In this document: positions 1 to 64,000 of the stretch, piece by piece
How the letters are laid out: every line of letters starts with the position of its first letter
How positions within the stretch are numbered: the stretch's first letter is position 1
DNA from: Lysobacterales bacterium 66-474
GTDB lineage: Bacteria; Pseudomonadota; Gammaproteobacteria; Xanthomonadales; Rhodanobacteraceae
Direction of reading: 5' to 3'
NCBI GenBank assembly: GCA_001899805.1
Contig: MKWP01000008.1
Span: forward strand, 80,859-144,858
DNA: 64,000 nt
Position numbers and translations under genes: made by a program
The notes under the pieces: model-generated
The model's database searches: none
Seen by the model: the letters and a program-made list of their open reading frames with translations, nothing else
What the model was told of the DNA's origin: nothing

Positions 1-118
1 TAACCTTGCCGACACACGCAAGGGGGGCGTCGTGCCGCTGACTCCAGGACAACTCGCCCACGAGAGGATTGACGCATCGCTCGTCATGGCCGGTGCGCGT
101 TGCCACTGAGGGGGTGAG

Positions 119-2644
119 GTGAAAGAAGCGACCGCCCGAATCAAGATCAACCGTCTGCTCGACGCGGCGGGTTGGCGCTTCTTCGACGATGGCAGTGGTG
201 CGGCCAACATCCGCCTTGAGTCCAACGCCAGCATCAAGCAGGCCGACCTCGACGCGCTCGGCAACGATTTCGAGCGGACCGGCAAGGGCTTCATCGACTT
301 CCTGTTGCTGGACGAGCGCGGGTTTCCGCTGCTCGTGCTGGAAGCCAAGGCCGAGGACAAGAATCCTCTGGTCGGCAAGGAACAGGCGCGCCGCTACGCG
401 CGTTCCCAGAATTGCCGCTTCGTGATCCTGTCGAATGGCAACCTGCACTATTTCTGGGACCTGGAACGCGGCAACCCTTACGTCATCACGACGTTTCCCA
501 CGCCCGATTCCGTCACCGGCTACAGGAAGGTCGAACCGAACCCGAAGCAATTGATCGATGCTGATGTCGAACCGGATTACATCGTCCTCACCCAGCGTCC
601 GAACTACCGATCCGAAGCCGGATGGAAGAACGAAGCCGAACGCGCGGCGTACATCCAGGCCAACAAGCTGCGTTTCCTGCGCCCCTATCAGTTGCAGGCC
701 ATCCATCAATTGCAGCGCGCAGTGCGCGAAGGCAAGGACCGCTTCCTGTTCGAAATGGCCACCGGCACCGGCAAGACCCTCACCGCGGCAGCCGTGGTGA
801 AACTGTTCCTGCGCTCCGGCAATGCGCGACGCGTGCTGTTTCTTGTGGATCGCCTCGAATTGGAGGACCAGGCAAAAAAGCAGTTCAAGGCGCTGCTCGC
901 GGCCGACTTCCAGACGGTCATCTACAAGGAAAACCGAGACGACTGGCGGCGGGCCGAAATCGTGGTCACCACCGTGCAGTCGCTGCAATTCAACAACAAG
1001 TACCAGCGCGCGTTTTCGCCGACCGACTTCGACCTGGTGATTTCCGACGAGGCGCATCGTTCGATCGGCGGCAACGCCCGCGCCGTGTTCGATTATTTCG
1101 TCGGGTACAAACTGGGCCTCACGGCGACGCCCCGCGATTACCTGAAGCGTTTTGACAAGGCCAGGTCATCCAGCCGAGATCCGCGCGAAGCCGAACGCCG
1201 CCTGTTGCTGGATACCTACCGCACCTTCGGTTGCGGAAGCGGCGAGCCGACCTTCCGCTATTCGTTGCTCGATGGCGTGAAGGACGGGTATCTGGTCAAC
1301 CCGACCGTGGTCGATGCGCGCAGCGATGTCACCACGCAACTGCTGTCCGATTCCGGGTTCATCGTCACGGTCACCGACGACACCGGCGAGGAACAGGAAG
1401 AAGCCTACAAACAGCGCGAGTTCGAGAAGCGTTTTTTCTCGGAAGCCACCAACCAGATCCTGTGCAAGGCCTTCCTGGAAAACGCGTTGCGCGATCCGGT
1501 CAGCGGCGAGATCGGCAAGTCCATCGTGTTCGCGGTCAGCCAGAATCACGCGGCCAAACTCGCGCAGATCCTGAACGAAATGGCCGACCGCATGTTTCCC
1601 GGCAAGTACCAGTCCGACTTCGCGGTGCAGGTCACCAGCTCCGTCCCAAACGCCCAGCAAGCCACGATCAACTTCTCCAACAACAACCTGCTCGGCTCCG
1701 GGAACTTCATCCCCGGCTACAAGACCAGCAAGGCGCGCGTGTGCGTCACGGTCGGCATGATGACCACCGGCTACGACTGCACAGACCTTTTGAACATCGG
1801 CCTGTTCAGGCCGATCTTCTCGCCCACCGATTTCATCCAGATCAAGGGCCGCGGCACGCGCCGGCACAACTTCCTCGAAGAGCTTTTCGACGAGGCCGTC
1901 AAGGCCGGCGTCCGGCACCCGGAAAAGACCACCTTCAAGCTGTTCGATTTCTTCGCCAACTGCGAATACTTCGAGGAAAAGTTCAACTACGACCAGGTGC
2001 TGAAGCTGCCCAAACCCGTGCACAAAGGCGAAGGCGGCGAACCCCCGCCGCCACCGGGCGGCGACGAATACCGGCACCTCGGCAGCGACATCATCGCCTC
2101 GATGCGCGAAGAGGTGATTGCCGAAGACGGCATGAAGGTCGATCGCATGTTCTTCGACCGTTTCGGCGACGCCGTGCGCGCGGACGGCAACATCGCCGCG
2201 GCGGTCGAAGCGGGGCAGTGGGACAGGGTGATCGACTACGTCAATCGCGAGGTCTTCGACAAACCCGAGGACTACTACACGCTCGACAAGTTGCGCCGCG
2301 CGGCGGCGGTCGATCGCCGCGTGTCCCTGCGCGAGATCCTCGAAAAGGTGTTCGGCCTGATCCCGCGCTTCAAATCGAAGGACGAATTGCTGGAGGACGA
2401 GTTCGCCAAGTTCGTGGCCGACTGCAAGCCCGACGACGCGGCGACCATTCCCGCCATCAAGACCTTCTTCAAGGCCTACGTCGGCAGCAACCAGGTGCGC
2501 GGCAGCATCGACAGCCTCCAATTCACCGACCTTGCCACCAACCCGTTCTTCTCGTCCCGCGACTACAAGGCCGTGCCGCCGCGTTACCGCACCTTGATCC
2601 CCGACTACGTGAAGGATTACGTCAGTCTCAACCAATTCATGTGA
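119..2644 (+). CDS. hsdR: Type I restriction enzyme R subunit (short COG4096/EcoEI-like HsdR: PD-(D/E)xK nuclease + SF2 helicase + EcoEI_R_C-like tail)
   Basis: 841-aa ORF with GTG start after GAGGGGG. N-terminus KINRLLDAAGWRF and LLVLEAK nuclease-type motif; MATGTGKT Walker A; DEAH box (VISDEAHRS); QIKGRGTR motif VI. A methylase-specificity gene follows 150 nt downstream. Motif recall only. Confidence 0.85.
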   Translation: MKEATARIKINRLLDAAGWRFFDDGSGAANIRLESNASIKQADLDALGNDFERTGKGFIDFLLLDERGFPLLVLEAKAEDKNPLVGKEQARRYARSQNCRFVILSNGNLHYFWDLERGNPYVITTFPTPDSVTGYRKVEPNPKQLIDADVEPDYIVLTQRPNYRSEAGWKNEAERAAYIQANKLRFLRPYQLQAIHQLQRAVREGKDRFLFEMATGTGKTLTAAAVVKLFLRSGNARRVLFLVDRLELEDQAKKQFKALLAADFQTVIYKENRDDWRRAEIVVTTVQSLQFNNKYQRAFSPTDFDLVISDEAHRSIGGNARAVFDYFVGYKLGLTATPRDYLKRFDKARSSSRDPREAERRLLLDTYRTFGCGSGEPTFRYSLLDGVKDGYLVNPTVVDARSDVTTQLLSDSGFIVTVTDDTGEEQEEAYKQREFEKRFFSEATNQILCKAFLENALRDPVSGEIGKSIVFAVSQNHAAKLAQILNEMADRMFPGKYQSDFAVQVTSSVPNAQQATINFSNNNLLGSGNFIPGYKTSKARVCVTVGMMTTGYDCTDLLNIGLFRPIFSPTDFIQIKGRGTRRHNFLEELFDEAVKAGVRHPEKTTFKLFDFFANCEYFEEKFNYDQVLKLPKPVHKGEGGEPPPPPGGDEYRHLGSDIIASMREEVIAEDGMKVDRMFFDRFGDAVRADGNIAAAVEAGQWDRVIDYVNREVFDKPEDYYTLDKLRRAAAVDRRVSLREILEKVFGLIPRFKSKDELLEDEFAKFVADCKPDDAATIPAIKTFFKAYVGSNQVRGSIDSLQFTDLATNPFFSSRDYKAVPPRYRTLIPDYVKDYVSLNQFM

Positions 2645-2793
2645 GGCGAATGATGATCGATCAGTAATCCGTTCGCCCTGAGCGTAGGCGCGAAGCGCCG
2701 AAGTCGAAGGGTATTCCATCTTGTGCTTCGACTCCGCTTGCTTCGCAAGCTACGCTCAGCACGAACGCGTAAACACAACGACCGTATTGAACC

Positions 2794-5319
2794 ATGCTGG
2801 ACACCGACACCAAACGCCGCATCGACACCGCCCGCGACATCCTGGTCGGCAAGGTGCCCGACCCCAAGAGCCAGGTCGAGCAGATCACCATCGCGCTGAT
2901 CTACAAGTTCATGGACGACATGGACGCCGACGCCGAGGAGATGGGCGGCCAGCGCAAGTTCTTCGCGGGCGACTACGCGCGTTACGGTTGGTCGAAGCTG
3001 ATGCAGCCCGGCCTCGGCGGCCACGAAATGTTGAATCTGTATGCCGAAGGCATCCAGAAGATGCCGGAGAACCCTGGCATCCCGCCGCTGTTCCGCGAAA
3101 TCTTCAAGAACGCCTTCCTGCCGTATCGCGATCCGGAAACGCTGAAGGCGTTCCTGAAGATCATCGACGAATTCAGCTACGACCATTCCGAACGCCTCGG
3201 CGACGCCTTCGAATACCTGCTCTCGGTGTTGGGCTCGCAGGGCGACGCCGGTCAGTTCCGCACCCCGCGCCACATCATCGACTTCATCGTCGAAATCGTG
3301 GACCCGAAGAAGCACGAAACCGTGCTGGACCCGGCCTGCGGCACCGCCGGCTTCCTGATTTCAAGCTACAAGCACATCCTCAAGGCCAACACCGACGCCA
3401 AGGGTCACAGCATCCTGACGCCCGACGAACGCGCGCGCCTCGCCGCCAACTTCACCGGCTACGACATTTCACCCGACATGGTGCGGCTCTCCCTGGTGAA
3501 CCTGTACCTGCACGGCTTCCCCGATCCGCACATCGCCGAGTACGACACCCTCACCAGCCTCGACCGCTGGAATGAACACGCGGACGTGATCCTTGCCAAT
3601 CCGCCGTTCATGTCGCCGAAGGGCGGCATCCGCCCGCACAACCGTTTCGGCGTGCAGAGCAAACGCAGCGAAGTGCTGTTCGTCGACTACATGGCCGAGC
3701 ACCTGACCCCCAACGGCCGCGCCGGCATCATCGTGCCCGAAGGCATCATCTTCCAGAGCCAGACAGCGTACAAGCAACTGCGCAAGCTGCTGGTGGAGGA
3801 TTATCTCGTCGCCGTGGTTTCGCTACCGGCCGGCGTGTTCAATCCGTATTCCGGCGTCAAGACGTCGATCCTGGTCCTCGACAAGTCGCTGGCCAAGCGC
3901 GCGCAGACCATTGGGTTCTTCAAGGTCGAAAACGATGGCTACAGCCTTGGCGCGCAGCGGCGTCCGATCGACAAGGACGACCTGCCGCAAGTGCTGACGG
4001 AGATTGACGAGTATCTGCAAAAGCTGCGCGCTGGCGATTCGATCGCGGACTACTCGCCGTCGCTCGGGCTGATCGTGCCGAAGGAAAAGATCGCCGCGAA
4101 TGGCGACTACAACTTGAGCGGGGAGCGGTATCGGGATACTGCGATCGCCAACCATGCGTTTCAAAAAGTTGCTCTTGGTGAGGTGTGCACGAAGATTACC
4201 GACGGTTCGCACAACCCGCCCGCTCGGGTTGATGCGGGCGAACTCCTGCTCAGCTCACAAAACGTGTTCAACAATCGCCTCGAACTGGCAAATGTGCGAT
4301 ACGTCACTCCTCAGGCTTTTCGCGAAGAGGATAAGCGGACTCGAATCGCAGTCGGAGACCTCTTGCTCACGATTGTTGGAACGATCGGCAGATGCTTGGT
4401 GGTGACACCAGAAATGCCGCGTTTCGCTTTGCAACGCAGCGTAGCTGTGTTCGGCTGCGATCAGGCGCGGCTCTTGCCAGCGTTCCTGGCGCGTCTTCTG
4501 CAGTCGTCTGCAATGCAGCTAACGCTACAGAGGCTTGCGAAAGGAGTCGCACAATCTGGCGTCTACCTCCGTGATCTGCGTGGTCTTGAAATCCCGCTGC
4601 CACCGCTGGACGTTCAGAAGGAAATCGTGGCGGAGATCGAGGGCTACCAGAAAGTCATCGACGGCGCCCGCGCCGTCCTCGACAACTACCGCCCGCACAT
4701 TGCCATTGATCCCGACTGGCCGAGGGTGCCGATTGGTGAGGTGTGCACGCTTTTCAACGGACGAGCATTCAAACCATCAGATTGGAAAAAAGCCGATAGC
4801 GGTGGACTACCGATTGTTCGAATTCAAAATCTCAACGATGCTACCGCGGAATTTAACTACTTCACGGGCGAAGTATCTACGAAGAACACCATCGAGAGCG
4901 GTGAATTACTGTTTTCGTGGTCGGGTTCGCGAGGTACATCATTCGGCGCTCACATATGGTTTGGACCAAGAGCGGTTCTCAATCAGCACATCTTCAAGGT
5001 TGAGTTTTCATCCAAGCGCGCAAACAAAGTTTTCTTACTTCATGGATTGAACGATGCAGTTGCCGAGGTCGAAGACAATCTTCACGGTGGGGTTGGCCTT
5101 GTGCATATCACCAAGGGCGATCTTGAGCGCATCAAGATCCCGCTTCCATCCATTGTCGAACAAAATGCAGTGGTGAAGGAAATTGAGAGCGAGCAGGCGC
5201 TGGTCAACGCCAGCCGCGAACTGATCGCGCGCATGGAAAAGAAAATCCAGGCCACGCTCGCCCGCGTCTGGGGTGAGGAATCCACGCCGCGCGGCAAGGA
5301 AGACCAGCAAGCCGCGTAG
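2794..5319 (+). CDS. Type I R-M methyltransferase fused to a complete specificity subunit (HsdM-HsdS fusion)
   Basis: 841-aa uninterrupted ORF. HsdM-type N-terminus (RIDTARDILVGKVPDPKSQVEQIT), AdoMet motif DPACGTAGFL and catalytic NPPF (LANPPFM). From about aa 455 there are two HsdS target-recognition domains, each opening with GEVC (LGEVCTKITDGSH; IGEVCTLFNGRAF), separated by coiled conserved regions (LPPLDVQKEIVAEIEGYQ; LPSIVEQNAVVKEIESEQ). Confidence 0.85.
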   Translation: MLDTDTKRRIDTARDILVGKVPDPKSQVEQITIALIYKFMDDMDADAEEMGGQRKFFAGDYARYGWSKLMQPGLGGHEMLNLYAEGIQKMPENPGIPPLFREIFKNAFLPYRDPETLKAFLKIIDEFSYDHSERLGDAFEYLLSVLGSQGDAGQFRTPRHIIDFIVEIVDPKKHETVLDPACGTAGFLISSYKHILKANTDAKGHSILTPDERARLAANFTGYDISPDMVRLSLVNLYLHGFPDPHIAEYDTLTSLDRWNEHADVILANPPFMSPKGGIRPHNRFGVQSKRSEVLFVDYMAEHLTPNGRAGIIVPEGIIFQSQTAYKQLRKLLVEDYLVAVVSLPAGVFNPYSGVKTSILVLDKSLAKRAQTIGFFKVENDGYSLGAQRRPIDKDDLPQVLTEIDEYLQKLRAGDSIADYSPSLGLIVPKEKIAANGDYNLSGERYRDTAIANHAFQKVALGEVCTKITDGSHNPPARVDAGELLLSSQNVFNNRLELANVRYVTPQAFREEDKRTRIAVGDLLLTIVGTIGRCLVVTPEMPRFALQRSVAVFGCDQARLLPAFLARLLQSSAMQLTLQRLAKGVAQSGVYLRDLRGLEIPLPPLDVQKEIVAEIEGYQKVIDGARAVLDNYRPHIAIDPDWPRVPIGEVCTLFNGRAFKPSDWKKADSGGLPIVRIQNLNDATAEFNYFTGEVSTKNTIESGELLFSWSGSRGTSFGAHIWFGPRAVLNQHIFKVEFSSKRANKVFLLHGLNDAVAEVEDNLHGGVGLVHITKGDLERIKIPLPSIVEQNAVVKEIESEQALVNASRELIARMEKKIQATLARVWGEESTPRGKEDQQAA

Positions 5320-5336
5320 TCCGCGGTTTCCGTTGA

Positions 5337-5569
5337 CCTGATTAGCCCCGCATCTCAGCCGGATCAACCCCTCTCCCTCCGGGAGAGGCGCGCGCAGCGC
5401 GAGCGCGTAGCGCTCCCCGCAGGGGCGGGTGAGGGTACGCTCTTGCGAAGTAACGCCGATTCGCGCTTGAACTCGCCATTGGCGTGCCCGAACCCTCATC
5501 CGGCGCTTCGCGCCACCTTCTCCCGGAGGGAGAAGGGAAAAGCCGGTTGAGGGATAGGGCTAATCAGGT
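5337..5569. repeat. MITE-like composite element carrying two GC-rich palindromic (REP-type) modules
   Basis: Terminal inverted repeats ACCTGATTAGCCC (5336-5348) and GGGCTAATCAGGT (5557-5569). CGTTGA lies just outside both ends (5331-5336, 5571-5576). The interior modules CCCCTCTCCCTCCGGGAGAGG and CCTTCTCCCGGAGGGAGAAGGG recur at 15328-15449 and 26092-26236. Confidence 0.55.
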
Positions 5570-5665
5570 CCGTTGAAGCCAACGTGTCTCGGCGTTTGAG
5601 ACGGCGCCATGGCAGGTTCGTGCCGACCCGGCCGGTTGTCGGCTCGGGCACTCAGGAACAGGGCC

Positions 5666-5953
5666 ATGACAGACAGTATCGAGATCAAGTGCATCAACAA
5701 GGGTGATCGTCCCAATCCGCACGAACGCATCACTTACGTTGGTGGCGTCAACCCGAACGGTTCGCGCTGGAAGCTCAGCCAGTCCGAAGCCATCGCAGGT
5801 ATCGAAAGCGGGAAGTGGTCGTTCTACGTGACGCGAGGCTTGCGAACCGTATGGGTGGTCGTGGCGACCAGCCGCTACGGCAACAAGTACCTCAAGACCG
5901 AAGCGGACGGCGAGCAGCCGGACAATCTGCTCAGCTTGCCGGAATGTCCCTGA
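5666..5953 (+). CDS. DUF3892-like small protein
   Basis: 95 aa from the internal ATG at 5666 (MTDSIEIKCINKGDRPNPHERITYVGG...WKLSQSEAIAGIESGKWSFYV). This resembles the DUF3892 pattern as I recall it. High-GC3 codons. Confidence 0.55.
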   Translation: MTDSIEIKCINKGDRPNPHERITYVGGVNPNGSRWKLSQSEAIAGIESGKWSFYVTRGLRTVWVVVATSRYGNKYLKTEADGEQPDNLLSLPECP

Positions 5954-6038
5954 TCGTTGGTGTTGCGCCCGATCCAGGCGTGTGCCGGGATCGTGGCAAA
6001 GCGATGGGATTGATCCTGGTCGCGCTCTGTCCCAAACA

Positions 6039-6064
6039 TTCGGTAGTTGTGTACAATTACCGAA
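6039..6064 (+). promoter_or_regulatory. Imperfect 12-2-12 inverted repeat upstream of abiEi (candidate autoregulatory operator)
   Basis: TTCGGTAGTTGT-GT-ACAATTACCGAA with 11/12 arm complementarity. It lies 4-19 nt upstream of the candidate AbiEi starts (6068 or 6083). Confidence 0.35.
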
Positions 6065-6082
6065 AGTATGGGACGTTACGAC

Positions 6083-6682
6083 ATGCCCTCGATCGACCGC
6101 AAAATCACGCAACTGCTGCACCGGAGCGGCACCGTTCGTGCGCGGGAGCTGGAGGCGCTGGGGGTGGCGCGCAGGCAGCTTTCGCGGATGGTGGCCGCGG
6201 GCCAGCTTACCCGTGTCGGACGCGGGCTTTACGCACTGCCGGGTTATCGCGGGGGAGAACACGAGGCGCTGCTGGCGGTGGCCCGGCGCGCGCCCGGCAT
6301 CCTGTTTTGCCTGCTCACGGCGCTGCGACTGCACGAGCTGACCACGCAGGCGCCGTTCGAAGTGTGGATCGCGATCGGCAACAGGGATCATCCGCCGCGC
6401 CTCGATTACCCGCCGCTGCGCACGGTGCGCCTGTCGGCTCCGTCGCTGGCCGCGGGGGTGGAGACGCGTCGGATCGACGGCGTGGCGGTGCGCGTCACCA
6501 GCGCGGCCAAGACGGTGGCCGATTGCTTCAAGTTCCGCAACAAGATCGGACTGGACGTGGCGCTGGAGGCCCTGCGTGAAGCGCGGCGCTCACGCAAGGC
6601 CGGCGCCGATGATCTGTGGCGCTATGCGCAGATCAATCGCGTGGCCAACGTGATGCGGCCCTACCTGGAAGCGATCGCGTGA
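6083..6682 (+). CDS. abiEi: Type IV toxin-antitoxin antitoxin, AbiEi family
   Basis: N-terminal wHTH-like segment KITQLLHRSGTVRARELEALGVARRQLSRMVAAGQLTRVGRGLYALPG is typical of AbiEi. The stop overlaps the next gene start (GTGA at 6679-6682). Start is ambiguous (ATG 6068 or 6083). Confidence 0.8.
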   Translation: MPSIDRKITQLLHRSGTVRARELEALGVARRQLSRMVAAGQLTRVGRGLYALPGYRGGEHEALLAVARRAPGILFCLLTALRLHELTTQAPFEVWIAIGNRDHPPRLDYPPLRTVRLSAPSLAAGVETRRIDGVAVRVTSAAKTVADCFKFRNKIGLDVALEALREARRSRKAGADDLWRYAQINRVANVMRPYLEAIA

Positions 6683-7545
6683 GCGCTGCGTCGCCGGCGT
6701 CCATCCATGCGCGCTTGTTGAACCTGGCCAAAGCACGCGGTGAAGATTTCAACCTGGTGCTGGTGCGTTACGCGACCGAGCGGTTCCTGTACCGGCTGTC
6801 GCGGTTGCCGGCGCGCGAGTCGTACTGGTTGAAGGGCGCCATGTTGTTTGACCTGTGGTTCGATGTGGCGCACCGGCCCACCCGCGATGCCGATTTCCTC
6901 GGTTTCGGTCCGATGGAGTCCGGTGTGTTGGCGAACACCGTGCGCGAAGTCTGTGCCGTGGCCGCAGAAGATGGCATGAGTTTCGACGCGGACTCGATCG
7001 TGATCGACGAGATTCGGGAGGATGCGCGCTACGGCGGCCTGCGCGTGCGGCTGGTGGGGCGACTCGGCAATGCGCGGGCGACGGTGCAACTGGATGTGGG
7101 CTACGGTGATGCAGTGACGCCGGGACCGGAGGACGCCGTGTACCCCACGCTGCTGGACGGCCAGCCGGCGCCGCGCCTGCGCGTCTATCCGCGCGCTTCG
7201 GTGGTCGCGGAGAAGCTGGAGGCCATCGTGAGCCTCGGCATGGCCAACAGTCGCTTGAAGGATTATTTCGATCTGCGCGCCTTGGCACGCGAAGGTCTGC
7301 TGGACGCACGGCAACTGGGCGAGGCCATTGCCGCGACATTTGCGCGTCGCGGCACCGGCGTGCCGATGGAGATGCCGCTTGGACTGACGGAGGAATTCGC
7401 GCGCGACCCGACCAAGCAAAGGCAGTGGCAAGCATTTCTCGGCAGGAATCGCCTGCAAGCGCCGTCACTGGAGCAGGTGGTAAGAGACGTCCGGGATCTC
7501 GTTGCGGTACCGTTGGCTTTGGCACGAAAAGGGGGAAGCAAGTGA
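6679..7545 (+). CDS. abiEii: Nucleotidyltransferase toxin, AbiEii/AbiGii family
   Basis: 288 aa from a GTG overlapping the abiEi stop. ARLLNLAKARGEDFNLVLVRYATERFLYRLS...WLKGAMLF...PTRDADFLG...YGGLRVRL matches my recollection of the AbiEii (DUF1814) nucleotidyltransferase core. Confidence 0.85.
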   Translation: MSAASPASIHARLLNLAKARGEDFNLVLVRYATERFLYRLSRLPARESYWLKGAMLFDLWFDVAHRPTRDADFLGFGPMESGVLANTVREVCAVAAEDGMSFDADSIVIDEIREDARYGGLRVRLVGRLGNARATVQLDVGYGDAVTPGPEDAVYPTLLDGQPAPRLRVYPRASVVAEKLEAIVSLGMANSRLKDYFDLRALAREGLLDARQLGEAIAATFARRGTGVPMEMPLGLTEEFARDPTKQRQWQAFLGRNRLQAPSLEQVVRDVRDLVAVPLALARKGGSK

Positions 7546-8471
7546 GCGACGTCCAGTTGTTTCGTCTCGCGGGCGCGAGCGCGGTGGAACTTCCCGGTCG
7601 TGCCGCGACGGTCGAAAAGCACCTGCAGACCCTGATCGAATCGCAGATGCAGGCGTTTCTTGGCGTGCGCTTCCTCGCCAGCGAGTACGCCACTGGCAAG
7701 ACCCATCGCGGGCGCATCGATTCGCTGGGTCTCGATGAAAACGCATGCCCGGTCATCATCGAATACAAGCGCCACAGCAACGAAAACGTGATCAACCAGG
7801 GCCTGTTCTATCTGGACTGGCTGCTGGATCATCGCGCGGAGTTCCAGTTGCTGGTGATGCAAAAGTTCGGCAACGAGACCGCCAATGCGATCGACTGGGC
7901 CGGGACGCGCCTGTTGTGCATCGCCGCCGATTTCACCCGTTACGACGAACACGCCGTGCAGCAGATTCCGCGCAACGTGGAACTGATCCGCTACAAATTG
8001 TTCGGCGACGACTTGCTGTTGCTCGACCTCGTGAACGCAGTAAGCGTTGGCGATGCTGCCGCGGCCAAGGCCGGTGAGGTTAACGTCGCGGCGCCCGCGA
8101 AGCCCAAGGCGCTCGGGAAGGACAAGACCGCCGAGGAACAGTTGGCACAGGCGCACCCGGAAACCCGCAAATTGTATGAAGCCACGGCAAGTTACCTGCT
8201 GGCTTTGGGCGACGATGTGCAGGAAAAGCAGCTGAAGCAATACATGGCATTTCGGCGCTTGAAGAATTTCGCCTGCATCGTGCCGTACAAGGACAAGCTG
8301 CTGGTCATGTTGAAGCTCGACCCGGATACTGTGGCGATCGAAGCCGGGTTCAGCCGCGACGTTCGCAACATCGGTTCCTGGGGTACAGGTGACCTTGAGC
8401 TGACCTTGCGCAACCAGAACGACCTCGCACGCGCCTTGCCGTTGCTGGAACGCAGTTACAACGAAAACTAA
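7542..8471 (+). CDS. NucS/DUF91-like PD-(D/E)xK endonuclease domain fused to a DUF5655-like C-terminal domain
   Basis: 309 aa from GTG 7542, which overlaps the abiEii stop (GTGA); GGGGGAAG RBS at 7531-7538. GRIDSLGLDENACPVIIEYKR is a nuclease-type D...E-x-K motif. The C-terminal part (YMAFRRLKNFACIVPYKDKLLVMLKLD) looks DUF5655-like. Confidence 0.6.
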   Translation: MSDVQLFRLAGASAVELPGRAATVEKHLQTLIESQMQAFLGVRFLASEYATGKTHRGRIDSLGLDENACPVIIEYKRHSNENVINQGLFYLDWLLDHRAEFQLLVMQKFGNETANAIDWAGTRLLCIAADFTRYDEHAVQQIPRNVELIRYKLFGDDLLLLDLVNAVSVGDAAAAKAGEVNVAAPAKPKALGKDKTAEEQLAQAHPETRKLYEATASYLLALGDDVQEKQLKQYMAFRRLKNFACIVPYKDKLLVMLKLDPDTVAIEAGFSRDVRNIGSWGTGDLELTLRNQNDLARALPLLERSYNEN

Positions 8472-8510
8472 TGGTGTTGCGCAAGATTGATCCGACCGGG
8501 GAGCCAGGTC

Positions 8511-9380
8511 ATGCCACTATCCAGAACTGATACCGATCCCGCCATCGGTGATACCACCGACCTCGATGGCGGCCTCGACGCGATCGCACGCAACGCCGGC
8601 TACGCCGATGGCCTGGAATACGCGGGCTTCTGGGTTCGCCTCGGTGCGGTGCTGATCGACACGATCCTGCTGCTGTTCGTCACGATGCCGCTGTTGATCT
8701 GGGTTTACGGCTGGAGCTACGTGAGCGACGACCGCCTGATCCATGGTCCCGCCGAGATCTGGATTTCCTGGGTGGCGCCCGCGGTCGCGACGGTGTTGTT
8801 CTGGAGGTTCTGGCAGGCGACGCCCGGCAAGGCGATGTTGTCGCTGCGCGTGGTCGATGCCGACACCGGCAAGACGCTTTCGGTCGGGCAGGCCGCGGCG
8901 CGTTATCTCTGCTACATCCTTTCCATGTTGCCGCTGGGCCTCGGGTTCATCTGGGTGGCGTTCGACCGCAGGAAACAGGGCTGGCACGACAAGATCGCGC
9001 AAACCGTGGTGGTGCGTGCCAGGGATCGCGGGCCGGAGCGCGTGCGCTTTGGCGAGCGTTCCAGTCCTGACGCGGGCTACGCCGCGGGACGCGCGCGTTT
9101 GCGAGGATCGCATATGGGCTGGATTGTCGCTGCTGCGGTGCTCGTTGTCGGCTTGTTGCTCGTCGCGGCTTGGGCCATCGCATTGCCCGAGGTGAGGATG
9201 GTCCCATGGCGCACCGTGGGCTTGCTCACGGAGTACCGTTCGATGCAGATTCCGGTACACCAGCCGTATCCTCCGGGCACTGTGTGTTACGGCGGCTATC
9301 TTGAACACGTCGACGTTCGCGCGCGCACCAGTTATCAAGTCGCGGACGATCACGGCAGGCGCGTTCCCTGTTTGCCGTAG
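8511..9380 (+). CDS. RDD family membrane protein with an extra C-terminal TM segment and a ~70-aa tail
   Basis: YAGFWVRLGAVLIDTILL...ATPGKAMLSLRVVD...FDRRKQGWHDKIAQTVVV is the RDD domain pattern. ATG at 8511 preferred over the TTG at 8487. Confidence 0.75.
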   Translation: MPLSRTDTDPAIGDTTDLDGGLDAIARNAGYADGLEYAGFWVRLGAVLIDTILLLFVTMPLLIWVYGWSYVSDDRLIHGPAEIWISWVAPAVATVLFWRFWQATPGKAMLSLRVVDADTGKTLSVGQAAARYLCYILSMLPLGLGFIWVAFDRRKQGWHDKIAQTVVVRARDRGPERVRFGERSSPDAGYAAGRARLRGSHMGWIVAAAVLVVGLLLVAAWAIALPEVRMVPWRTVGLLTEYRSMQIPVHQPYPPGTVCYGGYLEHVDVRARTSYQVADDHGRRVPCLP

Positions 9381-9434
9381 TGCCTGCGTGATCGCAGGGC
9401 GTTCTTGCTTGCGCAGGGACGACGGCAACAAGCC

Positions 9435-9460
9435 GGATTCCGGCCTGCGCCGGAATGACG
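9435..9460. repeat. Short copy of the CCGGAATGACG-type palindromic repeat family
   Basis: GGATTCCGGCCTGCGCCGGAATGACG. The same core occurs at 20631-20654 and twice in 24103-24266, with a degenerate relative at 56152-56220. Confidence 0.4.
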
Positions 9461-9542
9461 AGCCCCGAATTTCGCGTGCAAGGTTCCGGGTGTTCCCCAT
9501 CGCGCTACGATGATCGACCTCCACCAGAGGAGGACGGCAATC

Positions 9543-10451
9543 ATGCGACCCGACGACGACGCCTGCTGGCCCGCGCTGCCCTACGACGCGTGGAAGGACA
9601 CCTACGCCACGCTGCACCTGTGGTCGCAGGTGGTCGGCAAGATTGCGCTGGCGCTGGCCGCACCGCTCAACCACTGCTGGGCCGTGGCGCTGCGGGTCAC
9701 GCCGCGCGGGCTGACCACGCGGCCGCTGCCGCACGGCACGCGCACCTTCACCATCCAGTTCGACTTCATCGATCACCAGTTGCTGATTCGCGCATCGGAT
9801 GGCATGACGCGCACGCTGGAACTGAAGCCACGCAGCGTCGCCGATTTCTATCGCGCATTGCTGGGCACGCTGGACGACATGGGCTTGCCGGTGAAAATCC
9901 ATCCGACGTCGACGGAATTGCCCGAACCCATCCGGCTGGATCGCGATACGCAGCACCACAGTTACGACCGCGAATACGTCGAGCGCCTGCGCCGCATCCT
10001 CGTACAGATTGACCGCGTGTTCACCGATTCGCAGTGCGCGTTCGTCGGCAAGTGCAGCCCGGTGAATTTCTTCTGGGGCAGTTTCGACCTGGCGGTGACG
10101 CGGTTTTCCGGGCGGCGCGCGCCGCCGCGCGACGGGCCGGCGTTCCAGCGCGACGCGTATTCGCACGAGGTGATCAGCCATGGTTTCTGGCCGGGCAGCG
10201 GGCCGGTGCTGGAACCGGCCTTCTATGCCTACGCTGTGCCGCAGCCGGACGGATTGAAGGACGCGCACGTGCTGCCCGACGCGGCCTATTACCACCAGCA
10301 ACTCGGCGAATTCATCCTGCCGTACGAGGCGGTGAGGCAGGCCGAGATGCCGGACGACGTGATCCACGCCTTCATCGACAGCACCTACGACCGTGCTTCC
10401 GATCTCGCGCACTGGGATCGCCAAGCACTCGATCGCGTTGCCGTGGAGTGA
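9543..10451 (+). CDS. DUF5996 family protein
   Basis: ATG 9543 after the AGAGGAGG RBS. WPALPYDAWKDTYATLHLWSQVVGKIALALAAPLNHCW...FDFIDHQLLI...GKCSPVNFFWGSFDLAVTRFSGRRAP matches the family signature as I recall it. Confidence 0.65.
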   Translation: MRPDDDACWPALPYDAWKDTYATLHLWSQVVGKIALALAAPLNHCWAVALRVTPRGLTTRPLPHGTRTFTIQFDFIDHQLLIRASDGMTRTLELKPRSVADFYRALLGTLDDMGLPVKIHPTSTELPEPIRLDRDTQHHSYDREYVERLRRILVQIDRVFTDSQCAFVGKCSPVNFFWGSFDLAVTRFSGRRAPPRDGPAFQRDAYSHEVISHGFWPGSGPVLEPAFYAYAVPQPDGLKDAHVLPDAAYYHQQLGEFILPYEAVRQAEMPDDVIHAFIDSTYDRASDLAHWDRQALDRVAVE

Positions 10452-10665
10452 GGCAGGTCTTCGGATTGGACCCTGGCCTTCGGGGGGGTGACGATTCCCG
10501 GATCCCGCACGGACACGCGCCGGGGCAGTCCGCATCCATGGCCGGGATCGAAGGCTGGGCCGGGATGCAGTTTTTCCCCGTGGAGAAGGCGCATAATCGG
10601 CGCGAACGACACCTGATCGTGTCGTCGTCATCACCGCAGGTTGACAGGCCCTAGACGAGGGTGTG

Positions 10666-12270
10666 ATGCCGGCTCGCATCAAAGTCCCCGGTGCCTACGT
10701 CGAGGAAGTAGCGACCGGCGTGCGTCCGATCGCGGGTGTCGCCACATCCATCGCGGCCTTCATCGGGCGTACCGCGCGCGGTCCCGTCGATGCGGAGGGC
10801 CCGGTTTCCGTCGACAGTCAGGCAGACTTCGAGCATCGCTTCGGGATGCTCGATCCCGTGAATCCCATGGATCGAGCGGTTCGCGACTTCTTCGCGAATG
10901 GCGGCCGCCAGGCGGTCATCGTGCGGCTGTACAAGGCGGTGGACGGCAAGCCTGCGAAGGCGCGGATAAATATCCCCGGCCTGCCGCTCGAAGCCGCGTC
11001 GCCGGGAAGCTGGGGCAATGCACTGCGTGCCCGCATCGACAGCCATGTGTCGGCCGATGCCGCGAATGGCCCTGGACTCGACGCGGCGGGCTTGTTCAAC
11101 CTGACCCTGCACGACGCCGGCAGCGGCGCAACCGAAATCTTCCGGGATGTCACCGTCAGGGATGGTCCGCAGCGCGTCGATCGCGTGCTCGCTGCCGACT
11201 CCCTGATGGCAAGGGTCGTTGCGGCGCCCGCGTTTCCGGGTGCCACCGTGCCACCGGCTCACCAGGACCCGCCCGCAGGAGGCACGCCATGGAATGACGA
11301 TGCGTTCTCGACGGGGGTGTCCGCGGCCGATCAGGCCGCCGACAGCGGCATGCTCGACGATGCGACGTACCTCGGCGACCCCGATGCGGGCACGGGTCTG
11401 CACGCGCTGGCCCGGGCCGATCTGTTCAATCTGCTCTGCGTCCCGCCCGACACGCGGGATGGCGATACTTCGGCCGCGGTGTACCACGCGGCTGCGGAGC
11501 TTTGCGTGGCGCGCCGCGCGTTGTTGATCGTGGATGCGCCCGCCGCATGGACGAATGTTTCCGATATCCGCGTGAACGCGCATGCATTTTTTGCAGCGTT
11601 GAACCTCGATGATTCGAGCGCAAGCCATGCGGCGCTGTATTTCCCGCGGATCGTGCAGCCCGATCCCGCGCGCCAAGGCGGATCCGGCATCTTCGTGGCG
11701 TGCGGAGCCATCGCCGGGATCATGGCGCGCATGGATTCCCAACGCGGCGTGTGGAAAGCACCCGCAGGCACCGAGGCCACGCTGGTGGGCGTGCAGGGGC
11801 TGGCGATGAACCCCACCAGTGCGGAGGGCGGAGACCTCAATCAGCTCGGCATCAATTGCCTGCGCAACTTCCCGGCGATGGGTTTCGTGGTATGGGGCGC
11901 GCGCACCCTGCAAGGGGCGAGCGGCCAGGGCGGCGACTACAGATACGTCCCCGTCAGGCGACTTGCGATGTTCATCGAGGAAAGCCTTGCCCGCGGGTTG
12001 CAGTGGGCGGTTTTCGAGGTCAACGACAGCCGGCTTTGGGCGCAGGTTCGCACGAGTGTCGGGATGTTCCTGCATGGCCTGTTCATGCAGGGCGCATTCC
12101 AGGGAAGCTCACCGCGGGATGCGTACTTCGCCAGGTGCGACGCGGCAACCACCACGCAGGACGACATCGACAACGGCGTCGCGAACATCGAGATCGGGTT
12201 TGCGCCAGTGAGGCCCGCCGAATTCGTCATCCTGCGGTTGCAACAGCGTGCCGGGTGCGCACCGTCTTGA
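10666..12270 (+). CDS. Contractile tail sheath family protein (phage / eCIS-type)
   Basis: 534 aa. N-terminus PGAYVEEV...VATSIAAFIG and C-terminal core GVWKAPAG...LNQLGINCLRNFPAMGFVVWGARTL...YVPVRRLAMFIEESL...VFEVNDSRLW are classic sheath motifs. No tube, baseplate or spike gene is nearby. Confidence 0.85.
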   Translation: MPARIKVPGAYVEEVATGVRPIAGVATSIAAFIGRTARGPVDAEGPVSVDSQADFEHRFGMLDPVNPMDRAVRDFFANGGRQAVIVRLYKAVDGKPAKARINIPGLPLEAASPGSWGNALRARIDSHVSADAANGPGLDAAGLFNLTLHDAGSGATEIFRDVTVRDGPQRVDRVLAADSLMARVVAAPAFPGATVPPAHQDPPAGGTPWNDDAFSTGVSAADQAADSGMLDDATYLGDPDAGTGLHALARADLFNLLCVPPDTRDGDTSAAVYHAAAELCVARRALLIVDAPAAWTNVSDIRVNAHAFFAALNLDDSSASHAALYFPRIVQPDPARQGGSGIFVACGAIAGIMARMDSQRGVWKAPAGTEATLVGVQGLAMNPTSAEGGDLNQLGINCLRNFPAMGFVVWGARTLQGASGQGGDYRYVPVRRLAMFIEESLARGLQWAVFEVNDSRLWAQVRTSVGMFLHGLFMQGAFQGSSPRDAYFARCDAATTTQDDIDNGVANIEIGFAPVRPAEFVILRLQQRAGCAPS

Positions 12271-12425
12271 GGCGTGTGCACGACGTGGTTCGGATCGGGA
12301 TATGGCAATTCGATCCCAGTGACGGGATCCGGAATTCAGGCGAGAAGTTCATTCGGCGAGTCATCGGTTCCGGTGAATCCGGAAGGATTCTGAAAATGGC
12401 GTTTGTCGACGGTGGAGGTAGGCTC

Positions 12426-13643
12426 ATGTTTCCGTCCACGGGTTGCAAATCCTGCTTGTTGCGCTGGGGACCGCCGCGGTTGGCGTTACTGATGGCCGCG
12501 GCCGCACTGTCGGTTGCGGTCTCGACCCACGCCCAGACGATTCCATCCTCTGCCCGCGTCACCTACGCGCAAGGGGAAGGCGTCGCGCAGCAAATTCGAA
12601 TCGAGACCCTTCTGGAGCGGGCAAGAGCCGCCAGAAAGGCCGGTCGTCTCGTGCAGCCGCCCGGAGACAATGCCGCCGAGTATTACGCCGAAGTGCTCAA
12701 GTTGGATCCGGGCAACGTGGAGGCGAGGGACGCGATCATCGGTCTCCACAGTGCCATCCGCACTTCGCTTGCAAAGAGCCACGGACAGTCCGTCGAACTG
12801 CAGCGGCTGGATACGTTGGCCAGCAAGCTCACGATGCAGCCGCCCGGGAACCTGGTGGGGGCGTCGCCGGTCGAGCACTACGCGTCACATCCACAGCACG
12901 CCGCGCCGCCGCCCGTCAGTCCGCCGCCGCCACCACCACCGCCACCGACTGTCGAGCAGGCGCCACCACCGCCTGCCCAGCACGCCGCGCCGCCGCCTGT
13001 CGAGCAGGTACCCCCGCCACCTGCTCCACAAACCGGGACGCCTGCGCCTGGCGCCACCCCACCGGCAGCCTCCAACGGCGCTTCCGCACCGTTGGCGCCC
13101 AGGGAGATCGACCGGATTCTCGCGAACCTGCCGTACGGGAACATCGTGTTCAATACACCCGACAGGATGAGCGTGAACCGGCCGCAGACGATACAGGTTG
13201 AGCTGTCGGCCAGCGCGACGGTGGAGGCGTTGCAAAAAAAGATCACGGCCGCCGGTCCACTCAGCTCGGACCGGATACAGATCTCGGACCAGCTGGACGT
13301 CCATCTGACCGGCGCGAACTTCCTGATCCAGGCCATGACGCCGGAGTCGCAGCCCGTCGGCACGCTCACCACTTCACATTGGGAATGGCGGGTCACGCCA
13401 ACCCAGAGCGGCGCGCAGCAGCTCGAGCTGACCGTCAACGCGGTTCTCCGGATCGACGGCGTGGAACGGGAGTTCTCGATCCAGACCTACAACAAGGCGA
13501 TCGACGTGAATGTCGATTGGCCGGACTTGCTATCCTCATTCGTCGCCGCGAACTGGCAGTGGCTCTGGACCACCCTGTTCGTGCCGGTCGTCGTGGTGGC
13601 GTGGCGACGGTTCCGCGCGAAAAAACCGGACAAGGCTGCCTGA
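12426..13643 (+). CDS. Signal-peptide protein with a TPR-like segment, a long poly-proline linker and a C-terminal TM anchor (function unknown)
   Basis: ATG 12426 after GGTGGAGG. Signal-like LALLMAAAALSVAVSTHAQ; AAEYYAEVLKLDPGNVEARDAI; PPPVSPPPPPPPPPTVEQAPPPP...PPPVEQVPPPPAP; terminal WQWLWTTLFVPVVVVAWRRFRAKK. The upstream part of the 647-aa ORF overlaps the sheath gene out of frame and is Arg/Gly-rich. Confidence 0.6.
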   Translation: MFPSTGCKSCLLRWGPPRLALLMAAAALSVAVSTHAQTIPSSARVTYAQGEGVAQQIRIETLLERARAARKAGRLVQPPGDNAAEYYAEVLKLDPGNVEARDAIIGLHSAIRTSLAKSHGQSVELQRLDTLASKLTMQPPGNLVGASPVEHYASHPQHAAPPPVSPPPPPPPPPTVEQAPPPPAQHAAPPPVEQVPPPPAPQTGTPAPGATPPAASNGASAPLAPREIDRILANLPYGNIVFNTPDRMSVNRPQTIQVELSASATVEALQKKITAAGPLSSDRIQISDQLDVHLTGANFLIQAMTPESQPVGTLTTSHWEWRVTPTQSGAQQLELTVNAVLRIDGVEREFSIQTYNKAIDVNVDWPDLLSSFVAANWQWLWTTLFVPVVVVAWRRFRAKKPDKAA

Positions 13644-13964
13644 CGGGCCAAGCCCGGGATCCGCTTCGCACCTTGAGGCGATCAAGCGCGCCATGCGCAT
13701 GTGAATCATGGACCTGATGGCGGGACACGAGTTCGACAATCCACGCGCGTTACCCTGACGCCTGGATTCGGGATCATCGAGGTGGCCGACATGCGAAGGC
13801 GCTGGCCCGCCGGATTCGCAGGGGGCAGAATGCGGGCTCGGCCGCAGCACGACCGATGGTTGCCGAATGCGCAGGTATCCGCATCGCGGCGGATGCGCTG
13901 CGATGCCGCAATGTGGCGGAGGCAGGTCCTGCGCGATGGCGCACCGGGTTGACGAGGAATTTGC

Positions 13965-15308
13965 ATGAGCGGTGATTTCGATTTGCTGGTGATCGGTGGT
14001 GGTTCGGGCGGGTTGGCGACCGCGATTCGTGCGGCAAGGCATGGCGCGAGCGTGGCGCTGTTCGAGCCGCACGAATTGGGGGGCACCTGCGTCAACCGGG
14101 GTTGCGTGCCCAAGAAGGCGATGTGGTGGGCGGCGGAACTGGCCGAAGCGCAACAGATGGCGCGGGCAGTCGGGTTCGACGTGCAGCCCGGCGCGCTCGA
14201 TTGGGCCGCGTTCGTCGGGCATCGCGAAGCGTACGTGGCGCGGGCGCGACAGGCGTACGCGAACCGCTTGCGCGAACTCGGCGTGCGGCATGTCGCCGAA
14301 TACGCCCACTTCGTCGATGCGCATACGTTGCGCGCGGGCAATACGAAATACCGCGCACCGCATGTCGTGATCGCGACCGGTTCGCGCGTGCGGCCTTCGA
14401 CCTTGCCCGGCGCGGAACTGGCGATCGATTCGGATGGTTTCTTCAAACTGGATGCGATGCCGAAGCGGGTCGGGATCATCGGCGGCGGCTACATCGGCGT
14501 GGAACTGGCGGGCGTGCTGCGCGCGCTGGGCGCCCGGGTGGAACTGATCACGCGCCACGGGTTGCTGACGCATTTCGATGCCGACCTCGGCCACGAACTG
14601 GGTACGCTGATGCGGGCCGAAGGCATCGCGCATCACGAGGGCTGCGCGGTGCGCGGCGTGCGCCGCGACGGCGATGCGTTGTGGCTGGATTGCACGGACC
14701 ATGCACCGCACGGTCCCTACGATTGCGTGGTTTCGGCGATCGGCCGCGTGCCGAACGTCGAATCGCTGCGGCTGGACGCCGCGGGCGTTGCGGTGAACCA
14801 CGCCGACGAGGTCGTCACCGACGAGTTCGAGAACACGTCGGCCGAAGGCGTGTATGCCATCGGTGACGTCAACGGCAAGCGCGCGTTGACGCCGGTTGCG
14901 ATCGCGGCGGGGCGGCAGCTTGCCGACAGGCTGTTCAACGACAAACCCGGCGCGCATCTCGATTACGCCAACATCCCGAGCGTGGTGTTTTCGCATCCGC
15001 CGGTCGGCAGCGTGGGTCGATCGGAAGCCGAGGCGCGCAATCGGTACGGCGGCGCGGTGAAGATTCGCAAGACGCGCTTCACGCCGATGCTGTGGTCGCT
15101 GGCCGGGCGCGAAGGCAAGACCACGATGAAGCTGGTGTGCGTGGGCGACGACGAACGCATCGTCGGCTTGCACGGCATCGGTCCGGGCATGGATGAAATA
15201 TTGCAGGGCTTCGCGGTGGCGGTGCGGATGGGTGCGACCTACGCGGATTTCCTGAAGACCGTGGCGATCCACCCGACCTCGGCGGAAGAGTTTGTGACGA
15301 TGGTTTGA
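13965..15308 (+). CDS. gor: Glutathione-disulfide reductase
   Basis: DLLVIGGGSGGLA FAD motif, redox-active GGTCVNRGCVPKK, and C-terminal HPTSAEEFVTM typical of glutathione reductase. Confidence 0.9.
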   Translation: MSGDFDLLVIGGGSGGLATAIRAARHGASVALFEPHELGGTCVNRGCVPKKAMWWAAELAEAQQMARAVGFDVQPGALDWAAFVGHREAYVARARQAYANRLRELGVRHVAEYAHFVDAHTLRAGNTKYRAPHVVIATGSRVRPSTLPGAELAIDSDGFFKLDAMPKRVGIIGGGYIGVELAGVLRALGARVELITRHGLLTHFDADLGHELGTLMRAEGIAHHEGCAVRGVRRDGDALWLDCTDHAPHGPYDCVVSAIGRVPNVESLRLDAAGVAVNHADEVVTDEFENTSAEGVYAIGDVNGKRALTPVAIAAGRQLADRLFNDKPGAHLDYANIPSVVFSHPPVGSVGRSEAEARNRYGGAVKIRKTRFTPMLWSLAGREGKTTMKLVCVGDDERIVGLHGIGPGMDEILQGFAVAVRMGATYADFLKTVAIHPTSAEEFVTMV

Positions 15309-15327
15309 TGAGTTGAGCTTGTTTCGA

Positions 15328-15449
15328 CCCCTCTCCCCTCGGGAGAGGGGCAGGGGTGAGGGTACGATTGCGTGTGCTGCTACGGGCCGGCGCCAACCCG
15401 AACCCTCACCCGGCGCTGCGCGCCACCCTCTCCCGAAGGGAGAGGGAAA
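15328..15449. repeat. Bipartite GC-rich palindromic (REP-type) element
   Basis: CCCCTCTCCCCTCGGGAGAGGGGCAGGGGTGAGGGTACG ... CGAACCCTCACCCGGCGCTGCGCGCCACCCTCTCCCGAAGGGAGAGGGAAA. It is near-identical to 26092-26236 and related to the interior of 5337-5569. Confidence 0.6.
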
Positions 15450-15512
15450 CCGCAGGCCATGGTTGCGCCCCGTCAGGAGCGCTCGGGTCCGTGTTGATCA
15501 ATTCCACATCAT

Positions 15513-15905
15513 ATGCCCGTATTTGCCATCCTTGCGCTGCACCTCGCGATCATCGCGTTCAACGTCGCGGGTTGCGTGCTGATTCCGATCGGTGCATGGC
15601 GCCGCTGGGCCTGGGTGCGCGGATTCTGGTTTCGCCTGGCGCATCTGCTGAGCCTTGCGGTCGTCGCGTTGCAGGCGCTGCTGGGCCGCGCGTGTTTCCT
15701 GACGATCTGGCAGGCGGACGTGTCCGGTGCGGCGCACGTGCAACCGCTGGTCGCGGGCTGGATCAATCGGCTGATCTACTGGCCGCTGCCGCTGTGGGTG
15801 TTCGCGGTCGCGTATGTCGTGGTGTTCGCGTACGTGATCGTGCTGTGGATTTGCGTGCGGCCACGGGTACCGTGGCGTCGGGATGCGAATCAGCGCCGTG
15901 CGTAA
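15513..15905 (+). CDS. DUF2784-like membrane protein
   Basis: 130 aa with 3-4 hydrophobic helices (LHLAIIAFNVAGCVLIP..., AHLLSLAVVALQALLGRACFLTIWQ). Family call from recollection. Confidence 0.6.
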   Translation: MPVFAILALHLAIIAFNVAGCVLIPIGAWRRWAWVRGFWFRLAHLLSLAVVALQALLGRACFLTIWQADVSGAAHVQPLVAGWINRLIYWPLPLWVFAVAYVVVFAYVIVLWICVRPRVPWRRDANQRRA

Positions 15906-16330
15906 CGTGCGCGCCTTTCATGCACGCGCGGCCGGCGGATCAACTTGAGGCGCGGGCGTAGCCAGGTCGCGAAGTCGGCTTCTGCAATGCTGCCCGCAGC
16001 GAGGCCCATCATCGCCGCGTATTTTTCCTCGGCGCTCGCTTCGAGTTCTGCATCGTTCAGCGCGAGGAAGACGCGATAGCAGACATGCGCAGTTCGCTTG
16101 TTGCCGTCCACGAACGGGTGATTGCGTGCGAGCCCGAAGGCGAGGCTGGCGGCGAGATCGGCGAGATCCGCGGGGGGGGCGCGGTAAGCGTGCAGTTGTT
16201 GCGGACGCGCAAGCGCGGATTCCAGCAATTTCTCGTCGCGGACGCCGCTGCTGCCGCCATGTTCGGCAAGCTGGCGTTCGTGGATCGCCAGTGCGAGCCG
16301 CTTGTCCACCCAGACGATGAACGTATCCAT
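15890..16330 (-). CDS. doc: Doc (death-on-curing) / Fic-fold toxin
   Basis: Doc-type Fic motif HPFVDGNKRTA and a preceding ALARPQQ segment. It lies 3 nt downstream of an AbrB-type antitoxin gene. Its 3' end overlaps the convergent DUF2784 gene by 16 nt. Confidence 0.85.
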   Translation of the reverse strand: MDTFIVWVDKRLALAIHERQLAEHGGSSGVRDEKLLESALARPQQLHAYRAPPADLADLAASLAFGLARNHPFVDGNKRTAHVCYRVFLALNDAELEASAEEKYAAMMGLAAGSIAEADFATWLRPRLKLIRRPRVHERRARYARR

Positions 16331-16333
16331 CGC

Positions 16334-16555
16334 TTATTGCGCCAGTTTGCGCAGGACTTGTTTGTCCTCGCGCATGATTTTTTCCGCGACTTCCATCTGT
16401 GTCGCCAGTGCGGGATCGTAGGTGGTCAGACGGACGCCGTCCGGCGTTTCCAGCGCATACAGTTCGTCGCCCTTCTCGACGCGCAGGCGCGCGAGCAATT
16501 CCTTGGGCAGGATGACGCCGGAGGAATTACCGATGGCGGTGATTTTCAGCTTCAT
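16334..16555 (-). CDS. AbrB/MazE/SpoVT-family antitoxin
   Basis: 73 aa from ATG 16555: MKLKITAIGNSSGVILPKELLARLRVEKGDELY is the swapped-hairpin AbrB-type DNA-binding motif. Confidence 0.8.
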   Translation of the reverse strand: MKLKITAIGNSSGVILPKELLARLRVEKGDELYALETPDGVRLTTYDPALATQMEVAEKIMREDKQVLRKLAQ

Positions 16556-16571
16556 GGCGGCCTCGCAAGCA

Positions 16572-16592
16572 ATGTTATAACGCATGTTATAC
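16572..16592 (-). promoter_or_regulatory. Repeated ATGTTATA motif upstream of the antitoxin (candidate operator/promoter)
   Basis: ATGTTATAACGCATGTTATAC lies 17 nt upstream of the antitoxin start. It contains the self-complementary GTTATAAC and a second ATGTTATA copy, and is the only AT-rich patch locally. Confidence 0.35.
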
Positions 16593-16713
16593 TACGGCGC
16601 TCGGCCGAGCTCTGCAAGCCGATGGTGGATGATGCGGCATCGCTGCGCCAATCCTCGTGGGACGCCGCTGCCGCGGTAGAGTGTGCGGGATCGGTGTTGG
16701 AGGAATGCGCTTC

Positions 16714-17556
16714 ATGGATGCAATGTCGGCCGGTGACCTCGAATCCGCTGCTGACATCGAACGGCTTGTCGCGTGGCTGGCGGCGCGCTCCAGCGTGACC
16801 GCGCTCACCGGCGCGGGCGTCAGCACGGAATCCGGCATTCCGGATTACCGCGACGGCGACGGCAACTGGAAACGTTCGCAGCCGGTGCAGTATCGCGATT
16901 TCGTCGAGAGTAAAGCGGTACGCAAGCGCTATTGGGCGCGCAGTTTCGCGGGCTGGCCGATGTTCACGGCGGCGCGGCCGAGCGCGGCGCACGTTGCACT
17001 GGCACGTCTGGAAGCGAAGGGGCACATTGCACGGATCGTCACCCAGAACGTCGATCGCCTGCACCAGCGCGCGGGCAGCCGCAACGTGATCGACCTGCAC
17101 GGACGGCTCGACGTGGTGCGCTGTCTTGCCAACGGTCATCGCTTCGATCGGGATGCTTTCCAGGCACGCCTGCGCGACGCCAACCCCGATTGGGAGGTGT
17201 CATCCGCGCGCATCGCGCCCGACGGCGACGCCGATCTGGAAGGTATCGACTTCAACACGTTCAACGTGCCCGCGTGCGAAACCTGCGGCGGCATGCTGAA
17301 ACCAGACGTGGTGTTCTACGGAGAATCGGTGCCGCGTGAAACCACCGCGGCGGCATTGGCCGCGGTGGAATCCGCCGACGGTGTGCTGGTAGCCGGCTCG
17401 TCGCTGATGGTGTGGTCGAGCTTCCGGCTGGTGCGCGCGGCGGCTGCGCGCGGCGTCGAAATCGTCGCGGTCAATCGCGGACACACGCGCGGCGACGATT
17501 TGTTCGCGTTCAAGATCGACGCCGAGTGCGGGGCGGTGTTGACCGCGATCGCGTAA
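16714..17556 (+). CDS. cobB: NAD-dependent protein deacylase, Sir2 family
   Basis: LTGAGVSTESGIPDYR, VTQNVDRLHQRAG, and zinc Cys pairs (VRCLANGH...CETCGG). Start is uncertain (16705 or 16714). Confidence 0.85.
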   Translation: MDAMSAGDLESAADIERLVAWLAARSSVTALTGAGVSTESGIPDYRDGDGNWKRSQPVQYRDFVESKAVRKRYWARSFAGWPMFTAARPSAAHVALARLEAKGHIARIVTQNVDRLHQRAGSRNVIDLHGRLDVVRCLANGHRFDRDAFQARLRDANPDWEVSSARIAPDGDADLEGIDFNTFNVPACETCGGMLKPDVVFYGESVPRETTAAALAAVESADGVLVAGSSLMVWSSFRLVRAAAARGVEIVAVNRGHTRGDDLFAFKIDAECGAVLTAIA

Positions 17557-17605
17557 GGCGGGAGTAGCCGCGTAGCGGCGTATCCCGCCCAGGATGTATC
17601 GCGAT

Positions 17606-17640
17606 GGCGGGATCCGCTTCGCTTCTCCCGCCCTACATTT
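17606..17640 (+). terminator. Hairpin + T-run after cobB, in the cobB/gcvP convergent gap
   Basis: GGCGGGA-13 nt-TCCCGCC followed by CTACATTTT. A second hairpin with the same stem lies at 17557-17589. Confidence 0.35.
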
Positions 17641-17646
17641 TCAGGA

Positions 17647-20532
<2,886 letters not shown>

Positions 20533-20577
20533 GGCGGAGGCTTCCGGGGGCGGTGATGTCGGCATTACCGATTTGCC

Positions 20578-20654
20578 GTCATCCCGGCCATGGATTGGCC
20601 GGGATCCAGTGCCATGGATGGAGGGCACTGGATTCCGGCCTTCGCCGGAATGAC
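20578..20654. repeat. CCGGAATGAC-type palindromic repeat inserted in the gcvP leader
   Basis: GTCATCCCGGCCATGGATTGGCCGGGATCCAGTGCCATGGATGGAGGGCACTGGATTCCGGCCTTCGCCGGAATGAC. Nested inverted repeats; it lies between the riboswitch and the gcvP start. Confidence 0.5.
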
Positions 20655-20681
20655 GAACAAAAACATCGAGTGTTTTCGTTG

Positions 20682-20868
20682 CGCCCCTCTGTCCTTCTGC
20701 CTGAGAGTTTGGGAGGCCTTGCGCCTCTTGCCCCTTCGGCGCCGGTCGCCGTCGTGTGCAACGGTCCGGTCTCTCCAGAGTTTTGAATGTGGTGGTATCG
20801 GGCCTGAGCGATTACGGGCGTTGCGCCTTCGGCAGCACCGGAAACGTGCTTCTTCCACCGGTTCGGGA
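20682..20868 (-). promoter_or_regulatory. Tandem glycine riboswitch (two aptamers) in the gcvP leader
   Basis: Minus-strand reading. Aptamer 1: GGTGGAAG...GCTGCCGAAGGCGCAAC...CTCAGGC. Aptamer 2: CTCTGGAGAGACC...GCGCCGAAGGGGCAAG...CTCTCAGGCAGAAGGACAG. These match the conserved GGAGAG / CCGAAGGGGCAA / CTCAGGCAAAAGGACAG blocks. A TATAAT box sits at 20872-20867 just upstream. Confidence 0.75.
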
Positions 20869-20932
20869 TTATACAGGTGGCGGTGCGGTGGATGCTTTAC
20901 CATCGAAATGCCGAGCATCGAGGAAAACAGGC

Positions 20933-21388
20933 ATGACCGCCCCCTTCCGCCTGCGCCAACTCGACCATGTGGTGCTGCGCGTGCGCGATGTCGCGGCGAT
21001 GCGGCGTTTCTATTGCGACGTGCTCGGCTGCACGCCGGAACTGGACCAGGCGGGCATCGGCCTGTTCCAGTTGCGCGCCGGCGCATCGTTGATCGACCTG
21101 GTGGACGTGAACGGCAAGCTGGGTAGCCAGGGCGGTGCGGCGCCGGGTGTCGAAGCCCGCAACATGGATCATTTCTGCCTGGCCGTCGACGATTACGACG
21201 AGGCCGCGATCGTCGCCCACCTGAAGGCGCACGATGCGCGCGTCGGCGACGTGGGCATGCGCTATGGCGCGGAAGGCGAAGGGCCGTCGATTTACGTACT
21301 GGATCCCGAAGGCAACGTGGTCGAATTGAAGGGACCGCCGATTCCGGGATCGCTGGCCGCCGCGAAAACCCGATCACGACAAGCGTAG
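20933..21388 (+). CDS. VOC (glyoxalase/bleomycin-resistance/dioxygenase) family protein
   Basis: 151 aa. LDHVVLRVRDVAAMRRFYCDVLG ... MDHFCLAV ... SIYVLDPEGNVVELKG is the paired beta-alpha-beta-beta-beta VOC pattern. Confidence 0.8.
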   Translation: MTAPFRLRQLDHVVLRVRDVAAMRRFYCDVLGCTPELDQAGIGLFQLRAGASLIDLVDVNGKLGSQGGAAPGVEARNMDHFCLAVDDYDEAAIVAHLKAHDARVGDVGMRYGAEGEGPSIYVLDPEGNVVELKGPPIPGSLAAAKTRSRQA

Positions 21389-21397
21389 GAGGCCTGC

Positions 21398-21670
21398 ATG
21401 CCCTGCCTGATGGTGTTGTTCGCGCTGTTCGTGCCGCGCGTGGTGATCGTGCTGTTGTGGCTGTTCTCGCACTGGTTCAGCGGCATCTTCAACATCGCGT
21501 TGTGGCCGGTGCTGGGCTTCATTTTCCTGCCGACCACGCTGCTGTGGTACACCGCGGTGCAGCACTGGTTCGGCGGCCAATGGACGCTGTGGCCGGTCGT
21601 CGGCATCGTGGTCGCGCTGCTGATCGACTTGTCGCCGGCATCGGGGAGGCGACGCGCGTACGGGCGCTGA
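21398..21670 (+). CDS. Small membrane protein (3 predicted TM helices), unknown function
   Basis: AGGAGG RBS at 21387-21392 overlaps the VOC stop. Hydrophobic, Trp-rich 90-aa product. Confidence 0.55.
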   Translation: MPCLMVLFALFVPRVVIVLLWLFSHWFSGIFNIALWPVLGFIFLPTTLLWYTAVQHWFGGQWTLWPVVGIVVALLIDLSPASGRRRAYGR

Positions 21671-21743
21671 CTTCTGGCAGGGGGCGGGCGACTCGCGTCG
21701 CACTAGGATCGGCGATTACTGTTGCCGTCGAGGTCTGCCGCGC

Positions 21744-24077
21744 ATGAGATCGTTCCGGCTTGTGGTGCTGATCGCGTTCATCGGCACGTTGCCGCCGGTT
21801 GCGCAGGCGCGGCAACTCACCGACGCCGATTACGCGCACGCCGTGAAGTTCCTCGCGCAGAACACCGATCCGCTGGTCGATCACGACGTGCAGCGCGTGA
21901 AGTGGCTGGATGCCACGCATTTCTGGTACATCGACCACGATGCCTCGGGCGACCACATCCTCGAGATGGATGCCGCGACCGGCAAGGCCGGGCCGGCGTT
22001 CGACCAGCAAAAACTCGCGGCGGCGCTGGGCAAGGCACGCGACAAGACGGTCGACGCAAGAAAATGGCCGCGCTCCGGATTCGATTTCCACGTCCTGCCG
22101 GATGGCAGCCTGGATGTGCAGCTGGGCAACGACTGGTACCGCTGCGACCTGTCCGGCGTGGGTGTGTGCACCGCGCGCGACAAATTGCTGAAGACCGGCA
22201 GCGAACCCGGCGCCCTGTCGCCGAATGGCAAGCTGCTGGCGTTTGTCCGCGACTGGAACCTGTGGGTGCGCGACCTCGCGACCGGCAAGGAAACGCAATT
22301 GACGCGCAATGGCGCGAAGGATTACGGCTACGCGACGCAGAACGCGGGCTGGATCCATGGCGACGGTGCGATCGTGCGCTGGTCGCCGGATTCGACGAAG
22401 ATCGCGACCTACCGGCAGGACCAGCGTGGTGTCGGCGAGATGGTCACGGTCGATACGCGGGTCGGGCATCCGAAGCTGGACGCGTGGAAGTATCCGCTGC
22501 CCGGCGACGAAAAGGTGTTCATGATCGAGCCGGTGGTGGTCGACGTCACCAGCAAAAAAATGTTGCGCCTGAAGATGGCGCCGGAGCAGCGCCTGTCCAC
22601 GTTGTGCGACACGCTGGCCTGCGACGAAGGCGAGCCCTACACGTGGAGCGACGTGAAGTGGGCGCCGGACGGCAGGACGCTGGCGCTGGTTTCCACTTCA
22701 CGCGATCGCCAGCACGAAACCTTCCGCATCGCCGATGCCGCGACCGGCGCGGTGCACACGGCATTCGAGTTCGCGTACAAGCCGTATTACGAGAGCGGAC
22801 ACGGTCGGGTGAACTGGCAATACCTCCCGAAGACCAACGAGGCGATCTGGCCGTCCGAACAGAACGATTGGAGCAATTTATATCTGTATGACCTCAAGAC
22901 CGGCAGGCAACTGCGGCCAGTGACTTCGGGCGCAGGCAACGTCGCCCAAGTACTGCACCTCGACCGCGACAAGCGCACGCTGTGGTTCGTGGGCGTGGGC
23001 CGCACACCGGGCGTCAATCCGTATTACCGGCAATTCTTCAAGGTTGATGTCGATACCGGCAAGACCACGTTGCTGACGCCGGAGGACGCCGACCACACCA
23101 TCACGATGTCGCCGGACGGCAAGTATTTCGTGGACTCGTATTCCACGCCGACCACGCCCCCGGTGACGGTGCTGCGCGATGCGGACGACGGCCGCGTCGT
23201 CGCGACGGTCGCACGTGCCGACATTGCACGATTGAAAGCCGCGGGATGGGTGCCGCCGACGCCGATCACGGTGAAGGCGCGCGACGGCAAGACCACGCTG
23301 TACGGGATGCTGTTCAAGCCGACGAATTTCGATCCGCGCAAGAAATATCCGGTCGTCGATTACATCTATCCCGGCCCGCAGACCGGCTCGGTGCGCGGAC
23401 GCAGCTTCAGCGCCGCGCGCCTTGACCACCAAGCCATGGCAGAGCTCGGTTTCATCGTGATCGCGATCGACGGCATGGGCACGCCCTGGCGTTCGGCGAG
23501 CTTCCATCACTACTGGTATGGCGACATGGGCGACAACACGCTGCCCGACCAGGTCGCCGGCATCGAGGAGCTGGCGCAGCGTTACCGATGGATCGACGCC
23601 ATGCGCGTCGGCATCTGGGGCCATTCCGGAGGCGGCAATGCGACCGCGGGCGCGATGTTCCGCTATCCCGACTTCTTCAAGGTCGGCTGGGCCGAGAGCG
23701 GCAACCACGACAACCGCAATTACGAAAACGACTGGGGCGAGAAATACCAGGGCTTGCTGGTCACGAACAAGGACGGCAGCACCAATTACGACAACCAGGC
23801 CAACCCGTTGCTCGCGAAGAACCTGAAAGGGCACCTGATGCTGGTGCACGGCGAGATCGACGACAACGTGCCGGTCGGCAACACGTATCTGGTGGTCGAC
23901 GCGCTGATCAAGGCCAACCGCGATTTCGATCTTCTGGTCCTGCCGCACGCGCACCACGGCTACGCCGAGGACGCGCCGTACGTGATGCGGCGGCGCTGGG
24001 ATTACTTCGTGCAATACCTCGCGGGCAACACGCCGCCTCGCGAGTTCAGGATGCCGAGCCCGGATTCCGGGCCCTGA
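21744..24077 (+). CDS. S9 family serine peptidase (DPP-IV-like beta-propeller + prolyl oligopeptidase catalytic domain)
   Basis: Signal peptide MRSFRLVVLIAFIGTLPPVAQA; catalytic-Ser motif GIWGHSGGG; HGEIDDNV (Asp) and PHAHHGY (His) regions. Confidence 0.88.
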   Translation: MRSFRLVVLIAFIGTLPPVAQARQLTDADYAHAVKFLAQNTDPLVDHDVQRVKWLDATHFWYIDHDASGDHILEMDAATGKAGPAFDQQKLAAALGKARDKTVDARKWPRSGFDFHVLPDGSLDVQLGNDWYRCDLSGVGVCTARDKLLKTGSEPGALSPNGKLLAFVRDWNLWVRDLATGKETQLTRNGAKDYGYATQNAGWIHGDGAIVRWSPDSTKIATYRQDQRGVGEMVTVDTRVGHPKLDAWKYPLPGDEKVFMIEPVVVDVTSKKMLRLKMAPEQRLSTLCDTLACDEGEPYTWSDVKWAPDGRTLALVSTSRDRQHETFRIADAATGAVHTAFEFAYKPYYESGHGRVNWQYLPKTNEAIWPSEQNDWSNLYLYDLKTGRQLRPVTSGAGNVAQVLHLDRDKRTLWFVGVGRTPGVNPYYRQFFKVDVDTGKTTLLTPEDADHTITMSPDGKYFVDSYSTPTTPPVTVLRDADDGRVVATVARADIARLKAAGWVPPTPITVKARDGKTTLYGMLFKPTNFDPRKKYPVVDYIYPGPQTGSVRGRSFSAARLDHQAMAELGFIVIAIDGMGTPWRSASFHHYWYGDMGDNTLPDQVAGIEELAQRYRWIDAMRVGIWGHSGGGNATAGAMFRYPDFFKVGWAESGNHDNRNYENDWGEKYQGLLVTNKDGSTNYDNQANPLLAKNLKGHLMLVHGEIDDNVPVGNTYLVVDALIKANRDFDLLVLPHAHHGYAEDAPYVMRRRWDYFVQYLAGNTPPREFRMPSPDSGP

Positions 24078-24102
24078 CGGCTCCCCCGCGCCGTTGGCGT
24101 CC

Positions 24103-24266
24103 GTTGCGCGGAAACCGGTTCCGGATAGCGCTGCGCGCGTCCGGAATGACGAGCAAAACGTCAAGTCCCTTGTCATTGCCGGTGTCAGTTGCGCGGAAAC
24201 CGGTTCCGGATCGCGCTGCGCGCGTCCGGAATGACGAGCAAATCCCGAGCTCTTGTCATTCCGGGG
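24103..24266. repeat. Tandem duplication (period ~85 nt) of a CCGGAATGAC...GTCATTCCGG hairpin repeat unit
   Basis: The 55-nt blocks at 24103-24157 and 24188-24242 differ at one base. Each is followed by CTTGTCATTNCCGG, which completes the hairpin. Confidence 0.6.
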
Positions 24267-24550
24267 CGACCCGGAGGGGCGAACCCGATCGCATTTGCAG
24301 GATTGCAAATGCAAACGCCGAAGGCGGCCCGCAGGGCGAGCGCCAGGGATGGCGCGAGTCAATCGGTCTCGGCGTGGCGTCGTGCGTTCCGTGGCGCCCC
24401 GTTGGCCGGTATTCATGGATTTTCGTAGTGTAACGATATAACATTGCGCGCCTGTCGCCGCCCAACCCTGCGGTTCTCCGGCGACAGGCGTTATCCGACA
24501 CGTTGGCCGGATCGGCGCGGCGCCGATCCATGCAAAGAGAACCGCCCGGG

Positions 24551-26059
24551 ATGATTCGTTTCTTTTCGTCGCCTGCGCCATCGCGTGCATTGCTGCCCGC
24601 ATTGGTCACGGCATCGCTGGCGCTGGCCGGCTGCGCGGCCGGTCCGGATTTCAAGCCACCGGCGCCGCCAACGGTCCCGGGCTACACCGCGCAGCCATTG
24701 GCGGCGACCGCCGCGACGCCGGACGTGGCAGGCGGCGGCGCCCAACGTTTCGCACAGGGCGCGGACATCCCCGGCGATTGGTGGACGTTGTTCCATTCGC
24801 AGTCGCTGGACGCGTTGATTGGGCAGGCGCTCAGGAACAACCATGACCTGAAAGCGGCGCAGGCCGCGTTGCAGGTCGCGCACGAGGACGTGCTGGCGCA
24901 ACGCGGATCGTTCCTTCCCGCGGTGTCGGCCGGATTCGATGCGAGTCGCCAGAGCGCCTCGAACATCCTCGCTCCGGTCCCGAACTTTCCCGCGGTGCCG
25001 CAGGAGTTCCGATACAACCTGTTCACACCGCAGCTCTCGATCAGTTACGCGCCCGACCTGTTCGGGTTGAACCGGCGCACGCGCGAATCGCTCAAGGCGC
25101 AGGAACAGGCCGCGCGTTTCCAGATGATCGCGGCGTGGACCACGCTGACTTCCAACGTCGTGGTCACCGCGGTCGAGGAAGCCGCGCTGCGCGAACAGGT
25201 CGACGCCACCCGCGAGTCCGTCGACATCGCGAAGAAGAGCCTCGCGATCCTGCAGCTCAGGTTCGAGAAGGGCGATGCCAGCAAGCTGGACGTGGCCGCG
25301 CAGCAGACGCAGCTTGCGCAGGCCGAAGCCGGCCTGCCCGCGCTGGTGAAGCAACTGGCCGCGACGCGGCACGCGCTGGCGGTGCTGGTTGGCGAATTTC
25401 CCGATCAGGCACAGGTGGAATCGTTCACGCTCGCCGATCTGCGCCTTCCCGAAACCCTGCCCGTCAGCCTGCCGTCGACCTTGGTCGCCCAGCGTCCGGA
25501 CGTGCGCCAGGCGCGCGCCAACCTGCACGCGGCCAGCGCCGCGATCGGCATTGCCGCCGCCGAGCGACTGCCGCAGATCGAGCTGACCGCGAATGCCGGC
25601 AGCACCGCGCTCGAGATATCCAGGGTGTTCACTTCGGGCACCGGCTTCTGGGGCATTGCAGCGTCGCTGACCGCGCCGATCTTCGAAGGCGGGCAGCTCA
25701 TGCATCAGGAACGCGCCGCCAAGGCAGCGTACGTCGAGGCCGCCGAGCAATACCGCGGCACGGTGTTGATGGCGTTCCAGAACGTCGCCGACACGCTGGT
25801 CGCGCTCGACCAGGATGCCCGCAGTCTGCAGGCCGCCGCGAAAGCCGAGCAGGCCGCGAAGACCACGCTGGACCTGTCGCACCTGCAACTCGGGCACGGC
25901 TACATCGGCACCTTCGAATTGCTGGCCGCGCAACAGGCGTACCAGCAGGCGCGGATCGCGCTGGTCACGGCCGAGGCCAATCGTTTCGCCGACACCGCTG
26001 CGCTGTACCAGGCGCTGGGCGGCGGCTGGTGGCACCACCCTGAAATGGGCACAAGATGA
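24551..26059 (+). CDS. RND efflux outer-membrane factor lipoprotein (NodT/CzcC-like)
   Basis: Lipobox LALAGC; two OEP repeats (WWTLFHSQSLDALIGQALRNNHDLKAA...; LVAQRPDVRQARANLHAAS...). Start is uncertain (ATG 24530 or 24551). Confidence 0.85.
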   Translation: MIRFFSSPAPSRALLPALVTASLALAGCAAGPDFKPPAPPTVPGYTAQPLAATAATPDVAGGGAQRFAQGADIPGDWWTLFHSQSLDALIGQALRNNHDLKAAQAALQVAHEDVLAQRGSFLPAVSAGFDASRQSASNILAPVPNFPAVPQEFRYNLFTPQLSISYAPDLFGLNRRTRESLKAQEQAARFQMIAAWTTLTSNVVVTAVEEAALREQVDATRESVDIAKKSLAILQLRFEKGDASKLDVAAQQTQLAQAEAGLPALVKQLAATRHALAVLVGEFPDQAQVESFTLADLRLPETLPVSLPSTLVAQRPDVRQARANLHAASAAIGIAAAERLPQIELTANAGSTALEISRVFTSGTGFWGIAASLTAPIFEGGQLMHQERAAKAAYVEAAEQYRGTVLMAFQNVADTLVALDQDARSLQAAAKAEQAAKTTLDLSHLQLGHGYIGTFELLAAQQAYQQARIALVTAEANRFADTAALYQALGGGWWHHPEMGTR

Positions 26060-26091
26060 ACTCGAATAATCATGTGATGGACGAAATTGAA

Positions 26092-26236
26092 CCCCTCTCC
26101 CTCCGGGAGAGGGGCAGGGGTGAGGGTTCGGATCAGCCCGGTGCTGCAACCCTGCGCGAGCGTCTCATCCTTTCGGGTATTTCGAACCCTCACCCGGCGC
26201 TGCGCGCCACCCTCTCCCGGAGGGAGAGGGGAAAAA
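26092..26236. repeat. Bipartite GC-rich palindromic (REP-type) element inside the efflux operon
   Basis: Same two modules as 15328-15449. It occupies most of the 200-nt gap between the OMF stop (26059) and the adaptor start (26260). Confidence 0.6.
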
Positions 26237-26259
26237 GCGGTACGCCGCCGTTGCGCGCG

Positions 26260-27381
26260 ATGGGCACCATGCTCGCGGTTGTTTTTGCGGCGTGTCTCGC
26301 CGGGTGCTCGGGTCACCCGCAGTCCGTGGAGTCATCCACCACGCCGCACAACGTCACCCTGACGAAGGAACAGCAAGCCAGCATCCACGTCGTCACGGTC
26401 GCGGTGACGCAGTACCACGCCACCATCACCACGACCGGCGTGGTGGATTTCGATCGCAACCGCGCGACCGACATCCTGGCGCCGTTCTCCGGCGCGGTGA
26501 CGAAGGTGCTGGTGACACAAGGCCAGCACGTCGCGAAAGGGCAGGCCCTCGCGGAAGTGGCCTCGCCCGATTTCGCCACGGCCGCAGGCGCCTATCGGCA
26601 GACGGTGCTGGCCGCGAAGGCGGCCGACGCGGTGGCGTCGAATGATCGCGACCTGTTCGCGCACCAGGCGATTTCCGAGCGCGAGAACGCGCAGGCGCAG
26701 GCCGATGCCGCGACCGCCGACGCCAATCGCGCCGCCGCGCTGCAAACGCTGGTGGCGTTGCACATGGACCCGCAAGCCATCGCGGCCATCCGCGACGGGA
26801 AAACCGTGGCGGGCGGGCAGGGCGTGATCCGCGCGCCGATCGCAGGCACGCTGGTCGCGAAATCCATTGCGCCGGGACAAACGTTGGCCGCCGGCACCAC
26901 GCCGTGCTTCACCATCGCCGACACCGCGACGATGTGGGTGATGGCGAATGTCTTCGGTGGCGACGCCGCAGGCGTGCGGGTGGGTGATCCGGCTGCCGTG
27001 GTGACGGGCGATGGCGACAAGCCGATCGACGGCACCGTCACCAATGTCGGCGCGGTGATCGATCCGGACACGCGCGCGGTCGCGGCACGCGTGCACGTGG
27101 ACAACGCCAACGACGTGCTGAAGAAACAGATGTACGTGACGGTGCGCATCCAGTCGCACGCGCCGCACCACGGACTGCTGGTCCCCGTGACCGCGGTGCT
27201 GCGCGACGACGAAAACCTGCCGTTCGTGTACGTGGTCGAATCCGACGGCAGTTACGCGCGCCGCCCGGTCACGCTGGGCGCGCGCGTGGACGACCGCTAC
27301 GTGATTCCGGAAGGACTCCACCACGGCGACAAGGTGGTGGTGGACGGCAGCATCTTCCTGCAATTCATCCAGTCGCAATGA
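26260..27381 (+). CDS. RND efflux periplasmic adaptor (membrane fusion protein, CzcB/CusB-like)
   Basis: Lipoprotein-like MGTMLAVVFAACLAGCSG, then biotinyl-lipoyl/beta-barrel motifs (ILAPFSGAVTKVLVTQGQHVAKGQALAEV; IRAPIAGTLVAKSIAPGQ). The stop overlaps the pump start (ATGA). Confidence 0.85.
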   Translation: MGTMLAVVFAACLAGCSGHPQSVESSTTPHNVTLTKEQQASIHVVTVAVTQYHATITTTGVVDFDRNRATDILAPFSGAVTKVLVTQGQHVAKGQALAEVASPDFATAAGAYRQTVLAAKAADAVASNDRDLFAHQAISERENAQAQADAATADANRAAALQTLVALHMDPQAIAAIRDGKTVAGGQGVIRAPIAGTLVAKSIAPGQTLAAGTTPCFTIADTATMWVMANVFGGDAAGVRVGDPAAVVTGDGDKPIDGTVTNVGAVIDPDTRAVAARVHVDNANDVLKKQMYVTVRIQSHAPHHGLLVPVTAVLRDDENLPFVYVVESDGSYARRPVTLGARVDDRYVIPEGLHHGDKVVVDGSIFLQFIQSQ

Positions 27382-30300
27382 GCGCGCAACCGCCGGGAAA
27401 CGAAGCGTCGCGCAACGCTTCGATGATCAACCGCATCGTCGCGTTCGCCTTGCAGCAGCGCTTGTTGATCGTGCTGTTGTCGCTGGGCATGGCGGCGGCC
27501 GGCGTGTGGGCCTACAAGGTCCTGCCGATGGACGCCTACCCCAACCTGTCGCCGCCGATGGTGGAAATCATCACCCAGTGGCCGGGGCATTCGGCGGAAG
27601 AAGTCGAGCAGCAGATCACGGTGCCGATGGAACTCGGCATGAATGCGATCCCGGGCCTCGTCACCAAGCGTTCGATTTCGCTGTACGGCCTGTCAGACGT
27701 CACGTTGACGTTTTCGGACGACACGGACCACTACTTCGCGCGCCAGCGCGTGTACAACCGCTTGCCGCAAGTCACCTTGCCGAGCGGCGTGTCGCCGTCG
27801 ATCTCGCCGATGTCGCCGCCGTCGGGGCTGGTCTACCGCTACGTGCTGCAGAGCACCGACCGCTCGCCGATGGAGTTGAAAACGCTCGAGGACTGGGTGG
27901 TCGCGCCGCAGTACCGTTCGGTGCCGGGCGTGGCCGACGATTCGGGGTTCGGCGGCGGCACCATGCAATACCAGGTGCTGCTGGATCCGGTGAAGATCGC
28001 CGGGCTCGGCTTGAGCGTGTCGCAGGTCGAGGCCTCGCTCGCCGCCAACAACAGCAACGCCGGCGGCGGCTTCTACCAGCAGGGCGGGCAGTTCTTCTAC
28101 GTGCGCGGGCTCGGCCGCATCAGGACGCCCGAGGACATCGACAACATCGTGCTGGCGATGCACGACGGCACGCCGGTGCTGGTGAAGGACGTCGCGAAGG
28201 TGAAGATCGGCATCGCGCCGCGCCTCGGCGAGTTCGGCTACATGAACCAGGACGACGCCGTGGAAGGCGTGATCCTGGCGCTGACCGGATCCAAGACCGA
28301 AGACGTGCTGAAGGCGGTCGAGGCCAAGACGAAGGAATTGAATGAAACGATCCTGCCGAAGGACGTGAAGGTCCACCCGTTCTACGACCTCACCACGCTG
28401 ATCGACCAGACCAAGGGCGTGGTGATGCACAACCTCACGGTCGGCCTGGTGCTGGTGATCGCGGTGCTGGTGTTCTTCCTGTACGACCTGCGCGCGGGGT
28501 TGATCGTGGCGGTGACGGTGCCGCTGGCCTTGCTGTTCGCGTTCCTGTGCCTTGACTTGAAGAACGCCTCGGCCAACCTGCTGTCGATCGGCGCGGTGGA
28601 TTTCGGCATCCTCGTGGATGGCGCGATCTTCATGGTCGAGAACATCTTCCGCGAACTCGCGGCGCGACGTGGCACCGAGTACGAGATCAAGGAAGTGATC
28701 CTCGGCGCCGCCGCCGAGATCGACCGTCCGCTGGTGTACGCGGTCGCGGTGATCGTCGCGAGTTTCCTTCCGATCTATTTCCTCACCGGGCCGTCCGGCA
28801 CGCTGTTCAAGCCGATGGCCGACACCATGATCTTCGCGCTGGTCGGCTCGCTCATCGTCACGCTGACGCTGCTGCCAGTGCTGTGCGGCATCTTCATGCG
28901 CAAGGGCGTGCGCGAACGCCGCAACGCGATCTACGAGAAATTCAAGGCGTGGTACGTGCGCTGGCTGGAACGCGCGCAACGCGTGCCGTGGCGGGTCACC
29001 GCAGGTTCGGCGGTGCTGCTGGCGCTGGCGTTCCTGATGATGCAGGGCATCGGCGCCGAGTTCATGCCGAATCTCGACGAAGGCGCGTTGTGGGTGCGCG
29101 CGACCATGCCGTACTCCATCTCGTTCGAGAAGGCCTCGGAAATCTCGCCCGAGATCCGGCACGTGCTGATGTCGTTCCCGGTCGTCACCACGGTGACGTC
29201 GGAATTGGGTCGTCCCGACGACGGCACCGATTCGACCGGATTCTTCAACGACGAGTTCTTCGTCGGCCTGAAACCGTATTCGGAATGGAAAGGCCAATAC
29301 CGCGACAAGCAGGCCTTGATCGCCGCGATCGACAGGAAGCTCGAAAGATTCCCGGGCATCCAGTTCAACTACACCCAACCGGCCGAGGACGCAGTGGATG
29401 AGGCCGAGACGGGCCTGAAGAGCGCGCTGGCGGTGAAGATCTACGGGCCGAGCCTGCAGGTGCTGCAGAAGGAAGGCAAGGCCATCAAGGCGGTGATGGA
29501 GAAGGTGCGCGGCATCACCGACATCACGCTGGTGCACGAACTCGGCCAGCCCAACCTCGCGATCGACATCGACCGCGCGAAGATCGCGCGCTATGGCTTG
29601 AATGTCGACGACATCAACAACCTCATCAACGCCGCGATCGGCGGCGATGTCGCCAGCGAAGTGGTGCAGGGCGACAAGCAGTTCGACCTCGTCGTGCGCC
29701 TGCAGCAGCGCTTCCGCGACAATCCGGAGGAAATCGGCGATATCCCGGTGGCGACGCCGGGCGGGCAGCAGATTCCGTTGAAGGAACTGGCCAGCATCAA
29801 GGTCGCGAACGGCGCGTCCTTCATCTATCGCGAAAACAACTCGCGCTACATCGGCGTGCAGTTCTCGGTGTCGGGACGCGACCTCGCCGGCGCCGTGGAC
29901 GACGCGATCACGCGGGTCGCGAAGGACGTGAAACTGCCGCAGGGTTACCGGATGGAATGGGGCGGCGAATACAAGGAATACACGGCGTCGCGCGCGCAGA
30001 TGCGGGTGATCCTGCCGCTCACGGTGATCGTGATCTTCGGCCTGCTGTTCGTGCTGTACGGCAACTTCAAGTTCCCGCTGATCACGGTGGTCGGCGTGCT
30101 GCTGTCGGCGCCGGTCGGCGCGGTGTTCGCGATGTGGGTCACCGGCACGCCGTTCTCGGTATCGTCGGGGATCGGTTTCATCGTGCTGTTCGGCGTATCG
30201 GTGCTGACCGGCGTGGTCTACATCTCCTGCGCGAACGAATTGCGCCTGGGCGGCATGGACAAGCTGCTCGCCGCGCACGAAGCCGCAGTGTTGCGCCTGC

Positions 30301-30500
30301 GGCCGATCCTGATGACCGCGCTGGTGGCGGCGCTGGGCTTGCTGCCCGCCGCGGTTGCGCACGGCGTCGGCACCGATTCGCAGCGCCCCTTCGCGCTGGT
30401 GATCGTGGCGGGGATGATCTCGCGACTCGCGATCGGCATCTTCCTGATGCCGGCCTTGTACAAGCTGGTCGCGCGCGAAGGCGATCGCCTGCAGGTGTGA
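27378..30500 (+). CDS. Heavy-metal efflux RND pump, CzcA/CusA family
   Basis: 1040 aa, 12-TM RND architecture. N-terminus IVAFALQQRLLIVLLSLGMAAAGVWAY...DAYPNLSPPMVEIITQWPG is typical of the HME-RND family. Confidence 0.92.
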   Translation: MSAQPPGNEASRNASMINRIVAFALQQRLLIVLLSLGMAAAGVWAYKVLPMDAYPNLSPPMVEIITQWPGHSAEEVEQQITVPMELGMNAIPGLVTKRSISLYGLSDVTLTFSDDTDHYFARQRVYNRLPQVTLPSGVSPSISPMSPPSGLVYRYVLQSTDRSPMELKTLEDWVVAPQYRSVPGVADDSGFGGGTMQYQVLLDPVKIAGLGLSVSQVEASLAANNSNAGGGFYQQGGQFFYVRGLGRIRTPEDIDNIVLAMHDGTPVLVKDVAKVKIGIAPRLGEFGYMNQDDAVEGVILALTGSKTEDVLKAVEAKTKELNETILPKDVKVHPFYDLTTLIDQTKGVVMHNLTVGLVLVIAVLVFFLYDLRAGLIVAVTVPLALLFAFLCLDLKNASANLLSIGAVDFGILVDGAIFMVENIFRELAARRGTEYEIKEVILGAAAEIDRPLVYAVAVIVASFLPIYFLTGPSGTLFKPMADTMIFALVGSLIVTLTLLPVLCGIFMRKGVRERRNAIYEKFKAWYVRWLERAQRVPWRVTAGSAVLLALAFLMMQGIGAEFMPNLDEGALWVRATMPYSISFEKASEISPEIRHVLMSFPVVTTVTSELGRPDDGTDSTGFFNDEFFVGLKPYSEWKGQYRDKQALIAAIDRKLERFPGIQFNYTQPAEDAVDEAETGLKSALAVKIYGPSLQVLQKEGKAIKAVMEKVRGITDITLVHELGQPNLAIDIDRAKIARYGLNVDDINNLINAAIGGDVASEVVQGDKQFDLVVRLQQRFRDNPEEIGDIPVATPGGQQIPLKELASIKVANGASFIYRENNSRYIGVQFSVSGRDLAGAVDDAITRVAKDVKLPQGYRMEWGGEYKEYTASRAQMRVILPLTVIVIFGLLFVLYGNFKFPLITVVGVLLSAPVGAVFAMWVTGTPFSVSSGIGFIVLFGVSVLTGVVYISCANELRLGGMDKLLAAHEAAVLRLRPILMTALVAALGLLPAAVAHGVGTDSQRPFALVIVAGMISRLAIGIFLMPALYKLVAREGDRLQV

Positions 30501-33284
30501 TCAGTGCAACAGCGCCGCGCGCTGGCCGACCCAGCCAAAACCGGCCTTGCGTGCGTCGGTGTTCAGCGCGTCGCGCGTCGTTTTCGCGATGACGTCATGA
30601 CCGCCGCGCTCCAGTAAGCGCACCTGCGCGAGCCGTGCCTCGAACGCGTAGCCGATCCAGTGGCGTCTGTCCGCTTCGTCCGTGAGCGAACGCAGCGATG
30701 CCAGGGCTTGATCCGGGCTGTCGTCCGTCCCGGCAAGTTCCGCCAACGCGACGTCGAGCGTGAATGCCTCCTGCCGCTGGTTGATGCCGGCGCGCAACTC
30801 GCGTGCGCGCGCATGCGCCGTGCCGCGCGCGGCCGTGTCGCCGAGTTCCGCATCGCACAGCGCAAGCAGTCCCTGCGCCGTGGCCTCGCCGGTTTTTTCC
30901 TGTTGCGCGATCCAGCCCGACAGCGATTTCTGCAACACGCCGCGCGCGTCGCGCCATTGCCTGCGCCCCATCGCGATCTGCCCCAGCACCAGTTGCGCGT
31001 TGGCGGCGGTGAAGTCGTCCCTGGCCGCGGCGGCCAGGCTCTCGATTTTCATGAACGATGAAGCCGCTGCATCCACGTCGCCGCGGTCGAGCGCGACCTC
31101 GGCGCATTCGAATGCCACCGCCTGCGTGCGCGACGAGGCGTCCAGCGCCTGTTCCGTTTCCTGAGCCTGTGCGCACGCAGCGCGCGCGGCCTGCAGATCG
31201 CCGCGCACGCGCAGCAAATCCGCATACGTCGAGAGTGCGAAGGCCAGGTGTCCGCGCGCGCCGGCTTGCCGGTCCAGCGCGATCGCCGCGCGATACATGC
31301 CGGCCACTTCGTCACTTGCGGATTCGTCCGCGAGCACCGTCGCGAGTCCGGTCAGCGTCCACGCCTCGCGGACCGGGTCACCGGTTTCGCGCGCGATGAC
31401 CAGCGCCTGCCGCAACGCGGTCTCGGTGCCGTCGCGGTCGCCCGACTGCCACAGCATGTTGGAAAGATTGTCGTAGATCGCCGCTTCTCCGCCCAAGTCG
31501 CCCACGCCCTGGTAGATCGTCATCGCGCGCTGGTAGGTTTCGCGCGCGGCGGCGACCTGGTTGCGCGTGGCCTGCAGGTTGCCGAGGTTCTGCCACGCGT
31601 GCGCTTCGCCGTGGGGGTTGCCGATGCGATGGTAATCCGCGGCCGCGGCGCGCAACGCGGGTTCCGCCCGATTGCCCTGGTCGAGCGCGCTGCCGAGGCG
31701 CAATTCCGCTTCGGCGACCAGGCCCGTTTCGCCGCGCCGTTGCGCCTGGTGCAGTGCCTGCCGTGCATGCGGAATCGCGGCGGCGCGTCGGTCGCGCGCG
31801 AATTCGATGTCCGCGGCGGCAAGCTCGATGCGCGGATCCTCGCTGGCGGCCGACAGCTTGCGCGTCGCGGCCAACGCGGCGATCGCGTCGTCGTATTTCG
31901 CATCAGCGATCAATGTTCCGATCAATTGCAACCGGTAATCGGGATTCAGGGGACGCAACGTGACAAGCTCGCGCAACGTGCCGGCGGCTTTCGCGTGGGC
32001 GTCCTGGATCGTGAACTGCTGTGCCTCGATCTGCAATCGTACTTCGTCCGGCAAATCCTCCGCGTACCGCACGGCCTGCTGCGAGGCAGCGACCGCCCTG
32101 GCGCGATAGCCAAGCATCGCCCACGCGCGCCCCAGCTGCATGTAGGCTGGTGCGTAGCCGGGCGCCTGCGCGATCGCCTGCAGCAGCTCGTCGCGCGCGC
32201 GCGCGGCATCGAACTGGTCCAGCGCCTGCAGGGCGAAACCGAGGTGCCTCGCCACTTCCGCGCTGGCAGGTTGCGCAAGGGCGATCCGCTTGAGTATCGC
32301 GGGATCGACGCGCTCGCCGAAGCGCACGCGCAGGTCGCTGCCCATCCGCGCGACCAGGCCGGGCAGGTCGTTGACCGGGCCTTCCCGCGACAGCGTGGCA
32401 AACGCCGCGCCCGATTGTGCGTCCTGCACCGTCAGGTCGACCCGTAAGCGCGGCGTATCGGATTCGCCCGTCACGAGGTACGCGCCGCTCAGCACGTAGC
32501 GTGCGCCGAGGCGGCGCTGCAGGGTTTGCAGGCTCGCCGGCGCATAGCCACCCGCTTCGGGATTCGGCAGGTCGGCACGCGCGGGGCGCACCAGTTCTTC
32601 CGATACCGCATGCAGCCTGCCGCTGGCCGCGACTTCCGTCGCCAGCATCCGCTCCAGCGCAGGCCCCAGCCACGTGTCCTTGGCATTGCCCGAGAGGTTG
32701 CTGAAATCCACGATCGCCATCGCCCCTGGATCCGAAACCCGAAGGCTGCGCGCGGGTGCGACGCGTGGGTTGCGCCACCAGAGCACGCCGGCCAGCAGTG
32801 CGACAAGGGCCACGCCGGTTGCGCTCAGCCACAAGTTATCGCTGCGGCGGATCGTGGGTACGGCACCCGACGCAGCCGCAACCCATGCGGGGTCGGTCGA
32901 CGTGGATTTCCTGCCGTCCAGCTCGTGGGTCGTCCCGGTGGCCGCTCCGGTACATGCGATTTTTTGTACCGGCGCCACGAAGCGGTAACCCAGCTTCGGC
33001 ACGGTTTCGATGCAGCGCCCTTCGTCCTCGCCGTCGCCCAATGCGTGGCGGATCAGCCAGATGTGCTTGGTGAGGTTGGATTCGTGCACGAAACCGCGCG
33101 GCCACAGCGCGGACATCAGTTCGTCCTTGCTGACCAAGTGCCCGGCGCGTTCGACCAACAAGACCAGCGTGTCGAAAACCTTGGGCGTCAGCGTGACCGG
33201 CTGGCCGCGCACCGTCAGTCGGCGCTCGCGCGGATCGAGTTCGCAATCGGCGAAGCGGTAGACCGGATTTTCCTGCGCTGACAC
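30501..33284 (-). CDS. Membrane-anchored OmpR/PhoB-type winged-helix regulator with a large periplasmic TPR domain (CadC/ToxR-like architecture)
   Basis: YRFADCELDPRERRLTVRGQPVTLTPKVFDTLVLLVERAGHLVSKDELMSALW...TVPKLGYRF wHTH domain; one TM helix (LWLSATGVALVALLAGVLWW); about 650 aa of TPR-like repeats. GTG start at 33284 is inferred. The stop codon abuts the czcA stop. Confidence 0.75.
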   Translation of the reverse strand: MSAQENPVYRFADCELDPRERRLTVRGQPVTLTPKVFDTLVLLVERAGHLVSKDELMSALWPRGFVHESNLTKHIWLIRHALGDGEDEGRCIETVPKLGYRFVAPVQKIACTGAATGTTHELDGRKSTSTDPAWVAAASGAVPTIRRSDNLWLSATGVALVALLAGVLWWRNPRVAPARSLRVSDPGAMAIVDFSNLSGNAKDTWLGPALERMLATEVAASGRLHAVSEELVRPARADLPNPEAGGYAPASLQTLQRRLGARYVLSGAYLVTGESDTPRLRVDLTVQDAQSGAAFATLSREGPVNDLPGLVARMGSDLRVRFGERVDPAILKRIALAQPASAEVARHLGFALQALDQFDAARARDELLQAIAQAPGYAPAYMQLGRAWAMLGYRARAVAASQQAVRYAEDLPDEVRLQIEAQQFTIQDAHAKAAGTLRELVTLRPLNPDYRLQLIGTLIADAKYDDAIAALAATRKLSAASEDPRIELAAADIEFARDRRAAAIPHARQALHQAQRRGETGLVAEAELRLGSALDQGNRAEPALRAAAADYHRIGNPHGEAHAWQNLGNLQATRNQVAAARETYQRAMTIYQGVGDLGGEAAIYDNLSNMLWQSGDRDGTETALRQALVIARETGDPVREAWTLTGLATVLADESASDEVAGMYRAAIALDRQAGARGHLAFALSTYADLLRVRGDLQAARAACAQAQETEQALDASSRTQAVAFECAEVALDRGDVDAAASSFMKIESLAAAARDDFTAANAQLVLGQIAMGRRQWRDARGVLQKSLSGWIAQQEKTGEATAQGLLALCDAELGDTAARGTAHARARELRAGINQRQEAFTLDVALAELAGTDDSPDQALASLRSLTDEADRRHWIGYAFEARLAQVRLLERGGHDVIAKTTRDALNTDARKAGFGWVGQRAALLH

Positions 33285-33499
33285 GGCCTTGGCCCGTGGC
33301 AGGAAGGGGGCAGGAATTTTGCCAGAAATCTGCCAGCGCGGCGGCAATGACAGAACCTGTCGGATGGCGCAGGTTGCAGCACGGGGAACGAACCGGATCG
33401 ACCGGCCTGGTTCAAGCGGTCCGGGTTCCTCTTCGGTTTTCGTGAAACGGCGATTGCTCGCCTTGCTGCAACGGGATCCCTTCAACCGGAGGACATGCA

Positions 33500-34048
33500 A
33501 TGAAACGTACAAGTCTCGCGATTTTCACGGCCCTGGTTTGCGCGTCCGCGCCGTTCGTCGGCCAGGCTTTGGCACAACCCGCGGAAGCGTCGCCGCCGTC
33601 CGGCCAGCTCGATCGTTTCGTCGGCGACGGCACCTGCACCGGCAACGTGATGGCGATGGACAAACATCCCGGGCACGCCACGACCGGCAAATTCCACGGC
33701 GAAAAGACGCTGGATGGCCACTGGGTCGTGATCCGTTACGACGAAGACACGACCACGGCCAACCCGAAGCCTTTCAGCGTCGTGCAATACATCGGCTACG
33801 ACAAGGCGAAGAAGCGATTCATCGCAGTAACTTTCGACAACTCCGGGGCTCCCTACAGCATGGGCACGAGCCAGGGCTGGCAGGGCAACGCCATCACCTT
33901 CGACGAAAGGGCCGAGGGCGTCGAGGGGCTTGTCTTCCGCGACACCTTCACCAACGGTGACTCGGGCATGTCGAGCCATACCGGGACGATGAAGGACAAG
34001 CACGGCAAGTGGGTCAAGACCGACGAGGAAACTTGCCGCAAGGCGTGA
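33500..34048 (+). CDS. Secreted DUF1579-like protein
   Basis: GGAGGA RBS; signal peptide MKRTSLAIFTALVCASAPFVGQALA. Family call is tentative (FVGDGTCTG...LDGHWVVIRYD). Confidence 0.5.
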   Translation: MKRTSLAIFTALVCASAPFVGQALAQPAEASPPSGQLDRFVGDGTCTGNVMAMDKHPGHATTGKFHGEKTLDGHWVVIRYDEDTTTANPKPFSVVQYIGYDKAKKRFIAVTFDNSGAPYSMGTSQGWQGNAITFDERAEGVEGLVFRDTFTNGDSGMSSHTGTMKDKHGKWVKTDEETCRKA

Positions 34049-34128
34049 CGACGGCCGCGCCGCGATCCGCAGGCACCCGGGTTGCGGCGCGATCCGAAGT
34101 ACGACGACACGAATACGCGCGTATTGCC

Positions 34129-34548
34129 ATGAATGCGCTCCGGTCCCTCGCGGTGTTCGCACTTGCGGGCATGCTGGCGAGTTGCCAGCGGGCACACACG
34201 GCGCAACCTCCAATGATCGACTGGCGCACCAGCCCGCTGGATCTGAACCTGCGCGGGATGAACGGCAAGAGTTATCTGTTCCGCTGCCCCGCCGGCAAAC
34301 CGGTGCCGGATTCGGTGGCGGGCAGCGGCGTGTACACGGATGCCTCGTCGATCTGTGCCGCGGCGGCGCACGCGGGCGCAATCGATGCCCAGCAGGGTGG
34401 TCCGGTGATGATCCAGATCCTTCCGGGCCAGGGCGATTACCGCGGCAGCACCCGGAACTTCATCCGCAGCACCACCTATCCGCGCGCCTGGGGCGGCAGC
34501 TTTGCGGTACTGTCGGCCACGGATTCGGGTGGCGGGAAAAAACCGTGA
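34129..34548 (+). CDS. LCCL domain lipoprotein
   Basis: Lipobox LAGMLASC. GSGVYTDASSICAAAAHAGAIDAQQGGPVMIQILPGQGDYRGSTRNFIRS matches the LCCL consensus. Confidence 0.75.
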   Translation: MNALRSLAVFALAGMLASCQRAHTAQPPMIDWRTSPLDLNLRGMNGKSYLFRCPAGKPVPDSVAGSGVYTDASSICAAAAHAGAIDAQQGGPVMIQILPGQGDYRGSTRNFIRSTTYPRAWGGSFAVLSATDSGGGKKP

Positions 34549-34616
34549 CGCGTTTCGTCACGCAGTCGGACGCATGGATGAAAATCACGCGGTCCGGGCA
34601 TCCCGCGGCGCCGTGC

Positions 34617-35030
34617 TCACTCGGTTTGTACCGACCAGCAGTGCGTGCGCGGAACGTGCGATCCGGTCGGTTGGGTCCATGCGCAGCGGGTGGTGCCCGC
34701 ACGGCCGCGCGTCAGGATCATGTTGGCCGATTCCTGCGCGTTGTAAAGATCGACCCGTTGTGCGCCGGTCATGGCCTCGATGCTGCCGTGAAGCTGGAGC
34801 AAGGTGTCCATCGCGGCGATCTCGCGCTCGACCCGTGTGCGATCCGGTGCGGAAAGAAACGCGTACTCGCCGCCGACGCCCAGGCCCGCGCGCACTTGTG
34901 CGGCCTGCTCCTGGAAGCTCTGCGGCGTGCTGATGTCGAAGGGTTTGCCGCCGTCGAACCCGCCCGCCATCGCGGCGCCGGCCGCCAGCAACAAACCCGC
35001 CAAAACACCCATGGAACGATGCGAACGCAT
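34617..35030 (-). CDS. Hypothetical secreted protein
   Basis: 137 aa, signal-like MGVLAGLLLAAGAAMA, balanced composition. No family recognised. Confidence 0.45.
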   Translation of the reverse strand: MRSHRSMGVLAGLLLAAGAAMAGGFDGGKPFDISTPQSFQEQAAQVRAGLGVGGEYAFLSAPDRTRVEREIAAMDTLLQLHGSIEAMTGAQRVDLYNAQESANMILTRGRAGTTRCAWTQPTGSHVPRTHCWSVQTE

Positions 35031-35231
35031 GCTGCACCTGCTGCGTCATGGACGCTGTGTCTGGGGTGTGGAAAGTTTCGTCCCGGGCGTGTTACGGCAC
35101 CGTCAAGACAGCGGCGGCAGCGGGGCCACCGTGGTGCCTCCATGAAAGAAGCTCATTTGGGCTGTGTCCCTGCCTGTCTCCCTGCGAGGTGCACGCTTGG
35201 ATGAAAACGCCTTGGGTAGGCAAGAAACGAG

Positions 35232-35254
35232 AAACCCGCGACGGGCGCGGGTTT
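35232..35254 (-). terminator. Hairpin downstream of tRNA-Leu
   Basis: AAACCCGCG-ACGGG-CGCGGGTTT. On the minus strand it is followed by CTCGTTTCTT. Confidence 0.4.
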
Positions 35255-35298
35255 CAAGGCAATTCTTGGAATGGATGGGAATTGCTGGAATGGTGCAG

Positions 35299-35383
<85 letters not shown>

Positions 35384-35534
35384 AGGGTTTTGGCCGCGGC
35401 GCAGGGCGCCAGCGAGCCGCGTACGATAGCGGTCGGGCGGCCCGGATGTCAATGCAACCGTGGCGGGTCGGCAGTGCACTAACCCGGAACGGTCGGCCGT
35501 GCTACCGTGAAACGTATCTCTGGAGGGTTTGGCG

Positions 35535-36158
35535 ATGAACAGGCAATTCGTGGGTGTGGTGGTCGCGGGTGCGTTGGCTTTGCTGCTTGCTGTTCCCGTC
35601 CTGGCGGCCAGTGAATCGAAGGCATTGGATCCCGGCGCGATGGCGCCCGATTTCACCGCGACGGCCAGCCTCGCGGGCAAGGATTTCAACTTCTCGTTGA
35701 AGCAGGCGCTCGCCAAGGGTCCGGTGGTGGTCTATTTCTACCCGGCGGCCTATACCGGTGGTTGCGACCTCGAAGCGCACACCTTCGCGACCGAGGCGGA
35801 TGCATTCGCCAAGGCCGGCGCCACCATCATCGGCGTGTCGGCGGATTCGGTGGCGCGGCTCAACCAGTTTTCGGCCGACCCGAAATACTGCGCCGGCAAG
35901 TTTGCGGTCGCGTCCGATCCCGCGGGCAAGATCGCGGCCACGTATGGACTGGCGATGATGCCGCCGCAGCAGGGCGTGACCGACGTGCACGGGAAGCCGG
36001 TGACCCATGGTTTCCTGCCACGCACCACGTTCGTGCTCGACCACGCGGGCAAGGTGGTGGCGCGGCTGTCGTCCAAGGACGACCACCTGAGCCCCGACCA
36101 GCACGTGCACCGCTCGCTCGAGATCGTGGAGAAACTGCAGGCCGGCAAGGCGCCGTAA
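35535..36158 (+). CDS. Secreted peroxiredoxin (AhpC/TSA, Bcp-like)
   Basis: Signal peptide, then VVVYFYPAAYTGGCDLEAHTF, the peroxidatic-Cys motif. GGAGGG RBS 6 nt upstream of ATG 35535. Confidence 0.8.
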   Translation: MNRQFVGVVVAGALALLLAVPVLAASESKALDPGAMAPDFTATASLAGKDFNFSLKQALAKGPVVVYFYPAAYTGGCDLEAHTFATEADAFAKAGATIIGVSADSVARLNQFSADPKYCAGKFAVASDPAGKIAATYGLAMMPPQQGVTDVHGKPVTHGFLPRTTFVLDHAGKVVARLSSKDDHLSPDQHVHRSLEIVEKLQAGKAP

Positions 36159-36380
36159 AACCCCTGAATAACCTGCTGCGCTCGGCAGCTTGCGTGTCGG
36201 CGGTGCTCGCAATGCTCACGTACTGGTGTGTACGCTCCGCTTGCTGCGCTCCGGCGACCATGGAATGTTTGTGGCCATGGATGGCACTGCCTTCGCTCGC
36301 GACGGTTCTTCAGGGGTTTCAAAGTCGTCGCGCGCAGGACGGCGCTTGATTTCCGCGAGCCGCTCCGCGACGCTGGCGGC

Positions 36381-38804
36381 ATGCCAAGACGCCAGCGTCC
36401 GCCTTCCCGCCCGACGCGCAAGCGCGCGGACAAGCCCACCCGCAAGCCAGCCGCCGCATCGCCGCCAACCCGGCCGATGCGTTCGCGCACGCCGGCCGCG
36501 AAGAATCCGCATGCGCGTGAGCACGGCAAGCCGCATGGCGGCTTCGTCGATCCGCACGCCGAGCGCGAGGCGCGGCGCTACGAACATCCCATACCGAGTC
36601 GCGAGGCGATCCTCGCATTGCTGGCCGAACGCGGCAGCCTGTTGCGTGCGGATGCCATCGCCGAAGCACTGGGCATCCGTGACGATGTGCGCCGCGAGGC
36701 GCTCGACAAGCGCCTGCGCGCGATGCTGCGCGATGGCCAGTTGCTGGAAAGCCGTCGCGGCGGCGTCGCGCCCGCCGAGAAAATCGGCCTGATCACCGGC
36801 ACGGTGCTGGCCAACGCGGAAGGCTACGGGTTCCTGCGCCCCGACGAGGGCGGCGACGATCTGTATCTCTCGCCGGCGCAGATGCGCCAGGTGCTGCACG
36901 GCGATCGGGTGCTGGCGTCGGTGGTCGGCGTCGATCGGCGCGGACGCCGCCAGGGCGCGATCCGCGAAGTGCTGGAACGGCGCGCGCCGCGGCTGGTCGG
37001 GCGCGTGGTCGAGGAGCACGGCGTGGTGGTGGTCGATCCCGACGATCGCCGTCTGCACCAGGACGTGCTGATCCCGCACGATGCGCGCAACGGCGCGCGC
37101 GCGGGCCAGATCGTGATCGCCGAAATCACCGAACCGCCGACGTCGCAACGTGGACCGATCGGCCGCATCGTGTCGGTGCTGGGCGAGCGGCTGGCGCCTT
37201 CGCTGATCGTCGAGATGGCGATCGAGAGCCATGGCCTGCCGCACGAATGGCCAGTCGAGGTGACGCGCGCCGCCGAAGCCGTCGAGCCGCGCGTCACGTC
37301 GGCCGAACACGCGGGACGCGTGGACTTGCGCGGCGTTCCGCTGGTGACCATCGACGGCGCCGACGCGCGCGATTTCGACGATGCGGTGTACGCCGAACCG
37401 GTGCGTGGCGGCGGCTTCAAGCTGTTGGTCGCGATCGCCGACGTGTCGCACTACGTGCAACCGGAGACCCCGCTGGACGACGAGGCGTACCAGCGCGGGA
37501 CGTCGGTGTATTTCCCCGGGTTCGTGGTGCCGATGCTGCCGGAGACGCTTTCCAACGGGATCTGCTCGCTGAACCCGGACGTCGAGCGCCTGTGCATGGT
37601 CTGCGAGATGCGTGTCGGGGCGACCGGCGAGGTGACCCGATCGAAGTTCTATCCGGGCCTGATGCGTTCGCACGCGCGCCTGACCTATGACGGGGTGTGG
37701 CGCGCCATCGGTGAACGCGATGCCGAAGCGCGGCGCGGCCTCGGCAAGCTGCTGCCGCACATCGACCACCTGCACGCGCTATACAAGGCATTCGATGCCG
37801 CGCGCAAACGTCGCGGCACCATCGAGTTCGAGACCAGCGAGGTCGACTACCGGCTGGATGACAAGGGCGAGGTGGTTTCGCTGGGTTCCCACGAACGCAA
37901 CGACGCGCACAAGTTGATCGAGGAATGCATGATCGCCGCCAACGTCGAGGCGGCGAAGTTCCTCGCGAAGAAGAAAATCCCCGCGCCGTTCCGGGTGCAC
38001 GCGCCGCCGCCCGCCGACAAGTACGAAGACCTGCTGGCTTTCCTGCGCGAATACAAGTTGAAGCTGCCGCCGGTCAGCGAAGTGCGGCCGCGCGATTTCG
38101 CTGCGCTGCTGAAGCGTGTGGCGGACCGCCCCGACGCCGAGTTGTTCCGCAGCGTACTGCTGCGCGCGCAAAGCCTCGCCAGCTACCAGCCGGCCAACCA
38201 CGGGCACTTCGGCCTGGCGCTGGACGCCTACGCGCATTTCACCTCGCCGATCCGGCGTTATCCCGATTTGCTGGTGCACCGCGCGATCCGCTACGCGCTG
38301 GCGGGCGGCAAGCCGGCCGCGTACCTGTACACCGAGAGCAAGATGGCGACCATGGCCGCGCACTGCTCGCGCACCGAGCGGCGCGCCGAGGAAGCCGAGC
38401 GCGACGTCGACGAGCGCTACAAGTGCGCGTGGATGGAGCAGCACGTCGGCGCCGAGTTCGACGGCATCATCACCGGCGTCACTTCGTTCGGACTGTTCGT
38501 GGAATTGACCGAATCGAAAGTGTCGGGGTTGGTGCACATTACCCAGTTGCGCAACGACTACTACCATTTCGACGCACGCCGGCACGAATTGCGCGGGGAG
38601 CGTACCGGCACGGTGTTCCGGCTCGGCGACGCGGTGCGCGTGCAGGTGCTGCGCGCCAGCATGGAGGATCGCCGGATCGATTTCCGGTTGGTGAGCAATG
38701 ATTCCTTCCCCCGCTTGCGGGGGAAGCCGCCATCCATGGCCAAAAACTCCGTGGTGCCGAAGGCGGATGGGGGCAGTTATCGCGTGCAAACGAGCAAGGA
38801 ATGA
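36381..38804 (+). CDS. rnr: Ribonuclease R
   Basis: Basic N-terminal tail, wHTH/CSD region, RNB catalytic core (TIDGADARDFDDAV, YFPGFVVPMLPE, HFGLALDAYAHFTSPIRRYPDL) and a C-terminal S1 domain (GIITGVTSFGLFVEL). Start is inferred. Confidence 0.9.
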   Translation: MPRRQRPPSRPTRKRADKPTRKPAAASPPTRPMRSRTPAAKNPHAREHGKPHGGFVDPHAEREARRYEHPIPSREAILALLAERGSLLRADAIAEALGIRDDVRREALDKRLRAMLRDGQLLESRRGGVAPAEKIGLITGTVLANAEGYGFLRPDEGGDDLYLSPAQMRQVLHGDRVLASVVGVDRRGRRQGAIREVLERRAPRLVGRVVEEHGVVVVDPDDRRLHQDVLIPHDARNGARAGQIVIAEITEPPTSQRGPIGRIVSVLGERLAPSLIVEMAIESHGLPHEWPVEVTRAAEAVEPRVTSAEHAGRVDLRGVPLVTIDGADARDFDDAVYAEPVRGGGFKLLVAIADVSHYVQPETPLDDEAYQRGTSVYFPGFVVPMLPETLSNGICSLNPDVERLCMVCEMRVGATGEVTRSKFYPGLMRSHARLTYDGVWRAIGERDAEARRGLGKLLPHIDHLHALYKAFDAARKRRGTIEFETSEVDYRLDDKGEVVSLGSHERNDAHKLIEECMIAANVEAAKFLAKKKIPAPFRVHAPPPADKYEDLLAFLREYKLKLPPVSEVRPRDFAALLKRVADRPDAELFRSVLLRAQSLASYQPANHGHFGLALDAYAHFTSPIRRYPDLLVHRAIRYALAGGKPAAYLYTESKMATMAAHCSRTERRAEEAERDVDERYKCAWMEQHVGAEFDGIITGVTSFGLFVELTESKVSGLVHITQLRNDYYHFDARRHELRGERTGTVFRLGDAVRVQVLRASMEDRRIDFRLVSNDSFPRLRGKPPSMAKNSVVPKADGGSYRVQTSKE

Positions 38805-38842
38805 ATATGCGGGATTTTCGCTTCGGTTGCCCCCCACCCCAA

Positions 38843-38866
38843 CCCTCCCCCGCAAGCGGGGGAGGG
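38843..38866. repeat. GC-rich hairpin (single REP-like module) between rnr and rlmB
   Basis: CCCTCCCCCGCAAGCGGGGGAGGG, a 9-bp stem. It belongs to the same CCCTC...GAGGG style as the larger elements. Confidence 0.45.
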
Positions 38867-38874
38867 AGAAGGTC

Positions 38875-39615
38875 ATGAGCGAATCCTGGATCGTCGGCAT
38901 CCATCCGGTCGAAGGCGCGCTCGCCAACGATCCGTCGCGTGTGCGCGAGGTTCTGGTCGAGCAGGGCACGCACAACCCGCGTGTTACCGAACTCGTGAAC
39001 GAAGCCAAACGCCTGGGCGTGCGCGTGCACGCGCGCCCGCGCGCGATGCTGGACAAGGTTTCCGGTCATGCGCGGCACCAGGGCGTGGCCGCCAACTACG
39101 AGGTGCCCGCGGCGAAATCCGAACACGATCTCGCGGATTTGCTGGATTCCGACGACGCGCTCTTCCTCGTGCTGGACGGCGTCACCGACCCGCACAACCT
39201 CGGGGCGTGCCTGCGCAGCGCGGCGGCAGCGGGTGCGACGGCGGTGATCGTTCCGAAGGACCGTGCGGTCGGCATCACGCCGGTGGTGCGGCGCGCGTCG
39301 GCGGGCGCGGTGGATCGCGTGCCGTTGATCGAAGTGACCAACCTCGCGCGTGCGTTGCGCGACATGAAGGACGCGGGCGTGTGGCTGACGGGGCTTGCCG
39401 GCGAAGCGCAGGCATCGCTGTACGACGTGGACCTCAAGGGCAAGGTCGCGCTGGTGATGGGCGGCGAGGGCGAGGGGATGCGGCGTCTCACGCGCGAAGC
39501 GTGCGACCGCCTGGCGCGCATCCCGATGCCGGGCGCCATGGAAAGCCTCAACGTTTCAGTGGCGACGGGCGTCGCGCTGTTCGAGGCGGTACGTCAACGG
39601 AGGGGCGAACAATGA
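38875..39615 (+). CDS. rlmB: 23S rRNA (guanosine-2'-O)-methyltransferase RlmB (SpoU/TrmH family)
   Basis: GIHPVEGAL N-terminus, LDGVTDPHNLGACLRSA, VMGGEGEGMR and SLNVSVATGVALFE SpoU motifs. Canonical position after rnr. Confidence 0.9.
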   Translation: MSESWIVGIHPVEGALANDPSRVREVLVEQGTHNPRVTELVNEAKRLGVRVHARPRAMLDKVSGHARHQGVAANYEVPAAKSEHDLADLLDSDDALFLVLDGVTDPHNLGACLRSAAAAGATAVIVPKDRAVGITPVVRRASAGAVDRVPLIEVTNLARALRDMKDAGVWLTGLAGEAQASLYDVDLKGKVALVMGGEGEGMRRLTREACDRLARIPMPGAMESLNVSVATGVALFEAVRQRRGEQ

Positions 39616-39875
39616 GTGTGACCTTCACTTGGCCGACCATCGTCGGCCTGATCGGTACCCTGCTGGTGCTGCTCGCGTTTTTCCTGCTGCAGGTGGACAA
39701 GCTGCGAGGCAACGGGCCGATCTACCAGTTGATGAATGCGATCGGCGCTGCGGCGATCATCGTGTCGCTGTTTTACGAGTTCAACCTTGCCGCGATGCTG
39801 TTGGAAATCGCCTGGCTGGCCATCAGCGTCTACGGCATCGTGCGCGGACTCCGGGGCGGGCGCGCCAGGCATTGA
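39612..39875 (+). CDS. Small membrane protein (3 TM helices), unknown function
   Basis: ATG overlaps the rlmB stop (ATGA). 87-aa hydrophobic product (TIVGLIGTLLVLLAFFLL...). Confidence 0.55.
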   Translation: MSVTFTWPTIVGLIGTLLVLLAFFLLQVDKLRGNGPIYQLMNAIGAAAIIVSLFYEFNLAAMLLEIAWLAISVYGIVRGLRGGRARH

Positions 39876-39881
39876 AGTGCG

Positions 39882-40538
39882 TCAGCGGCGTTTGCCCGCC
39901 TTCCTGATTGCCGTGACACGCTTCGTCGTGCGCGCATCGTCGCGGCGCCGCTCGCGGAAGGCCGAGTTGTAGGCCTTGATTTCATTGCGCAGCGTTTGCG
40001 AAGCCTTCGGCAGTTTGCCGGCATCAACGGCTTGCTCCATCCGCCGCATCAGGTCCCAATCGTGGTAATCGCGATAGGGCTTCAGGTCCAGGTCCTTCGG
40101 CACTTTCTTCAGGCGTTCGTCGCCGATGCTTTTCACGTACTTCTGCATGAAGCGGTCGTAGGCGTGCCATGAAACGCGTTCGGCGCGCACCGCGGCTTCT
40201 TCGGCGCGGGTCGCGATCTGGTGCGCGTGCAGGTAGTGCAGGTCGAGCTGGTCGATCAGGGTCTTCTCGACTTCCTCGTGCATGATCAGGAAGCGGTCCA
40301 CGTCGATGGTGCGTCCGCGGTACTTGAAGCTGAAGGGCAGGTGGCGGTCGATGTAGATGGTCTTGCCGTCCATGCTGTAGCCGGCGAGATAGGGGATGTC
40401 GTGGCTGCGGTCGAGTTTCTTCACCCGGCGCAGGATCGCGTCCAGCGCGCGGTCCAGCATCAGGCTGGAAACGAACCAGTTCGGCGTGTGCAATTTTTCA
40501 TGCGGTGCATCGGGATGGCAGGCGCGGTCGAAATGCAT
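39882..40538 (-). CDS. Conserved-looking hypothetical protein
   Basis: 218 aa with balanced, Lys/Asp/His-rich composition that is atypical for a shadow ORF, and a basic C-terminal tail. No family recognised. Confidence 0.5.
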   Translation of the reverse strand: MHFDRACHPDAPHEKLHTPNWFVSSLMLDRALDAILRRVKKLDRSHDIPYLAGYSMDGKTIYIDRHLPFSFKYRGRTIDVDRFLIMHEEVEKTLIDQLDLHYLHAHQIATRAEEAAVRAERVSWHAYDRFMQKYVKSIGDERLKKVPKDLDLKPYRDYHDWDLMRRMEQAVDAGKLPKASQTLRNEIKAYNSAFRERRRDDARTTKRVTAIRKAGKRR

Positions 40539-40639
40539 GGACTTGCTCCGTGGGTAACCGCGCGCAGCATACGCCGCTTGCCGCGCGCCGGCGGATGGTC
40601 CGGGCGGTTATGCTTTCGTCTTCCCGCGGGCGAGCAGCG

Positions 40640-40975
40640 ATGGACGAACGCTACCGACGCATCTACGCCGCGATCGCGGCGATCCCGGCCGGACGGGTCG
40701 CCGGCTACGGCCAGATCGCCGCGCGCGCCGGGCTGCCGGGCCGCGCGCGGTTGGTAGGTGCGGCGTTGCGCGACTCACCGGACGGCATGCAATTGCCGTG
40801 GTACCGGGTGCTGCATTCGAATGGCACCATCGCGCTGCCGCGCGGCAGTCGCGGATTCCGCGAACAGACGAAGCGTCTGCGCGCCGAAGGCGTGGACGTG
40901 CGCAATGGCCGCGTGCCGATGCAGGCGTTCGGGCTCGATGCCGACCTGGATCGCGCCCTGTGGGGCATCGGTTGA
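40640..40975 (+). CDS. Alkyltransferase-like (ATL) protein: MGMT-fold DNA-binding domain lacking the acceptor cysteine
   Basis: IPAGRVAGYGQIAARAG...PWYRVL. The canonical PCHRV active site has Trp in place of Cys. 111 aa, with no N-terminal Ada/Ogt domain. Confidence 0.75.
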   Translation: MDERYRRIYAAIAAIPAGRVAGYGQIAARAGLPGRARLVGAALRDSPDGMQLPWYRVLHSNGTIALPRGSRGFREQTKRLRAEGVDVRNGRVPMQAFGLDADLDRALWGIG

Positions 40976-40984
40976 AAAGGGAAG

Positions 40985-41060
40985 TGGTGGCCAAGGGCGG
41001 AATCGAACCACCGACACGGGGATTTTCAGTCCCCTGCTCTACCAACTGAGCTACTTGGCC
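40985..41060 (-). tRNA. tRNA-Phe (anticodon GAA)
   Basis: Minus-strand sequence GGCCAAGTAGCTCAGTTGGTAGAGCAGGGGACTGAAAATCCCCGTGTCGGTGGTTCGATTCCGCCCTTGGCCACCA, 76 nt, clean cloverleaf. Confidence 0.93.
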
Positions 41061-41185
41061 AGACCGGCCGCGACCGCTTTGTTGCCCGCCTTGCGCGAGC
41101 GGCAATCACGAACCGGCTATTACAGCGGCCACGGCTGCGAGCGTCAAGCGGTTTTCCTGCGGCCGGCACTGGTGTCCGGGCGGCA

Positions 41186-41602
41186 TCACACGAACCGGAT
41201 CGCGTGCCCTTCGCGGTCGAACGCCGCGAATTCGCCCACCCGGCCGTCGTGGATGGCGTTGACCATGAAGCGCAGCGGCTGGTCGGCCTCGTCGCTGTTG
41301 GGCGCGATGCCGCCGCGGCCTTCGAGGCCGCCGACGAACACGATGTCCCAGTGTTGGCCGGTTTGTTCGGACTCGGCAGCGAGCCTGGCGAAACTGGCGA
41401 TCTCGTCGGGCATCTTGTCCACGCACAGGCAAGGTTGCAGATGTCCGCCGACGCCGCGTTCGAAGCTTTCCTTTTGTGCGTTGGTGGCGTGCTGGCCAAG
41501 CTCGCGGCGCGCGAACACGAACAGCAAGCGTTGCGGTTCTTGCTGCTGCCGTGATGCCGCGAGCAGCGCGTTGAAATCGTCCAGCGATGCGGCGGTGGCC
41601 AT
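41186..41602 (-). CDS. Hypothetical protein
   Basis: 138 aa from ATG 41602 (MATAASLDDFNALLAA...). The longer 270-aa ORF upstream extension is Arg/Pro-rich and overlaps the next gene. Confidence 0.5.
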   Translation of the reverse strand: MATAASLDDFNALLAASRQQQEPQRLLFVFARRELGQHATNAQKESFERGVGGHLQPCLCVDKMPDEIASFARLAAESEQTGQHWDIVFVGGLEGRGGIAPNSDEADQPLRFMVNAIHDGRVGEFAAFDREGHAIRFV

Positions 41603-41607
41603 GGTGG

Positions 41608-42078
41608 TTACTTGCGTTGGGCGTGGTCGCCCGGTTGGTAATGGCCGGGTTCCGATCGAAACGGAATCGCGAGGCGGTTCCAGCCGTTGATGGCGATGAT
41701 CGCGAGCGAGAGGTCCACCAGTTCCTTGTCGTCGAACTGCTTGCGGACTTCCTCGTACAGTTCGTCCGGCACGTCGTTTTGCGAAATGTGGGTCAGCGCT
41801 TCGGTCCATGCCAGTGCCGCGCGTTCGCGTTCGCTGTAGAACGGCGATTCGCGCCATGCATCCAGCAGGTACAGGCGTTGTTCGGTTTCCCCGGCGGCGC
41901 GGGCATCCTTGGAGTGCATGTCGAGGCAATAGGCGCAGCCGTTGATCTGCGAGGCGCGCATCTTCACCAGCTCCATCAGTTTGTGTTCGAGGCCGCATTG
42001 ATCGACGTGCGCTTGCAGCGTGCGCATGGCCTTGAAGCCATCGGGTGAAGCCTTGACGTAGTTGAGGCGTTGCGACAT
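41608..42078 (-). CDS. Carboxymuconolactone decarboxylase (AhpD-like) family protein
   Basis: LMELVKMRASQINGCAYCLDMHSKDA contains the CxxC-type AhpD-fold motif. The family's typical ~155-aa size. Confidence 0.85.
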   Translation of the reverse strand: MSQRLNYVKASPDGFKAMRTLQAHVDQCGLEHKLMELVKMRASQINGCAYCLDMHSKDARAAGETEQRLYLLDAWRESPFYSERERAALAWTEALTHISQNDVPDELYEEVRKQFDDKELVDLSLAIIAINGWNRLAIPFRSEPGHYQPGDHAQRK

Positions 42079-42210
42079 GTACGTAATCTCCAGAGTTGTC
42101 GGCTGTTGTGGAAAGTCAGGCCAGGGAAGGCCGTTCTGGTGTCATTTGGTTTCTGACCGTGCCGGAGATTCTGAACTCCGGGTGGGCAGCGATCAGGGAC
42201 GATCGCACGA

Positions 42211-43161
42211 CTAGTGGAACGGAACCGGCGCGTGGTCGGTCGGCGCAGGGTGCATGAAGAAATCATGCAGGTATTTTTCGCCTTCGTCGTCGAGCACGGT
42301 GACGATGGTCTCGAGCTCGGGATGCTGTTCGCGGATTCGCCGCGCCGCGATCATGTGCGCGCCCGAACTCGGGCCGCAGAACAGGCCGCGCGTGCGTGCG
42401 AGCTTGCGCATTTCCGCGACCGCTTCGGCGCTCGCAACCGCGGTGGTGTCGCGGACGAGGTCGCGATGGTGCGCGAAGATGCCGGGGACGAAACCATCCG
42501 AGATGCCTTCGATCTGGTGCAGCGCGACCTCGCCGCACAGGATGGTGCGCGATTCGGAAGGTTCCATCGCGAACAGCCGCACGTTCGGGTTTACCTTGCG
42601 GAATGCCTGGCCGACGCCGATCAGCGTGCCGCCGGTGCCGACGCCGTGCACGAAGGCGTCGGGGACGCGGCCGTCCGGGAGTTGCGCGAGGATTTCGGGG
42701 CCCAACCACTCGCGGTTTTCCTCGACGTTCCATTCCGACTCGAACTGGCCGGGGAAGAAGAAACCCGGCTGGTTGCCGAGTTCGCGCGCGCGCTCCAGTG
42801 CATCGTTGACGTGGAAGGTGCCGCAGAACAGCACCTCGGCGCCGTAGGCGCGCGAGATCGCGACGCGTTCGCTGGACAGGCCTTCCGGCATCACCACGAG
42901 CATGCGGTAGCCCTTGACCGCGGCCACCATCGCGAATGCGTTGCCGGTGTTGCCGCTGGTGGCTTCGACGATGGTGTCGCCGGGCTTCAGGCGGCCGCTG
43001 GCTTCGGCGCGCTCGACGATGTGTTTGGCGATGCGTGCCTTGATCGAGCCGGACGGGTTGAGGAACTCGCACTTCGCGAAAATGCCGTCGATGTCCAGCA
43101 ACGGCGTGTCGCCGATGGCATCGAGGATATTGGCCGAAAGCCCTGTGTAGCGCGTCGCCAT
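42211..43161 (-). CDS. PLP-dependent cysteine synthase family protein (CysK/CysM/CBS-like)
   Basis: GDTPLL...EFLNPSGSIKARIA (PLP lysine), EATSGNTGNAFA, GVGTGGTLIGVG. Confidence 0.85.
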   Translation of the reverse strand: MATRYTGLSANILDAIGDTPLLDIDGIFAKCEFLNPSGSIKARIAKHIVERAEASGRLKPGDTIVEATSGNTGNAFAMVAAVKGYRMLVVMPEGLSSERVAISRAYGAEVLFCGTFHVNDALERARELGNQPGFFFPGQFESEWNVEENREWLGPEILAQLPDGRVPDAFVHGVGTGGTLIGVGQAFRKVNPNVRLFAMEPSESRTILCGEVALHQIEGISDGFVPGIFAHHRDLVRDTTAVASAEAVAEMRKLARTRGLFCGPSSGAHMIAARRIREQHPELETIVTVLDDEGEKYLHDFFMHPAPTDHAPVPFH

Positions 43162-43281
43162 GGCGTGGGTTCCGATGCGGACTTCGCAGTGTGCGTGCGC
43201 GGCGCGTCGGTTTGAATGATCCACGTCAGCCGGCTTGCGCGGCCGCGACGCAGGCCGCGGCCGCGTGGCGCCAAGGAGGGA

Positions 43282-43710
43282 TCACCAGGATGCGCTGGAG
43301 GATGCCGGCGCGCTGCCGGCCTTGAGCGCGTCGGCTGCCTTGTTGCCGTCGCTGTGGATCGTGTCCAGGTCGGTGGCCTGCAAACCCGCCTCGGCCGCAG
43401 CGAGGGCGCTTTCCAGCTTGCCCTTGAGTGCTGCGTTGCCTTTCGAGTCCGGGATCGCGCCATTGCCCTGGCCCTTGCAGGGTTCGCCCGCGGCGGCGTC
43501 GAAGCCGCTGCCCTTGGGTCCCACCAGGCAATTGATGACGTGGTGCAGGTGCGCGTGTCCGATTTCGACCGTGTCGGCGCTGGCCGCCATCAGCGCATGC
43601 GCGTGCGCGGTGGCGACTTCGTTCGACGCGGAAGGGGTCTGGGCAACTGCGCCGAAGGCGAGTCCGCTCGCCAGTGCTGTGGCGACGCCGGCAGCCAGCA
43701 ACTTGTTCAT
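43282..43710 (-). CDS. Secreted His-rich small protein, unknown function
   Basis: Signal peptide MNKLLAAGVATALASGLAFGAVA; His cluster ATAHAHAL...EIGHAHLHHVINC. It lies 93 nt downstream of the multicopper oxidase. Confidence 0.5.
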   Translation of the reverse strand: MNKLLAAGVATALASGLAFGAVAQTPSASNEVATAHAHALMAASADTVEIGHAHLHHVINCLVGPKGSGFDAAAGEPCKGQGNGAIPDSKGNAALKGKLESALAAAEAGLQATDLDTIHSDGNKAADALKAGSAPASSSASW

Positions 43711-43803
43711 TGCAACCTCCAGTCGATGTTGGGCGGGATCAGGATATTGCAGCGTACGCGCGGCAATGTAATCGGAACGTGTAGCGGCAACGTGGCCTGC
43801 GGA

Positions 43804-45309
43804 TCACACGGTTTCGAACAGCGCCATGAACCCGAAATCCATGTGCTGCTGCATGTGGCAATGGAACAGGGTCAGGCCGGGCTGGTCGGCGGTGAAATCG
43901 ACTTCGGTGGTCTGGAACGGCGGCACCAGCACCACGTCCTTCATCACGCCCGCGGTCGATTGGCCGTGGATGCGGGTGAGCTCGAAGCTGTGGCGATGCA
44001 GGTGCAGCGGATGGATGTCGCCGCTGGCGTTGCGGAACCGCAGGCGGTAGCGCTTGCCGAGGCGCAGCTTGCGCGTGACGGGCATCGTCTTCCAGTCGTA
44101 GGGCACGCCGTTGATCGCATACTGGTCGAAGCCTTCCGCCGCGCTCTGGCGCGCGGTGATCAGCATGTCGATGGTTTCGTCGGGACGCGCGGGTTTGCGT
44201 GCGGGATCGGCGAACAGGCGATAGTCCCACTTGAACGTGGGTGGCGCGTGCCATTGCGGATCGCCGCCGGCACCGGCGTATTCCACGACGATGCCCATGC
44301 CACCCTCGCGGTCGGCATCGATGGTTTCGCCGAGTACCCAGATGCCGGGATGGTTCATCTCGACGATCGCGGAAATGCGCTCAGCGGCGCCCATCCACAA
44401 CACCGGAACCTCGACCGGATGTGGCACCGGGCAGCCGTCCAGCGCGATGACCTTGAAGGCATGGCCGGGCAGCGCGAGGCTGCGGTTGTCGGTGGCGCTG
44501 GCGTTGACGACGTGCAGCAAGACGCGCTCGCCGCGCTTGACGCGGATCGGTTCGCCGTGTCCCAGCGACTTGCCGTTGATCGCGAACGCACCGTAGGCCA
44601 GTTCGTAACCCGGCGGCAGTTTGCCGGCGCCGGGGTCGGCGTTGGCGGCGATCGTCACCAACGGCAGCTCCATGCCCTCCGGCGCCATGAACGGGATGTC
44701 GTTGTCCATGCGCGTGAGGTAGGGCAGGAACTCCTTCAATGTCAGGAACACTTCGCGGTCGTAGGCGCCGGGTTCGTGCTTCGGTTCGATGAAGACGGGG
44801 CCGGCCAGGCCGGTGTAGAGCCCGCGCGCAAGGTTGGCGCCGGCGCGCACGTGCGTGTGGTAGAAGCGCAGTCCCGCCGGCGTCGGCGTGAAGACCTCGC
44901 GGCGATGGCCGTGTGCGGGGACCGGCGGCGTGCGTTCCTCGTCGGCCCCGTCCACGTCGTCGGGCAGGTACTGGCCGTGCCAGTGCACCTGTTCGTCGTG
45001 GTCGGTGTCGTTGTAAATGTCGACGACGGTGCGCCGGCCCTGCCTGAAGCGCAGCAGCGGGCCGGGGAAATCGCCGTTGTACAGGGTGGTCGAGACGAGT
45101 TTTTCGGGGCCGAGTTCCAGCACCCCGGTGGCGATGCGCAAGCTGTAGTCGGCCTTGCCGACGATGCCCGCCGTCGGCGCGGTGCCCGGCTGGTGCATGG
45201 ATTGGGTGCGTGCCAGGGCATCCGAGGCAGGCGCGAGCCCCGCGGCCAGGGCCGAGAGGCCGGCACTCTTCAGGAAATCGCGGCGATCCACGTTCGGTTC
45301 CTTCGGCAA
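43804..45309 (-). CDS. Tat-exported multicopper oxidase (CopA/laccase-like)
   Basis: Twin-arginine signal VDRRDFLKSAGLSALAAG. Copper ligand motifs HWHG, HTH, HPLHLH and HCHMQQHMDFGFM. Confidence 0.88.
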   Translation of the reverse strand: MPKEPNVDRRDFLKSAGLSALAAGLAPASDALARTQSMHQPGTAPTAGIVGKADYSLRIATGVLELGPEKLVSTTLYNGDFPGPLLRFRQGRRTVVDIYNDTDHDEQVHWHGQYLPDDVDGADEERTPPVPAHGHRREVFTPTPAGLRFYHTHVRAGANLARGLYTGLAGPVFIEPKHEPGAYDREVFLTLKEFLPYLTRMDNDIPFMAPEGMELPLVTIAANADPGAGKLPPGYELAYGAFAINGKSLGHGEPIRVKRGERVLLHVVNASATDNRSLALPGHAFKVIALDGCPVPHPVEVPVLWMGAAERISAIVEMNHPGIWVLGETIDADREGGMGIVVEYAGAGGDPQWHAPPTFKWDYRLFADPARKPARPDETIDMLITARQSAAEGFDQYAINGVPYDWKTMPVTRKLRLGKRYRLRFRNASGDIHPLHLHRHSFELTRIHGQSTAGVMKDVVLVPPFQTTEVDFTADQPGLTLFHCHMQQHMDFGFMALFETV

Positions 45310-45502
45310 CGCGAAGGGGCATGATAGAAGATCGCCGCGGCATTCGACGCGTAGTCGCGCGCGGTTTCGCGCGGTGCGCCGGCGGACGCGATCGTCCGCC
45401 GCGATGGGCGGGTGGTCGACGCCGACACCGGCAAGACCTTGGCGTATCGGGTGCCGGCGCTGCTTGCCGGCAAGCGGGTGATGGTTTCGGGCAGCCGGAG
45501 GG

Positions 45503-46507
45503 TCAGCTCGATTTGCGCCAGTTCAGCTTGACGACGTGGTCGTTCTCTTGTGTCGGTTCCGACAGTGTCGCACCGCCGTTGCCGGTCATCGTGATCAGCG
45601 AGGCGCCGCTGAGGTTGTCGATGCGCCCCGAGCCGCCGGCGATGCATTCGTCGAAGTAGCACGCGGCATAGTCGGTGAGGTTGGCGACCGATCCTCCGAC
45701 CGTGGGACGCTCGACGATCCACTCGGCCACGTTGCCGGTCAGCGTCGTGCCGCGCGGTGGGGTGATCTCGAAACGCGTGCCGACGCCTTCCGACTGGTTG
45801 CTGAAGTAGACCGTGGCGTGGCTGGTGGTGTCGGCGCAGATCAGGCAATACATCACGTCGCCCGCCGAGACGGGCAGGTTGCCGATCTTCACCTCGCCCG
45901 CGGGAAACCACTCCCACCACGTGTAGACCTGCGCGGCGGTGATGAACCAGATCTTCGTGATCTGGGTTTCAGTTCCCGCCTGCAGCACGTCGTTGGAATT
46001 CCAGCCGTCGATGCCGACCCACTCCGACGCGTAATAGGCGCCGTCAGTCCGGGTGTTCGGACTCGGCACGGTCCACTGGCCGCCGACGAAGCCGTACGGC
46101 TTGCCGGCCGGCGAGAAGTCCGCCGCACCGGACCAGTTGTTGGACGTGGCGTTGGAAATGCCCGCCGTACCCAGACGCGCGCTGACGGCGCGACGGCCGG
46201 AGCCACGCGCCGGGCCGTGCTTGATGTGCTCGCGATGCTCGAACTCGGGGGCAATCCACAGCCGGGTGCGTGACATCACCCCGTCCCAGAGCCTGCGCAA
46301 CTGCGGCTCGGTTTTGGCGTCGGGGCGGCGTGGCAACCGGTAGGCCGCAAGCTGCCGGGCCGTTGCCTTCATCGGGTCGAACCTCTCCGGCAGCGGACCC
46401 AGGGCTCGTATCCGGAAACCCTTGCGGGTCAGCGTTTCCGGGACGAATCCCGCCGGTTCCCGCGTCTTTCTGCCGCTCCTGCTTCCACGCGCGCCTGAGG
46501 TTGCCAT
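45503..46507 (-). CDS. Peptidase family G1 (eqolisin / scytalido-aspergilloglutamic peptidase type) with a ~120-aa N-terminal pro-region and no signal peptide
   Basis: Blocks SNNWSGA, ASEWVGIDGWNSNDVLQAGTE, WWEWFPAGEVKIGNLPVSAGD and NVAEWIVERP line up with the SGP/AGP blocks SSNWAGA, AWVGIDG...LQTG (catalytic Gln), YEWYP...SVSAGD and AEWIVEDF (catalytic Glu), as I recall them. Confidence 0.75.
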   Translation of the reverse strand: MATSGARGSRSGRKTREPAGFVPETLTRKGFRIRALGPLPERFDPMKATARQLAAYRLPRRPDAKTEPQLRRLWDGVMSRTRLWIAPEFEHREHIKHGPARGSGRRAVSARLGTAGISNATSNNWSGAADFSPAGKPYGFVGGQWTVPSPNTRTDGAYYASEWVGIDGWNSNDVLQAGTETQITKIWFITAAQVYTWWEWFPAGEVKIGNLPVSAGDVMYCLICADTTSHATVYFSNQSEGVGTRFEITPPRGTTLTGNVAEWIVERPTVGGSVANLTDYAACYFDECIAGGSGRIDNLSGASLITMTGNGGATLSEPTQENDHVVKLNWRKSS

Positions 46508-46594
46508 GACGGTTCTCCATTTTGTGGTTGATCGGTGTCGGCGGCCCGGGAGTGCGGTTCAACAGGCGCCGGCGTCCGGGTTCGGTTCGCCTGC

Positions 46595-47896
46595 TCACTC
46601 CGCATCGGGGGCCGGTGGGCAGCAGCGGTACTCCTGCGATTTATCGAGCAGCGCGATCTGCTTCTGCAGCAGATCGTTCTCCAGCTTCTTGCGCTCGACG
46701 TCGAGTTGGATGGATTTCAGGCGCGTGTCCTCGCACACATTGCAATCATCGAGGCAGCCCTTGACCAGGATGCCGGGTGTCGGCAGCGACGACTGCCGCA
46801 CGAATGAGTATCGCTTCTGCGCGTCGGTGGACACCTTGCCGTTCTTGTCCAGCAGCCCTTCCTTCACCAGCTCGTCCTGCACCTGCTTGAGCGCTTGCGC
46901 GCGCAACGCGGCGGCCAGAACGGGGATCTGCAATCGGAACGCCGTCGCGACGCCGATCCGGTCGCTGTTGGAGGGGCTGGTCGCGGCCTGCAGATAAGTT
47001 GCGCTGCGCTTGGCGTCGGTGGACAGCACGCCGTTGGAAAGCACGCCGACGCCGGTGCTGGGCGCGAGCGGGTTGGCCGCGACCCGGGTGAAGTCGTTGG
47101 CGGGGTCGGTGTCCATCATCGCCCGCAGATCGACGGACTCCAGCGTGTAGCTGATCGTCTGGGTCTTGTTGATCTGGTAGAAGAAGAACGTCACCGCGTG
47201 GCAGTCGTTGCCGTTCTGGAACTCGCGCGAGGCGGATTCGTAGTGGTCCTGCGACTCGCTCTCGGTATGCGTGCGGCTTTCGGATTCGCCGATCGACACG
47301 CTGGAGGCCTTGCGTACGCCCATCTCTGCCGCGCGTGACGAGGATTGCGCGTGCTGGCTGTGTTCACCAAGGAAATCCGAAACGGAATTCGAATCGAAAT
47401 TGCCGCTCATGCTGGCCGAGCCGCCCAGGCCGAAGATGTTCACGCCGGCGTCGGCCTTGCCGTCCACGTGCGAATGCGACTGGTTGCTGGAGTGGGCCTC
47501 GTCGCGCGAATTCACGTCGAACAGCGAGTCGCTCATCTGCTGCATGAAGAACGATTCTTCCGACGACTGCGAATTGCGATAGCCGAACTTGCTCTCACTG
47601 TCGAAGGTGAACTTGGAGCGGCGGTCGGACGTGAACAGCCGCACCTTCTCGCCCGGCAGCAAGGTCGTGGTGTAGAGCAGATCGCCCAGCGCGAGCGGTC
47701 CGCGACAGCGCTTCAGGTGGAAATGCAGCTTGACTTCGACCGGGATGGTCGGCAGCGCGACCGTGCCGGGCTGGGAGCCGGCCGTGGCCGGGTAGGTCAG
47801 GCGGTAGAAGAAATCCAGTTCATCGCACACCTTGTCCGGTTCGAGGACCGGGCAGCAGGGCATGGTTTGTTGTTTGGTGTCGGTCTGGGCGGCCAT
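46595..47896 (-). CDS. Hypothetical 433-aa protein: terminal Cys-Cys motifs, Ser/Glu/Asp/His-rich centre, C-terminal coiled coil
   Basis: AGGAGA RBS before ATG 47896; high-GC3 codons. PCCP near the N-terminus and RCCPP near the C-terminus; heptad-like LKSIQLDVERKKLENDLLQKQIALLDKSQ. No family recognised. Confidence 0.6.
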   Translation of the reverse strand: MAAQTDTKQQTMPCCPVLEPDKVCDELDFFYRLTYPATAGSQPGTVALPTIPVEVKLHFHLKRCRGPLALGDLLYTTTLLPGEKVRLFTSDRRSKFTFDSESKFGYRNSQSSEESFFMQQMSDSLFDVNSRDEAHSSNQSHSHVDGKADAGVNIFGLGGSASMSGNFDSNSVSDFLGEHSQHAQSSSRAAEMGVRKASSVSIGESESRTHTESESQDHYESASREFQNGNDCHAVTFFFYQINKTQTISYTLESVDLRAMMDTDPANDFTRVAANPLAPSTGVGVLSNGVLSTDAKRSATYLQAATSPSNSDRIGVATAFRLQIPVLAAALRAQALKQVQDELVKEGLLDKNGKVSTDAQKRYSFVRQSSLPTPGILVKGCLDDCNVCEDTRLKSIQLDVERKKLENDLLQKQIALLDKSQEYRCCPPAPDAE

Positions 47897-47937
47897 CGCG
47901 AATCTCCTGTCGGCTTTGCAATCGATTTGCACGTGCA

Positions 47938-48195
47938 TTACGTGCATCGTCGAAAAATGCCTTTCTTGAGCAACCCGGCGACATCGCGGGCGTCCACGGA
48001 CTGCACGGCGCGGCCGACGGCGAATGGATAGGCATGTCCGCTGACGGCGCCACGCACCACGATCGGAGCCGCGCCGAGGTAGCGGATCGGCGCCTTGGCG
48101 CGCAGCGCGGCATCACCGACCACGTGCGCGATCCCGCCCACCGCAACGCGCGGCGCCCTCGGCGATTGAATCGCCTGACTAGCTCTCAGTGCCAT
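47938..48195 (-). CDS. Small hypothetical protein (85 aa, or 93 aa from ATG 48219)
   Basis: The ORF overlaps the DUF1360 3' end by 17-41 nt, with coding-like GC3. Core is IRYLGAAPIVVRGAVSGHAYPFAVGRAVQSVDARDVAGLL. No family recognised. Confidence 0.45.
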   Translation of the reverse strand: MALRASQAIQSPRAPRVAVGGIAHVVGDAALRAKAPIRYLGAAPIVVRGAVSGHAYPFAVGRAVQSVDARDVAGLLKKGIFRRCT

Positions 48196-48553
48196 CCGGC
48201 CTTGACCGCAACACGACATGTTCGTTGTTCTCCGGAAAATGGGACGGCTCCACCTGCAGTGCGGTGCGTTCCGGGCCCAGACGCTCCAGCAGGCACGCCG
48301 CGCCGGAAACGGCCAGCCAGGCCGGTACCCAAGCCAGCGCCGGGCCGGTGACGATGAAAGTGAAGGGGATGGCGATCCATAGCGAAAGGCATTGAAAACA
48401 GTCCATCAGGGTTCCCAACACGCTGGTCCCGAATTTCGATCGCAGCTTCAGGATCAAATCCGCCGGCCCGTCTTCCTCCGCGAGCAGGTGCGTGACCCGC
48501 CAGGTTCCCAGCGCGGCCAGCGCAAGCGCGAACCATGGGTCGATGGCGTTCAC
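48179..48553 (-). CDS. DUF1360-like membrane protein
   Basis: 124 aa. LGTWRVTHLLAEEDGP...LMDCFQCLSLWIAIPF resembles the DUF1360 signature (amphipathic W-R-x-T-x-L helix plus a CxxC-x-S-x-W TM segment), from recollection. Confidence 0.65.
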   Translation of the reverse strand: MNAIDPWFALALAALGTWRVTHLLAEEDGPADLILKLRSKFGTSVLGTLMDCFQCLSLWIAIPFTFIVTGPALAWVPAWLAVSGAACLLERLGPERTALQVEPSHFPENNEHVVLRSRPDGTES

Positions 48554-48587
48554 GATCCTTTGGATTCGCGTTCCGCTGCCCGCGCAG

Positions 48588-50921
48588 TCACCGTGGGCCG
48601 TCTCCGTCCGCCCCGCCTGCGCGCGGCGGCGGGCATACTCCCGGACACAGGTCCGGGCGCAGCACGGTGAACGAAAGCTCGAACTGGTTGAAATGCGTCA
48701 CGCTCGGGTCCGAACAACCGTTGGTGGTGCGCTTCCATGCCCACAGCCGGAACAGGTAGGCGCAGCACTCCGGGAAATCGGAGCCGTGCAGCACGACCTT
48801 GAAATCTCCGCCGTACCAATGCGCACGCGGCGCGCCCTGGCCCAGCGCCTGGCTGTAGCTCGGTCCGAACTCCGCGGTCGGATCGGCGGCCAATGCGCCG
48901 ACGCCGCCGGTTGCGTCCACGTACGACGGCGCCGTGATGTAGAAGGCCTGGTTGGCGCCGTACTCCGCCCGCAACCAGTACCCGCCGAGATGGCCGTCCT
49001 GCACCGTCGCCGGACACGTGACGCTGAAATGGATCGTCAGGGTGTCGGTGGGCTCCAGTCGCGCGATGTCGCAGGCCGAAACGCATTCCTGTCCCGGCAA
49101 TCCCTCGTTCTTCCAGATCTCGCGGATCCAGCAATCCGGCTCCACCGTGCACATGTGGATGATGCCGCCGCAGGCATGCGGAATCTTGCACGGCGCAGGC
49201 AGCGACGGGCCGGGGTGCAGCATCGCCTGGTTGTCGATGCGCAAGTACACCTGTTCCGCAGTGTCTTCGCCGCAGGTCGGCAGGATGCGCTCGCTCGTCG
49301 CGATCAGGTTGTCGGAGGCGTCCGCCGCGAAACCGTCGAACTGCAACTGGTACAGCGCATCGGGGGTGAGTCCCGGTTGCGTCGTGTCGAAATAGAACAA
49401 TGTGGCGTAATCGTTCCAGATCACCTGTCCGCCGAAGCGCGGAATGCCCGGATTGAGCTCCTCGTAGTGATGACGGCTGACGATCACCAACTGTCCGTTC
49501 TTGAGGATGGGCGTGAAGGCCACCGCCACGAACGAGGTGCCATCCCAGTAGCTGCGCGTGAATCCTCCGAACGCCGGACTCGGCAGGTCGGCCCACGGTG
49601 CGCCGTCCTTCGAGTACCGCACCTTGAAGTAGTCCACGTCCCAGCCGACGCCACCTTGTATCTGCAGCGATCCGTAGAACGGATTGTCCTTCCATGGATC
49701 GGCGTCCACCGCGCGGGTGCGCGCGTAGCCGCGCAGGTCCGGAGGCCCCGCGTCGGCGCCGATCAAATCCACCGGCGTGCAGCCGACCCAGGTCAGCTTC
49801 AGGCATTCCGGGCACTCCGGATCGCGGCAGGTCGGGATGCAGCACGCGAGATCGTTGGCGATCAAGGTCACGTTCAACGTGGTCGGAATGTCCCAGCGCG
49901 TCTGCGCGTTGGTTTCCGTGTAGATCACGTTGATGCGGTCGCCGCAGCGCTGGGTGGCGCGGAACACCACGTCCGGCGCGCAATCGCTCCAGTTCCACCA
50001 CGGCCAGACGTGCAGTGCCGCCAGTTCGGGCGAAGCCGGCAGCGTGGCGCGCAAGGCCTCCGCCGAAATCGCGCCGGCCGGCTGCTGCACCGCGGGCAGC
50101 GACAACGCGCCTTGCGTTGCGGCGGCCAGCACCGGTCCCGGCAGGCCCGCGGCGCCGCCCAGCAATTGCTGGAACACCGTCGGGTCCGGATCGGGGCCGG
50201 GCGGGATTGGCGGCAGCGGAGGTTGCGCGGTCGCGAGCAGTTGCTGGATGCGCGTCAGGATGTCGGGGTCGATCGCGGGGTTGGGACGCAGCCACGGCAG
50301 CCAGCGCAGGCAGCACCAGCGGAAACTGATGTGGAAGTTGCCGTTGATGTCGGTGACGGCGCTGGTGATCAGGTCGCGCCAGTACCACCACCAGAAACGA
50401 TCCACGTCCCAGGCTTCGACCACCGCGCCGGGAACCGGCTCGTCGCAGAACCGCCAGCGGTGCAGCTTCGGATCGTAGTACCAGTGCCGGCAGACGATGC
50501 GGCCATTGATCGTGTAGGTCCGGCAGCAGATCAGCCAGCACCAGTAGATCGCCGGTTCGACCGCGATGCGGCCGATTTTCAGTTCCGCGCTCCTGACGGC
50601 GGCCGTCTTCGCGGTGCCGCGTTCCTTGAGGTGGGCCAGTTCGACCACCTGCTTGACGGTGTCGATGGACAGGAACTCGCGGTCCGCCAGGTTGGGCCCG
50701 GCGACCAGGACGACCGGGCAGGGCAGGCGCGCCCCCGGGAGGACCGGCGGCTCGAACTCCACCTCGAATGGCAGGCGCCGTTGCTTCGCGCTTCCCGCCT
50801 TGAGGACGGCCGAGCCGAGCACGCTTCCCTCGCGCACCACGGCCACGCGCAAATCCAGGTCCGACTTGTATTGCTCGTCCGGAATCTGGCTCAGATCGAG
50901 TTCGCCGGTGATCCTGGCCAT
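48588..50921 (-). CDS. Hypothetical 777-aa Cys/Trp-rich protein with a carboxypeptidase-regulatory-like beta-sandwich segment
   Basis: GGGAGG RBS before ATG 50921. This frame has diverse composition and high GC3, while two other long ORFs at the locus are Arg/Gly/Pro-rich. About 29 Cys by my count (CC pairs, CIPTCRDPECPEC cluster) and many Trp (FWWWYWRD). GRIVCRHW...VPGAVVEAWDVD...TDINGNFHISF looks like a CarboxypepD_reg fold. Confidence 0.65.
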   Translation of the reverse strand: MARITGELDLSQIPDEQYKSDLDLRVAVVREGSVLGSAVLKAGSAKQRRLPFEVEFEPPVLPGARLPCPVVLVAGPNLADREFLSIDTVKQVVELAHLKERGTAKTAAVRSAELKIGRIAVEPAIYWCWLICCRTYTINGRIVCRHWYYDPKLHRWRFCDEPVPGAVVEAWDVDRFWWWYWRDLITSAVTDINGNFHISFRWCCLRWLPWLRPNPAIDPDILTRIQQLLATAQPPLPPIPPGPDPDPTVFQQLLGGAAGLPGPVLAAATQGALSLPAVQQPAGAISAEALRATLPASPELAALHVWPWWNWSDCAPDVVFRATQRCGDRINVIYTETNAQTRWDIPTTLNVTLIANDLACCIPTCRDPECPECLKLTWVGCTPVDLIGADAGPPDLRGYARTRAVDADPWKDNPFYGSLQIQGGVGWDVDYFKVRYSKDGAPWADLPSPAFGGFTRSYWDGTSFVAVAFTPILKNGQLVIVSRHHYEELNPGIPRFGGQVIWNDYATLFYFDTTQPGLTPDALYQLQFDGFAADASDNLIATSERILPTCGEDTAEQVYLRIDNQAMLHPGPSLPAPCKIPHACGGIIHMCTVEPDCWIREIWKNEGLPGQECVSACDIARLEPTDTLTIHFSVTCPATVQDGHLGGYWLRAEYGANQAFYITAPSYVDATGGVGALAADPTAEFGPSYSQALGQGAPRAHWYGGDFKVVLHGSDFPECCAYLFRLWAWKRTTNGCSDPSVTHFNQFELSFTVLRPDLCPGVCPPPRAGGADGDGPR

Positions 50922-51058
50922 GGTCGCCTCCCTTGGCGCGCACCACTCGGCGCGCAGTGACGGGGATGGCGAGCATGCGGCGCGGCAAGGCCGCGTGGTT
51001 AGAACCAAGCTGCGCTCGAATGGGACGATTCTGCGCCGTGTGCAGCAGGTGGTATCGG

Positions 51059-51850
51059 CTACGAAGCTTGCGTGCGTGGCTGGAAGTGACGCTGGTACTG
51101 GGTCGCGGGCACGCCGACGAAGCGCCGGAACATGCGTCCGAAATGCGACAGGTCGTTGAAGCCGACCGCGTACGCGACCTGCGAGACCGAAGCGTCGGGT
51201 TCGGCCAGGAAGTCGCGCGCCTTGGCGATGCGGTACTGCAGCAGGAAGCGCCGGAACGACAACCCGTGCTCACGATGGAAGTCGCGGCTGAACTCCGACT
51301 CGGACAGATGGCAGAGCCCGGCCACCATTTCGATGCGGACCGGCTCTCCGTAGTGCTCGCTGATCCACGCGATGGCTGCCGCGGTATGGCGCGCCGCGAT
51401 CAACGGCTTGCGCAAATGCCCGGCAGGTGCGAGCAGGTCAGGTGGAAACGGGTCGATCTGCCATCCGTTCGACGACGCGGATTCGGCCGCATGTGTCAGG
51501 GCTTCGATCAGGCGAGCGAGGGTCACGGCGGTGACCGGCTTCACCCTGTAATCCCAGACCCGTGAGCGGAACGCCCAGATCGCGAGCGCCTCGGAGTGAT
51601 ACTCGGTGAACATCAACACAGGCAGCTCGGGAAATCCGTGCCGCACCAGCGGCACCGCCCGCAAACGTCCCTGGTCGGGGTAGTCGTATTCGATGCAGAA
51701 GAATTGCGGCCGGTGTTCTGCAACGGTGCCGTGGATGTCCTCGATCCGTGAGATACGCAGCGCGTCGCAATAGGGCTCGGCATCCGGACAGAGGCCACAT
51801 TGCTGCGGGATGCACCGCAAATCCAGCCAGACGGCTCGCGGAGTCACCAT
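51059..51850 (-). CDS. AraC/XylS-family transcriptional regulator with a receiver-like N-terminal domain
   Basis: C-terminal double HTH (IEMVAGLCHLSESEFSRDFHREHGLSFRRFLLQYRIAKARDFL...VSQVAYAVGFNDLSHFGRMFRRFVGVPATQY). The N-terminal ~120 aa have a CheY-like pattern (PVLMFTEYH, DYRVKP). Confidence 0.85.
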   Translation of the reverse strand: MVTPRAVWLDLRCIPQQCGLCPDAEPYCDALRISRIEDIHGTVAEHRPQFFCIEYDYPDQGRLRAVPLVRHGFPELPVLMFTEYHSEALAIWAFRSRVWDYRVKPVTAVTLARLIEALTHAAESASSNGWQIDPFPPDLLAPAGHLRKPLIAARHTAAAIAWISEHYGEPVRIEMVAGLCHLSESEFSRDFHREHGLSFRRFLLQYRIAKARDFLAEPDASVSQVAYAVGFNDLSHFGRMFRRFVGVPATQYQRHFQPRTQAS

Positions 51851-52088
51851 GCCTGCACCATGCACGCATTCGGCCCCTGATGTCCATTTCGCAGTCGGGC
51901 TTGCGAACCGGCTGCGCGATCGAACCGCTACGCTACCGCCGATGCCGGCGGCTGGAGTGAGGCCGCCGTCACACCTGCGAGTGGATGGCATCCGTTGCGG
52001 CGTCGAAGCGGGCAGGCTGGAGCCATTCCCCAACGCGCAAACAAGATTTCCGGTTTCGCGCGGGGCGACGCTCCGCGATACTTGCCGG

Positions 52089-54020
52089 GTGACCAAGGTA
52101 GTCGACGATCCTGCCGCTTCTGCACTGCTCGGCGCCGAGGGCCCGTTTGCGTGCGAGGTGCCGAACTTCGCGCCTCGCGAAACGCAGCAGCGGATGGCCG
52201 ATGCGGTGGCGGACGCGATCGACAGCCGCGACGCGCTGGTGGTCGAAGCCGGCACCGGCACCGGCAAGACCTTCGCGTATCTGGTGCCGGCGTTGCTCTC
52301 CAGCAAGCGGGTGATCGTCTCGACCGGCACGCGCAACCTGCAGGACCAGTTGTTCCACCGCGACCTGCCCCGCGTGCTGTCGATCCTGGGCGCGAAAGCC
52401 GACGTCGCGTTGCTGAAGGGCCGCGCCAATTACCTGTGCCGCTATCGCCTGCAGCAGACGATCGAATCGGGCCAGTTCAGGTCGCGCACGCAGGTGGACG
52501 ATTTGCAGAAGGTGCGCGCGTGGGGCGCGCGCACGCGTACCGGCGATCGCGCGGAATTGATCGAAGTGCCGGAAGGCTCGCCGCTGTGGCCGCGCGTCAC
52601 GTCCACCGCCGAGAATTGCCTCGGCACGGAATGCCCGCTGTACGACGACTGCTTCGTGTTCAAGGCGCGCCGTCGCGCGCAGGATGCCGACATGGTGGTG
52701 GTGAACCATCACCTGTTGCTGTCCGACCTCGCACTGAAACGCGAAGGTTTCGGGGCGATCCTGCCGGAGGCCGAGGCCTACATCCTCGACGAGGCGCACC
52801 AGTTGCCGGAGCTCGCGGGGCAGTATTTTTCGGTCGGCGTCAGCGCGCGCCAGGTGAAGGAACTCACCGCCGACGCGTTGGCCGAATGCGCGGGCCAGCC
52901 GGGCGCGTTGGCGTTGCTGCAGCCGGCGCTGGACTCGGTGAATGAAGCACTGCGCAAGGCGCGGCTTGCCTTCGACACCTTGCCGAAGCGCGGCGCGTTC
53001 GCGCAACTGGAGGCCGACGCGGGAGCGGCCGAGGCACTGGAAAACCTGGGTGATGCGCTGGCCGACCTGGCCGGCGCGCTGATGGGGCAGGCCGAGCGTT
53101 CCAAGGGCCTCGCCAGCGTGCACGCGCGTTGCGTGGTGCTGGACCAGCGCCTGCAGCGGATCGCCGGTCGCGACGGCGAGGACGAGGTGCGCTGGTACGA
53201 GTTGTCCGACCACGGGTTCGAACTGAGCGCGACGCCGCTGGATCTCGCGCCGCAATTGCGGACGTTGCGCAACGCCACCGAGGCGGCGTGGATCCACACC
53301 TCGGCCACGCTTGCGGTCGCCGGACACTTCGATCACTTCACGCGCCAGATGGGCCTGGTCGATCCAGTGACGCTGGACCTCGGCAGCCCCTTCGATTACG
53401 CGCGCCAGGCGTTGTGCTGGCTGCCGCCGGGGTTGCCGGAACCGGCAGCACGCGACTACACGCAGCGTGTGATCGAAACCGTGCGGCCGGTGCTGGAAGC
53501 GTCGAAGGGTCGCGCGTTCCTGCTGTTCACTTCGCATCGCGCGTTGCGACTGGCGGCCGAGCTGTTGGCCGACGCGCCGTGGCCGCTGTTCGTGCAGGGC
53601 ACGGCGCCGCGTCATCAACTGCTTTCCGACTTCCGCGATTCCGGCAACGGGGTGCTGCTGGGCGCCGCGAGTTTCTGGGAAGGCGTGGATGTGGCCGGCG
53701 AAGCCCTGAGCGTGGTGGTGATCGACAAGCTGCCGTTCGCCTCGCCCGACGATCCGGTGCTGCAGGCGCGGCTCGACGCGGTGCGTCGCGCGGGCGGCAA
53801 TCCGTTCCGCGACTGGCAGATTCCGGCCGCGGCGATCGCGCTGAAGCAGGGCGCGGGACGCCTGATCCGCGACGTGCACGATCGCGGCGTGCTGGTGTTG
53901 TGCGATCCGCGCATCGCCAGCAAGTCGTACGGAAAATTGTTCCTCGCCAGCCTGCCACCGATGCCGCGCACGCGCGAACTCGCCGACGTGCAGCGGTTTT
54001 TCGGTGACATGACCGCTTGA
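52089..54020 (+). CDS. ATP-dependent DNA helicase, DinG/YoaA (XPD/Rad3-like, Fe-S) family
   Basis: VEAGTGTGKTFAYLVP Walker A, four-Cys Fe-S module (NYLC...ENCLGTECPLYDDC), DEAH box (ILDEAHQL), C-terminal FWEGVD and KQGAGRLIR motifs. GTG start inferred; 643 aa matches YoaA size. Confidence 0.85.
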   Translation: MTKVVDDPAASALLGAEGPFACEVPNFAPRETQQRMADAVADAIDSRDALVVEAGTGTGKTFAYLVPALLSSKRVIVSTGTRNLQDQLFHRDLPRVLSILGAKADVALLKGRANYLCRYRLQQTIESGQFRSRTQVDDLQKVRAWGARTRTGDRAELIEVPEGSPLWPRVTSTAENCLGTECPLYDDCFVFKARRRAQDADMVVVNHHLLLSDLALKREGFGAILPEAEAYILDEAHQLPELAGQYFSVGVSARQVKELTADALAECAGQPGALALLQPALDSVNEALRKARLAFDTLPKRGAFAQLEADAGAAEALENLGDALADLAGALMGQAERSKGLASVHARCVVLDQRLQRIAGRDGEDEVRWYELSDHGFELSATPLDLAPQLRTLRNATEAAWIHTSATLAVAGHFDHFTRQMGLVDPVTLDLGSPFDYARQALCWLPPGLPEPAARDYTQRVIETVRPVLEASKGRAFLLFTSHRALRLAAELLADAPWPLFVQGTAPRHQLLSDFRDSGNGVLLGAASFWEGVDVAGEALSVVVIDKLPFASPDDPVLQARLDAVRRAGGNPFRDWQIPAAAIALKQGAGRLIRDVHDRGVLVLCDPRIASKSYGKLFLASLPPMPRTRELADVQRFFGDMTA

Positions 54021-54166
54021 GGAGCGTCCGTTGCCTGGAAAGCGGCGCGCCGCAACGTTGGGTCTCTGTGCTTCGCGTGGCCGCCCCGCGATGCCTGCGG
54101 CAGGACCTCTCCCTGCGGCGATCCGGGTCGTCCGAGCTTGAAAACGAGCGATCGAGACAAGATGTC

Positions 54167-55348
54167 ATGGAGTGGATCCGAGAAGAGAGACCCGCCCACA
54201 TGGACCAGCTGGCCAACGACTATCCGGATGCGATCCTGGCCCCGCGCGAGCCGCCCTGCCTCTCGCTTTACCAGCCCACCCACCGCAGCCACCCGGACAA
54301 GGCGCAGGATCCCATCCGCTATCGCAACCTGCTGAAGACCCTGGCCGGCTCGCTTCGCGAGAAATACGCCAAACGCGAAGTCGGCGAGCTGCTGGACCCG
54401 CTGCACGCGCTGGCCGACGACGTCCAGTTCTGGAACCATGCGCGTGACGGGCTGGCGGTGCTGGCTGCACCAGGTTTTTTCCGTGCCTACAAACTGCAGC
54501 GCCCGGTGCCGGAGCTGGCGGTAGTCGCGGACAGTTTCCACACCAAGCCGCTGGTGCGGATCATGCAATCGGCGGAGCGTTTCCACGTGCTGGGCCTGGA
54601 CCGGCATCGCGCCCGTCTGTTCGAAGGCAATCGCGACCACCTCGACGAAATCCCGTTGGCCCCGGAAGTGCCCGATTCGCTGGAGGCCGCACTGGAGCGC
54701 GACTACAGCCGCGATCGCGACATCCGCACCCATGGTCCGATCCGCGATGCGGGCAAGATGGGCCGCCACGGCAAGAGCAACGTCAAGCAGGACGCGATCC
54801 GCGCCGATACCGAGCAGTTTTTCCGGATCGTCGACCGCGGGATCCTCGAGCACCATTCCCGGCCCGCCGGATTGCCGCTGCTGCTGGCCGCGCTTCCGGA
54901 ACACCACCATCTGTTCCGCGAAGTCAGTCAGAACCCGCACCTGCTCGATGCCGCGATCGACGTGAATCCCGACGATTTGTCGCTGGACGAACTGCGTGCG
55001 CGTGCGTGGGAAATCATGCTGCCGCATTACCTCGCGCGGCTGGACGGGTTCATCGAGCGCTTCAATGCCGCGCGTTCCCGTGGCCAGGCCACGGCCGATC
55101 TTGCCGATGCCGCGCGCGCCGCGGCGGCGGGGCGCATCGACGTGCTGCTGCTGGATGCGAGCCTGCAGGTGCCCGGCCGGATGGCATCCGACGGCGCCAT
55201 CACGCTCGGCAAACTGGATGCCCCCGATACCGACGACCTGCTCGATGACCTTGGCGAACGCGTGCTCAAGGCCGGGGGCGAGGTCGTGGTGGTGCCGCCA
55301 GAGCGCATGCCGGCCGACCACGGACTGGCCGCAATCTACCGGTTCTGA
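54167..55348 (+). CDS. eRF1/Pelota-like (bacterial 'baeRF'-type) domain protein, tentative
   Basis: 393 aa. The C-terminus GGEVVVVPPERMPADHGLAAIYRF resembles the aRF1/Pelota domain-3 ending (GGIAAILRY). Central HVLGLDRHRARLFEG is like the 'start of beta-sheet' segment in those families. Recollection only. Confidence 0.45.
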   Translation: MEWIREERPAHMDQLANDYPDAILAPREPPCLSLYQPTHRSHPDKAQDPIRYRNLLKTLAGSLREKYAKREVGELLDPLHALADDVQFWNHARDGLAVLAAPGFFRAYKLQRPVPELAVVADSFHTKPLVRIMQSAERFHVLGLDRHRARLFEGNRDHLDEIPLAPEVPDSLEAALERDYSRDRDIRTHGPIRDAGKMGRHGKSNVKQDAIRADTEQFFRIVDRGILEHHSRPAGLPLLLAALPEHHHLFREVSQNPHLLDAAIDVNPDDLSLDELRARAWEIMLPHYLARLDGFIERFNAARSRGQATADLADAARAAAAGRIDVLLLDASLQVPGRMASDGAITLGKLDAPDTDDLLDDLGERVLKAGGEVVVVPPERMPADHGLAAIYRF

Positions 55349-55451
55349 TGGCACGGCCCGCGGCCGTCGTCGCCAGCCACATCGGCGACCCGCAACATGT
55401 CGCGGTTGCCGGGAATGACGGCGCATGTGGCGGTTCTGCGACAATGCGCCG

Positions 55452-56147
55452 ATGAACCTGTTGGCCATCGAAACCGCCACGGAAGCCTGCTCGGTCGCAT
55501 TGCTGCACGGCGATGCGTTGATCGACCGCAGCGAATTGGCGCCGCGCCGCCATGCCGAACTGGCATTGCCGATGGCCGAGGAGTTGTTGGCCGAGGCGGG
55601 CATCGCGCGCAGGCAGCTCGACGCGATCGCGGTCGGCCAGGGGCCGGGCGCCTTTACCGGCGTGCGACTCGCCATCTCGGTGGCGCAGGGCCTGGCATTG
55701 GCGCTGGACATTCCGGTGGTGCCGGTATCGTCGCTGGCGGCACTTGCGATGCAGGCGCCCGGGAATGGCGCGGCGATCCTTGCCGCGATCGACGCCCGCC
55801 GCGGGGAAATCTACGCGGGTGTGTTTCGTTTCAACGCGGACGATCTGATCGAACCACTCGACGCCGAGCGCGTGCTGGCTGCATCCGCGCTGGAGTTGCC
55901 CGGGACCGAAGCATGGAACGTGCTTGGCACCGGCTGGAGCGCGTACAGCGACGCGATCCGCGAACGCCTGCCGTCACCGCCGCGCTGGGCCGACGGCGAC
56001 CGTTACCCGCAGGCACGGGATGTCGCGCGCCTGGCCGCGCCATTGTTTGCGGCCGGCAAGGGCGTGCCGCCGGAACAGGCATTGCCCGTTTACTTGCGCG
56101 ACAAGGTGGCGTTGACGCTGGAAGAGCAGCAACAACAAGCAACATGA
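55452..56147 (+). CDS. tsaB: tRNA N6-threonylcarbamoyladenosine (t6A) biosynthesis protein TsaB
   Basis: MNLLAIETATEACSVALL...IAVGQGPGAFTGVRLAISVAQGLALA, the ASKHA-fold YeaZ signature. Confidence 0.88.
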   Translation: MNLLAIETATEACSVALLHGDALIDRSELAPRRHAELALPMAEELLAEAGIARRQLDAIAVGQGPGAFTGVRLAISVAQGLALALDIPVVPVSSLAALAMQAPGNGAAILAAIDARRGEIYAGVFRFNADDLIEPLDAERVLAASALELPGTEAWNVLGTGWSAYSDAIRERLPSPPRWADGDRYPQARDVARLAAPLFAAGKGVPPEQALPVYLRDKVALTLEEQQQQAT

Positions 56148-56151
56148 AGTC

Positions 56152-56220
56152 GTCGTCCCGGCGTCGGCCGGGCCCCATGTTTCCGTTGAATTTGGATGCC
56201 GGCCTTCGCCGGCATTGCGA
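56152..56220. repeat. Degenerate palindromic repeat (GCCGGCCTTCGCCGGC type)
   Basis: GTCGTCCCGGCGTCGGCCGGG ... GATGCCGGCCTTCGCCGGCATTGCGA. It resembles the 20578-20654 element. Confidence 0.35.
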
Positions 56221-56223
56221 GAT

Positions 56224-56742
56224 TCAGACACAGGCCGCTCGGATCGCTTCCGGCAGCGGCACCGACGCGCCGCTCGCCGGATCGACCCACACCATCACCA
56301 CGTTGCCGTCGGCGTACACGCACGCGTGGTCGTTGCGATCGACGATGCGGTTGCCGAGGGTCATCGAGGAATTGCCCAGACGTTCACAGCTCAGCAGCAC
56401 GTCGATTTCGGCGGGCCATTCGATTGGCCTGCGGTAGTGCAGGTCCACCGCCGCCATCACCGGCATCGCGTGCGCGTGGAACCATTCACCCGGAACCTGA
56501 CGCAGCCATTGCAGGCGCGCTTCCTCGAGGTAGGTCAGGTAGGACGAATTGTTGACGTGGTTGAAGGCGTCGAGATCGCGCCAGCGGACGTGCAACGGGA
56601 TGGTGGCCAGCACGCGCGAGGGCGAAGGTTGTTCTGCCGGCTTCACGGGCATTGCAGGCGACGACGCGGCTTCCGCCACGACCTTGGCTTTTGCGCGTTT
56701 ACGCGGCGCGCGTTGTCTGGATGATTTCTTGTTGTCGGTCAT
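56224..56742 (-). CDS. Acyl-CoA thioesterase, 4HBT (YbgC-like) hot-dog fold, with a basic N-terminal extension
   Basis: VRWRDLDAFNHVNNSSYLTYLEEAR is the YbgC-type catalytic Asp region. The start could be the internal Met (MPVKPAE). Confidence 0.75.
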   Translation of the reverse strand: MTDNKKSSRQRAPRKRAKAKVVAEAASSPAMPVKPAEQPSPSRVLATIPLHVRWRDLDAFNHVNNSSYLTYLEEARLQWLRQVPGEWFHAHAMPVMAAVDLHYRRPIEWPAEIDVLLSCERLGNSSMTLGNRIVDRNDHACVYADGNVVMVWVDPASGASVPLPEAIRAACV

Positions 56743-56861
56743 GGGTGCCTTGATATGGCAAGAGCATCTGTGCGCGAAGGACGCGAAATACGCAAAGAAG
56801 GCAAAAATAACATGCTCGTTTTCGCGCCCTTTGCGTTCTTTGCGGACAAAAGTCCTTTTCG

Positions 56862-59723
56862 TTACGCGCGTTTCTTCTTGCGTGACGGTTTCGATGTCGC
56901 AGCCAGCACCGGCGCAAGGAACTGCCCGGTGTAGGAACCCTTCGCTGCAGCGATATCCTCAGGCGTGCCGGTGGCGATGATGCGCCCGCCACCTGCGCCG
57001 CCTTCGGGGCCGAGGTCGATCACCCAGTCGGCGGTCTTGATCACGTCGAGGTTGTGTTCGATCACCACCACCGTGCTGCCGCCATCGACGAGGCGATGCA
57101 GCACGCGCAGCAGTTGTTCGATGTCGTGGAAGTGCAGGCCGGTGGTGGGTTCGTCGAGGATGTACAGCGTGTTGCCGGTGTCGCGGCGCGACAGTTCCTT
57201 GGACAACTTCACGCGTTGCGCCTCGCCGCCGGACAGCGTGGTCGCGCTCTGGCCCAGCTTGATGTAGCCGAGGCCGACGTCCATCAGGGTTTCCAGCTTG
57301 CGCGCGATCTGCGGCACCGGTTGGAACACTTCCAGCGCCTGCTCGACGGTCATGTCCAGCACGTCGGCGATGGTGTAACCCTTGTAGAGGATCTCCAGTG
57401 TCTCGCGGTTGTAGCGTTTGCCGTGACAGACATCGCAGGGCACGTACATGTCGGGCAGGAAGTGCATCTCGACCTTGATGAGGCCGTCGCCTTCGCACGC
57501 TTCGCAGCGCCCGCCCTTGACGTTGAAGCTGAAACGCCCGGCCTGGTAGCCGCGCGCGCGCGACTCGGGGACCTGCGCGAACAGTTCGCGCAGCGGCGTG
57601 AACACGCCTGTATACGTCGCGGGATTCGAGCGCGGGGTGCGGCCGATCGGCGACTGGTCGATGTCCAGCACCTTGTCGAACAGGTCGAGCTTTTCGATGG
57701 ACTCGTACGGCGCGGGTTGCGCCGACCCGCCGTTCAATTCCACCGCGGCGATCCGGAACAGTGTGTCGTTGACGAGCGTGGACTTGCCCGAACCCGAGAC
57801 GCCGGTGATGCAGGTGAACAGTCCGGCCGGGATTTCGAGGTCGACGTGCTGCAGGTTGTTGCCGTGCGCGCCCTTCAGTTTCAGCACGCGCTTGGGATCG
57901 GGCCGGCGGCGCAGTTGCGGCACATCGATCGAAAGCTTGCCGGAAAGGTATTGACCGGTCAGCGAGCGCGGCGCTTTCAATATGTCGTCCAGCTTGCCTT
58001 CGGCCACCACTTCGCCGCCGTGCACGCCGGCGCCGGGACCGATGTCGATGATGCGGTCGGCGCGGCGGATCGCGTCCTCGTCGTGTTCGACCACGAGCAC
58101 GGTGTTGCCGAGGTCGCGCAGGCGCGTCAGCGTGCCGAGCAGGCGTTCGTTGTCGCGCTGGTGCAGGCCGATCGACGGTTCGTCCAGCACGTACATCACG
58201 CCGACCAGTCCCGCGCCTATCTGCGAGGCGAGGCGGATGCGCTGCGCCTCGCCGCCCGACAGCGAGTCGGCCTTGCGGTCGAGCGTGAGGTAATCGAGGC
58301 CGACATCGATCAGGAAGCGCAGCCGCTCGCGGATTTCCTTGACGATGCGGTCGGCGATTTCGCCGCGCCAACCCGCGAGGTGCAGGCCATCCACGAAGGT
58401 GCGCGCATCGCTGATCGCCAGCGCCGACAACGACGGCAGGTTCTTGTCGCCCACGAACACGTTGCGCGCCGACAGGTTCAACCGCTCGCCGTGGCATTCG
58501 GGGCAGGGCCGTTCGCTGATGAAGCGCGCCAGTTCCTCGCGCACCATGTTGGATTCGGTTTCGCGGTAGCGGCGCTCCAGGTTCGGGATGATGCCCTCGA
58601 AACGGTGCTTGCGCGTGACCGCGCCGCCCGCGTTGGCGGGCGTGTACTTGAACGCGATGGCTTCATCGCCGGAGCCGGTCAACACCGCGTCGCGCGTGGC
58701 TTTCGGCAGCTTGTTCCAGGGCGTGTCGGGATCGAAGCCGTAGTGTTTCGCCAGCGATTGCACCATCTGCCAGTAATACGGATTGCGCTTGTCCCAGCTG
58801 CGGATCGCGCCGTTCGCCAGCGAGCGCTCGGGGTGCGCGACCACGCGCGCAGGATCGAAGAACTGGGTGACGCCGAGGCCGTCGCAGGTCGGGCAGGCGC
58901 CGACCGGCGAGTTGAACGAGAACAGCCGCGGCTCCAGTTCCGGCAGCGAGTAGTCGCACTGCGGGCAGGAATAGCGCGACGAGAACAGTTGTTCCGGTGC
59001 CTTGTCGTCGTCCAGGTCGACCAGGATCGCCAGGCCCTCGCCCAGACGCAGCGCGGTCTCGAACGATTCGGCGAGCCGCTGCTTCAGATCCGCGCGCGGG
59101 CGGAAGCGGTCGATCACGGCTTCGATGGTGTGCTTGATGCGCAGCCCGAGCGCGGGCACCGCATCGAGGTCGTACACGGTGCCGTCCACGCGCGCACGCA
59201 CGAAGCCCTGTGCGCGCAACTGCTCGAACACCTGCACGTGCTCGCCCTTGCGTTCGCGGATCACCGGCGCCAGCAGCATGTAGCGCTTGTCTTCCGGCAA
59301 CGCCAGCGTGGCGTCCACCATCTGGCTCACGGTCTGCGCGGCCAGCGGCGTGCCGTGGTTCGGGCAGCGCGGCGTGCCGACGCGCGCGTACAGCAGGCGC
59401 AGGTAATCGTGGATTTCGGTGATGGTGCCGACCGTCGAACGCGGGTTGTGCGAAGTCGATTTCTGCTCGATCGAAATCGCCGGCGACAGGCCCTCGATGT
59501 GGTCGACGTCGGGTTTTTCCATCATCGACAGGAATTGCCGCGCGTACGACGACAGCGACTCGACGTAACGGCGCTGGCCCTCTGCGTAGAGGGTGTCGAA
59601 GGCGAGCGAGGACTTGCCCGACCCCGACAGGCCGGTGATCACGATCAACTGGTCGCGCGGCAGGTCGAGGTCGATGTTCTTGAGGTTGTGGGTGCGGGCA
59701 CCGCGGATGCGGATGGTGTCCAT
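56862..59723 (-). CDS. uvrA: Excinuclease ABC subunit A
   Basis: [53 protein letters not shown], two ABC modules, zinc modules (CPQC...CPTCDG; CEAC...CDVCHG). Confidence 0.97.
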
Positions 59724-59968
59724 GGGAATGCGTGCGGCAAAGACTCGTTACTATACGCGCATGCGTCCATTCGGGTCCGGCTTGCGCGAAAAATGGAAGT
59801 TCTCCCGTTCGCGACACAGCCACGATAAGTCCATGACCGGCATTCCGACCTTCACGTGGTTTGGGAGACAGCCATTGCGCCGTGCGTCGAACCGTGCTGG
59901 CTGCGCCGTCGCCATGCGCCCGGTGCACGGCAGGCCGAAGGCGGCGTTCCCGGTCGCGGCGGCCTGAC

Positions 59969-60343
59969 ATGTCGGCGGGTGACACCATCACCCCGCTTGC
60001 CGCCGCGCTGTGGCTGGCCAACATCGTGCTCGACACGGTCGGCCAGCTCGCGTTCAAGGCCGCCGCGGGCGACGAACGCGCGGGCGACGGCATCGCACGC
60101 TGGCGCTACATGGCCACGCATCCGTGGTTGTGGCTGGGTGTCGGCTGCTACGTGCTGGAGTTCCTGGTCTGGATCGCGTTCCTGTCGTTGCTGCCGCTGT
60201 CGGAAGGGATACTGCTGGGCTCGATCAACATCGTCGCGATCATGCTGGCCGGGCGCTGGTTGTTCGGCGAGAAACTCACGCGGCTGCGCGTGGTCGGAAT
60301 GTTCCTGGTCGCATTGGGCGTCGCGATCGTGGGGATCGGCTGA
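59969..60343 (+). CDS. Half-size EamA/DMT-type membrane protein (4 TM, ArnE/ArnF-like size)
   Basis: 124 aa, hydrophobic, ending LVALGVAIVGIG. The stop overlaps the next start (ATGA). Confidence 0.6.
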   Translation: MSAGDTITPLAAALWLANIVLDTVGQLAFKAAAGDERAGDGIARWRYMATHPWLWLGVGCYVLEFLVWIAFLSLLPLSEGILLGSINIVAIMLAGRWLFGEKLTRLRVVGMFLVALGVAIVGIG

Positions 60344-60753
60344 TGAGGCGCTTCTACCTGGTCGGTTTCCTGCTGCTGATGTGTTTCGACACCCTCGCGC
60401 AGATCAGCTTCAAGTATGCCGGCAACCATGCGCTGCCGGTCGAAGCCAACCTCGCCTGGCTGCTCCGGGTGTTCGGCGCGCCGTGGGTCTACGGTGCGAT
60501 CATCGGTTACGTCGGTGCTTTCTTCACGTGGATGGCGCTCCTGAAGCACGCGCCGATCGGGCCCGCGTTCGCGGCCTCGCATCTGGAGGTGGTGTCCGTG
60601 CTGATCCTGTCGGCGTGGCTGTTCGGCGATGCGTTGACCCCCGCGCGGCTCGTGGGTGCGGCGCTGATCGTCGCGGGCATCGTGTGCCTCGGCGTGGCGG
60701 AAGACCGCGCCGCCGGGTCCGCCGAGCCCGCGGATTCCGCCGCGACGCACTGA
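60343..60753 (+). CDS. Half-size EamA/DMT-type membrane protein, partner of the preceding gene
   Basis: 136 aa, 4 predicted TM helices (LVGFLLLMCFDTLAQISFKYAG...LVGAALIVAGIVCLGV). Translationally coupled to the upstream paralogue-like gene. Confidence 0.6.
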   Translation: MRRFYLVGFLLLMCFDTLAQISFKYAGNHALPVEANLAWLLRVFGAPWVYGAIIGYVGAFFTWMALLKHAPIGPAFAASHLEVVSVLILSAWLFGDALTPARLVGAALIVAGIVCLGVAEDRAAGSAEPADSAATH

Positions 60754-60760
60754 TCCCGCC

Positions 60761-61972
60761 ATGTCCGCTCACCGGCACCACGAACTGCCACCGACCGCGG
60801 GGTTGCCGCTGCAACTGGCCGACCTGTGGCCCGGCCGGCGTGACCTGGCGACGCTCGTCGCGACCCAGATTGGTTCGCCACCGCTCATCCTCACCTGTTC
60901 GGGCAGCGCCGCGTTCATGGTCGCACTCAAGACCCTCGCCGCGCGCAATCCGCAACGCCGGCGCGTGGTGGTGCCTGCGTACACGTGCCCGCTGGTCGCG
61001 CTTGCCGTGCACCAGGCCGGTCTCGAAGTGGTGCCGTGCGACGTGCGGCGCTCGCATTTCGATTTCGATCCGGACTCGCTGCGCAAAGCCTGCGACGAAC
61101 GCGCCCTTGCGGTCGTGCCGACCCATATCGGTGGGCGGGTTGCGGATGTGGCCGATGCGCGGGCCGCCGCGCGTGCCGTGGGTGCCGCGGTGATCGAGGA
61201 TGCGGCGCAGTCACTCGGTGCGCGCGCGCACCATGCCAGTGTCGGACTGGACGGGGACATGGGATTTTTCAGCCTGGCCATGGGCAAGGGACTCACGATC
61301 TACGAAGGTGGCCTGCTGCTGGCGCGCGATCCGCGGCTCCGCAGCGAACTGGTGCGCACGGCGCACGAACTGGCGCGGCCGGACTTCCATTGGCAATCGC
61401 GGCGGTGCCTGGGGTTGTTGGGCTACTGGGCGCTGTATCGGCCGCGTGGCTTGCGCCTTGCCTATGGCAGACCGCTGCGGCGGGCATTGCGGGCAAACGA
61501 TCCGGTCAGGGCGGTGGGCGATGACTTTTCCTTGCCGCTGCCGCTGCACGCGGTCGGGACCTGGCGCCAGGCGGTGGGTGCGCGCGCCGCGGTGCGCCTG
61601 CCCGACTTCCTGTATGCATGCCTGGAGCGCGCCCGGCGCCACGTACCGCGCTTGAAGGCGATCGCCGGCGTGCGCGTGCTGGAAGACGCTCCCGACACTT
61701 TCGGCACCTGGCCGTTCTTCCTGCTGGTGCTGGAAAGTTCGCGCTGGCGGGATGCGGTGCTTGAGCGGCTATGGCCGGCCGGGTTCGGCGTGAGTCGCTT
61801 GTTCATCCATGCGCTTCCCGACTATGCGTACCTGCGCGGCATCGTGCCCGGGATGGACGTGCCCAACGCACGCGACTTTGCCGCGCGCAGCCTCACGATC
61901 GGCAACAGCCCGTGGCTGACCGATGCCGACATGGACCGGATTTGCGAGGTGCTCGAACGCACGCGCAGTTGA
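60761..61972 (+). CDS. DegT/DnrJ/EryC1/StrS-family PLP aminotransferase-like protein
   Basis: VPAYTCPLVALAV, VVPTHIGGRVADV, IEDAAQSLGA, and FFSLAMGKGLTIYEGG (PLP-Lys region). Confidence 0.72.
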   Translation: MSAHRHHELPPTAGLPLQLADLWPGRRDLATLVATQIGSPPLILTCSGSAAFMVALKTLAARNPQRRRVVVPAYTCPLVALAVHQAGLEVVPCDVRRSHFDFDPDSLRKACDERALAVVPTHIGGRVADVADARAAARAVGAAVIEDAAQSLGARAHHASVGLDGDMGFFSLAMGKGLTIYEGGLLLARDPRLRSELVRTAHELARPDFHWQSRRCLGLLGYWALYRPRGLRLAYGRPLRRALRANDPVRAVGDDFSLPLPLHAVGTWRQAVGARAAVRLPDFLYACLERARRHVPRLKAIAGVRVLEDAPDTFGTWPFFLLVLESSRWRDAVLERLWPAGFGVSRLFIHALPDYAYLRGIVPGMDVPNARDFAARSLTIGNSPWLTDADMDRICEVLERTRS

Positions 61973-61987
61973 GGCTTCCGCGGAGAC

Positions 61988-62872
61988 TCAAGTCTTCGCC
62001 TGGATCGCATCGAGTAGTTGCAGGTTCAACGCATGCTGCTGGGCCTGCCACGCGGCCAGTTGTGCAGGGTCGATCTCGGGCTGGTCGTCGAGTGCCGACA
62101 GGCGTCGCTTCCACCATGCGCGGTAACGGTAATGCGAGACTTCGCCGTTGATGTCGCTGCCCGCGAGCGGTGCGGCCAGCGCTTCGATCACGGCCAGCGC
62201 TTGCGGGAGGCGGAACTGGCCCTGGTCCCAGTTGGTGCGCGCGGTATCCGGGTGGAACACGTCCTTGTCGATCGAGAGGTAGGCGGGCTGCGGATGCCGG
62301 CGCTGGCGGGATGTGAACGCTTCGACCAGCGCATCCGGATCCGTGAAATTGCGGAACCGGTCCGCGATGCCCAGCCGGCGCGCCCAGCCGGTATCCGCGC
62401 CGATGCTCCAGTAAGTGAGCTTGCCGCGCCACAGCGGGGCCAGGTAGTTCTCCCACGCGTGGGCGGGTCCGATGTCGCGGGAGGTGATGCCGATTACGTG
62501 GACATGGCTGACGTGGGGTAGCGCCGCCACGCGCCGCACCCACGAACCGCAATGGATGCCGAACGGAAAGCGCATGTTGTCGGGGTGGTTGTCGAGCACC
62601 ACGACCTGGATCGGCTGCGCGGGTTGCAGCCGCGCGATCAGGGGCCAGCTCACGTGGTGGAAATCGCCGGAGCCCATGAACACCGTGCCGTGCCTGGTCG
62701 GCAACCGGTCGGCCAGTGCAGTGCCGAACCGCCGCATGGTGGCGAGCGAGCAGCCGAAGCGCACGGCTTCCTGCCAGTCCTGCATCGGCAACACCTGCGC
62801 GTCCGGCAGCGATCCGACCGAGCCATCGAGATCGATGATCACCGGGGCTGGTTTTGGCTTACCCGTGGGCAT
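61988..62872 (-). CDS. Arginase/agmatinase/formiminoglutamase-fold (ureohydrolase family) protein
   Basis: GSGDFHHVS, VVVLDNHPDN, YLSIDKDVFHP and SDINGE resemble the metal-ligand blocks of the ureohydrolase fold. Tentative. Confidence 0.55.
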   Translation of the reverse strand: MPTGKPKPAPVIIDLDGSVGSLPDAQVLPMQDWQEAVRFGCSLATMRRFGTALADRLPTRHGTVFMGSGDFHHVSWPLIARLQPAQPIQVVVLDNHPDNMRFPFGIHCGSWVRRVAALPHVSHVHVIGITSRDIGPAHAWENYLAPLWRGKLTYWSIGADTGWARRLGIADRFRNFTDPDALVEAFTSRQRRHPQPAYLSIDKDVFHPDTARTNWDQGQFRLPQALAVIEALAAPLAGSDINGEVSHYRYRAWWKRRLSALDDQPEIDPAQLAAWQAQQHALNLQLLDAIQAKT

Positions 62873-63926
62873 GCGTCCCCCGTTGCCAGTGGCTGTCGTT
62901 TTCGAAGTGTCCCGCCATGCGCTTCAGCAGGGCGCGCACGAGGGGGTTGCGCGCGTACACGGCGTGTCGGGTCAGGGTCAGCTGTGCACCGAGGAAAGCC
63001 TTGACCTCGGGGTCGGTCCAGCCAGCCACGTAGTGCGTGAGGCCGCGCGCGCGTGCGTACTCGAGGTTGTGCATCCAGCTCACGAAGTAGAGGTTGTGGT
63101 CGCGCGCTTCCGGATAGGCGAAACCGACGTACTTGTCGATGAGCTTGCCGGCGTGTTCGTAACACAGGTTCCAGCCGATCAGCTTGCCAGCCCGGCGATA
63201 GACAAAGACCACGCCGTGGCTCGATCCGTCGCGGAGGATCGCGCGGAAAAATTCGGGGGTGAGCCGGTCGAAGTGGACCTCGCTTTGCCGGTAGACATTG
63301 TCGAACAGCTGGTAAAAGGCCACGAGCGTCGCCTCGTCGTCGAAGCCCGGATCGCCAGTCGGAATACGTTCGATGTCCAGGTCGGCACGGGCGCGCAGCT
63401 TGCGGCGGATGTTCTTGCGGCGACCGTAGGACTGCCTGGCAAGGTATTCGTCTTCCGAGCCGAAGTCGATCGGCACCCACGCCAATGCCTGGCCTTCGAG
63501 CAGCACGAATCCTTCCGTGCGGCAGGCATCCGCGAACGCACCTGCGTAGGCGTTTTCGGCGGCACTCAGCAAGGGCGATTGCCGGGCGATGTCCTTGACG
63601 ATCAGCAACCGGCATTCGCGCCGATAGTGCCGCTTCAGGTTCCTCGCCAGCTCGGCCGGTGCCACGCCCGGTGGCAAGGGCGCGTATTCGGTCACCGTGG
63701 TGCCTGCGAAGCGCGTGCGCCAGGTGATGAGGCGCCGCCAATGCCGGTACCACGGCAATCGTGCCACGCGCCGGCGCACGTCGTCATCGGCGGTGGTCAA
63801 AAGATCGAATGGAGCAAGGAAGGTCGGCATTCCGTCCGGGCTGCGCCCGGCCACGAACCCCGCGGGCGGCTCCCGCAGGAACGCGTCGATCAGTGCATCG
63901 GGTTCCAGTTGGGCGACGAAAGACAC
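62859..63926 (-). CDS. FemAB/BioF2-like GNAT-fold acyltransferase family protein
   Basis: 355 aa. The C-terminal half (VVFVYRRAGKLIGWNLCYEHAGKLIDKYVGF...YFVSWMHNLEYARARGLTHY) looks like the Acetyltransf_6/FemAB-type GNAT. The stop overlaps the arginase-fold gene start by 14 nt. Confidence 0.55.
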   Translation of the reverse strand: MSFVAQLEPDALIDAFLREPPAGFVAGRSPDGMPTFLAPFDLLTTADDDVRRRVARLPWYRHWRRLITWRTRFAGTTVTEYAPLPPGVAPAELARNLKRHYRRECRLLIVKDIARQSPLLSAAENAYAGAFADACRTEGFVLLEGQALAWVPIDFGSEDEYLARQSYGRRKNIRRKLRARADLDIERIPTGDPGFDDEATLVAFYQLFDNVYRQSEVHFDRLTPEFFRAILRDGSSHGVVFVYRRAGKLIGWNLCYEHAGKLIDKYVGFAYPEARDHNLYFVSWMHNLEYARARGLTHYVAGWTDPEVKAFLGAQLTLTRHAVYARNPLVRALLKRMAGHFENDSHWQRGTHAHG

Positions 63927-64000
63927 GGGCGCGTGGATTTCCAGGGGCAGCGGAGTATTGTCGCGGGTTGTGCCCGATCAGGCCACGACCCGTGCCGCGC

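Follow-up and report, generated by a model that had tools for sequence, protein, structure and literature searches.

Toxins of the aerolysin/ETX-MTX2 type are activated by proteolysis, and Bt parasporal proteins are made without signal peptides. Strong conservation with invariant polar and Cys residues is not typical of holins, and we know of no holin system with a tightly coupled partner protein tipped by Cys-Cys. The DUF1360 family has no known function; the two papers found to mention it do so in passing. To our knowledge, no fixed genomic partners of a DUF1360 protein were known before. Bacterial gasdermins (bGSDMs) are cytoplasmic signal-less proteins with an N-terminal Cys, encoded next to a protease gene (10.1101/2021.06.07.447441), and G1 peptidases that have been characterised are active at acid pH (PMC3009609, PMC6154417). 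The locus described here is best explained as a lineage-specific elaboration of a widespread, uncharacterised three-gene module, and its modular architecture is solid.

The locus lies in a window of 64,000 nucleotides (the whole stretch of DNA analysed), where an ORF check returned six co-directional minus-strand genes encoding 263, 777, 124, 93, 433 and 334 aa (Table 1). The coordinates agree with those of the first-pass annotation, and independent public annotations of two contigs whose sequence is identical to the window list these six products too. The genes are separated, in this order, by 137, 34, -41 (the overlap of the DUF1360 and 93-aa genes), 41 and 87 nt, and a Shine-Dalgarno-like site of the GGAG/AGGA type is found 4-9 nt 5' of every start. 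Given conserved homologues exist for all five non-regulator products, the six genes are far beyond chance ORFs. Their GC3 of 0.73-0.87 is comparable to that of adjoining genes, as expected from the native codon usage noted earlier. After the module, the same strand carries a multicopper oxidase, a His-rich periplasmic protein and an AhpD-like gene.

Table 1. Features of the six-gene locus, in window coordinates.
Feature	Position	Strand	Basis	Role
AraC/XylS-type regulator, 263 aa, receiver-like N-terminal domain	51059..51850	-	HTH_18, HTH_AraC	lineage-specific accessory
37-nt intergenic motif GCAGAATCGTCCCATTCGAGCGCAGCTTGGTTCTAAC	50998..51034	-	conserved in upstream-region alignment	candidate operator/promoter
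777-aa Cys/Trp-rich signal-less protein, predicted Ig-like/transthyretin-like β-sandwiches	48588..50921	-	AF2, Foldseek, homologues	core component 1
124-aa DUF1360-type membrane protein, 3 hydrophobic helices	48179..48553	-	PF07098, alignment, TM-like windows	core component 2
93-aa protein, N-terminal Met-x-Cys-Cys-Gly	47938..48219	-	motif in homologues, no Pfam	core component 3
433-aa orphan protein	46595..47896	-	homologue alignment, AF2	recurrent accessory partner
334-aa G1 (eqolisin) glutamic peptidase	45503..46507	-	Peptidase_A4	lineage-specific accessory

A hydropathy scan of the six products detected no hydrophobic N-terminus or TM-like window outside the DUF1360 protein, which matches the earlier statement that the soluble products have no signal peptide. 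The 777-, 433- and 93-aa proteins, originally described as unplaceable, indeed matched no Pfam family, and a search of all six products against PADLOC-DB v2 at E ≤ 0.1 matched no family at all.

The conserved unit is formed by the 777-aa, DUF1360 and ~90-aa proteins, which are inherited jointly across many phyla. Among the 79 species-representative GTDB loci with the 777-aa gene, 63 have the three genes together, spanning more than ten phyla, in two permuted gene orders and on one strand in all but one case (62/63). These loci come from Gamma-, Beta- and Alphaproteobacteria, Acidobacteriota, Bacteroidota, Chloroflexota, Gemmatimonadota, Desulfobacterota and others, and the module is found in strict anaerobes and one archaeal MAG as well. 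The DUF1360 gene is adjacent to the 777-aa gene in 64/79 loci; its junction with the ~90-aa gene is an overlap or at most 20 nt in 56/62 loci, and at the level of sequence the two genes are shown to be translationally coupled. The 777-aa gene lacks both partners within 10 kb in 14/79 loci. In two loci it is reduced to a remnant with the other genes intact, hence the parts are not strictly interdependent. No neighbour beyond the module genes is conserved in either locus set (79 and 80 loci).

Homologues of these genes are thus syntenic elsewhere, and the proposal of a genuine multi-gene unit stands. Its description as "AraC-headed" is not supported in that form, given the AraC gene is present in only 11/79 and the G1 peptidase gene in only 7/79 loci, both exclusively in the closest clade: the core is the triad. 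All six genes are found in this order in the nearest relatives, of Rhodanobacteraceae type (L010, L012-L014, L017, L088-L089, L120), and the order is also matched in L011 and L090, whose contigs stop before the AraC gene. The regulator, the peptidase and the 433-aa protein are later additions to the core triad. An account without any functional unit, in which common descent within one clade leaves genes of unrelated roles side by side, is scarcely credible. Flanks differ widely between lineages, the 777-aa gene stands alone in those 14 loci, and most 433-aa genes are solitary, all of which would suit such an account. However, a triad held across more than ten phyla, in two permuted orders and with coupled junctions, strongly disfavours it, and the 433-aa gene rejoins the triad independently, even beside a divergent 777 paralogue.

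The 124-aa protein matches PF07098 above the Pfam gathering score (E=8e-5, 23.0 bits, cut-off 21) over model positions 48-99, i.e., the C-terminal half only, and has TM-like windows at 49-89 plus a hydrophobic N-terminal helix, so its initial identification as a DUF1360 membrane protein holds. Nine of ten diverse homologues match PF07098, seven of them above the cut-off, and the module proteins constitute a divergent subfamily (17-26 bits, partial model coverage). Members have 95-135 aa, three hydrophobic helices and a charged (acidic) C-terminal tail, share the invariant motifs WRxTHL..EDGP and DCFxCxSxW, with DCFxC aligned in a membrane-proximal position, and have phage relatives (phrog_781). 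In the coupled ~90-aa protein, the N-terminal motif Met-x-Cys-Cys-Gly-x-x-Arg/Lys is present in all 79 homologues taken from the loci, as Cys-Asn-Cys-Gly in two Bacteroidota, and is followed by a variable linker and a C-terminal domain of ~50 aa (Y.G...V.G..TG..Y.F....VD..D). Because the N-terminal MSCCG is conserved among homologues, of the two starts first offered for this gene 48219 (93 aa) is retained and 48195 (85 aa) is discarded. Pfam searches of the window protein and its homologues returned no family.

The 777-aa protein contains 29 Cys and 29 Trp, consistent with its earlier description as rich in both. Its AF2 model (pLDDT 82.7) is all-β and multidomain, with residues 112-205 forming a β-sandwich that is one of at least five domains, and the protein is confidently predicted to be a chain of Ig-like β-sandwiches. 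Foldseek retrieved only generic Ig/FN3/MG-domain arrays (best E ~1e-4, TM-scores ≤ 0.2). The homologues form 97 clusters, GTDB species genomes contain at least 154 relatives, and the alignment presents 13 Cys that are nearly invariant and fall into three groups of 4-5, together with variable Cys columns that are gained or lost pairwise; Cys parity presents no even bias. A CarboxypepD_reg (PF13620) match was obtained for 11/43 homologues (best E=2.4e-5) and none for the window protein at E ≤ 0.1. No aligned homologue has a hydrophobic N-terminus, and the window protein has no signal peptide, LPXTG motif, lipobox or thioester motif.

In an unlikely alternative, the products are released non-classically. 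The DUF1360 protein would be a holin-like or other small export gate and the ~90-aa protein a regulator or targeting factor, and the folded 777-aa protein, 433-aa protein and G1 peptidase would leave the cytoplasm. Once exported, they would acquire disulfides and the acid peptidase would gain activity; the result would be a surface or matrix adhesin layer or a lysis-released inclusion-type toxin set. Such release is consistent with the resemblance of the 777-aa protein to multi-Ig surface proteins (PrgB, AgI/II, pilins, MG domains), which is generic only given TM-scores ≤ 0.2, with the pairwise turnover of variable Cys, with the absence of a signal peptide from every soluble product, with the size, helices, charged tail and phage relatives of the DUF1360 protein, and with an intact catalytic dyad in a peptidase of an acid-active class (PMC3009609, PMC6154417). 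Nevertheless, Cys parity lacks the even bias, the DUF1360 tail is acidic rather than basic, and the strong conservation of this protein across phyla, with invariant polar and Cys residues, is not typical of holins. The occurrence in strict anaerobes and an archaeal MAG also argues against release, as does the absence of a conserved peptidoglycan hydrolase or secretion gene nearby in the 79 and 80 loci.

Vicinal Cys occupy residues 14-15 and 425-426 of the 433-aa protein, confirming the CC motifs noticed at both ends. Homologue alignment upholds its start at 47896 and separates a conserved N-domain (~20-270), which has near-invariant Ser/His/Asp/Gly segments, from a C-domain that is likewise conserved and carries Cx3Cx2C, a long helix and the C-terminal RCCP; the linker between the two (~271-330) varies. 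The N terminus bears PCCP. Homologues fall into more than 2080 clusters with 60-93% identity, and identity across phyla is 60-65%. The gene adjoins triad genes in 10/79 and 11/80 loci of the two sets, in varying orders; in L094 and L144 it lies beside a very divergent 777-like paralogue, and a Sulfurimonas locus has the 777-aa gene followed by the 433-aa gene only. These proteins thus make up a widespread and strongly conserved orphan family of their own, whose genes mostly stand alone but have joined the triad repeatedly and independently.

No Pfam, PDB-sequence or PADLOC match was found for this protein, and its AF2 model (pLDDT 61) presents three helices of ~30 residues each. None of the best 50 Foldseek matches in the PDB is significant (best E=0.35, probability 0.07, TM 0.12); the top ones are mostly parasporin-2, Cry78Aa, monalysin, aerolysin and leukocidins, and no gasdermin is among the 50. 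Assignment as a gasdermin was rejected, as the PADLOC search (E ≤ 0.1), the Pfam Gasdermin search of 44 family members and these 50 matches were all negative. Assignment as an aerolysin/ETX-MTX2 toxin was likewise rejected, on the absence of a Pfam match and a best Foldseek E=0.35 obtained with a pLDDT 61 model.

Directly downstream, the 334-aa product matches Peptidase_A4 (PF01828; E=5.4e-38, 131 bits, cut-off 22.3) at residues 123-326, covering model positions 1-202 of 206, behind a basic extension of ~120 aa, so that the G1 (eqolisin) peptidase with a long N-terminal region was correctly recognised at first. In the phmmer alignment to 1S2B and 1Y43, VLQAG corresponds to ILQTG and AEWIVE to AEFIIE/AEWIVE, and the catalytic Gln/Glu dyad (Gln53/Glu136 of scytalidoglutamic peptidase) is intact. 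No hydrophobic N-terminal segment that could be a signal peptide was found (maximum 19-residue hydropathy 1.18). The peptidase gene accompanies the 433-aa gene only in the closest clade (6/79 and 6/80 loci); it occurs without it in L015, and the 433-aa gene occurs without the peptidase in L001, L018, L019, L021 and L041.

One reading, which we consider improbable, starts from this adjacency. The 433-aa protein would lie dormant as a pore-former or cell-death protein, its N-domain making the pore and its C-domain inhibiting it, until the cytoplasmic G1 peptidase cuts the variable linker between them, following a gasdermin-protease or aerolysin-propeptide logic. Two conserved domains around a variable, low-confidence linker, long β-hairpins, a near-invariant Gly/Ser-rich and partly amphipathic segment (148-170), and top Foldseek matches that are mostly β-pore-forming toxins, although non-significant, point in this direction, and the N-terminal Cys recall palmitoylated bacterial gasdermins (10.1101/2021.06.07.447441). 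However, the Foldseek values are weak (E ≥ 0.35, probability ≤ 0.07, TM ≤ 0.12), the PADLOC, Pfam and PDB-sequence searches gave no match, and the alternation of Ser/Thr with charged residues at 198-226 is not lipid-facing. Furthermore, the 60-65% cross-phylum identity is unusual for toxins or immune effectors, the pair exists in one clade only and each member is found without the other, the acid pH required by G1 enzymes sits badly with a cytoplasmic activator, and locus-context checks place the module outside defence islands, plasmids and viral contigs. Protease-gated effector or assembly logic had been tentatively suggested for the module; with the peptidase in 7/79 and AraC in 11/79 loci, and no defence or effector family matched, it does not hold as such, and a protease-gated effector is possible only as a lineage-specific add-on.

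The identity of the AraC regulator is confirmed by its matches to HTH_18 (E=3.4e-23) and HTH_AraC (E=2.4e-12), with a weak Response_reg match (E=0.03); many AraC-type NCBIfam models match as well, at domain level but in no case at the equivalog cut-off. The motif GCAGAATCGTCCCATTCGAGCGCAGCTTGGTTCTAAC occurs a single time in the window (chance expectation, 0 matches). Each of 13 AraC-bearing loci has one copy, and one only, of a degenerate form, invariably placed immediately 5' of the 777-aa gene, and the motif is a candidate operator or promoter for the regulator.

The abundance of Cys could also indicate a thiol/metal or redox module. The CxxC membrane protein and the proteins with vicinal Cys (MxCCG, PCCP/RCCP, the 777-aa protein with its CC pairs and Cys4 groups) would then handle a thiophilic metal or Fe-S cluster, by binding or trafficking it, or buffer oxidative or copper stress. 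We regard this as quite improbable. Three products have Cys-Cys motifs and the membrane protein a CxxC, the invariant Cys of the 777-aa protein form groups of 4-5, the 433-aa protein carries Cx3Cx2C, the multicopper oxidase, His-rich and AhpD-like genes come next on the same strand in the window, and OsmC genes lie close to the module in Massilia and another lineage. Yet such neighbours are not kept across lineages, Pfam and NCBIfam searches of products and homologues matched no metal-binding family, and a 777-aa multi-Ig scaffold would be an odd metal carrier.

The best explanation as a whole, which we hold tentatively and at somewhat less than an even chance, is that the elaborated triad works as a membrane-anchored, cysteine-mediated assembly or export module. 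On the cytoplasmic side of the inner membrane, the DUF1360 and small proteins would pair in a stoichiometric complex, and the Cys-Cys tip of the latter would be kept at the membrane either by acylation or by a metal or disulfide link to the DUF1360 CxxC. The C-terminal β-domain of the small protein would then recruit the 777-aa protein, plus the 433-aa protein where encoded, leading to a cysteine-stabilised, membrane-tethered assembly or a hand-over to non-classical export. Rhodanobacteraceae-type bacteria have gained the G1 peptidase and an AraC-type regulator with a conserved operator-like motif, giving the six-gene operon of the window. In it, the AraC protein would turn the operon on and the peptidase would process or turn over some component.

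Several observations speak against this mechanism. The many conserved Cys, the Ig-like fold and the acid peptidase would suit a site outside the cytoplasm better than one within it, although the locus has neither an export signal nor a secretion gene. In addition, 14/79 loci with the 777-aa gene lack the partners, two keep the other genes intact beside a 777-aa remnant, and most 433-aa genes are solitary.

A very improbable variant assigns catalysis to the DUF1360 protein: as a small membrane S-acyl- or thiol-transferase (invariant His, Asp-Cys-x-x-Cys), it would modify or clasp the partner's N-terminal Cys-Cys, and possibly the PCCP/RCCP ends of the 433-aa protein, in a Cys-based anchoring pathway building a large Ig-like assembly on or across the inner membrane. 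If true, this would be a dedicated bacterial cysteine-based membrane-anchoring pathway and the first function for DUF1360.

In comparison with known systems, no product falls in a known defence or effector family (PADLOC, no match). The 433-aa protein resembles bGSDMs as a signal-less protein of the ~250-450 aa class with N-terminal Cys, a potentially cleavable variable linker and a protease alongside, but it has no gasdermin sequence or fold, its protease is a G1 glutamic one rather than caspase-like, trypsin-like or CHAT and is absent from most loci, and the protein itself is exceptionally conserved and mostly solitary. With aerolysin/ETX-MTX2 and Bt parasporal proteins (parasporin-2, Cry78Aa, Tpp80) it shares an elongated, β-hairpin-rich model and Ser-rich conserved segments; it differs in similarity values (E ≥ 0.35, TM ≤ 0.12), in its three ~30-residue helices, and in having no Pfam match and no clearly lipid-facing amphipathic hairpin. 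The window peptidase differs from secreted G1 pre-pro-enzymes in having no signal peptide; its domain is preceded by a basic extension of ~120 aa. As to multi-Ig surface proteins (PrgB, AgI/II C-domains, pilins, α2-macroglobulin/complement MG arrays), the 777-aa protein presents a similar β-sandwich chain and, in some homologues, a CarboxypepD_reg-like domain, yet is without signal peptide, LPXTG, lipobox or thioester, has many conserved Cys and Trp, and is encoded alongside DUF1360 and small-protein genes in 63/79 loci. The likeness to holin/type 10 secretion systems lies in a small three-helix, charged-tail protein with phage relatives beside large signal-less proteins; unlike in those systems, there is no partner peptidoglycan hydrolase, and Cys, His, Asp and Arg are invariant across phyla. 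Finally, the membrane protein agrees with DUF1360 (PF07098) in its small size, its CxxC...W motif and a score above gathering, and differs from it in being divergent, partially covered by the model and tied to fixed partners.

Homologues of the 777-aa protein form 97 clusters in a large protein collection, and a set of 185,579 species-representative genomes contains at least 154 relatives, distributed among Proteobacteria (Gamma-, Beta- and Alpha-), Acidobacteriota, Bacteroidota, Chloroflexota, Gemmatimonadota, Desulfobacterota, Campylobacterota, Actinomycetes and one Methanosarcinales MAG. A profile of each window protein was compared with the six-frame ORFs of the 79 loci returned for the 777-aa protein. 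A DUF1360-type gene and a homologue of the 93-aa gene (the small gene) lie directly beside the 777 gene in 63 of these loci, and in 62 of the 63 the whole triad is on one strand. Two permuted orders exist, 777>DUF1360>small (n = 46) and DUF1360>small>777 (n = 16), and the DUF1360-to-small junction is overlapping or at most 20 nt long in 56 of 62 loci, which speaks for translational coupling and for a stoichiometric pair. In 14 loci the partners of the 777 gene are absent within 10 kb even at lenient thresholds; set against the co-inheritance and coupling of the triad, a merely coincidental neighbourhood is hardly credible.

No further neighbour of the 777 gene recurs across lineages in the 79 loci. 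The accessory genes found beside it are the AraC regulator (11 of 79 loci), the G1 peptidase (7) and the 433-aa gene (10), all limited to the clade closest to the window, except that the 433-aa gene also occurs in a few other lineages (e.g., loci L021 and L041). The architecture is very probably modular, with a triad as its core, the 433-aa protein as a fourth partner that recurs, and a clade-specific peptidase and regulator. Culturable hosts include Massilia sp. Root351 and Root418, Pseudoduganella spp., Dyella choica and Desulfosediminicola flagellatus. OsmC (thiol peroxidase family) genes lie near the module in two lineages, one of them Massilia, and the flanks in Massilia and Pseudoduganella also carry FHA, FtsW/RodA-like and kinase-FGE-sulfatase genes.

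In the window, the six minus-strand ORFs described in the first-pass annotation are present, and independent gene calls on two public contigs identical to the window give the same order and sizes (263, 777, 124, 93, 433 and 334 residues). Intergenic gaps are 137, 34, -41, 41 and 87 nt, and sequence inspection finds a Shine-Dalgarno-like site at every start. The annotation's view that codon usage is native agrees with a GC3 of 0.73-0.87 in the six genes, matching flanking genes, and hydropathy bears out the lack of signal peptides, with no signal-peptide-like N-terminus in any soluble product. It had left two starts for the small gene; 48219 is retained and 48195 discarded, given that MSCCG is conserved in all homologues, and homologue alignment places the start of the 433-aa gene at 47896. 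The closest genome relatives are Rhodanobacteraceae/Lysobacteraceae MAGs, with 93-94% identity in the 777-aa protein. A promoter and terminator scan of the window gave no excess over shuffled controls, and an Rfam search of it found nothing. Four same-strand genes with a copper/thiol theme, seen in this lineage only, lie directly downstream of the module, and a pair that could be a separate conflict or ribosome-rescue pair diverges from the AraC gene. Locations are collected in the following table.

Locations of the module, its neighbours and related loci (window positions, residues of the 777-aa protein, or locus handle with positions)
Feature	Location	Strand	Remark
Six-gene set	45503-51850	-	AraC to G1 peptidase
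37-nt intergenic motif	50998-51034	-	single occurrence in window
Downstream genes, whole	41608-45309	-	
Tat-signal multicopper oxidase	43804-45309	-	downstream of six-gene set
His-rich 142-aa signal-peptide protein	43282-43710	-	downstream of six-gene set
PALP/cysteine-synthase-like gene	42211-43161	-	downstream of six-gene set
CMD/AhpD-like gene	41608-42078	-	downstream of six-gene set
DinG-like helicase/baeRF pair	51810-55348	+	divergent from AraC gene
DinG-like helicase	51810-54020	+	DEAD weak / Helicase_C_2 in public calls
443-aa baeRF-family (bacterial eRF1-like) protein	54017-55348	+	start overlapped 4 nt by DinG-like helicase gene
N-terminal β-sandwich	residues 1-98		AlphaFold2 model
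Transthyretin/CarboxypepD_reg-like sandwich	residues 112-205		AlphaFold2 model
Pro-rich low-confidence linker	residues about 206-305		AlphaFold2 model
Further sandwiches	up to residue 760		AlphaFold2 model
777 remnant	L091:8675-9280		
777 remnant	L093:1908-2702		
777-like paralogue	L094:6844-11230		
777-like paralogue	L144:947-5303		
777 homologue between protease genes	L171:4811-12704		
OsmC gene	L005:6497-7809		Massilia
OsmC gene	L172:4283-4606		another lineage

Pfam assigns three of the six products, namely the AraC/XylS regulator (HTH_18, E = 3e-23), the DUF1360 protein and the G1 peptidase (Peptidase_A4, E = 5e-38). The N-domain of the regulator is receiver-like, with a weak Response_reg match. 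Between the AraC and 777 genes, just upstream of the latter, lies a 37-nt motif (AATCGT...GCGCA...GGTTCTAAC) that occurs once per locus in 13 AraC-bearing loci (L001, L009, L010, L012, L013, L015, L020, L088, L089, L093 and L120 among them), including a Burkholderiaceae locus and a locus with only a 777 remnant; it is plausibly an operator or promoter. The catalytic Gln and Glu of the G1 peptidase align with those of scytalidoglutamic and aspergilloglutamic peptidases, and a basic extension of about 120 residues, without signal peptide, precedes the domain. A literature search on glutamic peptidases with Rhodanobacter found no functional study. In a lineage without the DUF1360 and small genes (locus L171), the genes flanking a 777 homologue encode a papain-like Peptidase_C1 and a 1015-aa Peptidase_S8, hence differing proteases may recur beside the 777 gene.

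The 777-aa protein of the window contains 29 Cys and 29 Trp, and its AlphaFold2 model is confident (pLDDT 82.7) and all-β. Foldseek with this model against PDB and viral libraries returned only generic Ig/FN3/MG-domain arrays (E about 1e-4, TM <= 0.2), the likenesses being to complement C3/C4, PrgB, integrin legs, pilins and phage Ig proteins. In a lenient Pfam scan, CarboxypepD_reg was the only consistent weak family, detectable in 11 of 43 homologues; the family profile matched no PDB sequence even at E <= 10, and no plasmid match was found. Thirteen near-invariant Cys form three groups (133/144/203/204; 314/326/360/361/373; 550/617/720/736). The variable Cys columns come and go in pairs, a pattern confounded by sequence kinship, and Cys parity has no even bias, so that co-variation does not discriminate between disulfide and metal. 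That the module serves thiol, metal or redox chemistry, as the conserved Cys groups might suggest, is improbable in our estimate. Loci L091 and L093 retain only an in-frame remnant of the 777 gene, about 59 residues from the N-terminus and 32 from the C-terminus. The AraC, DUF1360, small and 433-aa genes are intact beside the remnant, with the L093 contig ending within the 433-aa gene, and the G1 peptidase is intact in L091. This natural deletion indicates the other genes persist without the large protein.

The 433-aa protein belongs to a separate family that repeatedly re-joins the triad. More than 2080 clusters exist at E <= 1e-3, all unnamed, and the protein is 60-65% identical between the gammaproteobacterium of the window and Methylocella, Acidobacteriota and Chthoniobacterales. 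Its profile retrieved 80 metagenomic loci, in which the gene is mostly solitary: no conserved neighbour was found around the solitary copies, the best shared upstream 8-mer occurs in only 6 of 34, and triad genes lie within a few kb in 11 of the 80. It follows 777 directly in a Sulfurimonas MAG (L041) in which the DUF1360 and small genes are absent; it occurs without the peptidase in loci L001, L018, L019 and L021, and the peptidase occurs without it in L015. In two further loci (L094 and L144), the DUF1360, small and 433-aa genes remain the partners of a 777-like paralogue that is very divergent (E 1e-16 to 1e-21, about 730-755 aa) and has only the CarboxypepD_reg-like and 'PDITFRVTQ' regions in common with 777; gene order differs between the two.

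In the 433-aa protein, a conserved N-domain (about 20-270) carries long β-hairpins and two near-invariant Ser/His/Asp/Gly-rich segments, the latter unstructured in the AlphaFold2 model. A variable linker (about 271-330) and a conserved C-domain with Cx3Cx2C, a 35-residue helix and a terminal RCCP come next, and a PCCP is found close to the N-terminus. With this model, of mediocre quality (pLDDT 61), Foldseek gave no significant match; mainly β-pore-forming toxins head the list (E 0.35-3), a modelled likeness to be taken as no more than a lead. Of 1.84 billion representatives searched exhaustively with the profile, 545 matched, all of the same family or fragments, with no informative fusions and no bridges to known families. 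No match was found among PDB sequences even at E <= 10, nor in plasmids or viral contigs, and a lenient Pfam scan of 44 members gave no consistent weak family. The first-pass annotation had suggested, by inference, the logic of protease-gated effector or assembly modules. As a protease-gated effector, the 433-aa protein would be a latent pore-former. Besides that lead, the reading has the adjacent peptidase to draw on; however, the peptidase is clade-restricted, the 433-aa protein is unusually conserved, no gasdermin, aerolysin or PADLOC match was found, and G1 enzymes need acid pH (PMC3009609, PMC6154417). We consider it quite unlikely.

The 124-aa product of the window matches DUF1360 weakly but above threshold (23 bits versus 21), over the C-terminal half of the model only, and PF07098 matches nine of ten diverse homologues; it is a divergent subfamily member. 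It has three hydrophobic helices and invariant WRxTHL, EDGP and DCFxCxSxW motifs. The σE-controlled B. subtilis sporulation gene yjcA is presumably a DUF1360 member; a literature search on DUF1360 and yjcA found no functional study. The small protein begins M-(S/T/G/A/P or none)-C-C-G-x-x-R/K in 79 of 79 homologues, with C-N-C-G in two Bacteroidota. After this tip come a variable linker of 25-70 residues and a domain of about 50 residues (Y.G...V.G..TG..Y.F....VD..D). A lenient scan of 35 members found no Pfam relative, and profile-profile comparison found no homology among the small, 433-aa and 777-aa proteins.

From here on we infer how the products may work together. The tight DUF1360/small-gene pair, the Cys-Cys tip followed by basic residues, and the membrane-proximal CxxC of the DUF1360 protein suggest the two proteins form a complex at the inner membrane, where a shared metal, a disulfide or acylation could keep the tip in place. 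In eukaryotes, an N-terminal Cys-Cys with basic residues beside it is a classic setting for palmitoylation. In bacterial gasdermins, an N-terminal Cys carries the palmitoyl group (10.1101/2021.06.07.447441). The C-terminal domain of the small protein would bind the large Ig-like 777-aa protein, and the 433-aa protein where present, and the assembly might be kept on the cytoplasmic face or handed outward. A destination outside is favoured by the Ig-like fold, the abundance of Cys and the acid-type peptidase; against it stands the fact that signal peptides and secretion or lysis genes are wholly absent. We regard holin-like release of extracytoplasmic proteins as unlikely. A modular unit carrying out membrane-anchored, cysteine-mediated assembly or hand-over is the combined reading we put forward tentatively, with its chances somewhat short of even.

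A fixed, translationally coupled three-family module spanning many phyla turns "hypothetical proteins" into a testable unit, clean and tractable by experiment, with unusual invariant cysteine signatures, known here from sequence and models. Experimental handles are the invariant Met-x-Cys-Cys-Gly tip, the membrane CxxC, the confident multi-Ig model and the culturable hosts. If the tip is a lipidation or clasp site, this would be a new bacterial way of anchoring proteins; export of signal-less proteins by the module would make it a new release route. Should both readings fail, it is still a well-defined conserved cluster of unknown function.

In comparison with known systems, membership is found for three single-protein families only: AraC, G1 peptidase (in a form without the secretion signal) and DUF1360 (as a divergent subfamily). 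Family-library scans of all products (PADLOC, PHROGs and NCBIfam) gave only AraC models, a compositional Ser-rich match, and phrog_781 for the DUF1360 protein. The 777-, 433- and 93-aa products, which the first-pass annotation could not place, match nothing in Pfam, NCBIfam, PHROG or PADLOC, and their families have no relative in PDB sequences either. Gasdermin-protease systems, aerolysin-type toxins, PADLOC defence systems and holin/T10SS were each rejected, as a tested defining feature fails in the module. A function not yet known need not imply a novel mechanism, but no multi-gene system fits, and we hence judge that the module has no place in any known kind of system.
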